In this document: in pieces, positions 1 through 64,000 of the stretch
Layout of the letters: every line of letters begins with the position of its first letter
Numbering within the stretch: position 1 is the stretch's first letter
NCBI GenBank assembly: GCA_973895155.1
Contig: OZ316893.1
Coordinates: forward strand, 24,169,520 to 24,233,519
From: Marsupella aquatica
Taxonomy: Eukaryota; Plantae; Marchantiophyta
DNA: 64,000 nucleotides
Direction of reading: 5' to 3'
Notes under the pieces: generated by a model
What the model was told of the DNA's origin: nothing
What the model saw: the letters and a program-made list of their open reading frames with translations, nothing else
The model's database searches: none
Program-made: the position numbers and the translations under genes

Positions 1-2351
1 TTGAGGCAGATGCAACCGGGTGGAAGACTCGAAGGAGCCTGGGTAAGTTTTGATGTGATGCAGCATGTCACCACGGATTGGTTTACTTTCAGCGCACACG
101 TCTACGACCACAATTTCCGTGCACTGTGTACAATTTTCACATGCGAGTTGAAAGGTGAAGACACTGAGTCCTTCGAAAAGGCATGGAAAGTGATGATTGA
201 GGTTTGCAAAGAAAATGAACTTCAGGAGGTTGTCATCCAAGGATTTATGGCCGACAATGCACAAGCTGGATGGAATGCAGTGCGAAATGTTTTTTTTGGT
301 GGACACCCGGACCCGGAGAGGGAGCGCTCTGATGCATTTCACTTTTATCAATCTTTTCATCGTCATTCCAAGGAAGGAGTACTGGAAGAATGTCAATCGG
401 AGCATCGGAGACTTTGGGAGAAACTGAGAAATGCTCCATCATTTGTGGCAGCATACCGGGTGTCCCGAGAGATTGTTGTGTGGTGGCAATCAGGAAACTG
501 TGTCCCCGGAAAGCTGAAGATGCTGCAAAGCTGGATATCTTGGTGGGTTGTTCGCTGGCGCCAGTGGGGCAATTTTATTCGAGTGGTAAGGCATCCATCT
601 ATCTAGACTGTAATGTTCATCAACTTCATATTAGCGCCAGGCGTTGGTTATTTTCTCCATACACGTCAAAACAAGTAGTATAGGATATTGAAGCCAATAT
701 GTAGTTAGAATTCAGTATTAAACATTGAAATTGTATTTCAGGCCTGTTCTACATATTTATGTTGCCAGCGCCGGGCGCTGGTAATAGAATACTACTTACG
801 GTTGACATTTTCGTATGGCAGAGCAAAAGCGCTGAGGAAGGTGCCTTGATCCCCAACTGTACAGGGTCAGAATCAAGGCATGTGTCCATGAAAGCCTCGG
901 CTACAAAGAAAAAGGTCGGTCTTTATGAAGCTTGCGAAGTTGACCAAAACCGTGCTCTCTCTCAAGTTGCCGGATACAGTGCATACCGTAAAGGCTTGAA
1001 CCGGGGGAAGGGGCCAACTATATGGGAATTGGCGTTTTGTTCCGCCGATCAAGCAGGTTCGCCAAGATTGTTTGAAGAAGCGACTAATATGCTTCTATCT
1101 AACGCAGCAGAATTCGATTTGGAAAGAAGTACTCCCTTGAATGGAGATATAATGACAAAGTCAATGAAGAGGAAGGGACATGCAACTGGGACTGTCTCTC
1201 CACAAGATTCCCATCGGCATGACACCGTTCTAATAACCACACCAAATACTCGTGGTTTGAAAAGGAAGAACCTGAATAGAACTGACTTTTCTTCTATTCC
1301 CTCAAGTTTTGATCATCCTGTCACAAAGGTGGTGAATCTCTCAGGTATGGTCACATTAGAGAGTGATACTGATTCACTGGACTATACTCCTCAAACAACC
1401 CGAACAACAAGATCCTCAAAACCTCCGCTCAGTGCCCCAGCAACACTTCAGAATCAACTTCCATGCACGATTGTGCTAGAGAAGGATGTCCCTCCGGGGC
1501 AGTGGCAGTTGCAACGGACATCGAAGTATGGAGCAGGTCCGCAATGCAATGGTACACTGAATGGGAGTTCGGATCGCGATGAGTGTCGAAATTGTATCAA
1601 GAAGGTTGGCTTCCATTCGTCTGAAGGTGTTGTCGGAATTGTCGTGAAGGGCCATCGTCTCTTCAGGGGCGAACCCATCTCCGAAATGATTTGGTTTTGC
1701 CCGAACCAAGCGTGTTACAAGAGTCATCCGTGTCGTGGTGTTCAGAAGCTTCCTCCTTTTCCTGACATTTTGCCTGTTCTGAAGGGTACGAGCCTGTCTC
1801 CTTCTGAAATTACATTCCTGGAAGAGCAAGGACTTGTATTAGCGCGAACAACAGGATTGAGTCAATCTGCGCCATCTGCTTTTGACCTCAGGATAAATGT
1901 TAACGTGTTCCCAGAAACAATAAGGTTTTTGGAGCCGAATCTCCGACTTGGTAGTCGGAATGGGAGGACCTCAAGGCCTCGGTCTAATCTCACTGTGGGT
2001 CACACGAAGCGAATGGAGTCTGCACGACAAGAAGTGATGAGTTTGGATGGGGAATGGAATGTTCAGACCGAAAATGCTTTTGGAAAGCAATTTCGAATTC
2101 GAACCCATGAGAACCATCGATCACCAAGCACATACTTCGTCCAAATCTGTATCTTCCCCGCTTGCTCTTGTGAAGACTTCTTCCTCCGACATTCGCGTGG
2201 CAAGTCTTACATGCCTTGCAAACATCTATACTGGGTGTACATAAATGTTTTCAAACTTGAGATTGAGGAGTCGACTCTTTGTAGCCAACCTATTTTGACT
2301 TTAGGCGAAGTCAGGCTTGTGCTGGAGAGGCAGAACTTGAATGGCTTATGA
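1..2351 (+). CDS. Mutator/MULE-type DDE transposase with C-terminal SWIM zinc finger, 5'-truncated by the window; exons <1-585 and 822-2351
   Basis: Motifs SFDVMQH (D1), FMADNA (D2), DAFH (C/DxxH motif) and SESRH (catalytic E), plus SWIM CSCEDF...PCKHLYWV. A GT(586)..AG(821) phase-0 intron joins ORFs 1..606 and 759..2351 in frame. Confidence 0.8.
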
Positions 2352-3049
2352 GAGAGATCGAAACTGCCCAATAGGTCGTCGTTCAATATAACGGTTATTC
2401 CCTATTTTGTCTTTTTCCAACGGATATTTTAGTTGTTTTATTGAGACTTTGTTGGTTAGCGCCGGGCGCTGGTTCTAGGAAACCGGATATTCATTGCTTC
2501 ATTATGTACGTGCATTGTGGAAGAATGACCTCTTGTTTTATTTAAAATGTGTAAGTTGATTAAATTGTCTACTGTCTTCAAAGCCTCGAGGATGTGATTT
2601 GTCATTTGTTTGTGACGTTACAAGGTCCATTTAATCAACTCCTTTAGATTGGGTTCATTTGGACTCCACGATTGACATGTGCTATGGTGGGTCCCACTCT
2701 AAGGGTCACTATTTGGCGATGAAAATAGATTGATTTGCATGAATGTTTCTTTAGGCACACTCCTAATACCATGTTTTTTATCTTCTACAATAAATTGTTG
2801 TGTCAATGGAGGATTGATAGTACACTTCATCCATCGGATGGCACAAAATAATTGTTTGTTTTAAACTTTATTGCCCCCCGAAAAATTATGCCATTAGAGT
2901 GGTGGATATGCACCTTAGAGTGGTGGATATGCACGTTATGGTTCAGGCAAAACTGGTAACAGGAACAAGCTTATTGGTAACAGGTACAATTTCCCTGTTA
3001 ACAGAAAATAAACCCCTGGTAACAGGTTTTCTGTTTTCTGTTTTCTGTC

Positions 3050-3872
3050 GTGGCTATCATACCCGTTCGCGATGGGGCTGTCCGTCTTGTGGTGGCAAGA
3101 AATGATAAAGCTACAGTTTTGGAGAGATCAAAAATTCTTGGGTGTTTCTTTGAGAAGAACATGAAAGTTAAAGAGTGTACAGAGGGATTGGTTTTGCTAG
3201 TCAGCGACGACCAGCAGGAAGACAAAATAAGCATTTGTTTGGATCAAACGCAATATGTAACCTTCAATCAACCCAGAATCGATGATCTTCTAGGTGCAAA
3301 GCACGCCTTGGAAAAGGTTACTAGTGTGGGATATCCTTCCGATCCAGAGGGATCAACGGGAGATTTGATTTGTCAATACATTATTGACGTACTTGAGTTC
3401 CAGAGAGTTCCTTTCAACCAGGGATTTCGCTTGGGAAAGGCCCCGCCAGTAAGCAAGGTTGAAGTATACTCGGTGGAGAATCTTCCGAAAGTAATTACCT
3501 CAGCGAATGTCAGGGCTCTGTTTGATTCTTTCCTCAAAGAATATAGTGCTGTGAATATATTTAACAGCAAGTCATTTTTTGTTGAGACATCACATTGTCA
3601 TCTTGCACCGGACCACATCAAGTGCCAAGAGTGGAATCAGGATTACACAGATAGGCTAAAGAATTCACTCCTCTCTCATTCGGCTATAAAGTTTGAGAAG
3701 CGATGCTGCTTTTTAGTCCCTGTGAAGTGGGTTCAGTCGGAGGCCGACAGAGATCCCGACTACAATGGGGCGCCCTACGATTCATCGCCAAAGGAGGAGG
3801 ACATTATGACGTCATTTCTGGATACTCGGAGGCCAGCACACAATAATGACGTACAAATTGCTGAGAGAGGAC
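3050..3872 (+). pseudogene. 5' part of the transposon cargo gene, cut by the Gypsy insertion
   Basis: ORF 3050..3988 runs into the LTR at 3873. Coding-like sequence resumes after the second TSD at 19500. Confidence 0.6.
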
Positions 3873-6800
3873 TGTGGTGCGTCCCATGGCTCCCTAAACC
3901 CAAGAAACCCCCCAGCTCAAGCCGATTCCCGCAGGTTTCGTGCTTGGCGAGGCCGTTTCCGCGGCTTAGCGGCATGGGACGCTGCTAACCTTCTACTACT
4001 ACTATTAACATTTTACACACATATACTGGACAGATCCTTCATCGGGTCATGAGATACGTAGCCGGCCTAATATAGGCCTTCCCCTGTCTTCCCCTGTCTT
4101 CCCCTCCGTCTTGTTAGGTATGTTTGGATTCTGCCGCCGGAATGATCCCCAATAGGCTTGGTTAAGCCGCTAAGACCTCTCTCAGCTCGACACATCCAAC
4201 TCTCACTCCCCTGCTTACTTTCCTTCCTTCTGTTGATGTGGGCACTCTTCACACAAGTTAATGCGACACACAAATAGCAAAATGACTCATTCTGACTGAG
4301 TCATACCATGCACTTGCCATACAAACAGTACATCTCATACACAAGTTCTGCGAACTAAGCCGTGAGGCCAACTCTATTCAGCTCTTAGGCATGAGGAAAC
4401 ATGAATATACACAAGGGTCACTGTATGACTAACCGAGAGCTTCTCGTACTACTTGATCCCAGCCCGGCTGGTGCAAACTAAAAACTTGCTAAAGAAGAGG
4501 CCCTGAGCTCCCCGCTGCCCAGGTACTTATCCTGGTAGTGGATCCGCCATTCTTTGCATCGTAAGCCTAATCTACTTAACAGTAATCTACTTGCCCGAAT
4601 CTACCTATGTACAGCAAGGCAGGAGCACAAGTGTTGCTCCTACCAGTGGGACCGCAATCCCACTAAGCTAAGTGTCAGGGCCGCTCCTGGTTCTGATCCT
4701 AATCCTAAACGTGGAGATCCGTGCCCGCCCTGCCCACTCACGCCTCCTCCCTCCACGTCCGCCCTCCCTAAAAGGAACGGCGCCCTTGCACCGTCACGAC
4801 ACCGGTGGTGGATCCTCAATGGACGCCCCCAACACTTCCTCCTCAGCCACTGCCGTTGGCCCGCCTACTGACAGATTACCTGCCCTTGACCGAGTCAACT
4901 CTCCATCGGCCTGACTGGGTCCACCTTCGGCTTCAGCCTCGACACCGGCCTCGGCAATACCCACGGCTTCGGCCTCAGCCACTCCCACGGCTTCGGCCTC
5001 AGCCACTCCCACGGCTTCGGCTTCAGCCACTCCCACGGCTTCGGCTTCCCCTTCCCCTAGGGTAGTTGGATCCTTAGCCGTGACCCTGTCTGGGGTCGGT
5101 GCTGGGTCTACCTCCTTGATCACCACGGCCTGTGAAGTCGTATTACTCCTTGACCCTGAAGGTTTCCGCTTCTTCTTCGTTGGTGGCTCGGCAGCTGGTC
5201 CCTTCCCCTTCCCACTTACTTCCGGCACTGGTGCAGGTGGCGCGGCTTGTCCTTCGGCAATTACCACCCCTGGTAACTGGTTTGTCCCAACAGGAGATGG
5301 ACCTGCTGCAGCTAAGCATTTAAATACTGCGGCTTGTTTCTTCAGCCGCTCTGTTTGGTTGTCGGCCCGCCGCTGTAGGTTCTCCATCTTCCTCGTGATT
5401 TCCTCCAACTCCTCTTGGGTTTCATCCAGGTCCTTACGTGCCCCCTCCAGCTCGTTTTTGGCCTCCTCCTGCTCCCTGTGGGCTTCCTCCAATTCCTTCT
5501 TCAAGGTAGCCTTCTCCTCCTGGGTTGCTCTTAGCTCCTTGTCGAGCTCTACAATGATGACAGACTCCATCTGGTTCATCTTGGCGTAAGTCTGTTCGAG
5601 CATCTCGTCCTTCTCCCTTAGGTCGGCCTTGAAGCTGGCCGTCAGGGACGCAAGCTCCTGCTGCAGCGCCATAATCCCTTGATAGGATTTCCCTAACTCG
5701 ACCTCCTTCTGCTCAAGGGCTCCGCGGATTTTCTCGAGCTCCCCTTTCAACGCCCATTCCTTTCTTTGGGTCTCCGCCATGGCCCGGCTGTTGGCTGTTA
5801 TGTGGGCCTCCTCTGTATTCTTCAGCTCTTGCTTCCACTTTTCCCTTTCTTTGATCGTGTCGGCCAACTCTTCCTGCGTCTGAGTCAGTTTATCCTTGAT
5901 ATTCTGATTATCAGCCTGCGCGGCGTCCAACTGCCCCTGCATGATGTTCAGCTCATGTCGTTTAATCCGCAGTTCATCTTGGGCTTTCTTGGCCGCCCTT
6001 AGATCTTCAATCTCGGCTTCCATCCTCCTAAGCCGCCGAATGACCTCGTCCTTCTTGCTTCTCTCTAAAGCCACCGCTTCTTCTAATTGGTGCTTCTCCA
6101 ACTGCTCCCTATGGAAAAAGGGTCCTACCTCCAACTCCTCTCCAAAGATGCCGAGCGCAAGTTCCCCACACATCTCACCATACTCCATGGCTCTATTCTT
6201 AGCGTAGGTGGAGTAAGTAGAAGTGATCGGCATCGCCCATCGTGGCCTCTGCTCCCAAGCTGTCCTGCGGATCTCTTCAATTGTGGCTAGAGGTTTGCTT
6301 CCTTTTTCGGCTAGCCGCCTGATGTCCTCCGGCCAATCTCCTCCTGGTAAATCCTTTTCCTTAGCCAGGGCGGCCTCTTCCTCCTGCTTGATTCGCTCCT
6401 GAAATTCCTGCACCGTCTGTTTTATGCCGTCGAAGCTCGGGGGAGCAACATCTGGTGGGGGAGACTCAGGGCTACTCTGCTGGTTGGGGTCCCCTCGCAC
6501 TACCCTTGGAAGTGTGGGGACAAACCGGCCACAGGTCCTTACTCCTGGAACGTGATGGTCCGACCCATAGCCGGAATTATCATGGCTGCAGTCCTCCACT
6601 GCCTCCTCTACCTCTTGGACGTCCGGCTTCTCCCTCTCCTCTTCGTTGGTAGGAGCTTCAGGCAATTCTGCCTCAGATTCGGAGCTTGAGGTTCCCACGT
6701 ACATTCGAACACCTGGCTTGGATTCCGGCCTGATTCTCTCCTTGTCTCCAGCAAAGGGGTTTTCTCTTGTGAGCCGGTGTAGGCCTACCTCTGTAGTAGT

Positions 6801-8559
6801 GTCCTGCATTGTTGCCGTTGCCGTTGTTGTTGTTGCCGATGCCGATTTCTTTTCTTTCTCCAGTAGTTTCAGCAGACTCTGCATGCCTGGTTGCTGCATC
6901 GGCAAGTCTTCCTTCCTGGGCCTAAACACCTGCTCGATCGTAGGACTAACAGGTGGTTGAGGCTTCTCAGCCAACGGCCTCGGCGTTGGAGCTTCCTCGG
7001 GTGCCCTTACCTGCAGGGGAAGTACCGGGGCAAAAGTCTGACCTCTGGCATACCGGCATAACAGCGGCATGTGATAGCCAAGCCGCGACACGCTCCCCAT
7101 GCAGATTACCTGCTGCTCCTCCTTTAAGATCTTCTTCAATTGGTTGAGGAGGTACCCGTTGTAGTCCCGGCTTGGGTCTGGCCTTTCTGCCAGATAGACC
7201 TGTGCCTTGCCGATCTCTGCCCTCGGCAAGTTACAATGCATGGTCACCCGCAAGAAGTCGATCATCTCTCCTATGTGCGGGTTGGTGCAGGTGTTCCGGA
7301 AGAAGCCATTCTTCGTTGATGGCCCGGGGAACGACCGGAACTCCTTGTCAGGCAAGGTCTTCCTGGTATCAACTTTGGTCTTATTGCCCATCGGCAAGCC
7401 AAACACTTCGGCAATCACCTTGGGAGTAAGATAGAAATCCTTCCCATATATCCTCGTGCAATTGGTCTCGGGTTCCCATGACCCCACGAATTCTAATAGG
7501 TCTGACTCCGGTACCTCCGGCTTCAGCCATGGTAATCTTACAAAGGCCTCCAAGCCGGATCCGGCCATGAAGCCTTGGTACTTCTTGGTCTGCATGGCCG
7601 TAAAGCATGCATCCTCCTCCCGTGCAAAATGTAGTTGCACCTCCACCGGTAGGGTTGCCGCCCAGCCCTTCCAGGTGTCATCCCTGGTTGGAATGGCCTT
7701 GATGGGATCGACCTCCTCCTCTTCGGCTTCTCCCTGCCTCCTGCTCTGCTGCTCGGCTGGCTTCTTTGGTGCCGCCGACCTCGTTCTTTTTGCCGGGGTG
7801 GCTTCATCGTTGACGGCTCCCTTCCTCTTCATCTCTGCTGCCGTGGAGGTTTCTCCTAGCACCGTTGCCCGGGTCCACCTTTCCGTGCTACCCTTTAATT
7901 CCCAGTGTATGTCGTTGCAGTTCTTGATGGCCTCTCAGATGCCGACGACGCTGTCTTTGCAAAACAGAAGATCGTCGAGTTGATTGGAAGTAGGCGTCCA
8001 CAGGAACTCGTCCTTGATGAGTTCGCCTCCTAAGAAAGCCGTCTTCTGCAGCTCCCACAATCGAGCGAGCTCCTGCCGTTCTCGAGCTGCCCTTTCTGAC
8101 TCCTCGTCCTCGTAAGTCTTGATGTACTCAGTTGCCCGTTCGAACAGGCATCCCCAGAAATGTGCCGCTTGATTGACGTTGCTCATACCCTCCTTAGGTT
8201 GATCGTCGGTATCTACTCTCTCCCCGAGTGCTTGCCTAAGCAGCTGACAGTAGTTGGCCTCCCGTAGTCGTCTGCCTAGTTCGTGCTCGCAAATGAGCCA
8301 CCATCTCCTGCAAGCGCTCCTTACCCCTCTCCTCTGCCGGTCCTTCTTCCCGTTGATCCTTCCTAGCCGCCGACGCTTAACGCGCCCTAACCCTAATCGG
8401 GTTTTCACCCTCAGCCTTACCTCCGGCCTCTGCCCGGGTTCCATGGTTGCCCCTAATTGTTTATATTTTCCTTGTTTTGTCACTATACTAAGGTGTTCCT
8501 AGGGTGCCTTCCTGCTTTACCCACTTAACCGGCCGAGTGATTCCTGTCTAGGCATCACA
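3873..8559 (-). repeat. 3' LTR, 4687 bp
   Basis: Direct repeat of 14784-19494 with termini TGTGGTGC...GCATCACA; adjacent to the PPT. Confidence 0.97.
4794..8483 (-). pseudogene. 3'-LTR copy of the LTR-embedded gene, with one premature stop
   Basis: Same as ORF 15705..19418 except for a few substitutions, one fewer 24-bp repeat, and CGA>TGA at 7935-7937, which splits it into the 182-aa and 1022-aa ORFs. Confidence 0.9.
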
Positions 8560-11500
8560 TAGCTCCCCACTTAATTGTGAAGCGTCCTCGCGAACAACTT
8601 CATCTTCGTCCATATAGTATTTCTTGAGGCGGTCATAATGGATGCGAACTGGATATACCTCTCCCGTAATGTTGGCCAATTGTACGGAGCCATTGGGGAA
8701 CATCATGGTTACTCTAAAGGGTCCTAACCAGCGAGTGTAAAGCTTCCCTGGAAACCTACTATACCTACTGTCATAAAGTAACACAAGATCACCGGTATGA
8801 ATACTAACTACTTTTAACCTTTTATCATACTGCTGCTTCATGATATTCTGTCTATATTCTACTCTCTCGGCTGAAATCATTCTCGCTTCCTCTAAAGCTT
8901 CTAACCTATATTCTCGCTCCTTTAGGCTCTCCTCCGCTGAGGCTCTTTCCTCAATTGTAACTTGAAATGTCGGTATCTCAAGTTGCATGGGTACCAGGGC
9001 TTCTTGTCCAAAGGTTAAGAAGAAGGGTGTATGACCGGTAGTGGATTTATAGGCCAGATTGTAAGAAAAAACAGCAGCAAACAATTTATCATCCCAATCG
9101 AGTTTGTTCTGAGCTACTGTCTTGTTCAATATCTTTCCTATGATTCCGTTTGCTCGTTCTGTCAACCCGTTTGCCTTTGGATGGTAGGGAGTAGTAGGCC
9201 TATGTTTAACTAAATACTGCTCATTTAAACGACTAATTATATCATTCAAAAAATGGGTTCCTCTATCACTAACTAATTCTAGGGGTGCTCCATACCTGGT
9301 GAAGATCTGCTCATACATGAATCTAGCCATAGTAATTGCATCATCCTTCGTTGTTGGTCTGGCCTCTACCCATTTAGTTGCATAATCCGTAGCCAGGATT
9401 ATGTACTTGTTCCGTCGAGGGTGGGTCAGTGGTTTCAGAGGTCCAATGTAATCAATACCCCACTTCTCGAATGGTGCCAGAGGTAGAATAGGGTGCAGTG
9501 GATGCCTGGTGGACGCCCTTGGTCCTCCCGCTCGTTGACAAGGATCGCATTGTTTGATAAACTGATAGACATCCTTGTGCAAGGTGGGCCACCAGTAACC
9601 GGCATTTAATATTTTCTTAGACGTGGTTACTGGGGCAAAATGTCCTCCGGCCTCCTCTCCATGCATGGCCCGTAGGACTCGTTTTACCTCTCTCTTTTCC
9701 AAACACCTTTGAATCGTGCCGTTGATTCCATGCTTGTGCAGTATGCCTTTAATGCACTGATACTGTCTGACCTTCCGCACAAAGACTGCGGCTTGCTCTC
9801 GGCTTAATCCTGGCTGTAATCTGGAAGTGCTGAGAAATTGTAAAATCTCAGGGTACCATGTACCAGCTATTTCCACAACGAATAGCTCCTCATCGGGGAA
9901 TCGATCATCGATGCAATCCGTGGCAGGTTTACCTGTGATCCTTGAAAAGAAGTCGGCATTGGCATGTAACTTTCCCGGCTTGATCCTCAGCTCATAGTCA
10001 AACTCCTGTAATAGCAAAATCCATCTTGCTACTCTGCCTGTAAGGTCCGGCTTATTGACTAGGTACTTCAAACTTTCATGATCAGTATGAAAGATTACCT
10101 TGTACCCTAGTAAATAATGCCTAAACTTTTTACAAGAATAAATGACTCCTAATGCTTCTCTTTCCGTGGTAGAGTAGTTCCGTTCGGCATCGGCAAGCTG
10201 ACGGCTTGCGAAGTATATGGGATGGTCCCTTCCTTTCTCATCCAACTGACTTAGTACTGAGCCAATACAGAAGCCCGAGACATCTACAAAAACATGAAAA
10301 TCTTTGTTCCAGTCCGGTGCTATCATGACTGGGGCCTCTACTAACATCTGCTTCAATTCTACCACCGCTGTGACTCGTTCGGGTGTGGGTTCGAAGTCTG
10401 CTCCTGCCTTGAGCATATTGGTTAATGGTAAAGCCAGCTTGGCAAAATCCTTGATGAACCGGCGATAGTAACCAATGCATCCCAAGAAGGATCTTACATC
10501 CTTTATGTTCTTAGGTTGCATGATATCTAGCCATACTGCTAGCTTACCTTTGTCAATCTCAATGCCCTTCCTTGATACCTTGTGACCTAGTAGCACCCCC
10601 TCGGTTACTGCAAAAAAACATTTATCTGGGTGTAACTTGAGACCCACCTCCCTACATCTCATGAAGGTTTTCCTGAGGTATTTAGCATGTTTCGATGCCT
10701 TCCCGAATACTGCAAAGTCATCAATGAAGATTTCCATGAACTTTCTCAAGTAATCATGAAAAATGTTCACCATTAATCGTTGGAACATAGCTGGTGCGTT
10801 GCAGAGTCCAAACGGCATACGATTGAAGACATAGATCCCCCATTCCGTGATGAAGGCCGTCTTGATTTGGTCTTCCTGTCGAATCCTGATTTGGTTATAA
10901 CCAGAGTATCCATCCATGAATGAATATAGTTCATGACTGGCTACCATGTCTAGTACCATATCAGTAAACGGTAAAGGAAAATGGTCTTTTAATGTTGCTT
11001 CATTCAGCTTCCTGTAATCCTGACAAACCCGGATCTTGGGTTTACCATCGGGTCCAGCTTTCTTGGGAACTATCACAATTGGAGACACCCAGTCTGAATG
11101 CAGGACTGGAGTGATGAATCCAGCTTCCACTAGTTTGTCGATTTCTGTTTTGACCAGCAGGGAATACTTCGGGTTCATCCTTCGAATTGGTTGTCGAAAT
11201 GATTTGGCTCCTAACATGAGATCAATTCGATGTTCCCCTAGTGTTGGATCTACTCCCTTTAGATCTTGGTGACTCCATGCAAACACATCCTGAAATTCAA
11301 TCAATAAGTCACTGATCTCTTTCTCGAGCTCAGGTGCTAGGTTTCTCCCTAAGTTCAGTTCTCTTCCCTCTCCTAAGTCGAGCTTCCGATATTGCCGTGC
11401 TTGGATCATATTAATCTGCTTCTTCAAATTCGGGTCCAGTTCGGCTTCCAGTCTCTCTAATCTCATACCTCCATAAACTGGGATCTCGGCTGGACTAGCC

Positions 11501-11814
11501 GAGTCGGTCCCTTCCTTGGTGTCCATAGATTGTCCCCTTACCGGTCTATTCAGTCTTGAATTAGTGGCCGGCTCCCCTTCCTGCCTTGGCTCTGGATCGT
11601 GTCTGTCCATCTCATCCACCTCTTGCTCCTGAGAGTTAGGCCGCTGTGCTCTCTCGGCTTCTAATAGGGCCTCAATTTGTTCTGCCCTCGTAATCGGCTT
11701 GTATGCCGATCCCTTGGTATTTAATTCCTTGCCGATGATCGATGGCGTTGTGGACCCCGTCGGCTCTGCCACAACGCCTGCAGAAAATCCACTGTCCCTG
11801 CTACTGCTCCCCAC
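8548..11814 (-). CDS. pol: Pol: reverse transcriptase, RNase H and integrase
   Basis: RT: DYRKLN, MPFGLCNAP, FIDDF. RH: DVSG, EALG, TDH, NADFFSR. INT: HHCC zinc finger, IDY/SDRG/NGLTER DDE and WLGPF. The stop codon lies 12 nt inside the 3' LTR. Confidence 0.95.
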   Translation of the reverse strand: MGSSSRDSGFSAGVVAEPTGSTTPSIIGKELNTKGSAYKPITRAEQIEALLEAERAQRPNSQEQEVDEMDRHDPEPRQEGEPATNSRLNRPVRGQSMDTKEGTDSASPAEIPVYGGMRLERLEAELDPNLKKQINMIQARQYRKLDLGEGRELNLGRNLAPELEKEISDLLIEFQDVFAWSHQDLKGVDPTLGEHRIDLMLGAKSFRQPIRRMNPKYSLLVKTEIDKLVEAGFITPVLHSDWVSPIVIVPKKAGPDGKPKIRVCQDYRKLNEATLKDHFPLPFTDMVLDMVASHELYSFMDGYSGYNQIRIRQEDQIKTAFITEWGIYVFNRMPFGLCNAPAMFQRLMVNIFHDYLRKFMEIFIDDFAVFGKASKHAKYLRKTFMRCREVGLKLHPDKCFFAVTEGVLLGHKVSRKGIEIDKGKLAVWLDIMQPKNIKDVRSFLGCIGYYRRFIKDFAKLALPLTNMLKAGADFEPTPERVTAVVELKQMLVEAPVMIAPDWNKDFHVFVDVSGFCIGSVLSQLDEKGRDHPIYFASRQLADAERNYSTTEREALGVIYSCKKFRHYLLGYKVIFHTDHESLKYLVNKPDLTGRVARWILLLQEFDYELRIKPGKLHANADFFSRITGKPATDCIDDRFPDEELFVVEIAGTWYPEILQFLSTSRLQPGLSREQAAVFVRKVRQYQCIKGILHKHGINGTIQRCLEKREVKRVLRAMHGEEAGGHFAPVTTSKKILNAGYWWPTLHKDVYQFIKQCDPCQRAGGPRASTRHPLHPILPLAPFEKWGIDYIGPLKPLTHPRRNKYIILATDYATKWVEARPTTKDDAITMARFMYEQIFTRYGAPLELVSDRGTHFLNDIISRLNEQYLVKHRPTTPYHPKANGLTERANGIIGKILNKTVAQNKLDWDDKLFAAVFSYNLAYKSTTGHTPFFLTFGQEALVPMQLEIPTFQVTIEERASAEESLKEREYRLEALEEARMISAERVEYRQNIMKQQYDKRLKVVSIHTGDLVLLYDSRYSRFPGKLYTRWLGPFRVTMMFPNGSVQLANITGEVYPVRIHYDRLKKYYMDEDEVVREDASQLSGELCDA
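8560..8573 (-). promoter_or_regulatory. Polypurine tract (PPT)
   Basis: TAAGTGGGGAGCTA immediately precedes the TG of the 3' LTR on the minus strand, inside the integrase reading frame. Confidence 0.85.
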
Positions 11815-12740
11815 TTAGCCGTTTCATCCAATTGGTCTACATCCTTAACTTCCTCCGGAATTGCAGCTAAAAAGGTGGATTCTATTGTAAAGCAGTCCTT
11901 GACCTCTTCGTCTTCTTCTTCCAAGTCACCTTCCATTGGTTCTTGCCATAATCCGCTGGGGGGTACCTCTGGTCCAAAGACACCTTCTTCGGTTAGGTTA
12001 GTGAAGCATTCTAACCAACGTACTTCATCGGCTGACTCCAGTCCACTATCGTACCCATCTACTTCCCTTATGCTTTTCCTACGGTCATCCTTAGTGTCCC
12101 AGGATACCGTGATAGAGGGGGTCCCGAAAGTGAATTGCTTTTTACCCCAATCTTCTATTACCTCGGCTAGGTACAGCCATGGCCTACCAATCAATAGCCG
12201 GAATGACGTAGGATTTACCGGCTTCATTACTACATAGTTAATGCTAAAGAAGATACCTCCTATCTCTGTCTTGATGCCGGTTAACACTCCCGTCGGAATG
12301 ACCTGATATCCATTGGCCATGTTCAACACTCTTCCAGTCATCTCCGGTGTTAGACCCCACCCTTTTGCTGTTGAATCAATCATAATACATACCCCTGATC
12401 CTCCATCGATGGGTACCCGTAGTAATAATTCTCCTTGAATCATTAATGGTAATGCTGGGGCTCCTTGATCTTCTTCTATCATTAGTACGTCGGATCTGGT
12501 TGCTACCTTGGGTAATCTCGGCTTGCCGAGAATAGCCTTCCTTAATTGCTTCCGGAAGTACGGGCTATTTTTCAATAGTTGACCTACTGTTGCCGAGACT
12601 CTAGATTCTAGTACATCTTTAGCCAGGTCATAGGGAACAATCGGCTTCTCTTCTGGTGGTGTTTCCGTCTTGGATTCGGCCAGTTTTGCCACGCTAGTCT
12701 CCACAGCTGTTGGGTCTTCCGAAGCAAACAATGCTTTTGC
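11721..12740 (-). CDS. Aspartic protease region, in frame with gag after a single TGA
   Basis: VPIDGGSG active-site motif and LLIGRPWL. Same frame as gag: GTA AAA TGA GCA AAA GCA TTG. Confidence 0.85.
   Translation of the reverse strand, partial: AKALFASEDPTAVETSVAKLAESKTETPPEEKPIVPYDLAKDVLESRVSATVGQLLKNSPYFRKQLRKAILGKPRLPKVATRSDVLMIEEDQGAPALPLMIQGELLLRVPIDGGSGVCIMIDSTAKGWGLTPEMTGRVLNMANGYQVIPTGVLTGIKTEIGGIFFSINYVVMKPVNPTSFRLLIGRPWLYLAEVIEDWGKKQFTFGTPSITVSWDTKDDRRKSIREVDGYDSGLESADEVRWLECFTNLTEEGVFGPEVPPSGLWQEPMEGDLEEEDEEVKDCFTIESTFLAAIPEEVKDVDQLDETAKWGAVAGTVDFLQALWQSRRGPQRHRSSARN
11731..11790 (-). promoter_or_regulatory. Predicted -1 ribosomal frameshift signal (slippery heptamer plus pseudoknot)
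   Basis: G GAT TTT in the protease frame (11784-11790), a 5-nt spacer, then a perfect 10-bp stem GGCGTTGTGG/CCACAACGCC. Loop GCCGA can pair with downstream TCGGC. The pol ORF is in the -1 frame and open across this site. Confidence 0.75.
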
Positions 12741-14714
12741 TCATTTTACATCCTTGGCAATGGCTTCGGTATTCTCCAGGGTTTCTAATTCTCTTAGTTG
12801 TTCCTTAACACTAGCCGTAACAGAGGGGTAGAACAACTTAGGATGATCTCGATTGAAGTTGCTATCTTGTGAAGGATTGGTTTCACTGGTGGGCTCATGG
12901 CTTACCTGTATTGCCGGAGCCCTCCCTTCTCCTTCTGTTGATGTTGACGAAGAGTCGATCCTTTCCTCCGTAACCTTCCCTTTATTTTTGGCTAGCCCAT
13001 CCCACCTTTCCTTCCTTCTGGTAGATCGAGTAGAGACCCGGTAGCAATCATGATCTAAATCCTCCTCTGAGAAGGTTGATAGGGCTTCGGCCTCATCATC
13101 AGATGGTACGAACTCTGCCTCGGCATCCTCTTGCCATCCTAGTTCGATGTGGTTGATTTGAACTCCTCCGGGGGTAGTACCTGGCGGTAAGATCTTGATC
13201 GGCAAAAGCTTATGATTTGCGGCCAGGCCTGCCAACCAAGTAGGACATTGCCCTAGCATATGACCTTCCTGTCGGCATCCCATACATAGCTGAGCTGGTT
13301 GTCCATCACCCTGTTTGCGTGCATTCGGGCATTCTCTAGCAAAATGGCCAGGTTGACCACAATTATAGCACGCCGCAAATCTTTGCACATTCGGCCTAGG
13401 AGGTACTGACGGGTTCTGAATAATCCAAGGATACATCTCTCTTGGATTGTTCCTTAACCCTGACCACAGAGATGCAGGTCTGTTGGATAGGTCTCGTGCT
13501 CCAGTCTCACTGATGCCGAAAACACTATCAGCGGCATCTCCCAAAAAGTACTCTACTTCTCCCTGACATGGTCTGATCTCGGCCACATGCCGAACATGAT
13601 TAGTATTAAGCTTAGGACAAGCATCTTTATGGTGTCCGGTTTTATAACATAAGGCACACCATACAGAGCTATCCTCCTGTACTACCTTCTTCTTTGGTTT
13701 TACCTCTGCAATGATAGCCTTAAGTTGCTCGGTAAGGGCTACGATGTTATCTGGTGGCTTAGCCTCCATCTTGACTTTCGTCTTCCCTCTCCTTCTGCCC
13801 TTCCTTTTCCTAGTTTTTTCTTCTTCAGAACTAGAAGATGACTCACTCTTGCTACTTCCACTATCCGAGCTTGACTTATCACTTCTAGACTTCTTGGAAT
13901 GTTTCTTCTTCTTATCTTTTTTCTTATGGGGTGATCTCTCCTCTGATGAGGAACTCTCAGACTTAAGCTGTTTCTTCCGGCTTGTGATATCTGCATTAAT
14001 GTATAATTGAATATCCTTAATTGCTTCGGCTAAGGTCTCCGGGTTCTCCTTCCTAATTGCAAAACTCATCTTCTGTGGCAAAGCATTCACCAACCATTGA
14101 AGTTGCATACCTTCAGATGCATTGGTCTTTGTACGTCTTACCAATTTCTGAAAGCGTTGCAAGAACTTCCTGAAGGATTTGTTCTCCTTGAACCGAAGTT
14201 GTCCCAACTTCAGCACTGCTAGTTCTGAAGTTCCAATGGGTCGAAACTCCTTAACAAAGAGTGTTTTGAAGATATCCCAGATGGCTTGATCTTCCACATC
14301 TAATGCTCTGTACCAAGGCCTAGCCTCACCCTTGAACAGGCCGGGAAGAATCTGCATCTTGATGGCCGATTCTCCATTTGCTGCAGCGGTTCCCTCGAAA
14401 TCATCCAACCATTCGTCCGGATCCTCATCTCCTCTCCCATGAAATGCCTTGTAATGTATGCGCGACCGCTGGCTCAATCTGGTTCCTGGCCTCTCGTCTG
14501 GCCGTGCCTCTGGTTCCCCCATGTCGGTTGGAGACTCACTTCTCCTTACCGACTCTTCTTCTGGTATGTCTTCTTCGACGCCACTTCCAGTTTCGGAGCT
14601 ACCAGCTCTTTCTGCCCCTCTCAGTCGCTGTGTATCATGCCACCCGGCGAGCTGCTGCAGTCGAGCTCTCTCCCGTTGAATCACTCTTTCTTCCCTCGGC
14701 GTAAGGTCAGTCAT
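12741..14714 (-). CDS. gag: Gag with three CCHC zinc knuckles
   Basis: Capsid-like DPDEWL..GEARPWY..W..FK..F..EF; knuckles CALCYKTGHHKDAC, CYNCGQPGHFAREC and CMGCRQEGHMLGQC; Ser/Lys-rich linker. Confidence 0.9.
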   Translation of the reverse strand: MTDLTPREERVIQRERARLQQLAGWHDTQRLRGAERAGSSETGSGVEEDIPEEESVRRSESPTDMGEPEARPDERPGTRLSQRSRIHYKAFHGRGDEDPDEWLDDFEGTAAANGESAIKMQILPGLFKGEARPWYRALDVEDQAIWDIFKTLFVKEFRPIGTSELAVLKLGQLRFKENKSFRKFLQRFQKLVRRTKTNASEGMQLQWLVNALPQKMSFAIRKENPETLAEAIKDIQLYINADITSRKKQLKSESSSSEERSPHKKKDKKKKHSKKSRSDKSSSDSGSSKSESSSSSEEEKTRKRKGRRRGKTKVKMEAKPPDNIVALTEQLKAIIAEVKPKKKVVQEDSSVWCALCYKTGHHKDACPKLNTNHVRHVAEIRPCQGEVEYFLGDAADSVFGISETGARDLSNRPASLWSGLRNNPREMYPWIIQNPSVPPRPNVQRFAACYNCGQPGHFARECPNARKQGDGQPAQLCMGCRQEGHMLGQCPTWLAGLAANHKLLPIKILPPGTTPGGVQINHIELGWQEDAEAEFVPSDDEAEALSTFSEEDLDHDCYRVSTRSTRRKERWDGLAKNKGKVTEERIDSSSTSTEGEGRAPAIQVSHEPTSETNPSQDSNFNRDHPKLFYPSVTASVKEQLRELETLENTEAIAKDVK

Positions 14715-14760
14715 TACCTACGCTTCCGTTCTAACTTCATATCTCACGGCTTAAGAAATG

Positions 14761-14779
14761 CCCCCTCCATCTAGCGCCA
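14761..14779 (-). promoter_or_regulatory. Primer-binding site (PBS)
   Basis: TGGCGCTAGATGGAGGGGG lies 4 nt downstream of the 5' LTR end on the minus strand. The primer RNA was not identified. Confidence 0.8.
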
Positions 14780-15704
14780 AAAATGTGGTGCGTCCCATGG
14801 CTCCCTAAACCCAAGAAACCCCCCAGCTCAAGCCGATTCCCGCAGGTTTCGTGCTTGGCGAGGCCGTTTCCGCGGCTTAGCGGCATGGGACGCTGCTAAC
14901 CTTCTACTACTACTATTAACATTTTACACACATATACTGGACAGATCCTTCATCGGGTCATGAGATATGTAGCCGGCCTAATATAGGCCTTCCCCTGTCT
15001 TCCCCTGTCTTCCCCTCCGTCTTGTTAGGTATGTTTGGATTCCGCCGCCGGAATGATCCCCAATAGGCTTGGTTAAGCCGCTAAGACCTCTCTCAGCTCG
15101 ACACATCCAACTCTCACTCCCCTGCTTACTTTCCTTCCTTCTGTTGATGTGGGCACTCTTCACACAAGTTAATGCGACACACAAATAGCAAAATGACTCA
15201 TTCTGACTGAGTCATACCATGCACTTGCCATACAAACAGTACATCTCATACACAAGTTCTGCGAACTAAGCCGTGAGGCCAACTCTATTCAGCTCTTAGG
15301 CATGAGGAAACATGAATATACACAAGGGTCATTGTATGACTAACCGAGAGCTTCTCGTACTACTTGATCCCAGCCCGGCTGGTGCAAACTAAAAACTTGC
15401 TAAAGAAGAGGCCCTGAGCTCCCCGCTGCCCAGGTACTTATCCTGGTAGTGGATCCGCCATTCTTTGCATCGTAAGCCTAATCTACTTAACAGTAATCTA
15501 CTTGCCCGAATCTACCTATGTACAGCAAGGCAGGAGCACAAGTGTTGCTCCTACCAGTGGGACCGCAATCCCACTAAGCTAAGTGTCAGGGCCGCTCCTG
15601 GTTCTAATCCTAATCCTAAACGTGGAGATCCGTGCCCGCCCTGCCCACTCACGCCTCCTCCCTCCACGTCCGCCCTCCCTAAAAGGAACGGCGCCCTTGC
15701 ACCG

Positions 15705-18700
15705 TCACGACACCGGTGGTGGATCCTCAATGGACGCCCCCAACACTTCCTCCTCAGCCACTGCCGTTGGCCCGCCTACTGACAGATTACCTGCCCTTGA
15801 CCGAGTCAACTCTCCATCGGCCTGACTGGGTCCACCTTCGGCTTCAGCCTCGACACCGGCCTCGGCAATACCCACGGCTTCGGCCTCAGCCACTCCCACG
15901 GCTTCGGCCTCAGCCACTCCCACGGCTTCGGCCTCAGCCACTCCCACGGCTTCGGCTTCAGCCACTCCCACGGCTTCGGCTTCCCCTTCCCCTAGGGTAG
16001 TTGGATCCTTAGCCGTGACCCTGTCTGGGGTCGGTGCTGGGTCTACCTCCTTGATCACCACGGCCTGTGAAGTCGTATTACTCCTTGACCCTGAAGGTTT
16101 CCGCTTCTTCTTCATTGGTGGCTCGGCAGCTGGTCCCTTCCCCTTCCCACTTACTTCCAGCACTGGTGCAGGTGGCGCGGCTTGTCCTTCGGCAATTACC
16201 ACCCCTGGTAACTGGTTTGTCCCAACAGGAGATGGACCTGCTGCAGCTAAGCATTTAAATACTGCGGCTTGTTTCTTCAGCCGCTCTGTTTGGTTGTCGG
16301 CCCGCCGCTGTAGGTTCTCCATCTTCCTCGTGATTTCCTCCAACTCCTCTTGGGTTTCATCCAGGTCCTTACGTGCCCCCTCCAGCTCGTTTTTGGCCTC
16401 CTCCTGCTCCCTGTGGGCTTCCTCCAATTCCTTCTTCAAGGTAGCCTTCTCCTCCTGGGTTGCTCTTAGCTCCTTGTCGAGCTCTGCAATGATGACAGAC
16501 TCCATCTGGTTCATCTTGGCGTAAGTCTGTTCGAGCATCTCGTCCTTCTCCCTTAGGTCGGCCTTGAAGCTGGCCGTCAGGGACGCAAGCTCCTGCTGCA
16601 GCGCCATAATCCCTTGATAGGATTTCCCTAACTCGACCTCCTTCTGCTCAAGGGCTCCGCGGATTTTCTCGAGCTCCCCTTTCAACGCCCATTCCTTTCT
16701 TTGGGTCTCCGCCATGGCCCGGCTGTTGGCTGTTATGTGGGCCTCCTCTGTATTCTTCAGCTCTTGCTTCCACTTTTCCCTTTCTTTGATCGTGTCGGCC
16801 AACTCTTCCTGCGTCTGAGTTAGTTTATCCTTGATATTCTGATTATCAGCCTGCGCGGCGTCCAACTGCCCCTGCATGATGTTCAGCTCATGTCGTTTAA
16901 TCCGCAGTTCATCTTGGGCTTTCTTGGCCGCCCTTAGATCTTCAATCTCGGCTTCCATCCTCCTAAGCCGCCGAATGACCTCGTCCTTCTTGCTTCTCTC
17001 TAAAGCCACCGCTTCTTCTAATTGGTGCTTCTCCAACTGCTCCCTATGGAAAAAGGGTCCTACCTCCAACTCCTCTCCAAAGATGCCGAGCGCAAGTTCC
17101 CCACACATCTCACCATACTCCATGGCTCTATTCTTAGCGTAGGTGGAGTAAGTAGAAGTGATCGGCATCGCCCATCGTGGCCTCTGCTCCCAAGCTGTCC
17201 TGCGGATCTCTTCAATCGTGGCTAGAGGTTTGCTTCCTTTTTCGGCTAGCCGCCTGATGTCCTCCGGCCAATCTCCTCCTGGTAAATCCTTTTCCTTAGC
17301 CAGGGCGGCCTCTTCCTCCTGCTTGATTCGCTCCTGAAATTCCTGCACCGTCTGTTTTATGCCGTCGAAGCTCGGGGGAGCAACATCTGGTGGGGGAGAC
17401 TCAGGGCTACTCTGCTGGTTGGGGTCCCCTCGCACTACCCTTGGAAGTGTGGGGACAAACCGGCCACAGGTCCTTACTCCTGGAACGTGATGGTCCGACC
17501 CATAGCCGGAATTATCATGGCTGCAGTCCTCCACTGCCTCCTCTACCTCTTGGACGTCCGGCTTCTCCCTCTCCTCTTCGTTGGTAGGAGCTTCAGGCAA
17601 TTCTGTCTCAGATTCGGAGCTTGAGGTTCCCACGTACATTCGAACACCTGGCTTGGATTCCGGCCTGATTCTCTCCTTGTCTCCAGCAAAGGGGTTTTCT
17701 CTTGTGAGCCGGTGTAGGCCTACCTCTGTAGTAGTGTCCTGCATTGTTGCCGTTGCCGTTGTTGTTGTTGCCGATGCCGATTTCTTTTCTTTCTCCAGTA
17801 GTTTCAGCAGACTCTGCATGCCTGGTTGCTGCATCGGCAAGTCTTCCTTCCTGGGCCTAAACACCTGCTCGATCGTAGGACTAACAGGTGGTTGAGGCTT
17901 CTCAGCCAACGGCCTCGGCGTTGGAGCTTCCTCGGGTGCCCTTACCTGCAGGGGAAGTACCGGGGCAAAAGTCTGACCTCTGGCATACCAGCATAACAGC
18001 GGCATGTGATAGCCAAGCCGCGACACGCTCCCCATGCCGATTACCTGCTGCTCCTCCTTTAAGATCTTCTTCAATTGGTTGAGGAGGTACCCGTTGTAGT
18101 CCCGGCTTGGGTCTGGCCTTTCTGCCAGATAGACCTGTGCCTTGCCGATCTCTGCCCTCGGCAAGTTACAATGCATGGTCACCCGCAAGAAGTCGATCAT
18201 CTCTCCTATGTGCGGGTTGGTGCAGGTGTTCCGGAAGAAGCCATTCTTCGTTGATGGCCCGGGGAACGACCGGAACTCCTTGTCAGGCAAGGTCTTCCTG
18301 GTATCAACTTTGGTCTTATTGCCCATCGGCAAGCCAAACACTTCGGCAATCACCTTGGGAGTAAGATAGAAATCCTTCCCATATATCCTCGTGCAATTGG
18401 TCTCGGGTTCCCATGACCCCACGAATTCTAATAGGTCTGACTCCGGTACCTCCGGCTTCAGCCATGGTAATCTTACAAAGGCCTCCAAGCCGGATCCGGC
18501 CATGAAGCCTTGGTACTTCTTGGTCTGCATGGCCGTAAAGCATGCATCCTCCTCCCGTGCAAAATGTAGTTGCACCTCCACCGGTAGGGTTGCCGCCCAG
18601 CCCTTCCAGGTGTCATCCCTGGTTGGAATGGCCTTGATGGGATCGACCTCCTCCTCTTCGGCTTCTCCCTGCCTCCTGCTCTGCTGCTCGGCTGGCTTCT

Positions 18701-19418
18701 TTGGTGCCGCCGACCTCGTTCTTTTTGCCGGGGTGGCTTCATCGTTGACGGCTCCCTTCCTCTTCATCTCTGCTGCCGTGGAGGTTTCTCCTAGCACCGT
18801 TGCCCGGGTCCACCTTTCCGTGCTACCCTTTAATTCCCAGTGTATGTCATTGCAGTTCTTGATGGCCTCTCGGATGCCGACGACGCTGTCTTTGCAAAAC
18901 AGAAGATCGTCGAGTTGATTGGAAGTAGGCGTCCACAGGAACTCGTCCTTGATGAGTTCGCCTCCTAAGAAAGCCGTCTTCTGCAGCTCCCACAATCGAG
19001 CGAGCTCCTGCCGTTCTCGAGCTGCCCTTTCTGACTCCTCGTCCTCGTAAGTCTTGATGTACTCAGTTGCCCGTTCGAACAGGCATCCCCAGAAATGTGC
19101 CGCTTGATTGACGTTGCTCATACCCTCCTTAGGTTGATCGTCGGTATCTACTCTCTCCCCGAGTGCTTGCCTAAGCAGCTGACAGTAGTTGGCCTCCCGT
19201 AGTCGTCTGCCTAGTTCGTGCTCGCAAATGAGCCACCATCTCCTGCAAGCGCTCCTTACCCCTCTCCTCTGCCGGTCCTTCTTCCCGTTGATCCTTCCTA
19301 GCCGCCGACGCTTAACGCGCCCTAACCCTAATCGGGTTTTCACCCTCAGCCTTACCTCCGGCCTCTGCCCGGGTTCCATGGTTGCCCCTAATTGTTTATA
19401 TTTTCCTTGTTTTGTCAC
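15705..19418 (-). CDS. Intact LTR-embedded gene: PMD/Athila-extra-ORF-like domain, acidic/Pro linker, long coiled coil, basic NLS-like patch and AEAEAVGV repeats; likely ATG at 19121 (1138 aa)
   Basis: 1237 uninterrupted codons lie wholly inside the LTR. Domain motif LLEFVGSWEPETNCTRIYGKDFYLTPKVIAEVFGLP; E/K/Q-rich heptads; KKKRK; TATAAA at 19395-19400 upstream. Confidence 0.85.
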   Translation of the reverse strand: MTKQGKYKQLGATMEPGQRPEVRLRVKTRLGLGRVKRRRLGRINGKKDRQRRGVRSACRRWWLICEHELGRRLREANYCQLLRQALGERVDTDDQPKEGMSNVNQAAHFWGCLFERATEYIKTYEDEESERAARERQELARLWELQKTAFLGGELIKDEFLWTPTSNQLDDLLFCKDSVVGIREAIKNCNDIHWELKGSTERWTRATVLGETSTAAEMKRKGAVNDEATPAKRTRSAAPKKPAEQQSRRQGEAEEEEVDPIKAIPTRDDTWKGWAATLPVEVQLHFAREEDACFTAMQTKKYQGFMAGSGLEAFVRLPWLKPEVPESDLLEFVGSWEPETNCTRIYGKDFYLTPKVIAEVFGLPMGNKTKVDTRKTLPDKEFRSFPGPSTKNGFFRNTCTNPHIGEMIDFLRVTMHCNLPRAEIGKAQVYLAERPDPSRDYNGYLLNQLKKILKEEQQVIGMGSVSRLGYHMPLLCWYARGQTFAPVLPLQVRAPEEAPTPRPLAEKPQPPVSPTIEQVFRPRKEDLPMQQPGMQSLLKLLEKEKKSASATTTTATATMQDTTTEVGLHRLTRENPFAGDKERIRPESKPGVRMYVGTSSSESETELPEAPTNEEEREKPDVQEVEEAVEDCSHDNSGYGSDHHVPGVRTCGRFVPTLPRVVRGDPNQQSSPESPPPDVAPPSFDGIKQTVQEFQERIKQEEEAALAKEKDLPGGDWPEDIRRLAEKGSKPLATIEEIRRTAWEQRPRWAMPITSTYSTYAKNRAMEYGEMCGELALGIFGEELEVGPFFHREQLEKHQLEEAVALERSKKDEVIRRLRRMEAEIEDLRAAKKAQDELRIKRHELNIMQGQLDAAQADNQNIKDKLTQTQEELADTIKEREKWKQELKNTEEAHITANSRAMAETQRKEWALKGELEKIRGALEQKEVELGKSYQGIMALQQELASLTASFKADLREKDEMLEQTYAKMNQMESVIIAELDKELRATQEEKATLKKELEEAHREQEEAKNELEGARKDLDETQEELEEITRKMENLQRRADNQTERLKKQAAVFKCLAAAGPSPVGTNQLPGVVIAEGQAAPPAPVLEVSGKGKGPAAEPPMKKKRKPSGSRSNTTSQAVVIKEVDPAPTPDRVTAKDPTTLGEGEAEAVGVAEAEAVGVAEAEAVGVAEAEAVGVAEAEAVGIAEAGVEAEAEGGPSQADGELTRSRAGNLSVGGPTAVAEEEVLGASIEDPPPVS
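15838..15982. repeat. 24-bp coding tandem repeat (GGCTTCGGCCTCAGCCACTCCCAC); the copy at ~4927-5048 has one unit fewer
   Basis: Read directly; encodes AEAEAVGV on the minus strand. Confidence 0.9.
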
Positions 19419-19499
19419 TATACTAAGGTGTTCCTAGGGTGCCTTCCTGCTTTACCCACTTAACCGGCCGAGTGATTCCTGTCTAGGCATCACAAGGAC

Positions 19500-21526
19500 G
19501 ACAAAGTCAGCCAAGTTGTACGAGACGCTTGCGGTACTGTAGAAGCTGTAATGTTTTGGGCAACGCTCAACAACGACAATAATGTTCATTTGATGGGATT
19601 ATCAAAAGCTCTGAACCACAGTCATCAAACATCAATGGAAGAAGGATAGTTTCTCACCATTGTATGACAGTGTCGTAATATCTGGAACTCATTTGGGCGG
19701 CCTGCATCACATTATCATCATCCAAATTGGAAGGTATATAAATAACCCTCTTCGATCACATTATCGTTTAAACTTTTGTCACGCGAACGGTCGCGTCAAG
19801 CTTAGAATTGTCATGTTTCCATTGTTTTTCAGGTATTTATGAGAGCTACAAGTTTTGTTTGCCCATGGGCTCAAATGGGGAAGAACGAAATGATGAAATT
19901 TGGAGAATTGGCTCTGTTTCTCTTCACAATGGAGGACAAAACATTCAAGAAGTGGATGGAGGTCTACAAACTATCAAGGATAGGAGAGCTTGTAATTTAC
20001 AACGGAATTTTATAGAGGGACGCCGTCAAAATTGTGGATAATCCATGTGCTTATCATCTTCTGAAGAAGACGTTTCGTTCTTGTCAAGGGTGCTCAGACT
20101 CGGTTCTTCGAAAGGCAACGGAATATATGTTGAGCGGAAGACTGTCTATACTCAAAAACCGAAGCATCAAAGTGAAATCTGGGAAGGCGAGGAAGTCCTC
20201 TGAGGCTCCAGTGTTGTCAACAACCAGCATGAGTTTGGAGCAATTTTGTATAAAGAAGAAGACGAAAGTTGAGTTTGAGATTTTATTATTGAGTAAACTC
20301 AACGGGGATACATCCACCCGGACGGAGCTGAAAAGTCTGACAGATTCAGCGCGGAAATTGCGGGTCAAAGAAATGATTGATCGCTTTAAGCTCGACAAGA
20401 TGGTGCTGAAGCAGTTGAGAGATGCGTTGAGTGGTTATCTGAAGAAGTGCTTAAATGTAAATATTAGTAATGATAATTTGTTGAAGGAGATCGACCCGAT
20501 ATTCTACAGGTTGGTGGAAGGAATACAAAAATCAGTTGATAGTCAAGGAAACCAACTAGTGCGGCCGGTCGGTGAGAGGCTAAAATTGCGATCCCTACAG
20601 GATATACAAAATGCTGGGTTTGCAGACTGTATCATACGTGAAGACAAGAACCTTGCGAGCTTGCGTCCACCAAATTGCTCATTCTATGAGGGGTTATTTC
20701 GTGCTACTAGCGAGATAGGGGCAAAACCACACCATGTGGTTATTATTGTAGCCTCTCCCGTTGAGTCTTACTTAATCAAACGGGAATTAGGGAAGTACAC
20801 ACACTACGTTGCTATCGATAGCCATTATATTCAAAAGCGGCCGAAGGAAAAGAAGCTTATTATAACCTACGCTTTTCACAGCTTGGCCTTCAGCACAATG
20901 GGCGATCCACAAGCCCTCGAGTTCCAATTGGTCTCCAAATATCAGATTGAGAAGATAGCCAATTTTGAAGAGAGTGGCGAGTTCACGACACCTTCCCCAT
21001 AAAAGATACTTCCATTCTTTGAAAGTATTGTTAGTCAATTCGTCCAATGTGGGGAATGGGCTATATGCTTCGGTGAGGGAATGAACTTGATCCAGTGCTT
21101 AATGGTAAGTTTTGAGATTTATATTTTGGGGTTTCAATTTTAAGATTATTTAGATTATTATATTCTCAATTAATATTGTGAACTAATTTCGGCTTTTTTT
21201 ACAGGATGCTGGATCCAATGTAAAATATTACTGCCCTGTGGCAACGCATAGGAAGTTGTCTTGTTTCTTGCAACACACCACGACGACAATTGATACAACG
21301 TTGTCATTGATTGACCCAGTACGGGCTAGTATAGAAAAATGTATAGATAAATTAATGAAGTACCGTCCATCCGTAACTGCTCTCAGGGCTGATGTTTTGG
21401 ATGTCCTCCACGAACAACATATCCCTGATAATATTTGTAATCAATTATTGCAAGAGTTTGCACTCTCTGAAGATTCCGATCGATTGTACATTCGACCAAC
21501 GGAGTACCCTAGTGGGCCAATCCAAG
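19500..21526 (+). pseudogene. Continuation of the cargo gene (several exons), possibly with a degenerate DNA-methyltransferase-like fold
   Basis: ORF 20034..21002 reads through a TAA into KILPFFESIVSQFVQCGEWAICFGEGMNLIQCLM. A GTAAGT..ACAG intron follows, then DAGSNVKYY. Confidence 0.5.
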
Positions 21527-21653
21527 GTAAGTTACTTTTGAAACCTCTTACTTTTTATTGCGTCACACGAACATGCGCGTGGACATTCATAACATTTCTT
21601 TTCACACGAATATGCGCGTGAGTCATTCTTATCAAATGATCTGATTTTATTCA

Positions 21654-22529
21654 GATCAAGTCGACTGCGGCTTCAATGTTGAGGATGCAAGGAGCAATGG
21701 TGATGCGGATGGTGAGGGGGAAGGTGACGCGGATGGGGATGTCAATGACCAAGATCCAGAGTGGATGACCGATACGCAGAACGACGTTAGAGATTCCGAC
21801 AATAGAGGAGATGAAGAGAGTGACGGAGAGGAGATGAAGGACGCTGAGGATGCCGATGAAGAGGACGAGGAGATGGAGGGTTCTGAGGACGCTGAGGACT
21901 CCGATGAAGAGGCCACACAGGAGCCTCGACATGAGGTGAACTGAGAGGAGGCGGTCCGGCAGGGTGAGGCCAGAGAGGAGGCGGCCCGGCAGGAGGAGGC
22001 CCGGCTGGAGGAGGCCAGGCTGGAGGAGGCCCGACAGGAGGCGGCCCGGCAAGAGGAGCTTCAAAAGAAGGAGGCGGCCCGACAAGAGGAGCTTCAAAAG
22101 AAGGAGGCTAAGAAGAAAAAGGCAGCAGCTAGAAAAGCAACTGCCGCAAAGAAGGAGAAAGCCGAGGCTGAGAAAGCCCAGGCGGAGAAAGCGGAGGCCG
22201 AGAACGCGGAGGCCGAGAACGCGGAGGCTGAGAACGCGGAGGCTGAGAAAGCCCAGGCTGAGAAAGCGGAGGCTGCGAGAGTCCTTTTAGTGACAGAGGC
22301 AAATAGGGCCAAGGCGGAGAGTGTGGCGGCTGAGAGGTTGCTGGCCGAGAGGATGGCGGACGAGACCGCAAGACCGGAGAGGGTGGAGGCGGAGAAGTTG
22401 GAGGCAAAAAAGGTCGATTCCGCAAGACTGGAGAGAGAAGAAGCCGCAAGACTGGAGGCAGCGAGGAAGGAGGCCAAGAGGGCTAAGGATCTTTTGCTTA
22501 TTCCTGAGGCACAACGTCTACCAAAATAA
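21654..22529 (+). repeat. Acidic and EEAARQ/AEKAEAE low-complexity coding repeats of the cargo gene
   Basis: GAGGAGGCGGCCCGGCA-type and GAGAACGCGGAGGCT-type tandem units; D/E-rich stretch followed by an A/E/K coiled coil. Confidence 0.75.
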
Positions 22530-23288
22530 GGCTGAATTTGAAGAAGCCTTTTTCACCCTCAATTGCAGTTAAGAAGAAAATATTAGACTATTTTCTTCGC
22601 CCGGAGTTTGAATTTAACAATCCACCCTTAAGTACGGTCTCGTTGGATGATTGGAATAAATATTCACCGGAGCAGCTCCGAGTCCAGGCAGTCCTTGCTT
22701 TGCAATATTGGAATGGTATTTTGATTACCGAGGAGAAGACTGCCACTGCATCCAGAATGGAGACAATCATCAATAATATCTGCTTTTCCGAGAATCGAGT
22801 GCAAGACCTGGGAACGTTTTTGGCACCAGACTCGGCTTAAGTCGTTAAGAGACTAACAGCTGACTTGACGCGACCGGGTTCGTGGTCTCGACCCCGATAT
22901 ATTGCAGAGGTCACTCGCGCAGAAATTGTGGCACCGGATATTTTGGAATCGGATTCCCAGATTGTGGAATATTTGAATCAAATGCCACAACCATTTGAAG
23001 GTCTTCCCGCCTCATCGCTCCAACCTTCGCAAACTGGTCCGGTGGAGCGATCACTCCGGTCTCGCGGAGGGCTGAAGGATGTTGTTGCGATTGAGGCACC
23101 CAAGAGATCAGCTGCGAAAAGGCCGGATCCACCCAATCCAAAGGTCATTCGCAAGCTATAAGCTTAAAGTTTCTATTATAGATGTCATTATTTTATTATT
23201 GATTTGTTATTGTTTCTGTTTTCTGAGGTAGAACCCTTAGGCTACAACCTCAGTACGTTATTTGAAGGCGTACTGAAATCTCTGTTTT

Positions 23289-24084
23289 TTGCAATTTTTT
23301 GAAAATTTGGCTAGTCGAATAGATCAATGCCTTGATCCTTCTAAGGATATGGAAGAGCTAATGACCAAGTTCTTAAAACACTCGATCAAGAGGAAACATA
23401 TGATGTGTCTGAGACCGCACGAGTTGCTCACCGATGATATAATTAATGCTTATTTGAGTTTTCTCGAACTGATTCTCGATAGAGTTGGAAAGTCAGACCT
23501 TGTCAAATTCTTCCAAACACACCATTTTGAGCTTCTCTCCATGGATCCTACCATTTTCGACGAGGAGAGAGCAGCTTCAACAAAGGAGTTTCCGCTAAAA
23601 ATCAGTCAATACGACAAACTGGTCTTTCGAGTACACAATGCTGTGAAAGAACATTGGTCATTGGTAGTTGTGTATCCGAAGGAGAAATGGCTGGAGTACC
23701 TAGATTCTCTAGTTCATAATCGACAAAAATCCTGGGGTGCTAGATATTGTTGGGAAGTACTACGCCGACGAAATTGGCTGAAGAATTGGTGTCAACTTGG
23801 ATCTCTCAGGTTGGGAACGGATATATCGAAATGATATTCCTCACCAGAGTGACGGCCACAGTTGTGGTGTGTTTATCTTGAGATACGCCAAGTGCTTGTG
23901 TCAAGGAAACGAAATTAATTTTGCCGCGGATCAAATTGAGAAATTCCGTAGGGAGATAGTCTTGTCGTTATTTGACATGGACTTCCGCAAGCCGACGTCC
24001 GCAAGTAACCTAGTTACCGGGATCCGTGCTGCTATGATTGACATTTCCGACGGAATTCCAGCACTGAATAACCATCTTGTATAG
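23289..24084 (+). pseudogene. Ulp1/SENP (C48) SUMO-protease domain, frameshifted
   Basis: LLTDDIINAYL, EHWSLVVV (His), YLDSL (Asp) and PHQSDGHSCGVF (Gln/Cys), split across two overlapping frames. Confidence 0.88.
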
Positions 24085-24170
24085 GTAATACACTTCATTT
24101 CAGTGTCACTCTTTGTAGTCACGCGACCGTTTGCATTATAAACTTATTTTCATTTCTTAATGTTTTACAG

Positions 24171-25076
24171 AAGCCTATCCCGAAACCCCCTGATCGAGTA
24201 TCAAAGGCACCAGTCCGGAAGTCCGGTGATCGTCCGGAGGCGGGAAACAAACAGACCGTTCTAGTATGTTCTCCAAACCCTGCGGCACAAAAATCACAGG
24301 TACAGATGGCGCCTAATCCATCGGCAAAGAAGTCACCGGTTCAAAAGAGACTTGTAATTTTTGATCTGAATCGGGTACTTATCTGGTCAGAGAAGATCAG
24401 CCCTAGGATGCCCATTCGGTCAAGGGGTGTGAGATAGATGCACAAGGTTATCTATCCAAGGCCTGATTTAATGGAATTTCTTGAGAAGGTGGCAGATCTA
24501 TACGACATTGCAATCTGGTCGTGCATGTTCAAACGGAATATTCTATGTTGTGTAAGGCTGATACTTCGACCCGAAGTTTTGAAACGTATTAAATTTATAT
24601 GGGGACAAGAATCAACTCGACTTATTGGGAAGAATAATAATGACATCCCCTTATTTGTCAAATGTCTCTCCGACATTGCCGCCGATATTAAAGATTACAA
24701 CATCGAGAATGTCATTCTTATCGATGACGCTGCATATAAGACGAGCCTTAATGACTTCTATTCATCGCTGTATCCCGATGCATATTCTGGGCTCGATGAT
24801 GACCTATTTTTTAGAAAGAAACTATATCCATATCTATGCGACATGTCAATTGACAAGTTGACATTCCGCGAGCTTCTTAGTGGATATGGGATTCCAACGT
24901 TCTCTCAAGAAAATCTTGAGAAAGATTATATTGATAAGACGAATCTTTGGAGGAGAAATATGATCATTCGTAATCAGGGGAATAAAGACCATTTAGAAAA
25001 GTTTGACAAATTTATGAAATACTTATCTGCCGAAAAAGACCGTGCTATAGAAGCCCAGGATAAGTCCAATAAGTAA
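24171..25076 (+). pseudogene. FCP1/NIF (HAD) CTD-phosphatase-like domain 1
   Basis: KRLVIFDLNRVLI upstream of an in-frame TAG (24435-24437), then PRPDLMEFL, IAIWS, FIWGQE and NVILIDD. Confidence 0.82.
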
Positions 25077-25201
25077 ACATTTATTGTTTATTATCAATTA
25101 TTATTTATAAATTGATTGAAATTGAACTGTTGGGAGTGACGCGCCCGGTCGCGTGGTTGTTTGCAATTGCATAATATGAGAATCGAATTGTTCATTTACA
25201 G

Positions 25202-25909
25202 GTGTCTAAGTGGAGCAGGTTGCGTCAACTTCTAGTTTTAGGACCGGAAAACTTCCTGTGCTCTGTTTCAAAATATACTCCTCAGCTCAAGTCGACACCC
25301 GGAATTCGTATCGGATCTCTATGTGTCGTTCCGAGGCTGCATCTTCATGATCTTATAAAATTCTGTTATGATCATTTTGATGTGATGGTCTGGTCTATTC
25401 TTGACAATAAACTGGTTTATCAGATACTTTCAGAAGTGTTGTCGAGCACCGACCTGTCACAGCTGATATATGAGTTCACGCAAGATCATTGTTGGAATCT
25501 TGGTTATGTGAAGAAAAATTATAAGACTGTTGTCTTCAAATCTATCGAGAGACTACGTGATATGTTTCAAGATTATCGACCAGAGAATATAATCCAGATT
25601 GATGCCTGTCCTTCCCATACATGCCAGACAGCTGTATGCGGATTATTGTTCGCTAAGTCGTTTCAAGGATCATTGGATGATGTCTTTTTGAGGGATGACC
25701 TCATTCCATATTTATGAAAGCTATCAAATTTAGGGCTTTGTCTTGCGTTCGCTAACAAGTTCGATTATCCCATCTGATCGATTAGAAATCTACATCGAGA
25801 TTGGGATCTGAACGAGGATATATGGGAGCATCTGTACATGCAGAGACATGTGGATCAAGTTCTTATCAAACACTTCAACAGACGTCACTTATCAATGGCC
25901 AGAGTGTAG
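25202..25909 (+). pseudogene. FCP1/NIF-like domain 2, degenerate, with in-frame stops
   Basis: LLVLGPENFL, VPRLHLHDLI, FDVMVWS, ENIIQID, DDVFLRDDLIPYL; tail HVDQVLIKHFNRR. Confidence 0.72.
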
Positions 25910-25995
25910 AGGATGTTTTCTCTGTAATATGTGACAAGACCATTTGCGTGACTACATCCATACGGGCTCATGCATCTTCTTGTGTTTCTCTACAG

Positions 25996-26724
25996 GAGAT
26001 TCATTGCAGCAGAGAAAATGGGCTCATAGTTTTAGACGTGGAGCATCTACTCTGTTACACTGCACCGCATTCCCGACTGATGGCGGTCTCAGCTGGAATT
26101 CGGATTGGGAATATATACGTTTTTCCAAGGCCTCATCTTCACAAATTCTTGAGATTCTATTTTGAGAATTTTGATGTAGGGATCTGGTCCTCTCTTGGGA
26201 AGAACCTTTTAGATCAGATTTTAGCATCAATTTTTACTGCGATGGAAATGGCCTCATTTAAGTATATTTGGGATCAGTCTCATTGTTACTTATGCGATGG
26301 GGTGACATCAAATAAGCGGATATTTTTGAAGTGTTTTGAGAAGGTTGGAATTTATACGAAGGCGTATCTGCAGCAAAATATAATGCTTATCGAATCCGAT
26401 GCATTTCATGCTTGTTTAGATCCTGTTGTTGGATCATTATTTCCGCCCAAATATTTTGGGTCGGTCGACGATAGTTTCCTGATTAACTTGCTGATTCCGT
26501 ATCTTAGCAAGCTAGCAAACTCTTGTGAGCCGCTTGTCATTGCCAACGGAAGAGATTATCCAGATTGGTCAGTTAAATCTATTTTTAGAGATTATGATTA
26601 TAATCATACTCTATGGGAAGACCCTGTGATTCAGAGGCATGGAGATAGATATCTAGTAGAGCAATTTAACAGACGCCCAATTTTGGACGCTTCCAAAATA
26701 ATAGTCGGCATGAGATCAGATTAA
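25996..26724 (+). CDS. FCP1/NIF-like domain 3, degenerate catalytic motif
   Basis: LIVLDVEHLL, FPRPHLHKFL, FDVGIWSS, YIWDQSHC, DDSFLINLLIPYL; tail HGDRYLVEQFNRR is paralogous to domain 2. Confidence 0.75.
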   Translation, partial: EIHCSRENGLIVLDVEHLLCYTAPHSRLMAVSAGIRIGNIYVFPRPHLHKFLRFYFENFDVGIWSSLGKNLLDQILASIFTAMEMASFKYIWDQSHCYLCDGVTSNKRIFLKCFEKVGIYTKAYLQQNIMLIESDAFHACLDPVVGSLFPPKYFGSVDDSFLINLLIPYLSKLANSCEPLVIANGRDYPDWSVKSIFRDYDYNHTLWEDPVIQRHGDRYLVEQFNRRPILDASKIIVGMRSD

Positions 26725-26999
26725 TTTGTATTGTCGTTCTAGAAACTATTTGTAAACTCCTTATATACTGGTTATCATATATAAAGGATCTCAAAGATTT
26801 ATTTCTCTATTATTATTATTTGCGTGAGCATGTCTCTTGGTCCCGTCAAGTTGGATTGGTTAAAATGTGACGTTGCAGTCATTTTCAGGGTTTCACGCGC
26901 AGCCACGCGTCATGTCGCCCCCTTTTTATTAAAATAATAATATTTAGTGATTTTTGGAATTTCCAAAGTTCGGTTTTCCTTAAATTGGGGTTTTATCAG

Positions 27000-27225
27000 A
27001 TACCTGTCCGATACTAATCTTATCGGAAGACATCCGATTCTAAAACTAACGAAAGGAAGGACCGTTTACATTTGCATCGGAAGGTGAACATGCGATTCAA
27101 AAAAATGGCAAATTGCATGACTATTGACGTCGGACAAGTCCAATGCATTTCTGATTTCTTTAGTGTCGGATGGCTGAGCTCTCGCAATATCGGAGCATAA
27201 AAAAAAAGCTGAAAATGTACTAGTG
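27000..27225 (-). mobile_element. CACTA (EnSpm)-type terminus with subterminal repeats
   Basis: Terminal CACTAGTACA on the minus strand, with about 7 TCGGA/TCCGA motifs in both orientations within 230 bp. Confidence 0.75.
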
Positions 27226-27730
27226 TTGCTCTCTGAATCTCAGTGGCTTCATCAATAGCTCAGTCTTCCTATTTCTCAAGGTGAGTTTGGGCTTAATTCC
27301 ATTGAGCGCCTTGCACCTTTAGCCTTTTTGGGCACATGGGCGGCCGCCTTCTCATTGTTGGCCAATTATTTCCTTATTGAGGATCGACCTTTTTTACTTT
27401 CATCTCTCATGGAGGTAGAGGAGGGTTCCCTCCCATTTCAGGTTCATTTGCGCGCGACATGATCATCATTACTAGATCCTGTTTGCATTGCGTTACCTTC
27501 ATTTCAGGAGTTTTTATCCTTGGACCCCATCCATCTTGAGGCAGACCTTGCTGGGCGTATGCACGCTTTCACCCTTTCCAGCATCCTCTCCGAGGCACCT
27601 GACATGGACCGAGCTCAGATTCTTTCTTCCAAAGGGAAGGGCACAAGAGGATGGCTTCAGGCCAATCCAGTCATTCCTCATCTGCGGATGTCTTTAGCGG
27701 AGTTCTCGATAGCCATGCGTCTTCGTATGG

Positions 27731-27938
27731 TGCCCTGGGCCCTCAGTCTTAACTAATACGTGGAGGACGTGCGAATGCTTGAAGGGTAGTTTTTATTCAT
27801 TTTGAACTAATAATTATAATTATTACTGGTAATAAGGGAACTTTTATTGGTAAAATGGAAATAACAAGGGGTAAACACGAAAAGGGCCCGATCACAGGGG
27901 GGTCCACTTCTTTTACATGGAGTGAGGGCCTAGGGGTA
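27731..27938. mobile_element. ~200-bp MITE in the LINE
   Basis: TIR CCCTGGGCCCTCAGTC / GAGTGAGGGCCTAGGG. Removing it with a short TSD (TGG; alternative GTATG) restores CGT ATG GGA CTG (RMGL). Confidence 0.7.
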
Positions 27939-28090
27939 TGGGACTGCCCCACCCACTTCTCTCAGGTACGGTTTACCTCCTTGTACTTGTGGGAAGCCTT
28001 GTGATACCACAGGTGTCCATCTTCTTCGGAGCAGTTTGGGAGGTGAAACCATTTTGTTCACAACGTTGTGAGAGATGCGACTGCTTAGGT

Positions 28091-31000
28091 TGTCACACCA
28101 AAAGTTGCGTCCTGAATTGGATTTTGGTTTAGGCGGCCATAAAATCTGTTAGTATTGAGGTTTGGGCAAGGAGGGGCGTGCGCACAATACTGCATTCCAC
28201 TAACTTGACACTAAATGTGCCCAACCCTATTACTACCCGTATCATAGGTATCATTTGTGTTCCGCCGCCAGAACATACCTCAAATCGATAGCTAGATCGA
28301 GCCCGGCTTAAGGACTTCTAAGCCTTTGTGCTGTCCGCCTCCGATCCATATCCGATAATACGGGCAGCTAACTTGGGCCCAAAACTGCTATCCGCAACCT
28401 ACACCCCATGCACGGCTTGTATAGCACGTTTGGTCCAGCATTCTCTATCCGCACACAAGATGTACAATTGTTAGCATTCACATCATACACGCTTGATTTA
28501 CACAAAGGAAATAGTGGAGAAAAGACTTTTACTTCAGAATCCGTTATGCACATACACATGGTTGACTCGACTTCTTTCGAATACTCAGGCCGAAGGCAAA
28601 GAGGCGTACACTACAACGGAGCCCAGCTCTGCACTTGCCCAGCGAGCTTAGTCGTACCCTCAATCCTTGGAACTTTTATTCAAGAAGGCTGAGACTCCTC
28701 GCACATCATGCGGACACCCAGTTCTGAACCTAAAATCCCCCCCCCCCCCGCTGCCTCTCCTGGGGGTTCACTAAATACTATCTAAGAACCGTGGCCAGGA
28801 GTGGGCACGTGCTCGAATTCTAACCTATGCTAGTCCTAGCTAAACGCCAGTCCGCTAAAACGGCTTGTCATTACCCTAAGATACTACGCTAAAAGGTTGT
28901 TGGCACTGCTCTAACTAGTTCCAGCGCTCGTCGGTAGTATCCTATTCCTACAGCTAAACCTACGCTACTCCAAACTATTGGCGTCGCTTAATGTCTGGCT
29001 TGCTTATTAGATCCGCCCAAGTGAGACTTGGATCGGCCGTCCCGTTGCCTCCTCAGCCGGTTGACGTCTTGCTTGAGGATTTGGACCTGGTCCATGAGAG
29101 AATCATTTTCTCTCTTCACCGCATCCGTCTCTTCCGCGGCTTCCTGGCATGCCTCTTCCAACTGCTGACCATCGCTCGTTAGCTTGGCCACCAGTCTTGT
29201 TTAGTGGCTTCTTGTTGGAGCTGTGCCACCTCCACTTTCAGGACGTCTACCTTGGCGGTATCTTGTTGGGCCCAAGCATTGGCCTCCTCTACGTCCTTCT
29301 ACCAGATTACAGCTTGTACCTTCAAACTGTCAATCTGGGTCTGGAGTTGTGAGATCTCAGCGTCCTTCTCGGCTTCGGCTTGCTCGGCCAGGTTTAACTT
29401 GGCCTTGGTATCGGTGACTTGGGCGAGGGCCGTTGCCATCTGAGGACGGAGAAGCTATAGCTCAGTATCCCGGTGTGCTGCTTTGCCTAAGAGTCTAGCG
29501 GTTTCAACCCGGTACCGCTCAATCTTTGTTGTGGCTTCAGCCTGTGTTCGTCCCGCTTTTACTGCCGCTACCAGTTCCTGGCTAAAGAAGTAGGCTACTT
29601 TGCGGCCATGAACTCCCCCATTTCCCAACGAATTTGTTGGGAGAAGTCCCCTTACTAGCAGCCTGTTCAAATATGTACCCGGTGCCAAGAGTTCCAGGTT
29701 TACTAAGTTGTGCCCGCTCGGGTTCGGGCAAGGGCAGACCTCTACTTGGGAAGAGGCCGGGGTGGTCACGTCTAGCCCGAAGGCAAGATGGCTAGCGGGG
29801 CCAAGGAATTTAGCCAAAGGGTCTACCGGTGTTGGTGTGGAGGGTACCGCGGTTCCCTGATGGCCTCGGGAACGGGGCCGGCTTCCTCTCGCTCAGCAGT
29901 CACTGCACGGTCCTGGTTTTGGCCTCCAGGGTTGCATTCACTGCCGAGTATGGCACCAGCAAAGGTGTCTCAATGGCTTGTGGTGGGGCCGGGGTGTGCG
30001 CTACTGGTGCTGGAGCCCGAGATTTGGGCTGTGGCCGTCGTTCCAGCGCCGGAAAGACCCATTGGAATGGGGTGAGCTTGGGCTCGTTGAGCCGCGGAAG
30101 GGTTTGTCGATCAAAGCGGGTGTACCATTTGATAATAATCTCAATGTGGCTTACGAGGTATGTCTTTCCCCCGAGGTACAGGGTCTTCCTTTGGTACTCC
30201 ATCTCTTCGTGGAACTTCTTGACAAAGAAGGAGGCCCACTTTCTAGGCCAATAGTTCTCAACCTGGATTACCTGGGCTGCGGATATCTCTCCCCGCGGCA
30301 TCATGTGGAGGGCGTACCGTTGGAACTCCAGCCGCTCTGCAATCTCCGGGATGAGGCACGTCCTCATCAGGAAGCCGTTGTCCACCAAACCCTTGGGTGG
30401 GAAGCTTGAAGATTGGTACTTTGCTCCCTTTCCCCCTAGGGCCCGTGACTCCACCCGGTTCTGACCCTCGGGTAGGCCAAAAATGAGCATAAGCTGCTCC
30501 TCATTTAAAGACATTACCCTTCCGTGTGCACAGGTCTAAACTCCGTCATGTCTTGCCCGTAGTACTTGCAAGTGTTCCAAGGGAGGGTGGCAATATGTTT
30601 GAACCCTTGGGTCTTCAGGTACGCTACATGCTTCGGATGGAGGATGTTCTTGTGAACATTCTCCCCCATGCGATGCATTGTTAACTTGGCCACGGCAACG
30701 GTGGCCACGGGTAAACCGGATACTGCAGCCGGCTCCTTCCTCTTCTGTCCCCAAGAGTTTTTCCCAGGATGGCTTGTAGAAGGAGACATCTCCCCGTCCT
30801 CCCTATCTGGTAGGGGTAGCACGACTGCAATCAGAACGGGTGTCGGGGCCGCCACGATCACCGTGTTGTCTATTGGGGCCATCTCTCGGGTTTGGGTTTG
30901 TGTGGACGGCGATGTATTACCCGGCCTGTGTCAATGTGCCCCCGGAGGTCTCCAAACAAGAGGAGGATGAGCCTCCTTGTCCTCTGAGCTGAGGTTCGCC

Positions 31001-32057
31001 GCATTCACCACGGATTGTACCCAAACGGGTGCGGGAACGGGTGGTGCTGCCGATGGTGGAGAGCGGCTTGAATGAGGCCAAGGCGATGTCTGTGATGGCG
31101 CCAATGATTTGGCTATGGGTGTAGCTGGAGGCAGAGCCATAGGATTCAGAAGGTTGGAGGGGAAACTGAGTGAGGCTAGGAGTGACGTCTTGCAAAATTT
31201 GGACTACCGAATCGACAGTTAATGAAGGACTGAACCTTGACTGAACCAACTGATTCCGCTGCAAGTCTATCGTGCCCGGGATCGTGAAGACCTTGTCCGG
31301 AAGTCGAAGGAGCGCTTCCCTGAATTTGAGGTACTTTGTACCATCAAAGAAGAATTCAGCAATCTCGTCGTCTCGATAGAACTTGCTCTGAAACGGGAGG
31401 TTGAAGTTGCCATTGTAGTGAGAGCGCCCGGCTAGACAAATGAGTCGTTCGTAATGTCTTTTGGCTTCGTACCTGCACGGGTTGAATTTGGCAAGCGACT
31501 TTGCTAGATGATTTCCAATGGATAGAAATTGAAGCCAAAAGCGAGGGCCAAACTGGACATAATCATGATAGACACATAGTGTGCAACGGTGAATAACTAC
31601 TTAAGGGGCGAATGGGCGAGCTGGGATCAAAGCTGGCATGAGGAGTGAACTTCTGATACTACACAAGAGAATGGCTTGCCTTTTATACCCTGACGAGTCA
31701 TCGGCCGATCGGCCCTTCCTCCTTTCTGATAGGCCGAGCCTTTCACGCATGTAGTGTACCGGCCACTCTGCAAGTCCAAATCAGGGCGTGTCAAGGAGCC
31801 GCCCCCTCGATCCGTTATACGGACCCGAGGTAGACGTATGTTTATAACGCGCTCGTAACCCAGCCGTACGGGTGGCGCTCCGCCGTCAGCCCGAGCATGA
31901 ATGCTCTTATTGACTAATGTTGTCTTATTCATGATTACTAGAACTACTTTAGTGTCGTTATGCTAATAATTACGGACTACTAATTAAGTCCGTAGTGTGC
32001 GTACTCAGCACGAATTAAGCCGGATTACTCATTACCATCCGTGCTGGCGGCGTCACA
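28091..32057 (-). mobile_element. Solo LTR (3967 bp) of a diverged gene-bearing-LTR family
   Basis: TGTCACACC...GGCGTCACA inverted ends; TSD TAGGT/CAGGT (one C>T). The LINE frame rejoins on removal. No gag or pol inside. Confidence 0.82.
28988..31560 (-). pseudogene. Frameshifted homolog of the LTR-embedded gene
   Basis: TLPW..DMTEF, IFGLP, NGFLMRTCLIPEIAERLEFQRYALHMMPRGEISAAQV align with RLPW..DLLEF, VFGLP, NGFFRNTCTNPHIGEMIDFLRVTMHCNLPRAEIGKAQV. Followed by a Pro-rich linker and coiled coil. Confidence 0.82.
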
Positions 32058-33124
32058 CAGGTTCTCTCGGACTCTTTGGTATGCGTGCAACGGGAGGTGG
32101 TACTCGAGTTACCTGGTCCTCCATCATAGCGGTTACGGGTAGATCTGACCTTGGTCCGTGAGGGTCAACGTACTTTGGCAGACATGGTGGTGGCAAACCC
32201 ATTACGCCAAGACATCATTGGGACAGCGGCAACAATGGCAGGGGCAGCAGCGTCACGTGCGGCAACAACAAAGGAGGCCAAATATGTTGCATGAGCTTCA
32301 TCTGATAGCCTCCTCCCCCTTGCTCTTGAGATATTCGGGCGTCTTCATCACCAGTTTGACGGGCTTCTTCGACAAGCTGCCCGGGATGTTCATGGTCGGA
32401 AGGGTCCCACCGGGCCCCCGCTATCTATTTTGACCACGCACTTTTGCCAACGCATTTCAGTCACCTTAAAGCGTGCTCAAGCTTGGGCCATCTATCGTTG
32501 ATCTCCTATAGTGGGTGCTAGTGTGCCCCCGCAACGGCTCACTCCCCTAGAGGACGTTCCAATCCCACTTGCCAATTTAGTTTCGACACTTGATGTGAAC
32601 CATTAGCTTTTTGCCACATTTGCTAGGAATGACGAGGACCTCGGTCCGTTTGGGTTAGTTTTAGTTCCTCTTTCTTGGTTTTTACGGGTTCCCTAGTACT
32701 CACTTCTTAGTTTTAGTTCCTCTTTCTTGGTTTTTAGGGTTCTCTATTGCTCAATTCTTAGTTGTAGTTTCTCTTCCTTGGTTCTTAGGGGTTCACTTCT
32801 TTTACATTTGGTTTTGTTCACTTGGACACTCTTTTGTTTGTTCTTATGTACTTTGTTTGATCCTTTTCTCTAAAAAGTTTGTATATTTTCTTTACATTTA
32901 TTATATGGAACGAGGTTAAAATTAGGCACCTACTCTGTCCATCAGTAATTGTAGCTTTTCCGGTCAAGAGTAACATGCACATTCCATTTCATTCATTCCA
33001 TATAGAAAGTATGGAAGACTCGAACACTTTGCAATCACAAGTCGTGTGCATTTCGATTCTACTTTGCCCCCTTATGCTGCAAAACCTCACAAATCTCATT
33101 TTCACTAAGGGCTTGTGGACGGCA

Positions 33125-35534
33125 ATGGGATCTACGACTTCAACAGCCATCATGGGCAAGTGGGTGGAGAAAATCTTCTTCGAAAATGAATTGGAGACGA
33201 AGATTTTAGCTGCGGTCATTGTGACAGTCGTTCTCCGGCTGATCGTAATCAAGACCTTCCCGGGTTCCAAATCTAGGGCCAATCTACCGCCAGGTCCTCT
33301 CAATCTTCCAGTGGTCGGTGCCATGTTCTCAGTAGAGGCAAACATTGGCGAGTGGTACAAAAAAATGGCCAAAAAGTTTGGCAAGATCTTCTATTTCCGT
33401 CTCGGTTCGCATGGGATGCTCATTGTGGGTACAGCGGAGGGAGCCGAGGAAGTTCTGAAGACAAAGGATGTTGTATTCGCAAATAGACCAATTAATGCAT
33501 TCTTGAAATCTGCTGCCAAGTACATGGCGTTTGACTGCGAAGACATTCTGTTGGCCAATTATGACGAGGCACACAAGAACTTGAAGAAGTTGCTCACTGT
33601 GAATGTATTCAGTCCCTCTGCGCAGCACCGTTTTGTGAACATCAGGAGGCGTGAAGGTACGAGCTATCTGGACAATTCTTGCTTTAATTTGGATCAACCG
33701 AGTCTTCTCACGTCGTTGTCGTGAATTCCATGATCATTTGATCTTTTATTAATTTAGAGACTGGATCCATACCAACACTCGGACGGTTGCTGGATGGTGT
33801 AATTCATCAAGATACAGTGTTTTCATGGTGTAACACTCGTTTTTCTGATTCACGGAGATTTGAGTAGCAGGTTCTCCTCGAGTTTGGAATCATAACTTAT
33901 GCCACATCTCTTGTTTTCGGATGGACAACCAAAACAGATACAAACTGTGTTTTCAAGGTGCACTCATTATTCACAAACTCGTTGCAGGTAAGTTTCTGGC
34001 GGAGGACATCCAAAGGCAGATAAACTCAGACGGTATCATAAACGTGGGCAAGTCTGCCCTCGGCCTGACCGTCAACTTGCTCTGCTCGCTCATCTTCGGA
34101 AGGCGGTACAGTGATTCACTGACCTCCGAAACGGACCAGCTCAAGCACTGCCCTGACATTATCCGCAGCGCCACTAATCTCATTTTGAAACTGAATTTCG
34201 GGGACATATTCCCATGGCTTGCTTGGGTGAATTATCAAGGATGGACCAAAGAGTTTAAGGAGTACAACCAGCTCTGTCGTAGGGTGTTCGGGCAGAGTAT
34301 TGAGGTACACATCACGGAACTGAAGCGTTGCAGGAAAGCAGCACTAATCTTGGATCAAGTTTGGATCCTGTGTCGACATGTTGACATGCAGAGAATAGAA
34401 TATATTGAAGATATGTGTATCTTAGGAATTGCGATCGTTGGAATTGTGATTTCAGGATCACAGAGAAGCGAGGAGGACCAATAAGCGCTCCACAGACACA
34501 GACTTTCTGGACACTATTCTGAAACTTCATGACGAGGGGGAAATTTCTGAGAACGCTGTTTTGGGCTCTCTTTTCGACATGCTAGTTGGAGGAACGGACA
34601 GTAGTGCTATCACTGCAGAATGGGGTATCCTGGAGCTTGTCACAAATCCAGGTAAAAGGGTATCTGCAAACTTGTTGTGATCAGTTCCTTTTCGTTGTAC
34701 CGTACATCTTGCCGCCCCTTGAGTACAAGAAAGCTTTCGGACCATGACTCGATATGTCCATGACGGTATCCAATTAACCACGTGCAATAAGTCACACAAT
34801 ACAACACGACACAACATGCTCGCAACCAGGCTCGCAACAAAATGAAGAGAACAACTAGAAATCCAATCGACTCACCTAGCCTATTGTGATGCGTAGACAG
34901 AGACCCTTTAGAAGCTGTAAAATAGTTGTTGACATTTAAGATGCCTTGCCAATTTTTCTCAGATTGTCTCACCAAGCTGCAAAAGGAGATGGACGAAGTA
35001 GTTGGCAAAGGGCGACCCGTGGAGGAATCTGATTTCCCAAAGCTGCTATATTTCCAAGCTGTTATTCATGAGACCCTTCGGTTGCACCCTCCTGCTCCTC
35101 TCTTGGTCTCCCACTTCTCCGCAGAAGCAACGACCGTGCAAGGGTTCTACGTCCCTGCCAACACAACTGTCTTTGTGTTCGTTGGACTCATCGCTCGGGA
35201 CCCTCTTAACTGGGATGACCCTGAGAAGTTCAATCCTGAGAGGTTTATGAACTCCAAGGAAACTATCAATATCACAGAAGGCAATGTCTTCAGCTTTCTT
35301 CCATTCGGAAGTGGGAGGCGGAAGTGTCCAGCGGCTGCGATGGGGCTGCTGACGGTTCAGAGAGTGATTTCCACTCTCGTTCATGCCTTTGATTGGAGTC
35401 CGCTACCTGGCAAGACAATCGACGACATTGACAAGACGGAAGTGCTTACTAATGTGTCTCGTCCAGCGGCTCCACTTTTGTTAAGTGCTAGGCCTCGGTT
35501 GAACCCGACTATCTACGCTCACTCACAAGCTTGA
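33125..35534 (+). CDS. Cytochrome P450, CYP71 clan (A-type); exons 33125-33656, 33988-34304, 34456-34651, 34963-35534
   Basis: Membrane anchor and LPPGP hinge, I-helix VGGTDSS, ETLR, PERF, heme motif FGSGRRKCPA. Three GT-AG introns with matching phases (1, 0, 1). Confidence 0.93.
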
Positions 35535-35946
35535 ACGATGAATTTTACAATTCTTGGAGCTTCAATTCCACAGAATTCTCTAAAAATTGAATTCAATTCA
35601 CACCTTCTCCATGTGATATCTTGGGGGTACAGTACAGTATCACCAAGATGAGTCTCTTAAATTGAATTCAATGCACACCTTTTTTTTGCCTTGAAAAATC
35701 ATTTTGAATTTCATCCAAAAGACAGCAGACTGCACACCTTTTCCATTGGATGTCTTGGGGTGTAAACTAAGTGTATACCAGTAAAGATAGTCATTTTGAG
35801 TAGTGAGTTGTGAAGTGTAGCATGGTGTCCCTGGGAACCAGACTTTAGACAACACGAGTGGTCGCGTTGTCTTAGCTCTATGTTTGTCTTTTCCAATCCA
35901 AGAATATGGATTCGCTTTTCTTCACAACTTTGTGGGATTACTACCC

Positions 35947-36040
35947 TGTCTCGTCCAGCGACTCCACTTTTGTTATGTGCTAAGCCTCGGTTAAACCCTT
36001 CTATCTACTCTCAATCACAAGCTTAAACAATGAATTCCAC
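35947..36040 (+). repeat. Diverged direct duplicate of the last ~95 bp of the P450 gene
   Basis: TGTCTCGTCCAGCGACTCCACTTTTGTTATGTGCTAAGCCTCGG...TCACAAGCTTAAAC matches 35455-35548. Confidence 0.85.
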
Positions 36041-36082
36041 TTGGGCTTACACAATTGACAGGAGATTATATTATCACCTACA

Positions 36083-36342
36083 CACTGTGCACCCTAATTA
36101 GAGTTATGCAAGAATTAGTGTTACTAGCACTAATTTTGGTAAAAATAATTTTGAGTCCAAGTAACACTAATTTTAGTTTAAATTGCTGGTAAAAACACTA
36201 ATTGTTGTGTATTTTTCCACTCTTAAGGTCACTTAACACTAATTGCAAAAATAGTGTTAGCAGAAAATTAGTGTGATTAACATTAATTTGTAAATAGACC
36301 CTGAAAATGGGGTTCTCGTCACACTAATTATGGTGAACAGTG
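36083..36342. mobile_element. Small non-autonomous CACTG-ended element/MITE
   Basis: 22-bp TIR CACTGTGCACCCTAATTAGAGT / rc CACTGTTCACCATAATTAGTGT (19/22), with many internal CACTAATT/AATTAGTG motifs. The TSD is not clean. Confidence 0.65.
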
Positions 36343-37899
36343 AAGATGAGTCTCCAAAATGGAATTCAATTTGTACCTTTCCAAATAATTTGATGGTCTG
36401 GGTGTACAGTGCATACCAAAAAGAATAAGTTAGACCTAACTTCAGACTCCCATGGTGCAAAGTGACACATTATATGAGAAGGCTCCTTGCACTTTTCTTC
36501 TTTTGTCTGTTATTCAGTTTATTTGATACACATGTTGGCGCCAGGTGAAAAGTGGACCTTAGTTTACCCTTTTTATGCAAATTTCATGTCATTTTAATTT
36601 CAACATTTTTCTCTGTACGTTTTGCTGTGCCTGTTTCCCTTGTCACCCAACTTCATACATGCATATGGCCCATCATGTATCTGGGGTTCACTTCATGGAG
36701 AACCATACATCATGTGGATCATTTGGGTTATTTATGATTTCCCTTAACCATCTTAGACAAACAAAGTTTTATGACACCAACCAGGTAATGACATGTCACA
36801 TTTTCCAATTATTAAGACACATTGCTCTCGCTTATAAGTCTTAATATCTTAATAAGTCTTTCCCAAAGTTATTAATAGGACGTTGTAAGTCATCAGACTA
36901 AATTTATGTGTACTTCCGCAAAAGTGACCCAGTTGAAGGGAACTCTTGGCAATTGTTTATTATCTTGTTGGAGGAGGCAGCATACCAGTGCCAAAGTAGG
37001 CACTTTGATTGCAGACGAGTGGAGTACAGCAAAGTTATGAGGATCTGTATTTGTATGTATATTGTAGATATCAAGCTCGCCATGTCACCCTCTAAGACTG
37101 TGAGTCGGGTAGCATTTAAATAGTCAGGAGCTAATGGTATAAAAGGAAATCTAGACAAAATGTTTTTTTCAAGTAAAGGTACTCACACTATTTTGATAAA
37201 TCAATGTTAAAGCATAAATATAAAGTGTTGTAAACAAATTAAAGCATGATGTATATAAAAATAATAAGGTTTTTTTTTAGAATATTCTTGACATACTCTC
37301 TTTATAAAGTAGGGTATCGTGTCCTGGTTTTCCAGAAGGCAACCAAACTATCGACAGTATGCAAAGGCAATGGATTCGGGCAAGCAAATGTGGCGTTTGA
37401 CATACGCGGGTTCCAACTTTAAACATTACAATTGATATACAACTGAGAGCTACGGTATGGTAGTTACCAAATTGTCCGATAGAAGGTGCACACACTCACC
37501 TCTGAAAAACTCCCATTCCCATGCTCGGAGTTCCCTCCAGTGCACGCTGGTGTCCAAGGTTACATGAAGGAAATGTCGGCAACCAGCAATGTGTGCAAGA
37601 ACAGAGGAGCTCGTCATTGGACATGAACTGGAGCATTTGATCTACTGCGCAATTCAGGAGTGAGCAATCTTGATCCCAATATTGAAGAAGAATATTAGCA
37701 AGCATGGGGATCAATACCAATCAGTATGACGAGTTGGATCACCCGCGGATGGGAATGGTTCGTGAGACCACATTCAAGGATCCTCTGCTTGTGAAGTATG
37801 AGCTTGGAAAAGTAAGAACCATCCCCTGACCTAGTCTCTTGTTCAATTTTGGAAGCCAATGCTTAGAAAGAATTCATAGAATAAGCGAACTGAGCACAC

Positions 37900-40760
37900 T
37901 GGACTCATCTGCCGATGGTCTTGGGAACAAAGGCCAAACAATGGTCTTGGGAACAAAGGCCAAACAACAATTTCTAAATGCAACAAAGAGAAAATGCCAA
38001 ATGAATCAGATTTCAAGATATCTAAGGCTTTCGATGAACTGGAGAATGAAGTCTCTATGTTTGGGCTTCCCACGAGATCTCTTGCAGGCCAAAAAAGAAA
38101 ACCTTATTTAAAATGCAACAAGCAAGGAAATAGGAACTGCCTGCAATTTGAGATTCGTACATGAATCTCAAATTACCTTGGCAAGAAATTACCTAGTATG
38201 TTGCAAGATGACCAAACACTCCTCGATATCATGAATGCACCATTATACAAAACCCAAACGATGGCCCGAGCTGATTAATCTTGTCCCAAGGTTCAACTTG
38301 GAGAAATCTTGAATGCTCAAGATTGTTGGGAGTGTAATGGATATTTGGTTCCAAGTACCAGCAAATGCTGCTTGTGAGAGATATTTCATAATACCCAAAA
38401 TAATCATATTCCCCTATTCTAAACAGCAAAGCAGCATTGGGTTCCAAATTTGCCTAGCTCATCCTCTGGGCAGGCATATCGAGCTAACCTGATGAGCATG
38501 AAACTCAGGAGTTGAAATTTTCAATAAATGTTCAGATCTGCCTTGATTCAAAAAGGGATTCAAATGACTAATGCTTAATATTATCTTCGACAACTGGGTT
38601 CTATCTCTAGATAGATACGTAAATGAATGTGTGCATACACCCCAATTGTCTTCAATGATGACATTCATTATCTTCATCCAATTGCAAGGACCTGCTGGCC
38701 ATTATAATGTTAGCAGAACACAAAACTTCTGTTCCTTGAGCTAGGTCTCAAATAGATTGCAGAATAATTAACCCTAATCCAGTTTCAAGGAAAGACCAAC
38801 ATCCTTATCCATACTGACGTCTAGATCTGCACTTTGCAAGAGAAATTGCTCCACGTAAAGATACGCCTTTGCATCCTTTGCTTTGTGGGATATCAACATT
38901 GGTGTCCAAATTGAAGCAATTCAATGATCGTAACATTTAATTTTTATAATCTCATTTGAAGTTCATCTTCTTGACATATATTGACCAGGTCAAAAGATCT
39001 ATCTACAATTTACCAGATGAACGATTCATCTATGGAATGGTCAATCCAAGGGATGCAGAGGGCGTACGAGAGGGTGAGTTCATGTGCTCAATTCTTTTTC
39101 AGAAGGCTCATTTAAATTTTGAGCCGCATGTCCTCGAAAGAGGTGCAATTTAAAAGTGGCATGTTACGTTTGTCAAGAGTCAGTAAATTGACAGGAGAGC
39201 AACCGGTCTAGCCTATAAGAATAACTTGCATAATTTTGATTGTGGCTTGTTGAAATGGTTTCTAGTGATCCAACATCCCCAAAATGAGCCAGACAACGAC
39301 CCCCTTCTTGGACCTAACTTCATTGCAATGAATAAAATAGCTGCCCTGAAGTAAGCATCTCTCTTTTCTCAAGTGTGTTGTGGTTTTGTCTCACTAAGTG
39401 TTACAGTACATATGTCCCACGTTGTTCCATTTTTGTAGCTGCACATTATTAAATGCACCTTCCCATTTGACTTGCACCAATCCGCAGCTGGATGTTAAAT
39501 AGCAACTTGTGTAAAAACTTGAGGAATTTAAAAGCGGGAGAATTTGAATCACAAAACCTGGTTGAAGTATTAAAGGGCAGTGTGCATGTAATATGGCAAA
39601 AAACAATTGCAGTGTTGAGGTGATACTTAGATTATATCTTGAAATGCAACTCTTTCAAATAATTTAAGGACTATTGTGTGAGGATGCTAGTGGTATTATT
39701 GGAAGGGGTCTGTACAGAATTATTGAACATCTTTGGATGTCAGACCCTCTGTACAATGCACCTCATGATTCAAGGGAAGGAGTTGTTAGCACCATCAAGA
39801 ACGAGGCACTCCCATCAGTTTTAGTCAACATTCTTTCTGAATTAGAAAATGCTATCAGGCACTCCCATCAGCCAAATTTCCTTTTGGTTGACCTAGCTGA
39901 ATGACTTTTCTCTTGCACTCTCCCCAAGTTGTCCACTCAATGACTTCACTGAATCACATTTTCACTCAACAGCATAGCTCGCCAAGTTGGAAAATGTTCA
40001 CTTGGCTGAACTTCCTGACTCACTTTTTCACTTAGCTCATCAAGTGAAAAAGTTCCAGGGAAAACGTCCACTTAGCAAACTTGTTGAGTCACTGTTTCAA
40101 CCAGCAGCCCCGCTGAGTAGGAAGGTTCTATATGCAAACAACTGATGGGAGCAGCTGATACCTGATACCTGATACTGATGACTGATAATTGATGGGGGGC
40201 TGTGACACTCAATAGTATGTCCTAACTTTCACAATCTTCTAGGTGCAGTCAATGAGACAAGGCTTCAGGTTTTGAACTACAGTAGCACAATACAATGGCC
40301 AACTTTGTGCTAAGGGTACACCCCTTGAGCTCGTAAGTTCAGGGCTTTTGCAAACCTTGGCTACCTTAGCTCATCTTTTGAGCTGAAATAGTTGTCTTTC
40401 GTTCAAACTACAAGAGAACAAGTTCATACTATGCATGTAACATATTCGTTTGGTCTTCATGCCAAAAGTGACAACCTTGCAATGCCCATTTTGCAAATTG
40501 GAGTTGATTGATCTGAAGAATCCAAGTGAATATCGGTTCTTGCAGAAGCTAGCTATTGATATTCTTGCAATAATTGAAAGGAGATGAGGAAAATTCTCCA
40601 GGCAATAATTATCATTTAAGTATTGGGAAATGGAGTCCAAAGGGAGTATTGGTGAGTCCTTCACCGGTACTTTAAAGCCATTGCACAACCTAGTCGGATG
40701 GGATATGTTTTTCATTCATCCTGAGGGCCACTACTGATTTGGTTAATTTTTTGGTCTGTG
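37900..40760 (-). mobile_element. Possible highly decayed LINE reverse-transcriptase remnant
   Basis: Minus-strand fragments in the expected order: SGPQD (~GPDG), LYRPLPIIP (~YRPISLL) and VQVKWEGAFNNV (~LDFEKAFD.V). No long ORF; boundaries approximate. Confidence 0.35.
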
Positions 40761-43075
40761 TTTTCTCAGGGCATTTTGTCAAATACATGGGGAAGGCACA
40801 CAACATATTCTAGCAGAGCTAGACTCTTATTAAGAATGCATGACTGTCAACGTGCAAGAGGATATGGACAATTGCTAGTAAATGTCTTATTTTAAAGATA
40901 GAACATCACTCAAACGAATATAACATGTTCATTTGCCACATCCCATTGCAACACCTATATTGTAGTTGTCCACTCAAGCCCAATATGAACAAAAAAAACC
41001 ACTCAGGTCTTTGAGATAGATGATCCTGGCAATACAAGTGACATAAGATCATACCTTGTCATGGCATGTAGGAATTGTGTGACATCTCCAGATGTGAGAA
41101 AGTGCCGAGATGAAAATTACGTTCGAATGTTGCCTCGAACAAAACTTGTAATGTCACAGCTCAAGAGTTTCTTTGCCATCTATTCCCCACTTCTCAAACT
41201 TTATTTTATTGGTGTCATGTGTGCTCAGAAATTCATATCCCCTGAAAAAAAATTGGGTGTATTTTTTCTAGTAATAGTCTTTTTAATGATATAGTACTCT
41301 TCTAGCAATTTAAGTTTATTACTCACAGCTGAATTTAATGGAAGTGTCAAAATGACTTATGTTCAAACAATCAGTGTTCTGTCAGGCTAATCGTTTCAAG
41401 CTGCCATCTGAGATTGATCCGAGATACACTTATGGTGCTGAAAATGTTTTGTAAGATACATCTTGAATCCTGACTTCACATATGGCAAATAATCACATGG
41501 TTGGAAGGCTGATGAAATGTAAACCACAAGCAATACATGTTTGCTACTAATACCTGGTTCCTTATCGTCTTTTCTTCACATCATAGAAGAGAATGCAGTG
41601 CAATCTTAACATAGAAATTTTATTGCATTATTTGCACTACGTGTAACAAATATGCATGTTAAGGAGCAAAGAATTGCCAAAACTGTAGTCGCTCTGAAAA
41701 ATTCCAATATCAATTCTTGTGTTGACTCCCCCTATCCACCTTTTAGTTGTGCAGTTAAAAACATTATGTTGTGGCTGGTAGAGAATATAGTGGTAGGCTT
41801 TGAGTTCATCACACTTAATAAGCTTCGCTTGTTTAACATCATGAAGAAGTAAGATTGTATAGGTTTGTACCAGTCCAATATTCCATGAAACTTGCATGTA
41901 TTGGTTCACCTGTTTTCAATTCATTCATTTATTTCTAGCAGTGAAAAAACAGTTCACATGTGGCCAAATGTAAGGAACCCCAGTATTAATACTGGGACCT
42001 CACTACAATAGTATAAAACTATTGAGTACCTGCCATAATAAGCTAGAGACACAAAATAATAGTATACAGACTGATACAGCACAAGAAATCTTGTTGTGAT
42101 CCTTAAAATGTGCTTTCGTCTCCATTAGAGGAATGGCGTGATGTATAGGAGACACCAAACACTCAAATGGGTGGGAAATTTGGCCCCAGACACATGTCAG
42201 ATCCATATCCATACGCAGACTATGCTGTCTTAGGTTTTTCTTTCATTTGTTCACGTGTGTATTGGATTCATTTTGATATTAGAGAATATGAAATAGTGGT
42301 ACAAAGACAATGTTATAACATCATTCTTTTCTATATGTGTAGGGGTCCACCAATTGAACTCATAGTACAACATGCCTATCAAAATGATTGGATTAAGATG
42401 AACCAATGGCTGTCAGAAAATCATCCGGATATTTATGAATTTGCGCCCACTAAGTGGAAGCCATCACCGACTAACTCATCGTTGCTGCGAGTTGAGGCTG
42501 CCTTCAAGCTCCGCAACAAGCCTCCAACCAAGCCAAAATTTTGTATGAATAGATTCAAGAACATCAAGAAGCGCATTGATAACGAATGTAATATTCCCTT
42601 CATTCGAGACAGAGTCTACCCTAATATAACACATTGGGAGACTCCAACAGATAGATGCTCCCTCAAAACCTCAAAGTGTGGCAACAAGCATGCCACTTGA
42701 GATGATTCAAAGACAAATCCTTGACAATTGAGAGAAAACATGGGCAACATTTTGTGCTTTTGGAGGAAATGAATATTTTTATGGGGGATGTCTCCCCTGG
42801 TCCACTTATGTTACGCACTTGAAGTACAAGGTTCAGGTACTACACAAAGTCCCCAAAAAGTCTGGTAAATGAGACTTTTAAGTAAGGTTAGTGGTAAATT
42901 AGTACCCACTTACTAAACAACTGGCAAAATTTGGTTATCTGTCTAACTATGTGAGGTTTTCTGTTGCCACGATTATCTTGTGGTTGACTGACCTGTGACT
43001 CAGTTGAAGTACTAGGCCCTTGAGCATATTATCAGAAACAAGCCCCATGCCCGTGCATTGCACAAAAAATAATGA

Positions 43076-43238
43076 GTGAGGGCAAGATTTCGAGGTGAGG
43101 GCAAGATTTTGAGTTGATGGCAAGATGTCAAGGTGAGGACAATATGTCAAGGTGAGAGCAAGATTTTGAGGTGAGGGCAACATGTCAAGGTGAGGGCAAG
43201 ATTTTGAGTTGAGGGCAAGATGTTGAGCTAAGGCAAAC
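43076..43238. repeat. Degenerate ~17-19-bp tandem repeat (GTGAGGGCAAGATTTTGAG-like)
   Basis: About 9 imperfect copies, read directly. Confidence 0.8.
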
Positions 43239-45417
43239 ATGGTTTGTGATTGGGAAGTGAGGTCAGCAAGGGGGGTCAGGAATGAGAAACTTCAAGGAAT
43301 TCAAAAATAGAATTGAAGTTTGAAATCCAAATAAGGAGCAAGAAACCTTTCAGTGGATGGGAAAGGGAATTTTATTTTATTTTATAGTTATAGTTATGTT
43401 TTTACTGAATTCATGACTAATTTTTTCAATAATTATAGCCCTCCCCCCTTCCCCGTTCTACCTCATTCTTGCTCCACCCCTCCTTTTTTCCTTTCTCCCC
43501 CCTCTTGCCTCCCCTTCCATTTTCTCCTCTCCCCCTCCATTTGTAGTTTTCAGGAAGGCTGTTGTTAGGGGAAGTGCTGTAAGTTGTTGCAAGCGGAAGG
43601 AGAGTCAAAAGATAGATTGTCGTTCCAAGGGGAGAAGCCAGGGAGGGAGAGGAGAGCTTGGACCCCAGGCCACAAAAAAGGGGATCAAATGCAAGAATAC
43701 TTGCAGCTGGAGTTGGGGTGAGAGGCCAGGCCAAGGTGTAATGGTGTTGAGGCAAGACAGAAAATACTCTCAGAGCTAGGGAAGAGACACAAAATTGAAC
43801 TTGGGCAAACAGCAAATAGAGGTGTACGCAAAGAAAAATCATTGACTTATGAGCAAGAGACACTTATGAGCTTTGGGTAGAAATCTAATTCCAAGTAATG
43901 TCAAGGAAATGGGAGAACCAATTGGGTGGGGTCCATTGGCCCCTCCCACCTTGCAAAGGATTTTGTGGAGGAAGCAGTTGAGAAAAATAAGTGTCATGGA
44001 GGCAAGGTGAACTTTTGGGCCCTATGTTGATACGGTGCACAAATACCATTGCAACTGTGTTGTGCTTGTGGTTGGGTTGTCATTGCGGTTGTGTTGTGGT
44101 TATGAAAGTCAATCAATTGTCATTTTGACTGGTTGTTGTAGTAGTGGTCGTGCCCGTGGTTGTGTGATTGTCACGAAAGTGTTGGTATTCCAACTGTGTC
44201 ACTATGTTGTCATTTTATGATTGCGGAGTGTCATTTGGGTGCATGTTTGTTGGTGCCACAATGTTGTTGTTTTAGTCCATGTTGCATGTTGTGAGAGTTG
44301 AGTATAGATATTGTTGGGGAGGGCAAGTTAAGTGCATGGAGGGCTGCAAGATGGGTAAGAATGTCTCAGGGCATCATGGGGTTGCACCATGGGTTGCGGG
44401 ATGCTATATAGAATAATAATATTTTCACCCTCCATTGCCCCCCACCCCCCCCCCCCCCACCCCCCGCGCCTGCCGTATGTGTCTTTCCTTCTGTGCCCTT
44501 GGAGTGCCTCCTTCCTTCCCCATTTTCTCCCCTCCAACACCATTCAAATGGAAAAACAATTTGGAAGGAAAAGACAAAGTAACTTTCCAAAAAATGAATA
44601 TTCACTTTTGGAGAGGAAAAAGGGCAGAACATTTTCACATGTCAATTCATTTTTTCTTTATCTGTTCAATTCCAAAAATCTTAATCTCACGTCATTCTAT
44701 TCATTTACTACTCCATGCTAAAAAGTACTTTTGAACTGTAGAGCATTGAATGTGACTGTACTCTAGCTAGTATTGTGTAGTCTAGCTAGCACATGTCACA
44801 TGTACTAAGTATACCTTATCACATGTACTAAGTATACCTTATCGCAAGTCTTTTCAAATTACAGGGACCTTTTCCCAATCCAAGAGTCCCAAATATTCAT
44901 GCACATATCTGATGGTAAAGCAATGTTCCCTCCTTTTTCTCTTTTTGTGAACGGACGATGAGAGGGATTTGGCGGGATCCCTTATTATAGATGTAGATGT
45001 TATGGTAAACCAAATTGTCAAAATGTATCATTACAAACCGTATTGCTCAGCCTATTGTGACCAAGTAGTATTGGTCATGGTCAGTGTCTATTGAGCGTTC
45101 AAGCTTCATGACTTTTGTTTATGATAATGGGCAGGCTCCTGCCCATTAAAAGAGCCTGCTGGTTGGCACATGTTTAGAGTTGTGCCATGCCACAGCAGGT
45201 CTCACATTGTGTCACTAAACTGAAAACTAATTGAGTCTAGTTACAGTAGCATAACTATTGTATAATCTCCTCCCATATACAGATCCAGTAATCAAGAAAC
45301 CCTGTTCCTGAAAATCCAGATATCTTTACACTGAGTGGATTGGACCTTACTTTTAGATTTTAGTTACTGGGTTGGTCAACACCCAGCTACACTAGCAAAA
45401 CCCAGTTGGGTTGACCA

Positions 45418-46077
45418 CGAGTTAAATCTACATCACGTTAATGCTCCCCCACTTCCCCGGGGCGCCGTACACTGCCCGTCCCAGTCCCCGATGCTGCTGC
45501 CCGCTCCGGCCCAAGTTTGGCAGAACATAAACCAATACTCTTCAATTTAAATCATGTGCTCCGGCCCGATTAACTTTGCGTCATCGACTTCAGGTTTATG
45601 TTTTGGCACCCAAAATGTTTTGTCGGCCGCTCCGGCCCGATTGACTTTGTGCCATCAACTTTTTGGAAGAAGTGTTGCCAAAACATAAACCACCACTCCA
45701 TAGAGAATAAATATTTGGCACAACATAAACCAAGACTTTATAAATCATGACTCTTAACCAAAGTACTAGGTTTGCCCTGAACACTTAGACTCTGTTGGAA
45801 AGAAGTGTTGCCAGAACATAAACCAAGACTCCACAAGGAATAAATCGATGACACAAATTTAAGTCGTCAGGCTGGAGCAAGCGAAGGTGCCAAAACATAA
45901 ACCCAAAGTCGATGACCCAAAGTTTATCGTGTCGGAGGGCTTGACAAAATGGTAGAGTATTGGTTTATGTTCTGCCAAACTTGGGCCGGAGCGGGCATCA
46001 ACATCGGGGACTGGGACGGGCAATGTACGGCGCCCTGGGGAAGTGGGGGAGCATTAACGTGATGTAGATTTAACTCG
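45418..46077. mobile_element. Foldback/MITE-like element with ~125-bp TIRs
   Basis: 45418-45541 is the near-perfect reverse complement of 45954-46077. Internal repeats CCARAACATAAACC; flanked by CCCAGTTGGGTTG repeats. Confidence 0.85.
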
Positions 46078-49000
46078 GGGTGTTGGGTTGGAGATGCTCA
46101 CCCAGTTACATTAACAAAACCCAGTTGGGTTGGAGATGCTCACCCAGCTACATTAGCAAAACCCAGTTGGGTTGGAGAAGCTCTAATACAAAATAAAGGT
46201 GCACAACCATTGGAGAACATGGCACTTTCTAACCAAAGGCATAGCGTTAATCCACGCCGATCATCATTCGAGAAGAATTCTGTAGATTACGCTCGGCTCG
46301 CAGATGATTCAAAAGCGAGCTTTGGCAGCTAAATTCAATAAGACAGCAGCATTAATAATGGAGACCTCAACAAGAAAGCAGACCACCGATCGCTATTATG
46401 CGCATCAGAGTTGTCGAGCAGGAAGCCAGACGAACGAGAAAGAGATCGAGCGAATCGGGGAAACGAAGTGTTGTCGAGCACGAAGGAAGAGAAGAAATAG
46501 AACAGATCGAGCGAATTGTGGAAATGATGCCGCATCTCTGGGGAATGTGTTGAATGCATGGCCACATCGGACAATGTGGTGCGGGCGGGCTCACACCCAA
46601 GTTCCGGGACACAGCAACAATTCGTTGATGCTGACTTATGAGCAGGGGTTGCCGGATCTATTCCATTTCACTTTTCACCAGACGGTATTGTCCCCCTTTC
46701 AAAGAGTTCGAGGTCGATTGATGACCGTGCAGGGTAGGGATTCACTAGATTTTGGCGGCCATCAATCTTCCTGGTTTCGATGGCAAGGGCACTGTCGCTT
46801 TCTCTCAAGGCGACCGCCCTTCCGTGGGAAAGAAAGGTGACATTTTTTTTTGCCAGCAGGAAAGGAGTTTCAAATATCAGGCAAAGCAGCTGTTGCTGTG
46901 AACGCATATGCAAACGGAAACGGAAACGGGTCAACAACAATGCCTCCTAGTGCCATTAGATTGTGTAGAGCTGGAGTGAATAGCAATGCCTTATAGATAT
47001 ACTTGTCACACGATTCCAAACTTCGATCCTTCCGCACGTAATTGTTTGTCCCTCGCAACCGAGCAGCATTTCCAAGTTCAATCCTTCGCAGAATAAGATA
47101 GGGAAGAAAAGCACACAAGATGAGTGTGGGTGAGTTGGGTCCGCTATCCTCTCCGAAGTGGAATTAAGGAAGCTGGGAAACATTTCCTTCAAGTTTCATC
47201 TCAAAGAGATGTGTGTAACAAATAGTTAGAGCAGCATTTCAAGAAAGAATCCTTGAGTGGGCAATCAATGATCCCGTTAGTCCTGCAAACAGCCCACGAA
47301 TTGAATTCAGATTCCTTCCAATGTCTTCCAATGTGGACGTGTTTGCGAGGCCATCTCAATGTTTCGGAAGGCAGGGAATAACGGAGCAATTTGCACAACA
47401 GTTTTGAGGTGTTGTTTGTCCATATGTAGTTGGATTTGAAAACTAAATTTCTCTGCGCGTGAGAGATATACTCCTAAATTGGAGATGGTATATATGTGTA
47501 AAAAGCTGTCTCTTTGAATTTGTTTGGCATCCTGTACGCATTGATTTCGACATCAGGAAGTAATCTAACCGGATATGAAGGTGGAGACCTCGGACAATTT
47601 GTGGATGTCAGATATTCAGCGCAAGTTCCTCTCGATCCGATTGCGACAAAGGTTTCCCGCTGTTCTTTTGGGCAAACAAATACAGTCAACAAGACATTAT
47701 TCATATTATAATAGAAACTGTTTTCCCTGGAGAAATTCTGGCACTCATGGGTTCTTGGGGTGGTAAGATTTTGTATAGTTTATGATCTTAGGCAACCCTG
47801 GAAAGCATATGCAACATAAGCGGGCTGTTCGGTAGGCTGCCGGGAATTGGCATTCAATCCTGAAGTACTGCCAGCATTGCGACAGGAGTTTTTTGCCAAT
47901 TGAAAATGCCCGGGGATTGATGAGGCAAATTGAAGTTTCTGAGAAGGTGACCCAGGAGGGATAAAAGTCGAGTACCAAGGTTTACAACCATTTCCTGAAT
48001 GGTCTTGACGGGAGCGATAATGTAGGGAATGCTCAACCAGATAGCCAGAAGATCTAGAAGAAACAATCCCAGACTGCAGACGGATTGTTCCTTTCTTTGT
48101 AAAGCTGAAGCGATCTGCCCCGACAAATTTGGCATTGGGATTTGCTAGATATGCAACCTGCAGGAAGGGGAAATTAATGAATAGTTCCGTAGTGTCTGTC
48201 TGGCAGTCTACTTGTGGCCCTGCCACTTCTTCACCTTCTAATACTTTTGTTTTGGTTTTGACTTTGCAGAATCGCTTCTTAGATACTTCCAATGACAGGC
48301 AAATTGACAAGCATGGAATTTTTCTTTCTTGCGGCCTGTGCAAAACGGTGGAGGGACTGTAAAACTAAACCCTAAACCCTGCACCTTTGCAAGCAGTGGT
48401 GAATTCTGGTACGTCGAGGTAAAGTTATTGTAAATCTTCGTTTATACATGTAAACTAGTCTACTGCTGGTGCATGTATACTTACTATTGTTAATGGTAAC
48501 TGATTGAGTGGAAGTGTTGTGAAGCATAAGTGTCTAGGCAGTTAGACATTGTTGGGGGTTAGGAGTATGCAAGTCTACCTGACTATTGGATTTCAAGGAG
48601 TGTGCAAAGTATGGAAACAATGATGGGTCAGGCGCAAAGAATTGTACATTGGCACCTCCAGGTCCATTTCATGATTTAGAAAAAATATCACCATAATTGA
48701 ATGGCTAGGAAGGTTTCCTTCCAGAATGACATTTTGTAAGCATACCACTAGAAAGAAAGTGCCAGATAAGGTATTACAGTGTTTAGATGCATTTGAGTTT
48801 AAGGCCAAGGGTGATTTTTCCTAAACACACGCAAACTCCATCTTGCTTACACCAAACCCACATCTAACATCTATAACATGCAATGCCCCCAAGCTCTCCC
48901 ATATTTTGTTTACGAAATCCCAATTTGGGTGGAAATTTTTGCCAGCAATTGGATTTCATTTTTGGCTTTCTATGGCAACGCAATCCTGCTGGGAGGGGGC

Positions 49001-51469
49001 TGATGGCAAGGCAAGGCAGACATGAGGTGAGGCAACTTGACATGGTCAGCCCCGGGTGCCTATGCTGGGATGGGCAGTGGACATTGTGCGAGTGGGAGGT
49101 GAATAGTCAAGGAGGGGGGAGGAAAATAATTGGGAAGTGGGAGCTAGGGAGGGAAAAGGGTGGTAGGTAGGGACAGGAAGAGTTGAGGAGAGGGGCGGCG
49201 TGGGTTGTGGTTGAGGAGAGGGGGGTGTAGTCAGCACAAGGTTGTCTACTCAAGGCATGTGAACATCCAAAAGAGGATTTACAAGGTCAATCCTTGTGTT
49301 TATGACCTCAGCATGCTTGTTCTCACAAATAATTGCTCCAACAATTTGAGCTTAGGAGGAACGAGTTTGATCCTTTATCCTTCACCTCCAGGAGCACATT
49401 GAAATTCTCTAATCCAGTTACAAGGTTTTAACTACCCAAATTCACTATCTTGTCCCAAAAACAAAACAAGGTTGTTAACCTGCCCTGCTTTTTTTATATG
49501 GCTTACCAGTAACCCAATCCAAGGTTCCCCCTGCCACATGGCAAGGCATGAGTGGCCAAGGTTAACCAGGCACGACCTTGTCTCCCATGAGAGGGGATAG
49601 TGATATATACTCGCCCCTAGACTTTGTGGAAATCTCTATTGCCCTTCCATTTATTCCGCCGCTCCCCCACAGCGACGATGTAAACGTCCTTAATATATGT
49701 TACGAGTTACAACAGTTCTACAATTACGGATACAAACCATTCAAACTGTAACCCGTTTGCGGTCTCCACTCTCTCCACCCGTCCATTCAGTAACCGCGTG
49801 TACGGCGTTCCATACTTTGCGGACCTCGCAATGCGCGCCAAAAGTATCTACTCTAGTCAGGTACAGTCCAGATCGACCCTGTCGTTCTTGCGGCGCCGCC
49901 AGACAATCCGGGTGTTTACTTGGTTGAGGAGAGGCGAGGGTAGGGAATACTAATCGAGCAACCCGCTGGATCTGGGCCGTCCACTGCCGATTTCAATTCG
50001 CAACACTGTGCGGGCTGGAATTACAAATTGCTCATGGCCCCGCGCGCAACAGGTGCACTGTAGGTATCTGAGTATCTGACGGTACTCCTCAAACAACCGA
50101 TCGGGAATCGGATGGACAGCGTCATGATTCATGAAAGGGTACTTTGCACGTCTCCGTTGGAAGGTAGTGTGCTGCGCCGTGAATTTCCTCGAGCACTGAA
50201 AGCATTTTTGTGAAATCCAATAGTTTATATTGTCATTATTGTTTTGCGGACTTACATATCTTACCACTCATTTTACCTTTAATTACAGTACTACTATGTC
50301 ACCTTTTTCCGTCACTGGTTAGGCAAAATAACTCTAGTTACAGTAGCTTTGGAATGATCAAACTGTAAACATCCAGCCAGTTTTCATCATTGGACTGTCA
50401 TCACTGCCCTCAAATGAACCTCAACACCCTTGCACACATTTGATGAGGGGGGACAAGGGAGTTGGGTAGCCAACCAGGAGAAGGCAGAGCAATTTGAGGC
50501 AGCAGCAAAGTAAGAGACCCACCAAATGTTGACCTTGGTTTATAAAGCTAGGGTGTTATGGTTAGGCTGGAGGAGATGGATGAGCATTGGAATGTTTCAA
50601 GCTAGGAAAATTAATCTCAGTTTTTTTCTTTCATGGTCTTTTCACCAAAGAAGCCTCCCTAGTGGTCAATTTGACATTTTTCCTAAGCAAGAGATGGGAC
50701 CAAAGACGCGCAACCCATCTTCTCCTTGTAACTTGCACACTCTTTGAAACCTAGTTGAGGAGTTGATTTGTCAGCTCTTGACATTGCCCAACTAAGTATG
50801 TGATCATCTCATCTCACTTACGTTCAAAAACACTTGTCCTCAACATCACTTACTATCTACAATATTGTGTAATGCAAGGGTATTGGACTAGTCTATGTTA
50901 TAGTTGAAGGTGAGCCTCTATCATCCATATTTTGACATCAGATAGTAGACGTCAGATACTTGTTATTGAAGCTCAAAAAACTTTCTACTCATGTATCATT
51001 GTTACTCACTGTTTACAGTGTCACACTATTCACATAGTCACTACAATGTTGTACAGTAGTTAACAGATGGATGGAGAACTAGCATACTGTATAGTGTTTA
51101 CATGAACCCCCATTAGGGATCCCTTCCTAATTCACTGGCATGAGGATGCACCTCATCAGCGAGGCTGGATGGTGACAAACTGGACAGAGTAGGTTTTCTG
51201 GAAAACAAAAAGGGACTTGTCATGTTTGTGTCCATATTTGTGTAAATTATGGGGCGTCATGCCGTAAGTATCAAGCGCAAAAAACCAGAATACAAAGAAA
51301 GAGATTTCACTTTTTCATTGTAAACATAAAATAAAGTTACCATTCTAATGTTTGTCAATGATATATCAGTGTTTTACATCAAAATGCTTATAATCAAAAA
51401 CCAATCGATATAAATGTACATAGTTATAACCCCTTTGGCTCCACATTGTAAAACTAAATAATCAATCTC

Positions 51470-52050
51470 CTTAGTATTTGATGAAATTTGTCAATGTGAG
51501 ATTCATTGGAAAACTCAAGATCAAGATTTAGAAACTAATGACCTCTATAGTACTAACTAAAATATCTCAATGTCACACTCATTGGAAAGCTAGAGCAAAA
51601 TTAGAAACTTGTCATCTCCTTTGTACTCGACAAAATCTATCAATGTTAGGTTCATTGGAAAGCTAGAGAAATTTGGATACTTGTGATCTCTCTAATTCTT
51701 GACAAATACTCCCAATGTCACACATTAGAAAGCTAGAGACATTTAAAACCTCATGATCTCTTTAGTACCGTGACAAAATATGACATAAAATTTGTCAATG
51801 TTAGACTCAATGTTGGAAATCTAAAAGAATTCATGAACTCGTGATCAAAATTTCTTATTGTCACACTCATTGGAAGGCAGAGAAATTCAAAAACTCATTT
51901 GGAACTTCATAAAATTTGTCTATTTGAGGCTCATTGGAAACCTAGAAAATTTTGTAATTAACTCATGATTTACTTGGTACTTGACAAAATATACCAATGT
52001 GATGTTCATTCAAAACAAACAGAAATTCAGCAAATCATGATCTTGTTTCT
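51470..52050. repeat. Degenerate ~60-bp tandem array (CAATGT..CATTGGAAAGCTAGAG..TGATCTC..GACAAAAT)
   Basis: About 9 recurrences of the CATTGGAAA/CAATGT core at ~55-75-bp spacing. Confidence 0.75.
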
Positions 52051-52305
52051 CACTCATCTCTCAATGAACCTTTTGTGCTAAGCACTTAGAGGCGTTTTAG
52101 AAAGTAATAACATTGAGAATGAATCTATTTTTTATTACCAACAAGATCATGGGCCCTCAACCCATTTGGTTCTTGTAAATTTGATAAATGGGTTGAGGAC
52201 CATTTGGACTCAAACTTCCAAGTTACCAACAATAAAATATTTGAAGGAATGAAAAAAAGGATCGAGAAATGACATTCCCGTATTGGAATGTTTGGGTTGG
52301 CCGGG

Positions 52306-52308
<3 letters not shown>

Positions 52309-52354
<46 letters not shown>
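52309..52354. repeat. (AG)n microsatellite
   Basis: 23 AG units. Confidence 0.95.
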
Positions 52355-52358
<4 letters not shown>

Positions 52359-55170
52359 ATTTAATCACAGTGTCATGGTCTGGTCAGTGTTCAATCTGGT
52401 GTCATTAGCATATTGAGGCAACCAGTGGAGAAAAGGAGAGGACACGTAGATTACATATAATCAATCATAATGTTGGCTATGCATGATGGGTGGAATTTGT
52501 GATGGGATCACTTTTCTGGGTTGTCCAATTAGAGAGCATTGGAGGTCAAAATGTTCAACAGGATTTCTTCTAAGCTACGAACTAAGCGGCAGTAGTCAGG
52601 GGGCCACGAACTAATTATAGTGGTGAATACATTTTGGCTGTGTTGTGAAGGTCAAGGACGAGGCTTCAGCAGTTTAGTGCAGGAAAACCCATGGCCCTGA
52701 TTGGGGTATGGACTGTTATGTCTGAGGGTGGTCAACTCGAGGGGGTTACAGCCCTATGCATCCAAGGAGGCCATGGATTATCGGGCAAAGACCTCAAGTA
52801 TATTTTGCTCTATTTTCACCAGGAAACTTGTACTGAGTCTCATACTGTCAACCTAGGTTGGCCAAAGGATGCCAGAACTCTCGTAACCCTCCAGCCAGGC
52901 TTATTTTTAGTCCTAAAGACAGCCAGCTAGGCTGCCCAGGGGATTGTGGCTAATAACACAAATACTGTGTGACCCAGGGTTTTGTTGGATCCGCCACCAA
53001 CACTAAGCTGTCCAATTGTCATTTTCTCTGGCCTCTTGGGTTTATTTTCTCATTGTCCCATTGGTTTTCACTTGGGACATTCTTTAAGTTCATTTTGGTG
53101 CATCATTGTCTTTAAAGAACTAAGAGCACTCCTACTGGTGCCCACCAAATAACCCACCAAATAACCCTCCCATCAGGGAGTTTAGGGAGCCCATGAGGCG
53201 CCCATGAATCCAAGGTTCATGTGGGGGTTTGGGAAGGGTTCCACAAGCAACCCCACCTGTCCTGCCTTTCACACTCAAAGTCACTACAAAGTGTCAGTGG
53301 GGACTGTGTGCACACTTGCCAAAGTAGATGTTAGAGCAACAGTGTGAGGGCCAATTGGGGTCTTGGCGGGCTTGGTGCCACTGGATTGTGGAGGAGAGGA
53401 TTGCTAGCCTTGGGTGGACCTCAATTTGGGTTGGGCATAGTGGAGGTTCAAAAACTGGGCTGCAGACTGGTCTTGTTACACTTGCTCCCGGCAAGCACCA
53501 GAGCCTACTAGTGCAAGTGCTCTAAGAATACACAAGGGATTTACCGGCAGGTTACTAGGGCATCTCAAATATGGCAAAATTTCATGTTTGATCGTGCCCA
53601 GGACTCTAGCAGGCCAGGGCAACAGGATACACTGGCCGGACACCGAATGTGAGGGCCCGACCACTACGGGGAAGAGATCCGGATTTCAGAGTAGTCATTG
53701 ACTCAGGTTGCCATTCACATAGAGTGCCTCGACCCCCCTCAAATTTGACTTCCTGAGAAGATCACTGCCTGGTTGTACACATTTCTGGTGCGCTCGGAGT
53801 GCATCGCGAGCCGCCCGTGGAGTGATTTTGTTTTCATATTTGGGACTCCCTACTACTGTAGAGACACGTGACTAAAGAATGGGAGGGCAAGGGACATGAT
53901 GGCAGAGGGCGGTCGAGTTGGTTCCTTGGGCCGGCACGCCGAGGGTGTTCCCGAGGGAACAAGAAGGTCGGTCGTGGGCAAAAACGGCGCGGTGGCAGAA
54001 TAGGCAATGTGGGTACTGTAATCTACAGCAGTGACGAAGAGTGGGGGAACGAAGACCGACAAGAGCTTTTTCCATTGAAAAAAGGAAGAAAGAGAGTGAG
54101 GGTGGTGAGCTGAATCATTTCGAGTCTACGGTAGTCGAGTCAGTCATCAGTAGTGAGTCGTGCCGAGAATCGGACGGGCAGCGGGCATTTGAGGAATCGT
54201 GAGCGAGTCTTCACTGACGAGTGACCGACCCACCAAGCGGAAGAGTCAAATTCATCATCTCCGCCTGTTGAGGGTTTTGGCGGTGGGGCTGCTACTGCTG
54301 GACCGGAAGTCTGTCGTCTGTAGGAGTGGTGAAGTCTGGACCAGTCTAGACTGCTCCTCGAATGGCGCCCACCTTGCCGTAGAGTTGTAGAGTTCCTTTA
54401 ATCTGGAGAGAATGATGTGAGAGAGAGAGGAAGGTCGAAGAATAGCAGGGTAGGGAGGGTGTAAAGTGTACAGAAAACATGGAGATCCGCTGCAGCAGTA
54501 CGTAGAGTCGTGGACGACTGTGACATAGTAAGGGAGTCCTGTCAGCTCCCCGACTGTGTGTACTGACGCGTCGAAGATCAAATTCTGCCCACAGCCTATT
54601 CTTGTTGCTGGTGAAGGGTTCTTCACCTGCCACTTTTTTGCGTAGTGTTGCGATTCTGTGGCGCGTAGGCGTGGCAATCGGAAGTTCCTTTCTTGCTTGA
54701 GGAGCTGGTCTTTGCGACTGAGGATGTTGTTGTGTATGTATGTCTCCGGACCTTCTCTGGTTTAGCAAGATGCCGAAAACCCTAATTTCTCGCTGGGATC
54801 TAGAGCCTCGATTGTGATGTTACTGCAGTTACGAGAAAGAGAACCAATGAGTTAATTTTGAGGTCCACTGATTTGAGAGTGAGAGCGTTATGCAGAGGTG
54901 TTGACTTCTGGTCTCTGAATTTTGTCTCCACTCTTGCAGATGTGCATTTAGAAACTCTATGGTTAGAGAGATGAATAATGAAGCTTCACAGAGGGCAGCG
55001 GGCATTTTAATTGAAAGAATTGTTTCATTGTGAGGCAGCTTGTTCTGATGAGAGGCGAATTGGGAAGTAGGATGTCGCAGGGCTGGATAATTTGGCAGGG
55101 TGGGAGAGAACGAGAAGGAATATGAGTTGGTAATAGAATCTGGACGTGTCAGTGGTCTAGCTCAGGGGGG

Positions 55171-58100
55171 ATGAGCGGAAACGTCACAGATCCCCCGTTG
55201 GGGATTGCTGGAGAGACCATTGTTCGGAAAAGAGGCCGCCCAAAGAAGGTGAGAGCTGATGATGGAGTTGCGGAGAACAAGCGGCAGAAGATTGATGCTA
55301 GTCCTGGCGTCAGTGCGGAAATGCCATGGTCCAGCATTTCTACCAGTATTGGAATTCCGGTGGAAAAGAGTTTGGCACAGGATATAAACCATGGTCAGCT
55401 GCAAGAGCTGCAGCAGCAAAGTTTGAGGAATTTGGCAGTGATGAACAGTAAACGAAATGCAATACCACCTCAAGGCGGCGAAGTGGAATCAGCCTTGCAT
55501 AGTGATCCCGGCAGCATAGGGAAAGATATTTCTTGGGAAGAGGCCATGAGGGGAAGTGCCTTGGAGGTGGTCCTTCAGGTTCATGGGATACGCACACCAG
55601 CCGAGGGTGGAGCTGCAATTTTTCCAGGGGAAGCAGGGGGCCAGGAAGGAGGAGCAGGAGGAGCTGATACCACTACCCAATGTGCCGTTTGTAGACAACC
55701 AGAAATCAAGAGGCAGACCATTATATGTGATAGTTGCGAGCAAAGCTTCCATGTCAGCTGTGTGAGGCTACCAGCTGAACGAGCAACGGATTTGGACGAT
55801 TGGACTTGCCCATCTTGCACCATTGCTTTTAGTGCGACCGGTGATCCCCGTGGCTACTCCAAATTAGCTCAGCAGTGCCTGGACAAAAACCTACAAAGGA
55901 CAGCCGTGGGCAAGGTTGCTCACAAAGGGCGGGGAAAGAAACCTGAAAGTGTGCAGGAGAGCCCCAACAGAGTATTGGATTTGAACGTGCCTGCAGAGGC
56001 CCATGAAGGAATAGATCATATGCAAAGTGAGAACGGATCAGCAGAGTTGGATTTTAGGTAACGTTTCTGTCCAATTCTAATCTGCAGGCGATGGGATACT
56101 GTTGTTGTCATAAATATTTTCTGAATGTTTTGCTGGATTAAACTTGTCCTTTTGGGATTTGCACCACGCTGACACTTCTCTTTTGTGTGAGATGCAGACT
56201 ACAACCTTCAGAAGTAATACAAACTCCTAGAATGCACTTGTGCGAAAGCCAGAATGAGATCTTTGTAACTCCTGTCCAATTGCCGACTTCCGTTCCAATG
56301 TTGGGAAGCGGTCATGAAGCAGGTTCTGAAGCTAAGAAGCAACAACTTTTGTCGTTGGAAAGTTCTGTTTTGAAGGCGGCTGGAAGCAATGGTGAATTGT
56401 GGGGGTCTAGTTCTCCGGAGAAACTCTCGAACCTTGGTGAAAGTTTTCCATCTGATAAAAGTGGAGCAGTTGCTGCTGTGCCTGTTGGAAGTTTGCCTGC
56501 TGAAATGGAGGGATTTGGACATATCACCAGCAGGAAGGCTTCTCCTGAAAAGCTCACAAATGTATCAAAGGAGCTGGGTAAAGTTGTTGCTGGGAGTGCG
56601 TCTAACAAAATCAAAGAGCTTGCTAGGTTTAGTGGAACCAGGGCCTCTGATATCTCAGGGCCACCGGTAGGGGCACATGCGAGCAGGCCTATTGATCTCA
56701 CCGGAGAATTCCCTGATGTTATGGAGAGCAAGAGAATGTCTCTTCTTAGTAGCTTAAGTGAATCATCGGTGAGACTCCTCCAGAAAGCCACTGAGGGCAA
56801 GAGTTCTGAAATCCTAGACATTTCTGGATGGACGAACCCTAGGAATTTGTTGGAAACCCCACAGACATTCCCTGCACCCAGATTAGAAGAGAAGTCGTTC
56901 AACCTGACCGACAAAATGTCTGCACCCAGATTAGAAGAGAAGTTGTTCAACCCACCCGATAAAATGTCTGCACCCAGATTAGAAGAGAAGTTGTTCAATC
57001 GACCCGATAAAATGTCTGCACCCAGATTAGATGAGAAGTTGCTCAACCTCCCTGATATTACATTTTATGAAAGCAAACCACTCACTCCTTTGAACAGACA
57101 GAGAACGACTCGATCTCCAGAGAAAGTCGTGCAAACAGCTGCAAGTGGGCAAAGTCTTCCAACCACGGCAGGTTGTCGTCCTGACTTTGTCAACCTTGTT
57201 GATCAAACCGGGAGGAGACACCGTGAGCTGAATGGGCAGCAACCGTCGGGTATCAACTATATTGATCTTACTGGGGTCGTGCATGACAGCCTTCCAGGGC
57301 AAAACCCGAAGGCAGTCTCAGAGGATGCAGCTCGCGAAAGTTCTGAGGATCAGCAACTCAAGAAATTGGGAGAGGAAACATTACAGCAGCTTAAGGATGC
57401 CATCCACGAAAAGCATGGACTCTTTTTAGCAGAAGGATGGGAAGTTGAGGTCAAGAGGAGAAAAAATGAGCGCCACTTGGATAAGTACTTTATCTCGCCT
57501 GAAAAGCAACGTTTCCGGTCGCGGTTAGAGGTGATGAGGCACCTTGGTCTTTCTGACGGTCCAAAGAGAAAAACTGATCTTCCACAGGATCACACTCATC
57601 CCAAAAATTGGTCCCCAATGGTTCTAAAGGCGGCAACCGGAAAAGACGAGGTAACAAGAACAGAGTGCCATTATCCGGGATACTTGTCTGAACTTATGCG
57701 CCCAGGACGGGTGTGATTACGATCTTTGCCTTGTTAGTACACACTGATTATCACCATGAATGTCACGTGTCCTTGTTGTGAAAAAGTACAAACTAGAAAC
57801 CTACGCATTCTCTCGCTTGCCACTGATTAGTTTTAAGGTTGCAGCTCTAAGCACTGTAGTTGTTTTGGGAACGTGCCATACTGTCAACTAAATGAGTTTC
57901 TCTGGTAGCAATTGCAGCTACATTTCAAGTGTGGAGATTTGGTGATTGAGTCTCTGGGAGTGGTCGATGCGAGACCTAGTTTTCGTGACGAACTACAAAT
58001 ATGGCCTATTGGGTATCGATCTACGTGGCATGATTCGACAACCGCATCATTTTGCGTAAGTGAAGTGGTTGACAATGGATCATCTGCGCCTGTTTTCCGT

Positions 58101-61100
58101 GTGAGCAGGAAATTTTGTCCTACTCACCTAATTTCTTCAAATCAGACGGAAGGAGCAACTGGACTTAGTGACAGGACCGATTTAGATGTCGCTAGGAATG
58201 GGACTGGTAATCAGAACCGGGCAATGAGTAAAGATGAGATCAATTCATTTCGAAGTCGACCTCTATTTACTGCATTTGAAGAGCTGAAACCGCACTATAG
58301 CAGTGCCTCCGATCGAGAAGATAGGGAGTCGATAAATGCGCTCCTTGGTGGTATTGGAGGCTCAACTGATGAGCAAGAAAGTCTTGAATCGTGGGAATCT
58401 TTACAAGCTAGAGATGTAGTAGGGGAGTTTACGGTGGAAGGTAGTTCAACTGCTCAAGCGTGGAAATTGTTTGCTGAGGAGTTTGTGCAACGTTGCCGGA
58501 AAGCAGCTTGGATATTAGATTTGCTACCGGACCTATGTCCTCACTTCAAGCTTGACATCTTGTCAAGCCAACCTGGGGCTTCGACAGCCTCAGTAGTCAA
58601 CCAGTCTCCTGACTCGAGATTTTCTACACTACTTGAGAAACTTGGAGAAGATAGATTTGGTTTAAGTGAGACCTTGGTGAGGGGTATGATTGAGGCTCTT
58701 CCTAGTGCAGACAGTTGTATGGGATATAAATCATTACAGCAAAAAGATCTCTGCTGGAAAGAAGATGATTCGATTGTAAAAGCACCTCCTCAGTCACGGC
58801 TCAGAATAAGGGATAAGGCAAGGAAACATAGGAGAGCACCCGAGGCTTTGAGTGACGAGCAAAATGGAGTTGTAGAACACGTTGAGAACGTTTTGAAAGA
58901 AGAGATTGTTATTTTACCTCCTCCCCCAGTTCCTCAGCGTCCTCCTCCGCCTGCTGGTCAACCCATTGGCAGAAAGTTACCTGCTGAACTGGTTGGCGAT
59001 CTGCTCCAAGTAAGTTTTTTTGCTTCACGTCTTGTTAGTTTGGCTTTCTTTGATTCTCTGCTCTAGTAGGAAGTTTAATGTCTACCGATGTGACTGATCC
59101 CTGTCGTCTGCTTTCTCCTTCTGGCATAGATATGGGAGTTTCTTTGCAGATTTGCTGACGTTATTGGGAGAGCCGAGCCGCTCCTGTTGGAGGACCTTGA
59201 GGAAGGGCTGATTTGTGGCGCAGCAACTGCCCAGAACCATGTTCGCGGTGATTCTATTCATGCAAATGTGGATGAGAATGGAGGAAGCGTCAAGCTGGAG
59301 TCGAACCGAGTAACAATGTTATCAGGTGATGTGGATGTTGCAACCACAGGTCTTGGAAATAGCAATGGTGACACGCGTGAGTCTCCATTGGCCGTGACTA
59401 ATATTCCTCCAAGCTCCCAGCCAAATGGTTCACTCTCGAGTCCAGGGTCTCAGCAGATCTCCAAAGATGGCGTGCAAGAAAAAAATGAAGAGGATGACAG
59501 GAAGTCAGCCTCCGGAAATGTACATGTCGCTCCCAGTCCAGCAGACTGCACCAAACTTGACCAATCTAACGGTGCTGAAGTTTTGAGTAGCGATGCTGAT
59601 CAAACACAAGCTGCCAAACCGCTCATAAGTACAGGATTTTCAACAGCAGGTTCCATCCACGTACCCTTAATGAATTATCTACTGTCTGATCTGCAGTCGA
59701 AAGTCTGTGGTTCAGATGAGGCTCCTGGCGATAACGACGAGTCGAAACCACAGAAACGAGGGAGAAAAAGAGTCCGTGACACGGTGTTACGTCCCGTTCT
59801 CGGCAGGGAGAAGTTGAGTGAATCCTTTTCGGTGAATGACTGGACCTGGCCTGAGATCGCACGTCGCTATATGATTTCAGTTTCCAATCTCGCGAAGATA
59901 GGTGAGATTGCTGAGGATAACACCGAGGAGTGCCTGAAGATTCTACGGTGTATACAAGGCGACGGAGGAGTTCTCTGCGGGGCTCTAGATGGAGTCGCTG
60001 GTATGGAAGTAGATGCCCAGGTGAGCTTTCTTGAAATACCATAGGAGATGATTCAGCAGGTCCTGTAAGTCTCTCAAGTCTGTTTCAGATGAGGTTCTGA
60101 ATGACTAAAAAACCATTTCTATATCATGTACATCATGATGTGTAGTGTCTCCGTATTTTCCTATTCAAACGCAGTGTCTTGTATTGGTGCAGCTACTGGC
60201 AGAAGCAGAGAAGGAGCTGGCAAATGGGTCTCGAGATAATGAGGATAGTCAGACTCCAAACACCCCTCAAGTAACCGCTGGAAAAGACACCATTGCGGGC
60301 GGTAAAGCTCACGATGGAACTGAAGAAAACTGGGTAAAGCTACTGGATCCAATTGCAAAGCTTCCTACGAATGTTGGCTCGCGCATTAGGAATCGTGTCA
60401 GAGATGCACTTGAGGCCGGGCCCCCTGAATGGGCTGTTGAGTTACTTGAACAGTCTATCAGCAAGAAAGTGTACAAAGGAAATGCATCGGGCCCAACAAA
60501 GGTAAGTCTGCCTTGTACAAACCCTGTTAGTTGTGAGCATAATTTACCTGCCTCGTATGTTCCTTTTCCTTGGCCTTGCGGATGTGTAGTAGCTGCCACG
60601 ATAGGACTCACAGCTTCTTGTATGTGGACGTCTGCTAGGCGTCGCATATTTAAGCGGCATGTTTTCAGTTTTCAACTCTCATCGCCATTAAAGTTTTGTA
60701 GTTGCTGGGTTCTGCAACCGCTTAGTGTTATGATAACCTTCCAAAGAACTATTTATGGCTAAGGTGACGTTATCCACTTAATTTATTAGAACTGCTATGT
60801 GCATTTGCGGCTATTATTTATATGCTTTTTATTTCATGATATGGAGTAGGCAATCCCGTTTGTATCTATGTTTGACAGTCCTTGGTTGTGGCTGCAGAGG
60901 ATAGTCATGGACGTCTTGAATAAAGTTCGAGGTGAAGATCCCAAAGTTAAGAAGACAAAGAAACAGCGGAAAAGAGTCGTTCCTTCTCCCGAAGTAGTGA
61001 TGCAAAGATGTCGCATTGTTCTTCGGCAAGTTGCAGGAGCCGACAAAGACCGGATCGTGTCCACGGGGATTGGCACCATAATTACAAATTTTTATGAAAG

Positions 61101-64000
61101 TGAAGGGGAAGGTTTACTTGCTCGGCCGCTTGACTTTCGGGCTATTGATTTGAGACTGGGTGCTGGAGCTTATGGAAGTTCGCCTGCTGCCTTCGCAGCA
61201 GACGTTCGACAGGTATGTCAATCTTCATCCTTATCATGCCTTCCTCTCTTGAGTAACTGTCTGTGTTCACAAGTGTGAGGATCTGCTGAAACGTTATGGA
61301 TGCTGGTGCTCATAATTCCTACGGTCAGTATTAAGATTATCGATCCTGGCCTTTGATGTGTGCAACGTATTGTGCTTAATAACCCAGTTGCGGGTTGTAC
61401 CTGACCAAGAATACCTCTCGATTGCAGATCTGGAAAAATGTTTCAGCAGTTTATGGTAATGATAGTGAAGAATTTCAATCTATTGCTGTTCTATCAGAGC
61501 TCTTTGAGAGCCTCTACAGCAAACAGGTATCGATCAGATTCGTCTTCTCTACTGCGCAGCAACGTAATTCGCTTATGTCATTGTTTTCTACAGTATCAGC
61601 ATGTGAGTAAAACCCTGATGGCAAATTACTGCAATACACGAGTAGTTGAAGTCGTAAGGAAGGACTTGCTTTTGACTACGAGCGTTCTTAAGTAGAAATG
61701 CTTCCGTGTATCTGACTAGTTTCCATTTTGTGTAGGTTGTAACATTTCAAGGAGGCGTTGAGAGCACGGCTGCTTCCGCTGTAGACGGGAAAAATGCTGG
61801 TAGCTCGGGTGAAGCAGCTCCTCAGAATCCCGCAGGAGAGCAACCTCCAGGACAAGACGCTGGAGAAAATGTGAAGGCACCATGGGAGGATGATTCTTGC
61901 CGTATATGTGGAATCGATGATGACCATGACAACGTTCTACTTTGTGATGGCTGCGACGCAGAATATCATATCTATTGCTTAATTCCGCCCCTTCCAGAGG
62001 TCCCTGAAGGGAATTGGTATTGCTCTTCATGTGTGGCCGTTGACAAAGGCTTTTTGGAGGTGGCACCTGCTCCAGAGGTAACCGCAGAAACAAAGGCGGA
62101 GGAAAAGCAAGATGAGGAGCAGGTCCAGCAGAAAGAGGAGGACAATGAGGACGCACCAGAGAAAGAACCGCTGCATAATGGGGACTTGCCAGGGGACCTG
62201 CCTTGGAGGGATCTGGCAATGAAGCTAGCAGTGACGGACTACTGGCACTTAAGTCTGGCTGAAGTAAGTTGGATCTTAATCCTTCAATTTTGTTATCTAT
62301 TGCAGCGAGCCTAACTCTAGGACCGCTTCACATGCTTATCTATATCTCGAGCCGTTGTCCATGTAGCTGAGTTGAGCAGATATCCTCGCTTAGTACTGTT
62401 TTCAAAACCACAATTAATATCCAATTCTTTCGTAGACCTACGTTTAATTGACATGTAAAACTGGGAAATTACAATAATGTCATGTAGTTGCGTGTAAATA
62501 GATGTGTATTACTTGCCAACCTACAGCCTATTATGTCCGCACCAAGTTGATTCCGCATTTCCCAGAAGTAAATTATACAGGTTCGATTGAGGAGATGGTT
62601 ATTGCCTGTGTTAAATTCTCTTACGTTGCCCGGAAGCAGGTGGAGACGACTTGTAGATTGGTCAATGTTTGTAGAGTAGGAAATTACTTCAAACTGCCCG
62701 TTAATTCTGCATTTTCCTCAGATGAATACCTGCTAGCAAGAAATGAGAAGACCTTTGCGTTTTGCTCGTGGACTTGATTTACTTATCACGTTTAACTACG
62801 TTGCAGAGGGTGTGCATGTTGAGGTTTCTCTGTGACCAAGCTTTGGATACGCTCAAAATAAGAATTCGCATTGAGGAGACCATGGATGTAGCTATAGAAC
62901 ACCAAAGCAAATTGCGGCATTTGTTAGCAGAGCGTCGGAGGCATGCTGAATGTGATGAAGCAAGACTCGACTATGCCAAGGACGCCAAAAACGCGTTAGC
63001 ACTTCTGCAGGCTGCAGCTGCCAAAATGAAGCGGCCAAATTTTGAAGTTGCCAATCAGACTGTCACAGACATCATTGACCCGTCTCTAAAAGTTGCTACT
63101 GCAGGAAGTGGGAGTGTAGTGAAAGACCAGAGGGTGCCTCTAGGATGTGATCAACCCTCACCTTCGGTAGGTGCAGCTTGCATAGACTTAAATGTCACAG
63201 GCTCTGCATCTGCCCACTCTGCTGGGCATGATTTATCTCCTCGTAACAGTGAGCACAAAGAGAACGACATCGGCCAAGATCCATCCAACCACAAGTCAGC
63301 TGTTGATGGTGTGGAAAACGATTCTACTACTAACCTAGGGAGCCATAAAGGTGTAGATGGATCTGAAGAGAAGCCCGTACATATTTCAGACGACAGTATC
63401 AGACCATCTGATACACTAAAGCAAGAGGAAACGGCCAGAGATCCTCTGGCAGTAAGGGATGCTCTTGGTTTGGAATCTGAGGTAGGGAAAGTGTCGTTGC
63501 CACGCGGCTTGACCAGTCCTTTGGATGCAGAGATTGCAAAGGCAATAGCCAAGCTGATGACTGTAAATATACGACGAGATTTGTTAGGCAGAGATGATCA
63601 TGGAAGAGCCTATTGGGCCCTTTTTGGGTCCAGAGAAACTCCTTGGTTGGCAGTTGAGGCTGAGGTTGATGCTGATCGCCAGTCTGAAAGCGAGGATAGA
63701 GGCATGGGCACGGACATGGCTGAATCGAGAAAACTAGGCAACGCTGTATTATCTTCTCATGATTTGGAAAACTTAGGCAACGATGAAGTTGAAACAAACC
63801 CAAAGCAAACTCATCATAATGAGTGCGCAGTTGGATCTGTAGATGGTGACGAGTCCCAGAAGAAACCAGAGGATCAGCGTCGGTGGTTTGTGTATTCTGA
63901 TGATGAGGTGTTGGATCAGCTGACTGGCTGGTTGTCACCCTGGAGTTCGCAGGAAAAGGCTCTCAAGGCTTTACTTTTACAATGGAGAAGTTTCCTTTTC
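55171..64000 (+). CDS. MBD9: Methyl-CpG-binding domain protein 9-like (PHD, MBD, FYR, DDT, bromo-like, PHD, WHIM), 3'-truncated; exons 55171-56057, 56198-57650, 57918-59009, 59130-60020, 60193-60501, 60898-61212, 61428-61526, 61736-62263, 62807->64000
   Basis: PHD CAVC..ICDSC..FHVSC..WTCPSC; MBD GWEVEV..YFISPEKQRFRSRLEV; IWPIGYRSTWHD; DDT LLQ|IWEFLCRF; SISKKVYKGNASGPTK; RPLDFRAIDLRL; PHD CRICGIDDDHDNVLLCDGCDAEYH; WHIM RDLLGRDDHGRAYW. Introns are GT-AG. Confidence 0.92.
56871..57055 (+). repeat. 48-bp (16-aa) in-frame tandem repeat within MBD9 exon 2
   Basis: APRLEEKLFNxPDKMS, about 3.8 copies. Confidence 0.9.

Follow-up and report, generated by a model that had tools for sequence, protein, structure and literature searches.

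The window analysed here, a 64,000-nucleotide stretch of a Marsupella aquatica assembly (GCA_973895155.1, contig OZ316893.1, positions 24,169,520 to 24,233,519), contains a 15.6-kb Ty3/gypsy LTR retrotransposon on the minus strand (3873..19494) with a long open reading frame inside its terminal repeats (Table 1). Comparison of the window with itself revealed a single long direct repeat, the LTR pair, in which 14784-19494 and 3873-8559 agree at 99.2% over 4711 columns and differ by 14 substitutions and one unit of a 24-bp tandem array. On the minus strand both copies start with TGTGATGC and end with GCACCACA, 7 of 8 positions being inverted. The PBS, TGGCGCTAGATGGAGGGGG, is one that we take to be of the tRNA-Arg type, and the window contains a single terminal PPT box, directly before the 3′ LTR. 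An earlier note on this DNA had bounded the LTRs by TG..CA, PBS, PPT and target-site duplication, and TGTG...CACA termini, AGGAC duplications and flanking PBS and PPT are indeed present. The PPT core is repeated (TAAGTGGGGAGC, 11806-11817, minus strand) at the protease/RT junction, a possible internal plus-strand origin. With an LTR divergence of 0.3%, the insertion would be young.

Table 1. Coordinates of the retrotransposon, its accessory ORF and the related degraded sequence within the window.
Feature	Position	Strand	Remarks
5′ LTR	14784..19494	-	4711 bp, TGTG...CACA
3′ LTR	3873..8559	-	4687 bp, TGTG...CACA
TSD AGGAC, left copy	3868..3872	+	5 bp
TSD AGGAC, right copy	19495..19499	+	5 bp
PBS TGGCGCTAGATGGAGGGGG	14761..14779	-	4 nt past 5′ LTR
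Terminal PPT box (TGTTCGCG...CTTCAC...AAGTGGGGAGCTA)	8560..8596	-	overlaps pol coding end
gag (Retrotrans_gag, zf-CCHC)	12741..14717	-	Pfam; stop in frame with protease ORF
Protease-like ORF	11721..12740	-	identified by eye
RT-RNase H-integrase	8548..11814	-	Pfam
Accessory ORF in 5′ LTR	15705..19121	-	1138 aa from likely ATG; 73% of LTR
Accessory ORF copy in 3′ LTR	4794-8498	-	one premature stop at 7935-7937
Conserved ~190-aa mainly helical domain	17960..18530	-	VANC21-like fold predicted
Charged helical stretch, probable coiled coil	16260..17027	-	42% charged, weak ~3.6/7 periodicity
KKKRK, candidate nuclear localisation signal	16098..16112	-	from sequence
24-bp tandem array (AEAVGVAE units)	15880..15990	-	3′ LTR one unit shorter
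TATAAA, candidate accessory-gene promoter	19395..19400	-	LTR position 95
Telo-box-like word	19320-19332	-	from sequence
TATATTA, candidate genomic-RNA promoter	14979..14985	-	202 nt before LTR end
Dispersed word A[AT]GCCG	3873..19494	.	85 copies; candidate accessory-protein target
Degraded accessory-ORF homolog	28100..32600 (ends approximate)	-	domain ~29900-30700

The internal region holds gag followed by RT-RNase H-integrase, which is the Ty3/gypsy order; these assignments come from Pfam, and the protease-like ORF, which has no Pfam match, was identified by eye only. The pol stop codon sits 10-12 nt within the 3′ LTR. The gag and protease frames are in frame across one stop (12741-12743), and protease and RT overlap at 11721-11814 in different frames; in many relatives protease to integrase is one frame. 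The stop and the frame shift are possible lesions of the window copy or recoding sites. A Pfam search of pol found a single RNase H, no chromodomain and no additional (archaeal, Tat/Ogre/Retand-type) RNase H, so that the element is a non-chromovirus without additional RNase H, as is the rule for the Athila clade. The tRNA-Asp/Asn PBS of Athila, TGGCGCCGTTGCC, is absent from the window element and present in four of 31 related loci obtained by an integrase-end scan. Nor does the ORF lie between pol and PPT as in Athila: it follows the PPT in the window element, and the locus L001, described below, has the Athila arrangement. In comparison with Phygy/Selgy, gag-pol fills the internal region, yet the element reaches 15.6 kb with a long extra ORF. 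Among named pols, the closest belong to liverworts (Calypogeia fissa, at 64-66% over partial length; Riccia, at most 56%; Marchantia, at most 47%), and metagenome pols are 53-57% identical over almost full length. In a quick integrase tree (47 rows, midpoint root, no curated references) the window element is a long branch; it groups with Riccia and metagenome elements in a clade of 29 rows (SH-aLRT 99), separate from seven angiosperm rows. The same clade unites the window element, a group with L001 and Riccia, and a group of L002-L009, the fork among them being open.

The frame within the 5′ LTR is open from 15705 to 19433 (1242 codons, 79% of the LTR), a length with a chance of ~4e-25 at LTR composition, which bears out the earlier statement that about 3.7 of 4.7 kb is one ORF, intact in the 5′ LTR. 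The likely ATG at 19121 had also been proposed; an earlier in-frame ATG in good context at 19379, giving 1224 aa, had been overlooked. Among the best 40 of 215 variant places in 17900-19620, 39 of them within the frame, synonymous variants number 10 of 12 in codons 255-490, 9 of 16 in codons 87-254 and 2 of 11 in codons 1-86, where a share of ~0.3 is expected by chance. The synonymous excess is thus confined to the sequence downstream of 19121 and favours that ATG over 19379 (Fisher P 0.01, with 10 of the 11 upstream variants packed in 35 nt and hence non-independent). Over the whole ORF 11 of 27 variants are synonymous, against 8 of 10 in pol (best 40 of 1154 places), and the ORF tail is therefore under loose constraint. 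Among 12 listed of 41 indels, the two deepest within the ORF in the public sequencing run X1 are of three bases, and three single-base ones fall in the last 25 codons of the ORF. Between relatives synonymous sites are nearly saturated and non-synonymous differences amount to 0.19-0.38. Together with the synonymous excess this bears out purifying selection, a point that the earlier note had proposed to check, and sequence comparison shows that the accessory domain is under it. The two copies of the ORF in the window differ at 10 positions (3 synonymous, 7 non-synonymous), as expected from drift after insertion; the premature stop of the 3′ copy is rare among family contigs.

Public reads bear on the layout of the family. 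Part of the LTR was contained in 16 of the 18 runs listed, and at least half its words in six. Depth over 3600-10200 was followed in four runs, of which X1 and X2 are deep and X3 and X6 were excluded as too thin. Relative to pol bins, depth in X1 and X2 is 4.1 and 3.1 for the ORF and 3.8 and 4.4 for the non-coding LTR, ratios that are not copy numbers and whose ranges overlap slightly in X2. In both runs depth steps occur at both ends of the 3′ LTR, and family depth drops ~10- to 20-fold across 19494. On 16300-19494, runs X1-X7, which bear five different organism labels, carry LTR sequence that is almost identical, as might result from close relationship, sample mixing or transfer.

Eight of the 31 loci have a terminal PPT box. 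In seven of these (L002, L003, L004, L006, L007, L008, L009) the box directly follows pol and is itself followed by TG and then the homologous domain. The other LTR end is visible at a PBS in three of the seven, L003, L006 and L009, with inverted repeats between start and end of 9/9 in L006 and 12/13 in L009 and a terminal match of just 3-4 nt in L003, where pol, box, a 1082-codon frame, non-coding DNA and PBS follow one another and would give an LTR of ~4.5 kb. Because two whole LTRs are visible in none of the seven, we infer the position of the ORF inside the LTR of these distant relatives from such marks. The eighth locus, L001, has the usual layout of pol, a 745-codon ORF, terminal box, ~1-kb LTR and PBS, with a different PBS-like sequence and a purine tract without a following TG between pol and ORF. 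A post-pol tract of this kind (GAGCCG[CT]TGCC, resembling the family's own PBS, with a purine run) was seen at L001:3741, L005:838 and L011:3091, and may serve as another tRNA contact or as an origin of the plus strand. The remaining 21 loci, most of them more distant or short, have neither tract after pol. Retroelements without a match to this family carry further long sense ORFs after pol (L026:4520-7810, L028:3879-5600 and L028:6246-8321; 1097, 574 and 692 codons), and broken Transposase_32-like ORFs lie next to Athila-like pols at L025:12280-13120 (plus strand) and L012:3-580 (minus strand).

One lineage thus holds both layouts, with the ORF borne by the LTR or internal. The extra ORF of Athila is internal in two descriptions (PMC7264820, 10.64898/2026.03.20.713144), and for this reason the more likely direction would be that the ORF moved into the LTR, once or twice. 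The earlier claim that the gene belongs to the LTR holds in the family by depth and in distant relatives by boundary marks, and we consider it very probable that the accessory gene is located there. The earlier note had named short LTRs and an ORF in the internal region of sister copies as a refutation. L001 has that layout; the depth steps in X1 and X2 fit long LTRs.

The predicted structure of the conserved domain resembles the VANC21 fold at 7% identity. By language-model features (Atlas) the nearest named family is Transposase_32/ATHILA (PF20167/PF03078), with 0.89/0.87 for the window domain and, in the relative P0138, 0.93 and 26 of 30 matches, and the domain is likely to be distant kin of that family. 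Pfam scores for PF20167/PF03078 fall below the cut-off in the window ORF and in 126 family members, two of which reach E 0.005-0.014; PF10536 (PMD), Transposase_28 and DUF1985 have no Pfam match in the same set. The charged helical stretch of the ORF gave a sub-threshold Pfam match to ATG16, and there is a 33-column match to a Transposase_32-like piece that was picked after the fact. The likeness to PMD or the Athila extra ORF noted earlier is thus left without a PMD match and with nearest features on the Athila side, and the accompanying guess of an anti-silencing function has gained two independent leads, the VANC21 fold match and an element-wide motif. KKKRK is present, and the ORF is without a transmembrane segment, its top 19-residue hydropathy (1.1) lying within the Ala/Val repeat; the earlier rejection of an envelope-like ORF stands.

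VANC proteins are described as binding short family-specific words in their own elements (PMC5735166), and we therefore searched the element for short words. AAGCCG is the top hexamer of the whole element (32 versus 7.7 expected, corrected P 1e-7), and TGCCGA and ATGCCG rank next. Outside the element A[AT]GCCG occurs 26 times in the remaining 48 kb, 11 of these within the degraded homolog. Against synonymous-codon shuffles, with the word chosen on the same DNA as tested, it numbers 18 versus 5.2 in the accessory ORF, 13 versus 3.5 in pol and 4 versus 0.9 in the protease (reached by 0 of 300 shuffles in each), and 6 versus 2.0 in gag (1 of 300). As a check, the hexamer ranking first in the LTR by itself was counted in the internal region, where it numbers 13 versus 3.6 (P 1e-4); in a stricter all-hexamer test the accessory ORF exceeds the null maximum and the internal region falls narrowly below it. 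A[AT]GCCG is enriched through LTR, gag and pol. It was not found in flanking same-host repeats of equal CG count and does not occur in the initial 373 nt of the LTR, and the non-coding parts of the LTR hold no motif arrays of the VANC tandem type.

Words were also tested in 16 related loci. CCGG-centred words are abundant in L002, L003, L004, L006, L007 and L009, with CCGG at 9-30 per kb in most parts measured of pol, ORF and LTR, versus 1-6 in most of the window. L001 is rich in AGCGCT in non-coding DNA only, and its AGCGCT(A) clusters (4130-4210, 6740-6810, 7990-8030) come nearest, among these sequences, to target arrays of the VANDAL type. Other CG words (ACGTCA, GCGACC) are enriched in L018 and L025, L012 is marginal, and L005, L008, L011, L026, L027 and L028 have no enriched word. 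Such enrichment would result from selection for binding sites or from the shielding of bound CGs against decay, and host methylation context might explain the words in relatives.

Within 28100-32600 lies a degraded accessory-ORF homolog (29% over 189 aa by tblastn, E 5e-11) that has no gag/pol and no convincing TSD and is a candidate old solo LTR or sister-family fragment. It retains coiled-coil remains and an intermediate A[AT]GCCG density (2.4 per kb), with a PBS-like GAGCCGTTGCGGGGG at 32540 and a further open frame at 30917-31600. The element itself is inserted in a repeat (1-3872, 19495-26724) with its own enriched hexamer, GCCTCC, with frames labelled by eye as SWIM-, Ulp1- and, presumably, Mutator-like, and with three NIF-phosphatase-like frames, of which 25786-26724 matches PF03031 (E 6e-14). 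Host genes on the plus strand include an MBD9-like chromatin gene (PHD, MBD, FYR, DDT, WHIM; 55126-64000) and a cytochrome P450 gene (32861-33724). Further repeats in the window are a pair of inverted 197-bp copies (90%; 45414-46081), two direct copies of 99 bp (35446-36036) and a degenerate tandem array (51465-51954).

We propose that the accessory gene lies in U3. The TATAAA and telo-box-like word of the earlier note were found at their positions near the LTR start, and L009 has TATAAAA at -153 from its LTR end. The U3 assignment is probable, since TATA-like words sit 150-200 nt before the LTR end and, with a giant R, gag would be placed behind a long ORF. Plus-strand priming would begin at the PPT overlapping the pol end, so that the 3′ gene copy would enter both LTRs at reverse transcription. 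A promoter near the LTR start would yield a subgenomic mRNA translated from 19121, and a second promoter, located ~200 nt short of the LTR end, would produce the genomic RNA. The protein may enter the nucleus, oligomerise through its coiled coil, bind A[AT]GCCG and protect cognate copies from silencing in trans, an activity that solo LTRs could also supply. With only the 3′ copy inherited, progeny of the window insertion would have the premature stop in both LTRs; the 5′ copy of this insertion might nonetheless remain of use to the family. Depth ratios above 2 and the degraded homolog 9 kb away, which lacks gag/pol, may reflect solo LTRs. We hold with moderate confidence this model of a U3-borne gene with its own promoter, whose VANC-like domain would bind A[AT]GCCG and counter host silencing.

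It is also conceivable, if unlikely, that the LTR-borne gene encodes a DNA- or chromatin-binding protein that guides integration or transactivates its own promoters. Anatomy, selection, fold and motif data are equally compatible with such roles, as a shared fold shows no function, and LTR-overlapping genes of complex retroviruses act as transactivators. One source gives the ATHILA ORF no assigned function (10.64898/2026.03.20.713144). The word, however, lies in coding DNA far from promoters, is missing from the LTR start and contains a CG, and both characterised members of the fold, VANC and MAIN/MAIL, oppose silencing (10.1101/2024.09.27.615353, PMC5735166). An account without any DNA binding, in which the VANC match is chance helical likeness, the coiled coil is the working part (a scaffold for particle, RNA or host protein) and a mutational or methylation-context bias accounts for the word, seems to us improbable to a similar degree. 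We likewise doubt that the ORF sits within a giant R, with a single promoter near the LTR start and a genomic RNA carrying the ORF twice: the sole canonical TATAAA is at LTR position 95, and a 2-kb R is annotated in the 3.2-kb LTR of Retrosat2 (PMC3485330), but gag would then be separated from the cap by 4.6 kb and one long ORF, minus-strand strong-stop DNA would reach 4.6 kb, and TATA-like words occur at -202 in the window and -153 in L009. That the locus is a recombinant or tandem artefact of a family with short LTRs and an internal ORF, exactly the layout of L001, is very improbable and largely refuted: TSD, TG..CA, PBS and PPT agree with the long repeats, depth steps coincide with the ends of the long LTRs in two runs, the ORF is followed by no second PPT box, and seven relatives have the same layout.

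The U3-borne gene, as we prefer to read it, has several consequences. Recombination to solo LTRs, the usual host disarming, would leave the gene whole, and surveys confined to the internal region would miss LTR-borne extra ORFs. The lineage-wide LTR-borne accessory gene is real and was not found described for plants: the literature searched, most subscription journals lying outside it, yielded neither a plant retrotransposon with an LTR-internal gene nor a VANC-like factor in an LTR element. Prior mention of LTR-overlapping ORFs or of the fold link may exist in Steinbauerova 2011, the VANC21 structure paper or the supplements of PMC6317226 and PMC13547354. PMC12844716 asks whether VANC-like factors are encoded by LTR elements, and PMC13547354 proposes that VANC arose in dicots through capture of a MAIN-like host gene, a proposal to which a retrotransposon of liverwort type with a VANC-like fold would be relevant. 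For the function of Athila-type extra ORFs, the element supplies a protein together with a candidate for its fold and a six-letter word as its candidate target. We put forward only tentatively that an old non-seed-plant Ty3/gypsy lineage placed a VANC-fold anti-silencing gene in U3, that its families rewrote their genomes with their own word, and that Athila-type ORFs, PMD and VANC form one superfamily. If so, each insertion or solo LTR would be a self-contained cassette of promoter, gene and target words, each family would have written its protein's word throughout its own genome, coding DNA included, and a superfamily of DNA-binding anti-silencing proteins would predate eudicots and occur in retrotransposons.

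Among known systems, the 3′ extra ORF of Athila (PF03078/PF20167; described in PMC6317226, PMC11728184 and PMC7264820) is, like that of the window, a sense ORF downstream of pol. Both elements are non-chromoviruses lacking the additional RNase H, the probable coiled coil and candidate NLS of the window ORF have counterparts in Athila, the language-model features of the window domain point to the Athila families, and relatives of the window element, but not the element itself, use an Athila-type PBS. In contrast to Athila, the window ORF (1138 aa) lies inside the LTR after the PPT and is hence doubled, its pol clade appears to stand apart from angiosperm Athila, and it has no Pfam match at cut-off. 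The predicted fold of its domain resembles that of VANC21 of the VANDAL21 Mutator-like transposons (PMC5735166; PDB 9lnk), and the element is likewise enriched in a family-specific short motif. Unlike VANC21, the gene resides in an LTR retrotransposon of a non-seed plant, with 7% identity and no DUF1985 match, and its word is dispersed through coding DNA, whereas that of VANC21 is arrayed in non-coding DNA. PMD proteins (MAIN/MAIL1/MAIL2) are reported to share the VANC fold (10.1101/2024.09.27.615353, PMC13547354); they have a W..ET...GLP-like stretch in common with the window ORF and exist in retrotransposon-borne versions, but PF10536 matches neither the ORF nor its 126 relatives. Retrosat2/RIRE3 (PMC3485330) and Ogre and other OTA elements (PMC6317226) combine 3-5 kb LTRs with an extra ORF, as does the window element, although in these sources the extra ORFs are internal and a regulatory role is ascribed to the long LTRs. 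Ogre differs further in that its PMD ORFs are internal and it has an additional RNase H. The sag gene of MMTV is a protein gene in U3 that is doubled at each insertion and is ~3.5 times shorter than the window accessory ORF; both genes lie in the LTR, their proteins are unrelated, and the one described here belongs to a plant retrotransposon.

Follow-up and report, generated by a model that had tools for sequence, protein, structure and literature searches.

Extra open reading frames (ORFs) are common in plant LTR retrotransposons, and the available portions of two sources treat their function as an open question (PMC7264820, PMC4408406). The PMD-coiled-coil type is described for Tat lineages IV (Ogre) and V, whose extra ORF occupies the internal region, either 5' in sense or 3' in antisense orientation; according to the accessible text, extra ORFs were not found in the Tat elements of mosses and lycophytes, and the first ones are dated to gymnosperms (PMC4408406). 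The REXdb extra ORFs include PMD, Transposase_28 and Athila ORF-1, according to the sections available (PMC6317226). In rice, Retrosat2, RIRE3 and RIRE8 have LTRs >3 kb, many solo LTRs and an extra ORF (ORF0) which, in the part of the source at hand, lies upstream of gag-pol and was searched for apart from the LTR (PMC3485330). VANC21 (DUF1985; PDB 9LNK) belongs to the VANDAL21 Mutator-like DNA transposons, as stated in excerpts of two papers (PMC5735166, PMC13547354), the second of which describes a common fold of PMD and DUF1985/VANC, with VANC and the Athila domain modelled to oligomerise via coiled coils. A literature search by strict phrase matching, with subscription papers outside its range, returned no report of a gene inside a plant LTR; the REXdb tables may hold such long-LTR elements. 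Liverworts carry Tat elements, Z1 and Z2, that lack the additional RNase H (aRH). Accessory ORFs in or reaching into U3, with a promoter of their own, are known from MMTV (sag), HIV (nef) and foamy virus (tas/bel); these are vertebrate retroviruses with unrelated proteins and far shorter LTR ORFs.

We analysed a window of 64,000 nucleotides from the liverwort Marsupella aquatica, which holds one Ty3/gypsy element with a gene inside its LTRs and, apart from it, a unit with a broken homologue of that gene (Table 1). The first element (3873-19494) is nearly intact and young, with LTRs 0.3% apart and a perfect AGGAC target duplication. Its order gag-PR-RT-RH-INT, without a chromodomain, is that of the OTA superclade. 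Pfam found no second RNase H family, the aRH that marks Tat, in the pol or protease region, and the element may be either Athila or Tat Z; motifs in its RT and integrase C-terminus are ones that we take to be Athila-like, and its PBS-like sequence presumably matches tRNA-Asn. With its stop codon 12 nt into the 3' LTR, pol leaves the element no 3' internal region. The LTR ORF has clusters of basic residues at 237 and 1108, a tandem peptide repeat of six 8-residue units, a coiled-coil region of 260 residues and a globular domain of near neutral charge (26 K+R, 24 D+E). Like the Tat elements in the available descriptions, this is a non-chromovirus Ty3/gypsy element of a group with very long LTRs, encoding a PMD-like globular domain followed by a C-terminal coiled coil. 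It differs from them in lacking the aRH and any Pfam PMD match, and in that its sense-oriented ORF is contained entirely within the LTR, so that each element has two copies and the ORF persists in solo LTRs. The rice elements are of a different lineage.

Table 1. Features of the two LTR families and of the host LINE in the window
Feature	Position	Strand	Details
3' LTR of intact element	3873..8559	-	4687 bp; ORF copy with stop at codon 188
gag-pol of intact element	8548..14717	-	gag 12741-14717; protease region 11721-12740; RT-RNaseH-integrase 8548-11814
PBS-like sequence	14762..14779	-	starts with TGG, four bases past 5' LTR
5' LTR of intact element	14784..19494	-	4711 bp
Open ORF wholly inside 5' LTR	15705..19433	-	1,242 codons
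Host element, left part	27230..28085	+	C-terminal region of high-copy non-LTR retrotransposon
Left TSD copy	28086..28090	+	TAGGT; 4/5 match to right copy
Probable solo LTR, second Ty3/gypsy family	28091..32057	-	3967 bp; TG..CA; putative U3 end at 32057; termini, shared copy ends, no internal terminal repeats
Non-coding tail of unit	28091..28987	-	897 bp
29-nt motif, candidate cis element	28245..28273	-	shared with intact LTR 15026-15053
Broken accessory gene	28988..31566	-	~860 codons; at least 5 frame changes, 2 in-frame stops
Helical stretch, probable coiled coil	28990..29575	-	rich in Glu/Lys/Gln/Ala/Leu; two frames
Conserved globular domain	30107..30690	-	two frames; homologue of residues ~285-495 of intact LTR ORF
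TATAAAA, candidate promoter of LTR gene	31681..31687	-	~120 nt before first ATGs (31566, 31560)
Putative U3 terminus	32049..32057	-	8/9 identical to U3 terminus of intact element's LTRs
Right TSD copy	32058..32062	+	CAGGT; form in uninterrupted LINE copies
Host element, right part	32063..32600	+	RVDL..DMVVANP..KE..Y; in frame with left part

The initial annotation had described the second feature as a TG..CA unit of 3967 bp with a 5-bp target duplication and no gag or pol. Indeed, it is a clean insertion into a LINE, and neither tblastn nor Pfam detected gag or pol in it. The LINE, which we take from its motifs to be R2/CRE-like, gave no Pfam match when its right part was searched, and the motif of this part presumably marks a restriction-like endonuclease. 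The target duplication is present though imperfect (TAGGT versus CAGGT). Host-LINE contigs without the unit show a single CAGGT at the site, and the LINE reading frame is continuous once the unit and one TSD copy are removed, so the target site was duplicated over 5 bp and one copy later underwent a transition. The unit has neither terminal nor long internal direct repeats, so a TRIM or LARD reading was rejected; searches gave neither an Rfam match nor a tRNA.

The unit shares its layout with the intact LTR. The agreement at the U3 terminus is expected by chance at ~0.001, the gene runs in the same orientation, and the non-coding tail of ~0.9 kb, noted before in both, is confirmed (921 bp in the intact LTR). 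The short motif previously seen near the end of the unit and of the intact LTR turned out to be part of a 29-nt match, which was equalled in 1/1000 shuffles of the terminal 400 bp and 6/1000 of the terminal 1 kb; a hairpin around it is no better than in shuffles (z -1.07 and -0.48). Beyond this motif there is no extended nucleotide identity (blastn word 7, best E 0.19), as the earlier inspection by eye had suggested. The TATAAAA reported near the U3 start is present in the unit, whereas the intact LTR reads TATAAAC, and the box lies 371 nt from the LTR start in the former versus 95 nt in the latter. In addition, the 28091 end is common to 5, 9, 4 and 4 contigs in 4/4 runs, with mixed flanks (agreement 0.44-0.80), consistent with dispersed copies. 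Taken together, the shared U3 terminus, motif and tail make the unit a likely solo LTR, derived from a sister family; with the clean insertion and the common copy end, this assignment, already proposed from the sequence by eye, is well supported, and we hold it to be very probably correct.

The gene in the unit encodes, in order, an N-terminal domain, a linker, a PMD/VANC-like domain, a Pro-rich linker and a probable coiled coil. Its claimed homology to the LTR ORF holds at the protein level: 29903-30535 matches with a BLASTP E of 5e-14 (29% over 186 columns), a score reached by 0/1000 shuffles. The LPW..D..EF piece, part of the same claim, is not significant in pairwise alignment (55/1000 shuffles) but is recovered at E 1.7e-7 by a profile from which all window rows were left out, which also retrieves the main piece at E 1.2e-27. 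The Pro-rich linker is directly visible. As for the coiled coil, similarity between the decayed copy and the LTR ORF is weak (3/300 shuffles), and the heptad test was not significant in any of six windows (18-127/300). The N-terminal domains of the unit and the intact ORF show no significant similarity to each other (392-1881/2000 shuffles); against a Calypogeia relative the unit scored 1/1000 and the intact ORF 51/1000. With contigs aligned at >=85%, summed depth over four domain bins was 18-40x that over five adjacent linker bins in 4/4 runs; such depth is no copy number. An excess of this kind would follow if related repeats had the domain as their conserved portion. The unit copy of the gene is dead, now a decaying pseudogene.

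The domain has 19 relatives in the database, the three named ones, CAM6082161.1, CAM6090539.1 and CAM6122807.1, from the liverwort Calypogeia fissa; phmmer gave 22 matches, from which three repeat proteins with unrelated Pfam domains (P0005, P0018 and P0020) were removed. Neither the window pieces nor any of the 19 relatives match Pfam PMD, DUF1985, ATHILA or Transposase_32. Word-indexed protein searches returned 640, 198 and 2513 candidates, none significant; no match was found in viral or metagenome contigs by locus searches, in the PDB by sequence, or by exact look-up of three window proteins, and the deep alignment contained no segment of sufficient conservation for a further locus search. 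In a midpoint-rooted tree, the deepest split (support 91/88) separates the two window copies, and Calypogeia proteins occur on either side of it.

AlphaFold modelled the intact-ORF domain with a pLDDT of 83.4 and a pTM of 0.81, against a pLDDT of 32.7 for single-sequence prediction. Among 48,161 PDB chains, the only one at Z >=2 was 9LNK_A, VANC21 with its target DNA (rmsd 4.3 over 203/217 residues, identity 8%), at a middling Z of 7.7, i.e., below the caution line of 8 for the structure-comparison tool. Foldseek against the PDB gave no match at E 0.001, with 9LNK not among the matches listed, and a search of viral models gave at best an unnamed match at E 0.013 (TM 0.34). For the intact domain, the named ESM Atlas neighbours were DUF1985 (0.89) and PMD (0.88); for the unit piece they were Transposase_32 (0.83) and ATHILA (0.82). 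Scores <0.9 for named families are leads only. This language-model search agrees with the structural comparison and points to the PMD/DUF1985/Athila-ORF group. We therefore describe the domain as having a predicted PMD/VANC fold, and a shared fold alone shows no function. As far as the available VANC texts go, the resemblance covers the predicted fold over the whole domain, the pairing of a globular domain with a coiled coil, and variable regions with tandem peptide repeats. However, the carrier here is a Ty3/gypsy LTR rather than a VANDAL Mutator-like DNA transposon, sequence identity is that low with no DUF1985 match, and VANC is described there as dicot-specific while a liverwort is the source of the named relatives reported here.

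Our preferred reading, to which we give a probability of about 0.5, is that a sister Ty3/gypsy family left the unit as a solo LTR, and that the LTR gene encodes a PMD/VANC-fold, likely coiled-coil regulator protecting its own element against silencing. The gene may have entered the LTR as plus-strand priming shifted upstream to the end of pol, and would be expressed in U3 from its own TATA promoter. By analogy with VANC, the protein would bind the non-coding LTR DNA of its own element sequence-specifically and oligomerise through its coiled coil, and anti-silencing or trans-activation would keep the element transcribed. The basic clusters of the LTR ORF and its lack of a membrane helix fit this role; the near neutral charge of the intact domain and the missing VANC-type motif arrays speak against it. 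LTR-LTR recombination would have removed gag-pol from the second element, leaving one LTR between the duplicated target sites.

The same anatomy and fold could instead serve another step of the element cycle, i.e., chromatin tethering of the integration complex, import into the nucleus, or RNA or particle scaffolding via the coiled coil, a role we consider rather unlikely. The long coiled-coil region of the intact ORF would suit it, and so would the lack of the dense target-motif arrays described for VANC in the accessible text: in the copies examined, one per family, the non-coding LTR parts hold no such 7-8-base array, no 7- or 8-mer exceeds shuffles in five regions, and one 6-mer reached 10/300 among 15 tests. 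A review proposes roles akin to those of retroviral accessory proteins, and the PMD and coiled-coil extra ORFs of Tat elements are without demonstrated function in the available text (PMC4408406). However, the only protein matched in structure is an anti-silencing factor bound to DNA, cellular PMD proteins likewise counter silencing at DNA motifs, and a separate promoter inside the LTR would fit a regulator better than a particle component.

Should the unit instead be a complete DNA element, non-autonomous or of integrase type, that had acquired this accessory gene, the gene-in-LTR layout would be confined to one family. We regard this as improbable, although TG..CA ends and a 5-bp duplication would suit such an element. 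Among the loose contig ends at 28091, no copy adjoining gag-pol and no clear primer-binding site was seen (TGG occurs one base past the end in 1 contig, within chance, and the mixed-flank consensus is unreadable), and the lack of any long stretch of DNA in common with the intact LTR fits this possibility too. An inner inverted match of 14/17 links the putative U3 end to 28258-28274, but the copies terminate at 28091 rather than at this inner repeat, and the terminal inverted repeat amounts to no more than 7/9 bases, with no internal LTRs. Moreover, the unit matches the proven LTR in its U3 terminus, the length of its tail, the position of the motif and the orientation of the gene.

A mere passenger gene, captured as a fragment from the host or a transposon and functionless in the LTR, is very improbable. 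The unit copy is dead, and between the LTRs of the intact element there are, besides the codon-188 stop, nine coding differences, 6/9 of which change a residue; decay after insertion is, however, expected for any copy, whereas the 5' copy is open over its whole length and the domain is conserved as protein after DNA similarity has been lost, across the 19 relatives. Least credible is an envelope-like membrane protein, as described for env-like ORFs that combine a post-pol position with a coiled coil: the intact ORF has no transmembrane-like segment (no hydrophobic 19-residue stretch above 1.11), and the one protein it matches in fold is nuclear and binds DNA. The Athila env-like (PF03078) and Transposase_32 (PF20167) ORFs, the nearest named Atlas clusters of the unit piece, are likewise sense ORFs after pol, but the present ORF differs in lying inside the LTR, without a membrane helix and without a Pfam match.

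Returning to the solo-LTR regulator, the initial annotation had inferred that the gene-in-LTR architecture is an old lineage trait and that solo LTRs spread the gene. The gene itself is old, given its placement at the deepest split with Calypogeia on both sides; its LTR position is demonstrated in the intact family and inferred in that of the unit, and the two families may have captured it separately. The spreading claim is not supported as worded, the unit copy being dead and decaying. Solo LTRs are recombination leftovers and immobile. Each one nevertheless retains the whole promoter-plus-ORF cassette, whereas an internal extra ORF would be lost. A bolder proposal, which we put forward only tentatively, is that an old Ty3/gypsy lineage of non-seed plants built a VANC-type anti-silencing gene into its LTR, with two copies per element and each fresh solo LTR a trans-acting stand-alone cassette, and that the PMD/VANC module is far older than eudicot VANC; if so, it would have been overlooked because extra ORFs were sought only between LTRs.

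In the available text of a 2026 paper, a role of retrotransposon ORFs in shaping their own methylation is still called open (PMC12844716). Our models link a previously unnamed family structurally to the one solved transposon anti-silencing factor, and one LTR appears as a compact cassette of candidate promoter, gene and probable target. The second family, where the LTR position is inferred, suggests that this layout is not a one-off. If element-borne, the liverwort relatives would extend accessory proteins of the PMD-coiled-coil type beyond the seed-plant range of the Tat reports. If the regulator reading is true, solo LTRs would have to be read differently: recombination normally disarms an element, and here the regulator would stay.

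The 3967-bp unit at 28091-32057, which carries a broken homologue of the gene in the LTRs of the intact Ty3/gypsy neighbour, is a real insertion. It starts with TG, finishes with CA and is flanked by TAGGT and CAGGT, and on either side of it lies sequence of a single high-copy non-LTR retrotransposon, the host LINE. In contigs from public runs, which represent other LINE copies and not necessarily an empty allele, the left flank joins the right with a single CAGGT, and the LINE reading frame is unbroken across the insertion site. Together, these observations argue for a 5-bp duplication with one later transition, so the duplication reported in the initial annotation is real, but not the perfect match implied there. 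Of the contigs aligned over 28068-28230 (52, 87, 41 and 74 in four runs, which represent at most four samples from two studies, one possibly the window's own source), 5, 9, 4 and 4 have a match ending exactly at 28091, beyond which the sequence is mixed (agreement 0.44-0.80). As first described, the unit contains neither gag nor pol. It can be neither a TRIM nor a LARD, since terminal repeats and long internal repeats are both absent from it. LINE-type elements with restriction-like endonuclease motifs, such as the host, are unusual in seed plants. The first part of the host LINE seems to be repeated in part.

Features of the window and their coordinates
Feature	Coordinates	Strand	Remarks
Gene cluster enclosing the intact element	729-3988, 20016-26724
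Intact Ty3/gypsy element	3873-19494	-	two LTRs (4711 + 4687 bp), gag, protease, RT, RNase H, integrase
End of pol, intact element	8548-8572	-
Non-coding LTR tail, intact element	14784-15704	-
Open frame in 5' LTR, intact element	15705-19433	-	1,242 codons
Glu/Ala-rich repeat	21945-22529
Ulp1 peptidase C48 piece	23277-23834
Three NIF-phosphatase-like ORFs	24438-26724		tandem
Host LINE	27230-28085, 32063-32600	+	very high copy; restriction-like endonuclease motifs
Part-repeated start of host LINE	27230-27730
Unit	28091-32057	-
Non-coding tail of unit	28091-28987	-
Purine run	28735-28760	-	ends in 13 G; ~650 nt from unit's end
Tandemly repeated tail after LINE	~32650-32800
Cytochrome P450 gene	32861-35534		~800 bp right of unit
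Inverted repeat pair	45380-46174		197 bp, 90%; MITE- or hairpin-like
Degenerate tandem array	51465-52027		~75-bp units
PHD-MBD-FYR-DDT gene	55126-60762		presumably MBD9-like

The intact neighbour has a perfect AGGAC target duplication, and its LTRs differ by 14 substitutions over 4687 aligned bases and by one 24-bp repeat unit; judged by its sequence, it is young. The frame that is open in its 5' LTR has a stop at codon 188 in the 3' LTR copy. Its pol stop lies 12 nt inside the 3' LTR, with a purine tract within the last pol codons, and the element thus has no 3' internal region. The U3 start of the unit encodes the same first three residues (CDA) as the intact pol end, followed by a stop after ten, as if pol of the unit's family had also extended into its LTR. 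In the neighbour, a single stop separates gag from the protease region, and pol begins in a different frame. Since Tat elements without an additional RNase H are present in liverworts, according to passages of PMC13468544 and PMC10508981, the intact neighbour could belong to Athila or to Tat Z. The cluster around it, which includes a Cys/His-motif ORF that we take to be SWIM-like, may represent a large cargo-bearing DNA transposon.

Compared with this proven LTR, the unit shares in the same orientation a U3 terminus identical at 8 of 9 bases (chance ~0.001; opposite ends only 4/9), a 29-nt motif 155-270 bp from the non-U3 end (1/1000 shuffles), a non-coding tail (897 bp versus 921 bp) and a TATA-like box ahead of the gene. 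The LTR layout initially proposed as common to both holds in these respects, except that the box lies 371 nt from the U3 start in the unit and 95 nt from it in the intact LTR. No further DNA similarity between them was found. The unit behaves like a solo LTR and probably is one. That it is not an LTR is improbable, given the co-oriented features. Loose contig ends at 28091 show no readable primer-binding site (in one, TGG lies one base past the end, within chance). At its U3 start, the unit has a 17-nt stretch (32041-32057) that is complementary at 14 of 17 positions to the conserved motif at 28258-28274 (1/1000 shuffles), with no equivalent in the intact LTR (best 11/17); this could be a long-range RNA pairing. 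Both tails have a strand-biased excess of TTAG (14 versus 6.2 expected in the unit, 15 versus 5.9 in the intact LTR), a telobox-like word chosen after inspection of the counts and hence a lead only. The purine run in the unit's tail could be what remains of the polypurine tract of an earlier, shorter LTR.

Over its ~860 codons, the unit's gene changes frame at least five times and is interrupted by two in-frame stops, and indels separate other copies from it near some frame breaks. Among the 34 in-unit differences listed (from 40 of 994 rows), the window has T/A where other copies have C/G in 22, versus 6 in reverse, a sequence pattern of methylation decay. Its homology to the intact ORF, suggested initially from aligned motifs, is confirmed by the central piece (E 5e-14; none of 1000 shuffles as high). 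Word-indexed protein searches found no relatives, while phmmer, run in full over 1.84 billion representatives, returned 22 matches, 19 of them family members and three rejected as chance repeat proteins. Of ten members looked up, three are named, all from the leafy liverwort Calypogeia fissa. The window also contains land-plant genes, and both its cytochrome P450 gene and its PHD-MBD-FYR-DDT gene are consistent with such a source, so that a liverwort host is likely. The two pieces of the unit's gene are recovered by a profile built from the 19 relatives alone (E 1.2e-27 and 1.7e-7). A tree was built from 15 of the 22 rows, leaving out seven short ones; its deepest split (support 91/88, not starred) separates the two copies of the window, and each side also holds Calypogeia rows, one of them on a long branch. 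The gene is thus old and diverse. An old lineage trait, as first claimed, is plausible and partly supported: the age applies to the gene, and its LTR position is shown for one family and probable for the second. The relative P0028 (787 aa) has the whole architecture, i.e., an N-terminal domain, linker, globular domain, Pro-rich linker and coiled coil, and its N-terminus resembles by eye that of the unit's gene. The N-terminal domain is possibly shared as well, on mixed evidence.

No Pfam match was obtained for the window pieces or for any of the 19 relatives. ESM Atlas neighbours, taken as leads only, are unnamed Streptophyta clusters (0.91-0.92), then DUF1985 (0.89; 82% of members) and PMD (0.88; 14%) for the intact domain, and Transposase_32 (0.83; 27%) and ATHILA (0.82; 17%) for the unit's piece. 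The AlphaFold model of the domain reaches pLDDT 83.4 with the 22-row alignment and 32.7 without an alignment. Searched against 48,161 PDB representatives, it retrieves at Z 2 or more a sole chain, 9LNK_A, which is VANC21 bound to target DNA (Z 7.7, rmsd 4.3, 203/217 residues, 8% identity). Foldseek did not find this match, and its Z is middling; its value lies in being the sole match, in covering the entire domain and in pointing to the family already suggested by the Atlas. The domain is thus predicted to have the PMD/VANC fold, a fold common to PMD and the VANC DUF1985 domain (bioRxiv 10.1101/2024.09.27.615353), and the gene is a member of neither VANC nor any Pfam family.

PMD and coiled-coil extra ORFs are known from Tat lineages IV and V, where they lie in the internal region, whereas here the gene lies inside the LTR; passages of PMC4408406 report none from moss or lycophyte Tat elements. 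The main extra-ORF domains in REXdb are PMD, Transposase_28 and Athila ORF-1, with LTRs up to ~5 kb (PMC6317226). Internal positions only appear in the available sections of an additional-ORF review (PMC7264820), and Retrosat2 combines long LTRs with an ORF upstream of gag-pol (PMC3485330). Portions of PMC11963269, PMC11728184, PMC12885004 and PMC12859917 add nothing further to this comparison. We found no report in the literature of a plant LTR that contains a gene of the PMD/VANC-like kind predicted here.

Retroviruses are known to carry ORFs in U3. The gene lies wholly inside the LTR in one family, and a second unit, which would be a solo LTR, carries a homologue in a matching layout. We infer a U3 position for the gene, under a promoter of its own, with a shift of plus-strand priming to the pol end having brought it into the LTR; alternatively, it may lie in U5, like a 5' extra ORF. 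PMD proteins counter Polycomb silencing at DNA motifs (bioRxiv 10.1101/2024.09.27.615353), and models of VANC and of the Athila domain show coiled-coil oligomers (PMC13547354). The intact ORF has two basic clusters past its likely start and clear heptads in 2 of 7 windows. By analogy, the protein would bind non-coding LTR DNA of its own element, oligomerise and keep the element transcribed, and we give a probability of about 0.5 to the LTR gene being such a regulator against silencing. The targets of VANC consist of densely arrayed motifs (PMC5735166); no such arrays were found in the non-coding LTR parts, which argues against a straight VANC copy. Action at another step of the element's cycle is a possible but less favoured reading, compatible with that absence, and the predicted VANC-like fold speaks for the regulator. 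A passenger, to which the decay of the unit's copy might point, is very unlikely for a gene whose domain is conserved at the protein level across 19 relatives. An envelope protein is scarcely credible for an ORF with no membrane helix. Solo LTRs are better viewed as retaining the whole cassette than, as initially proposed, spreading the gene, the unit's own copy having decayed.
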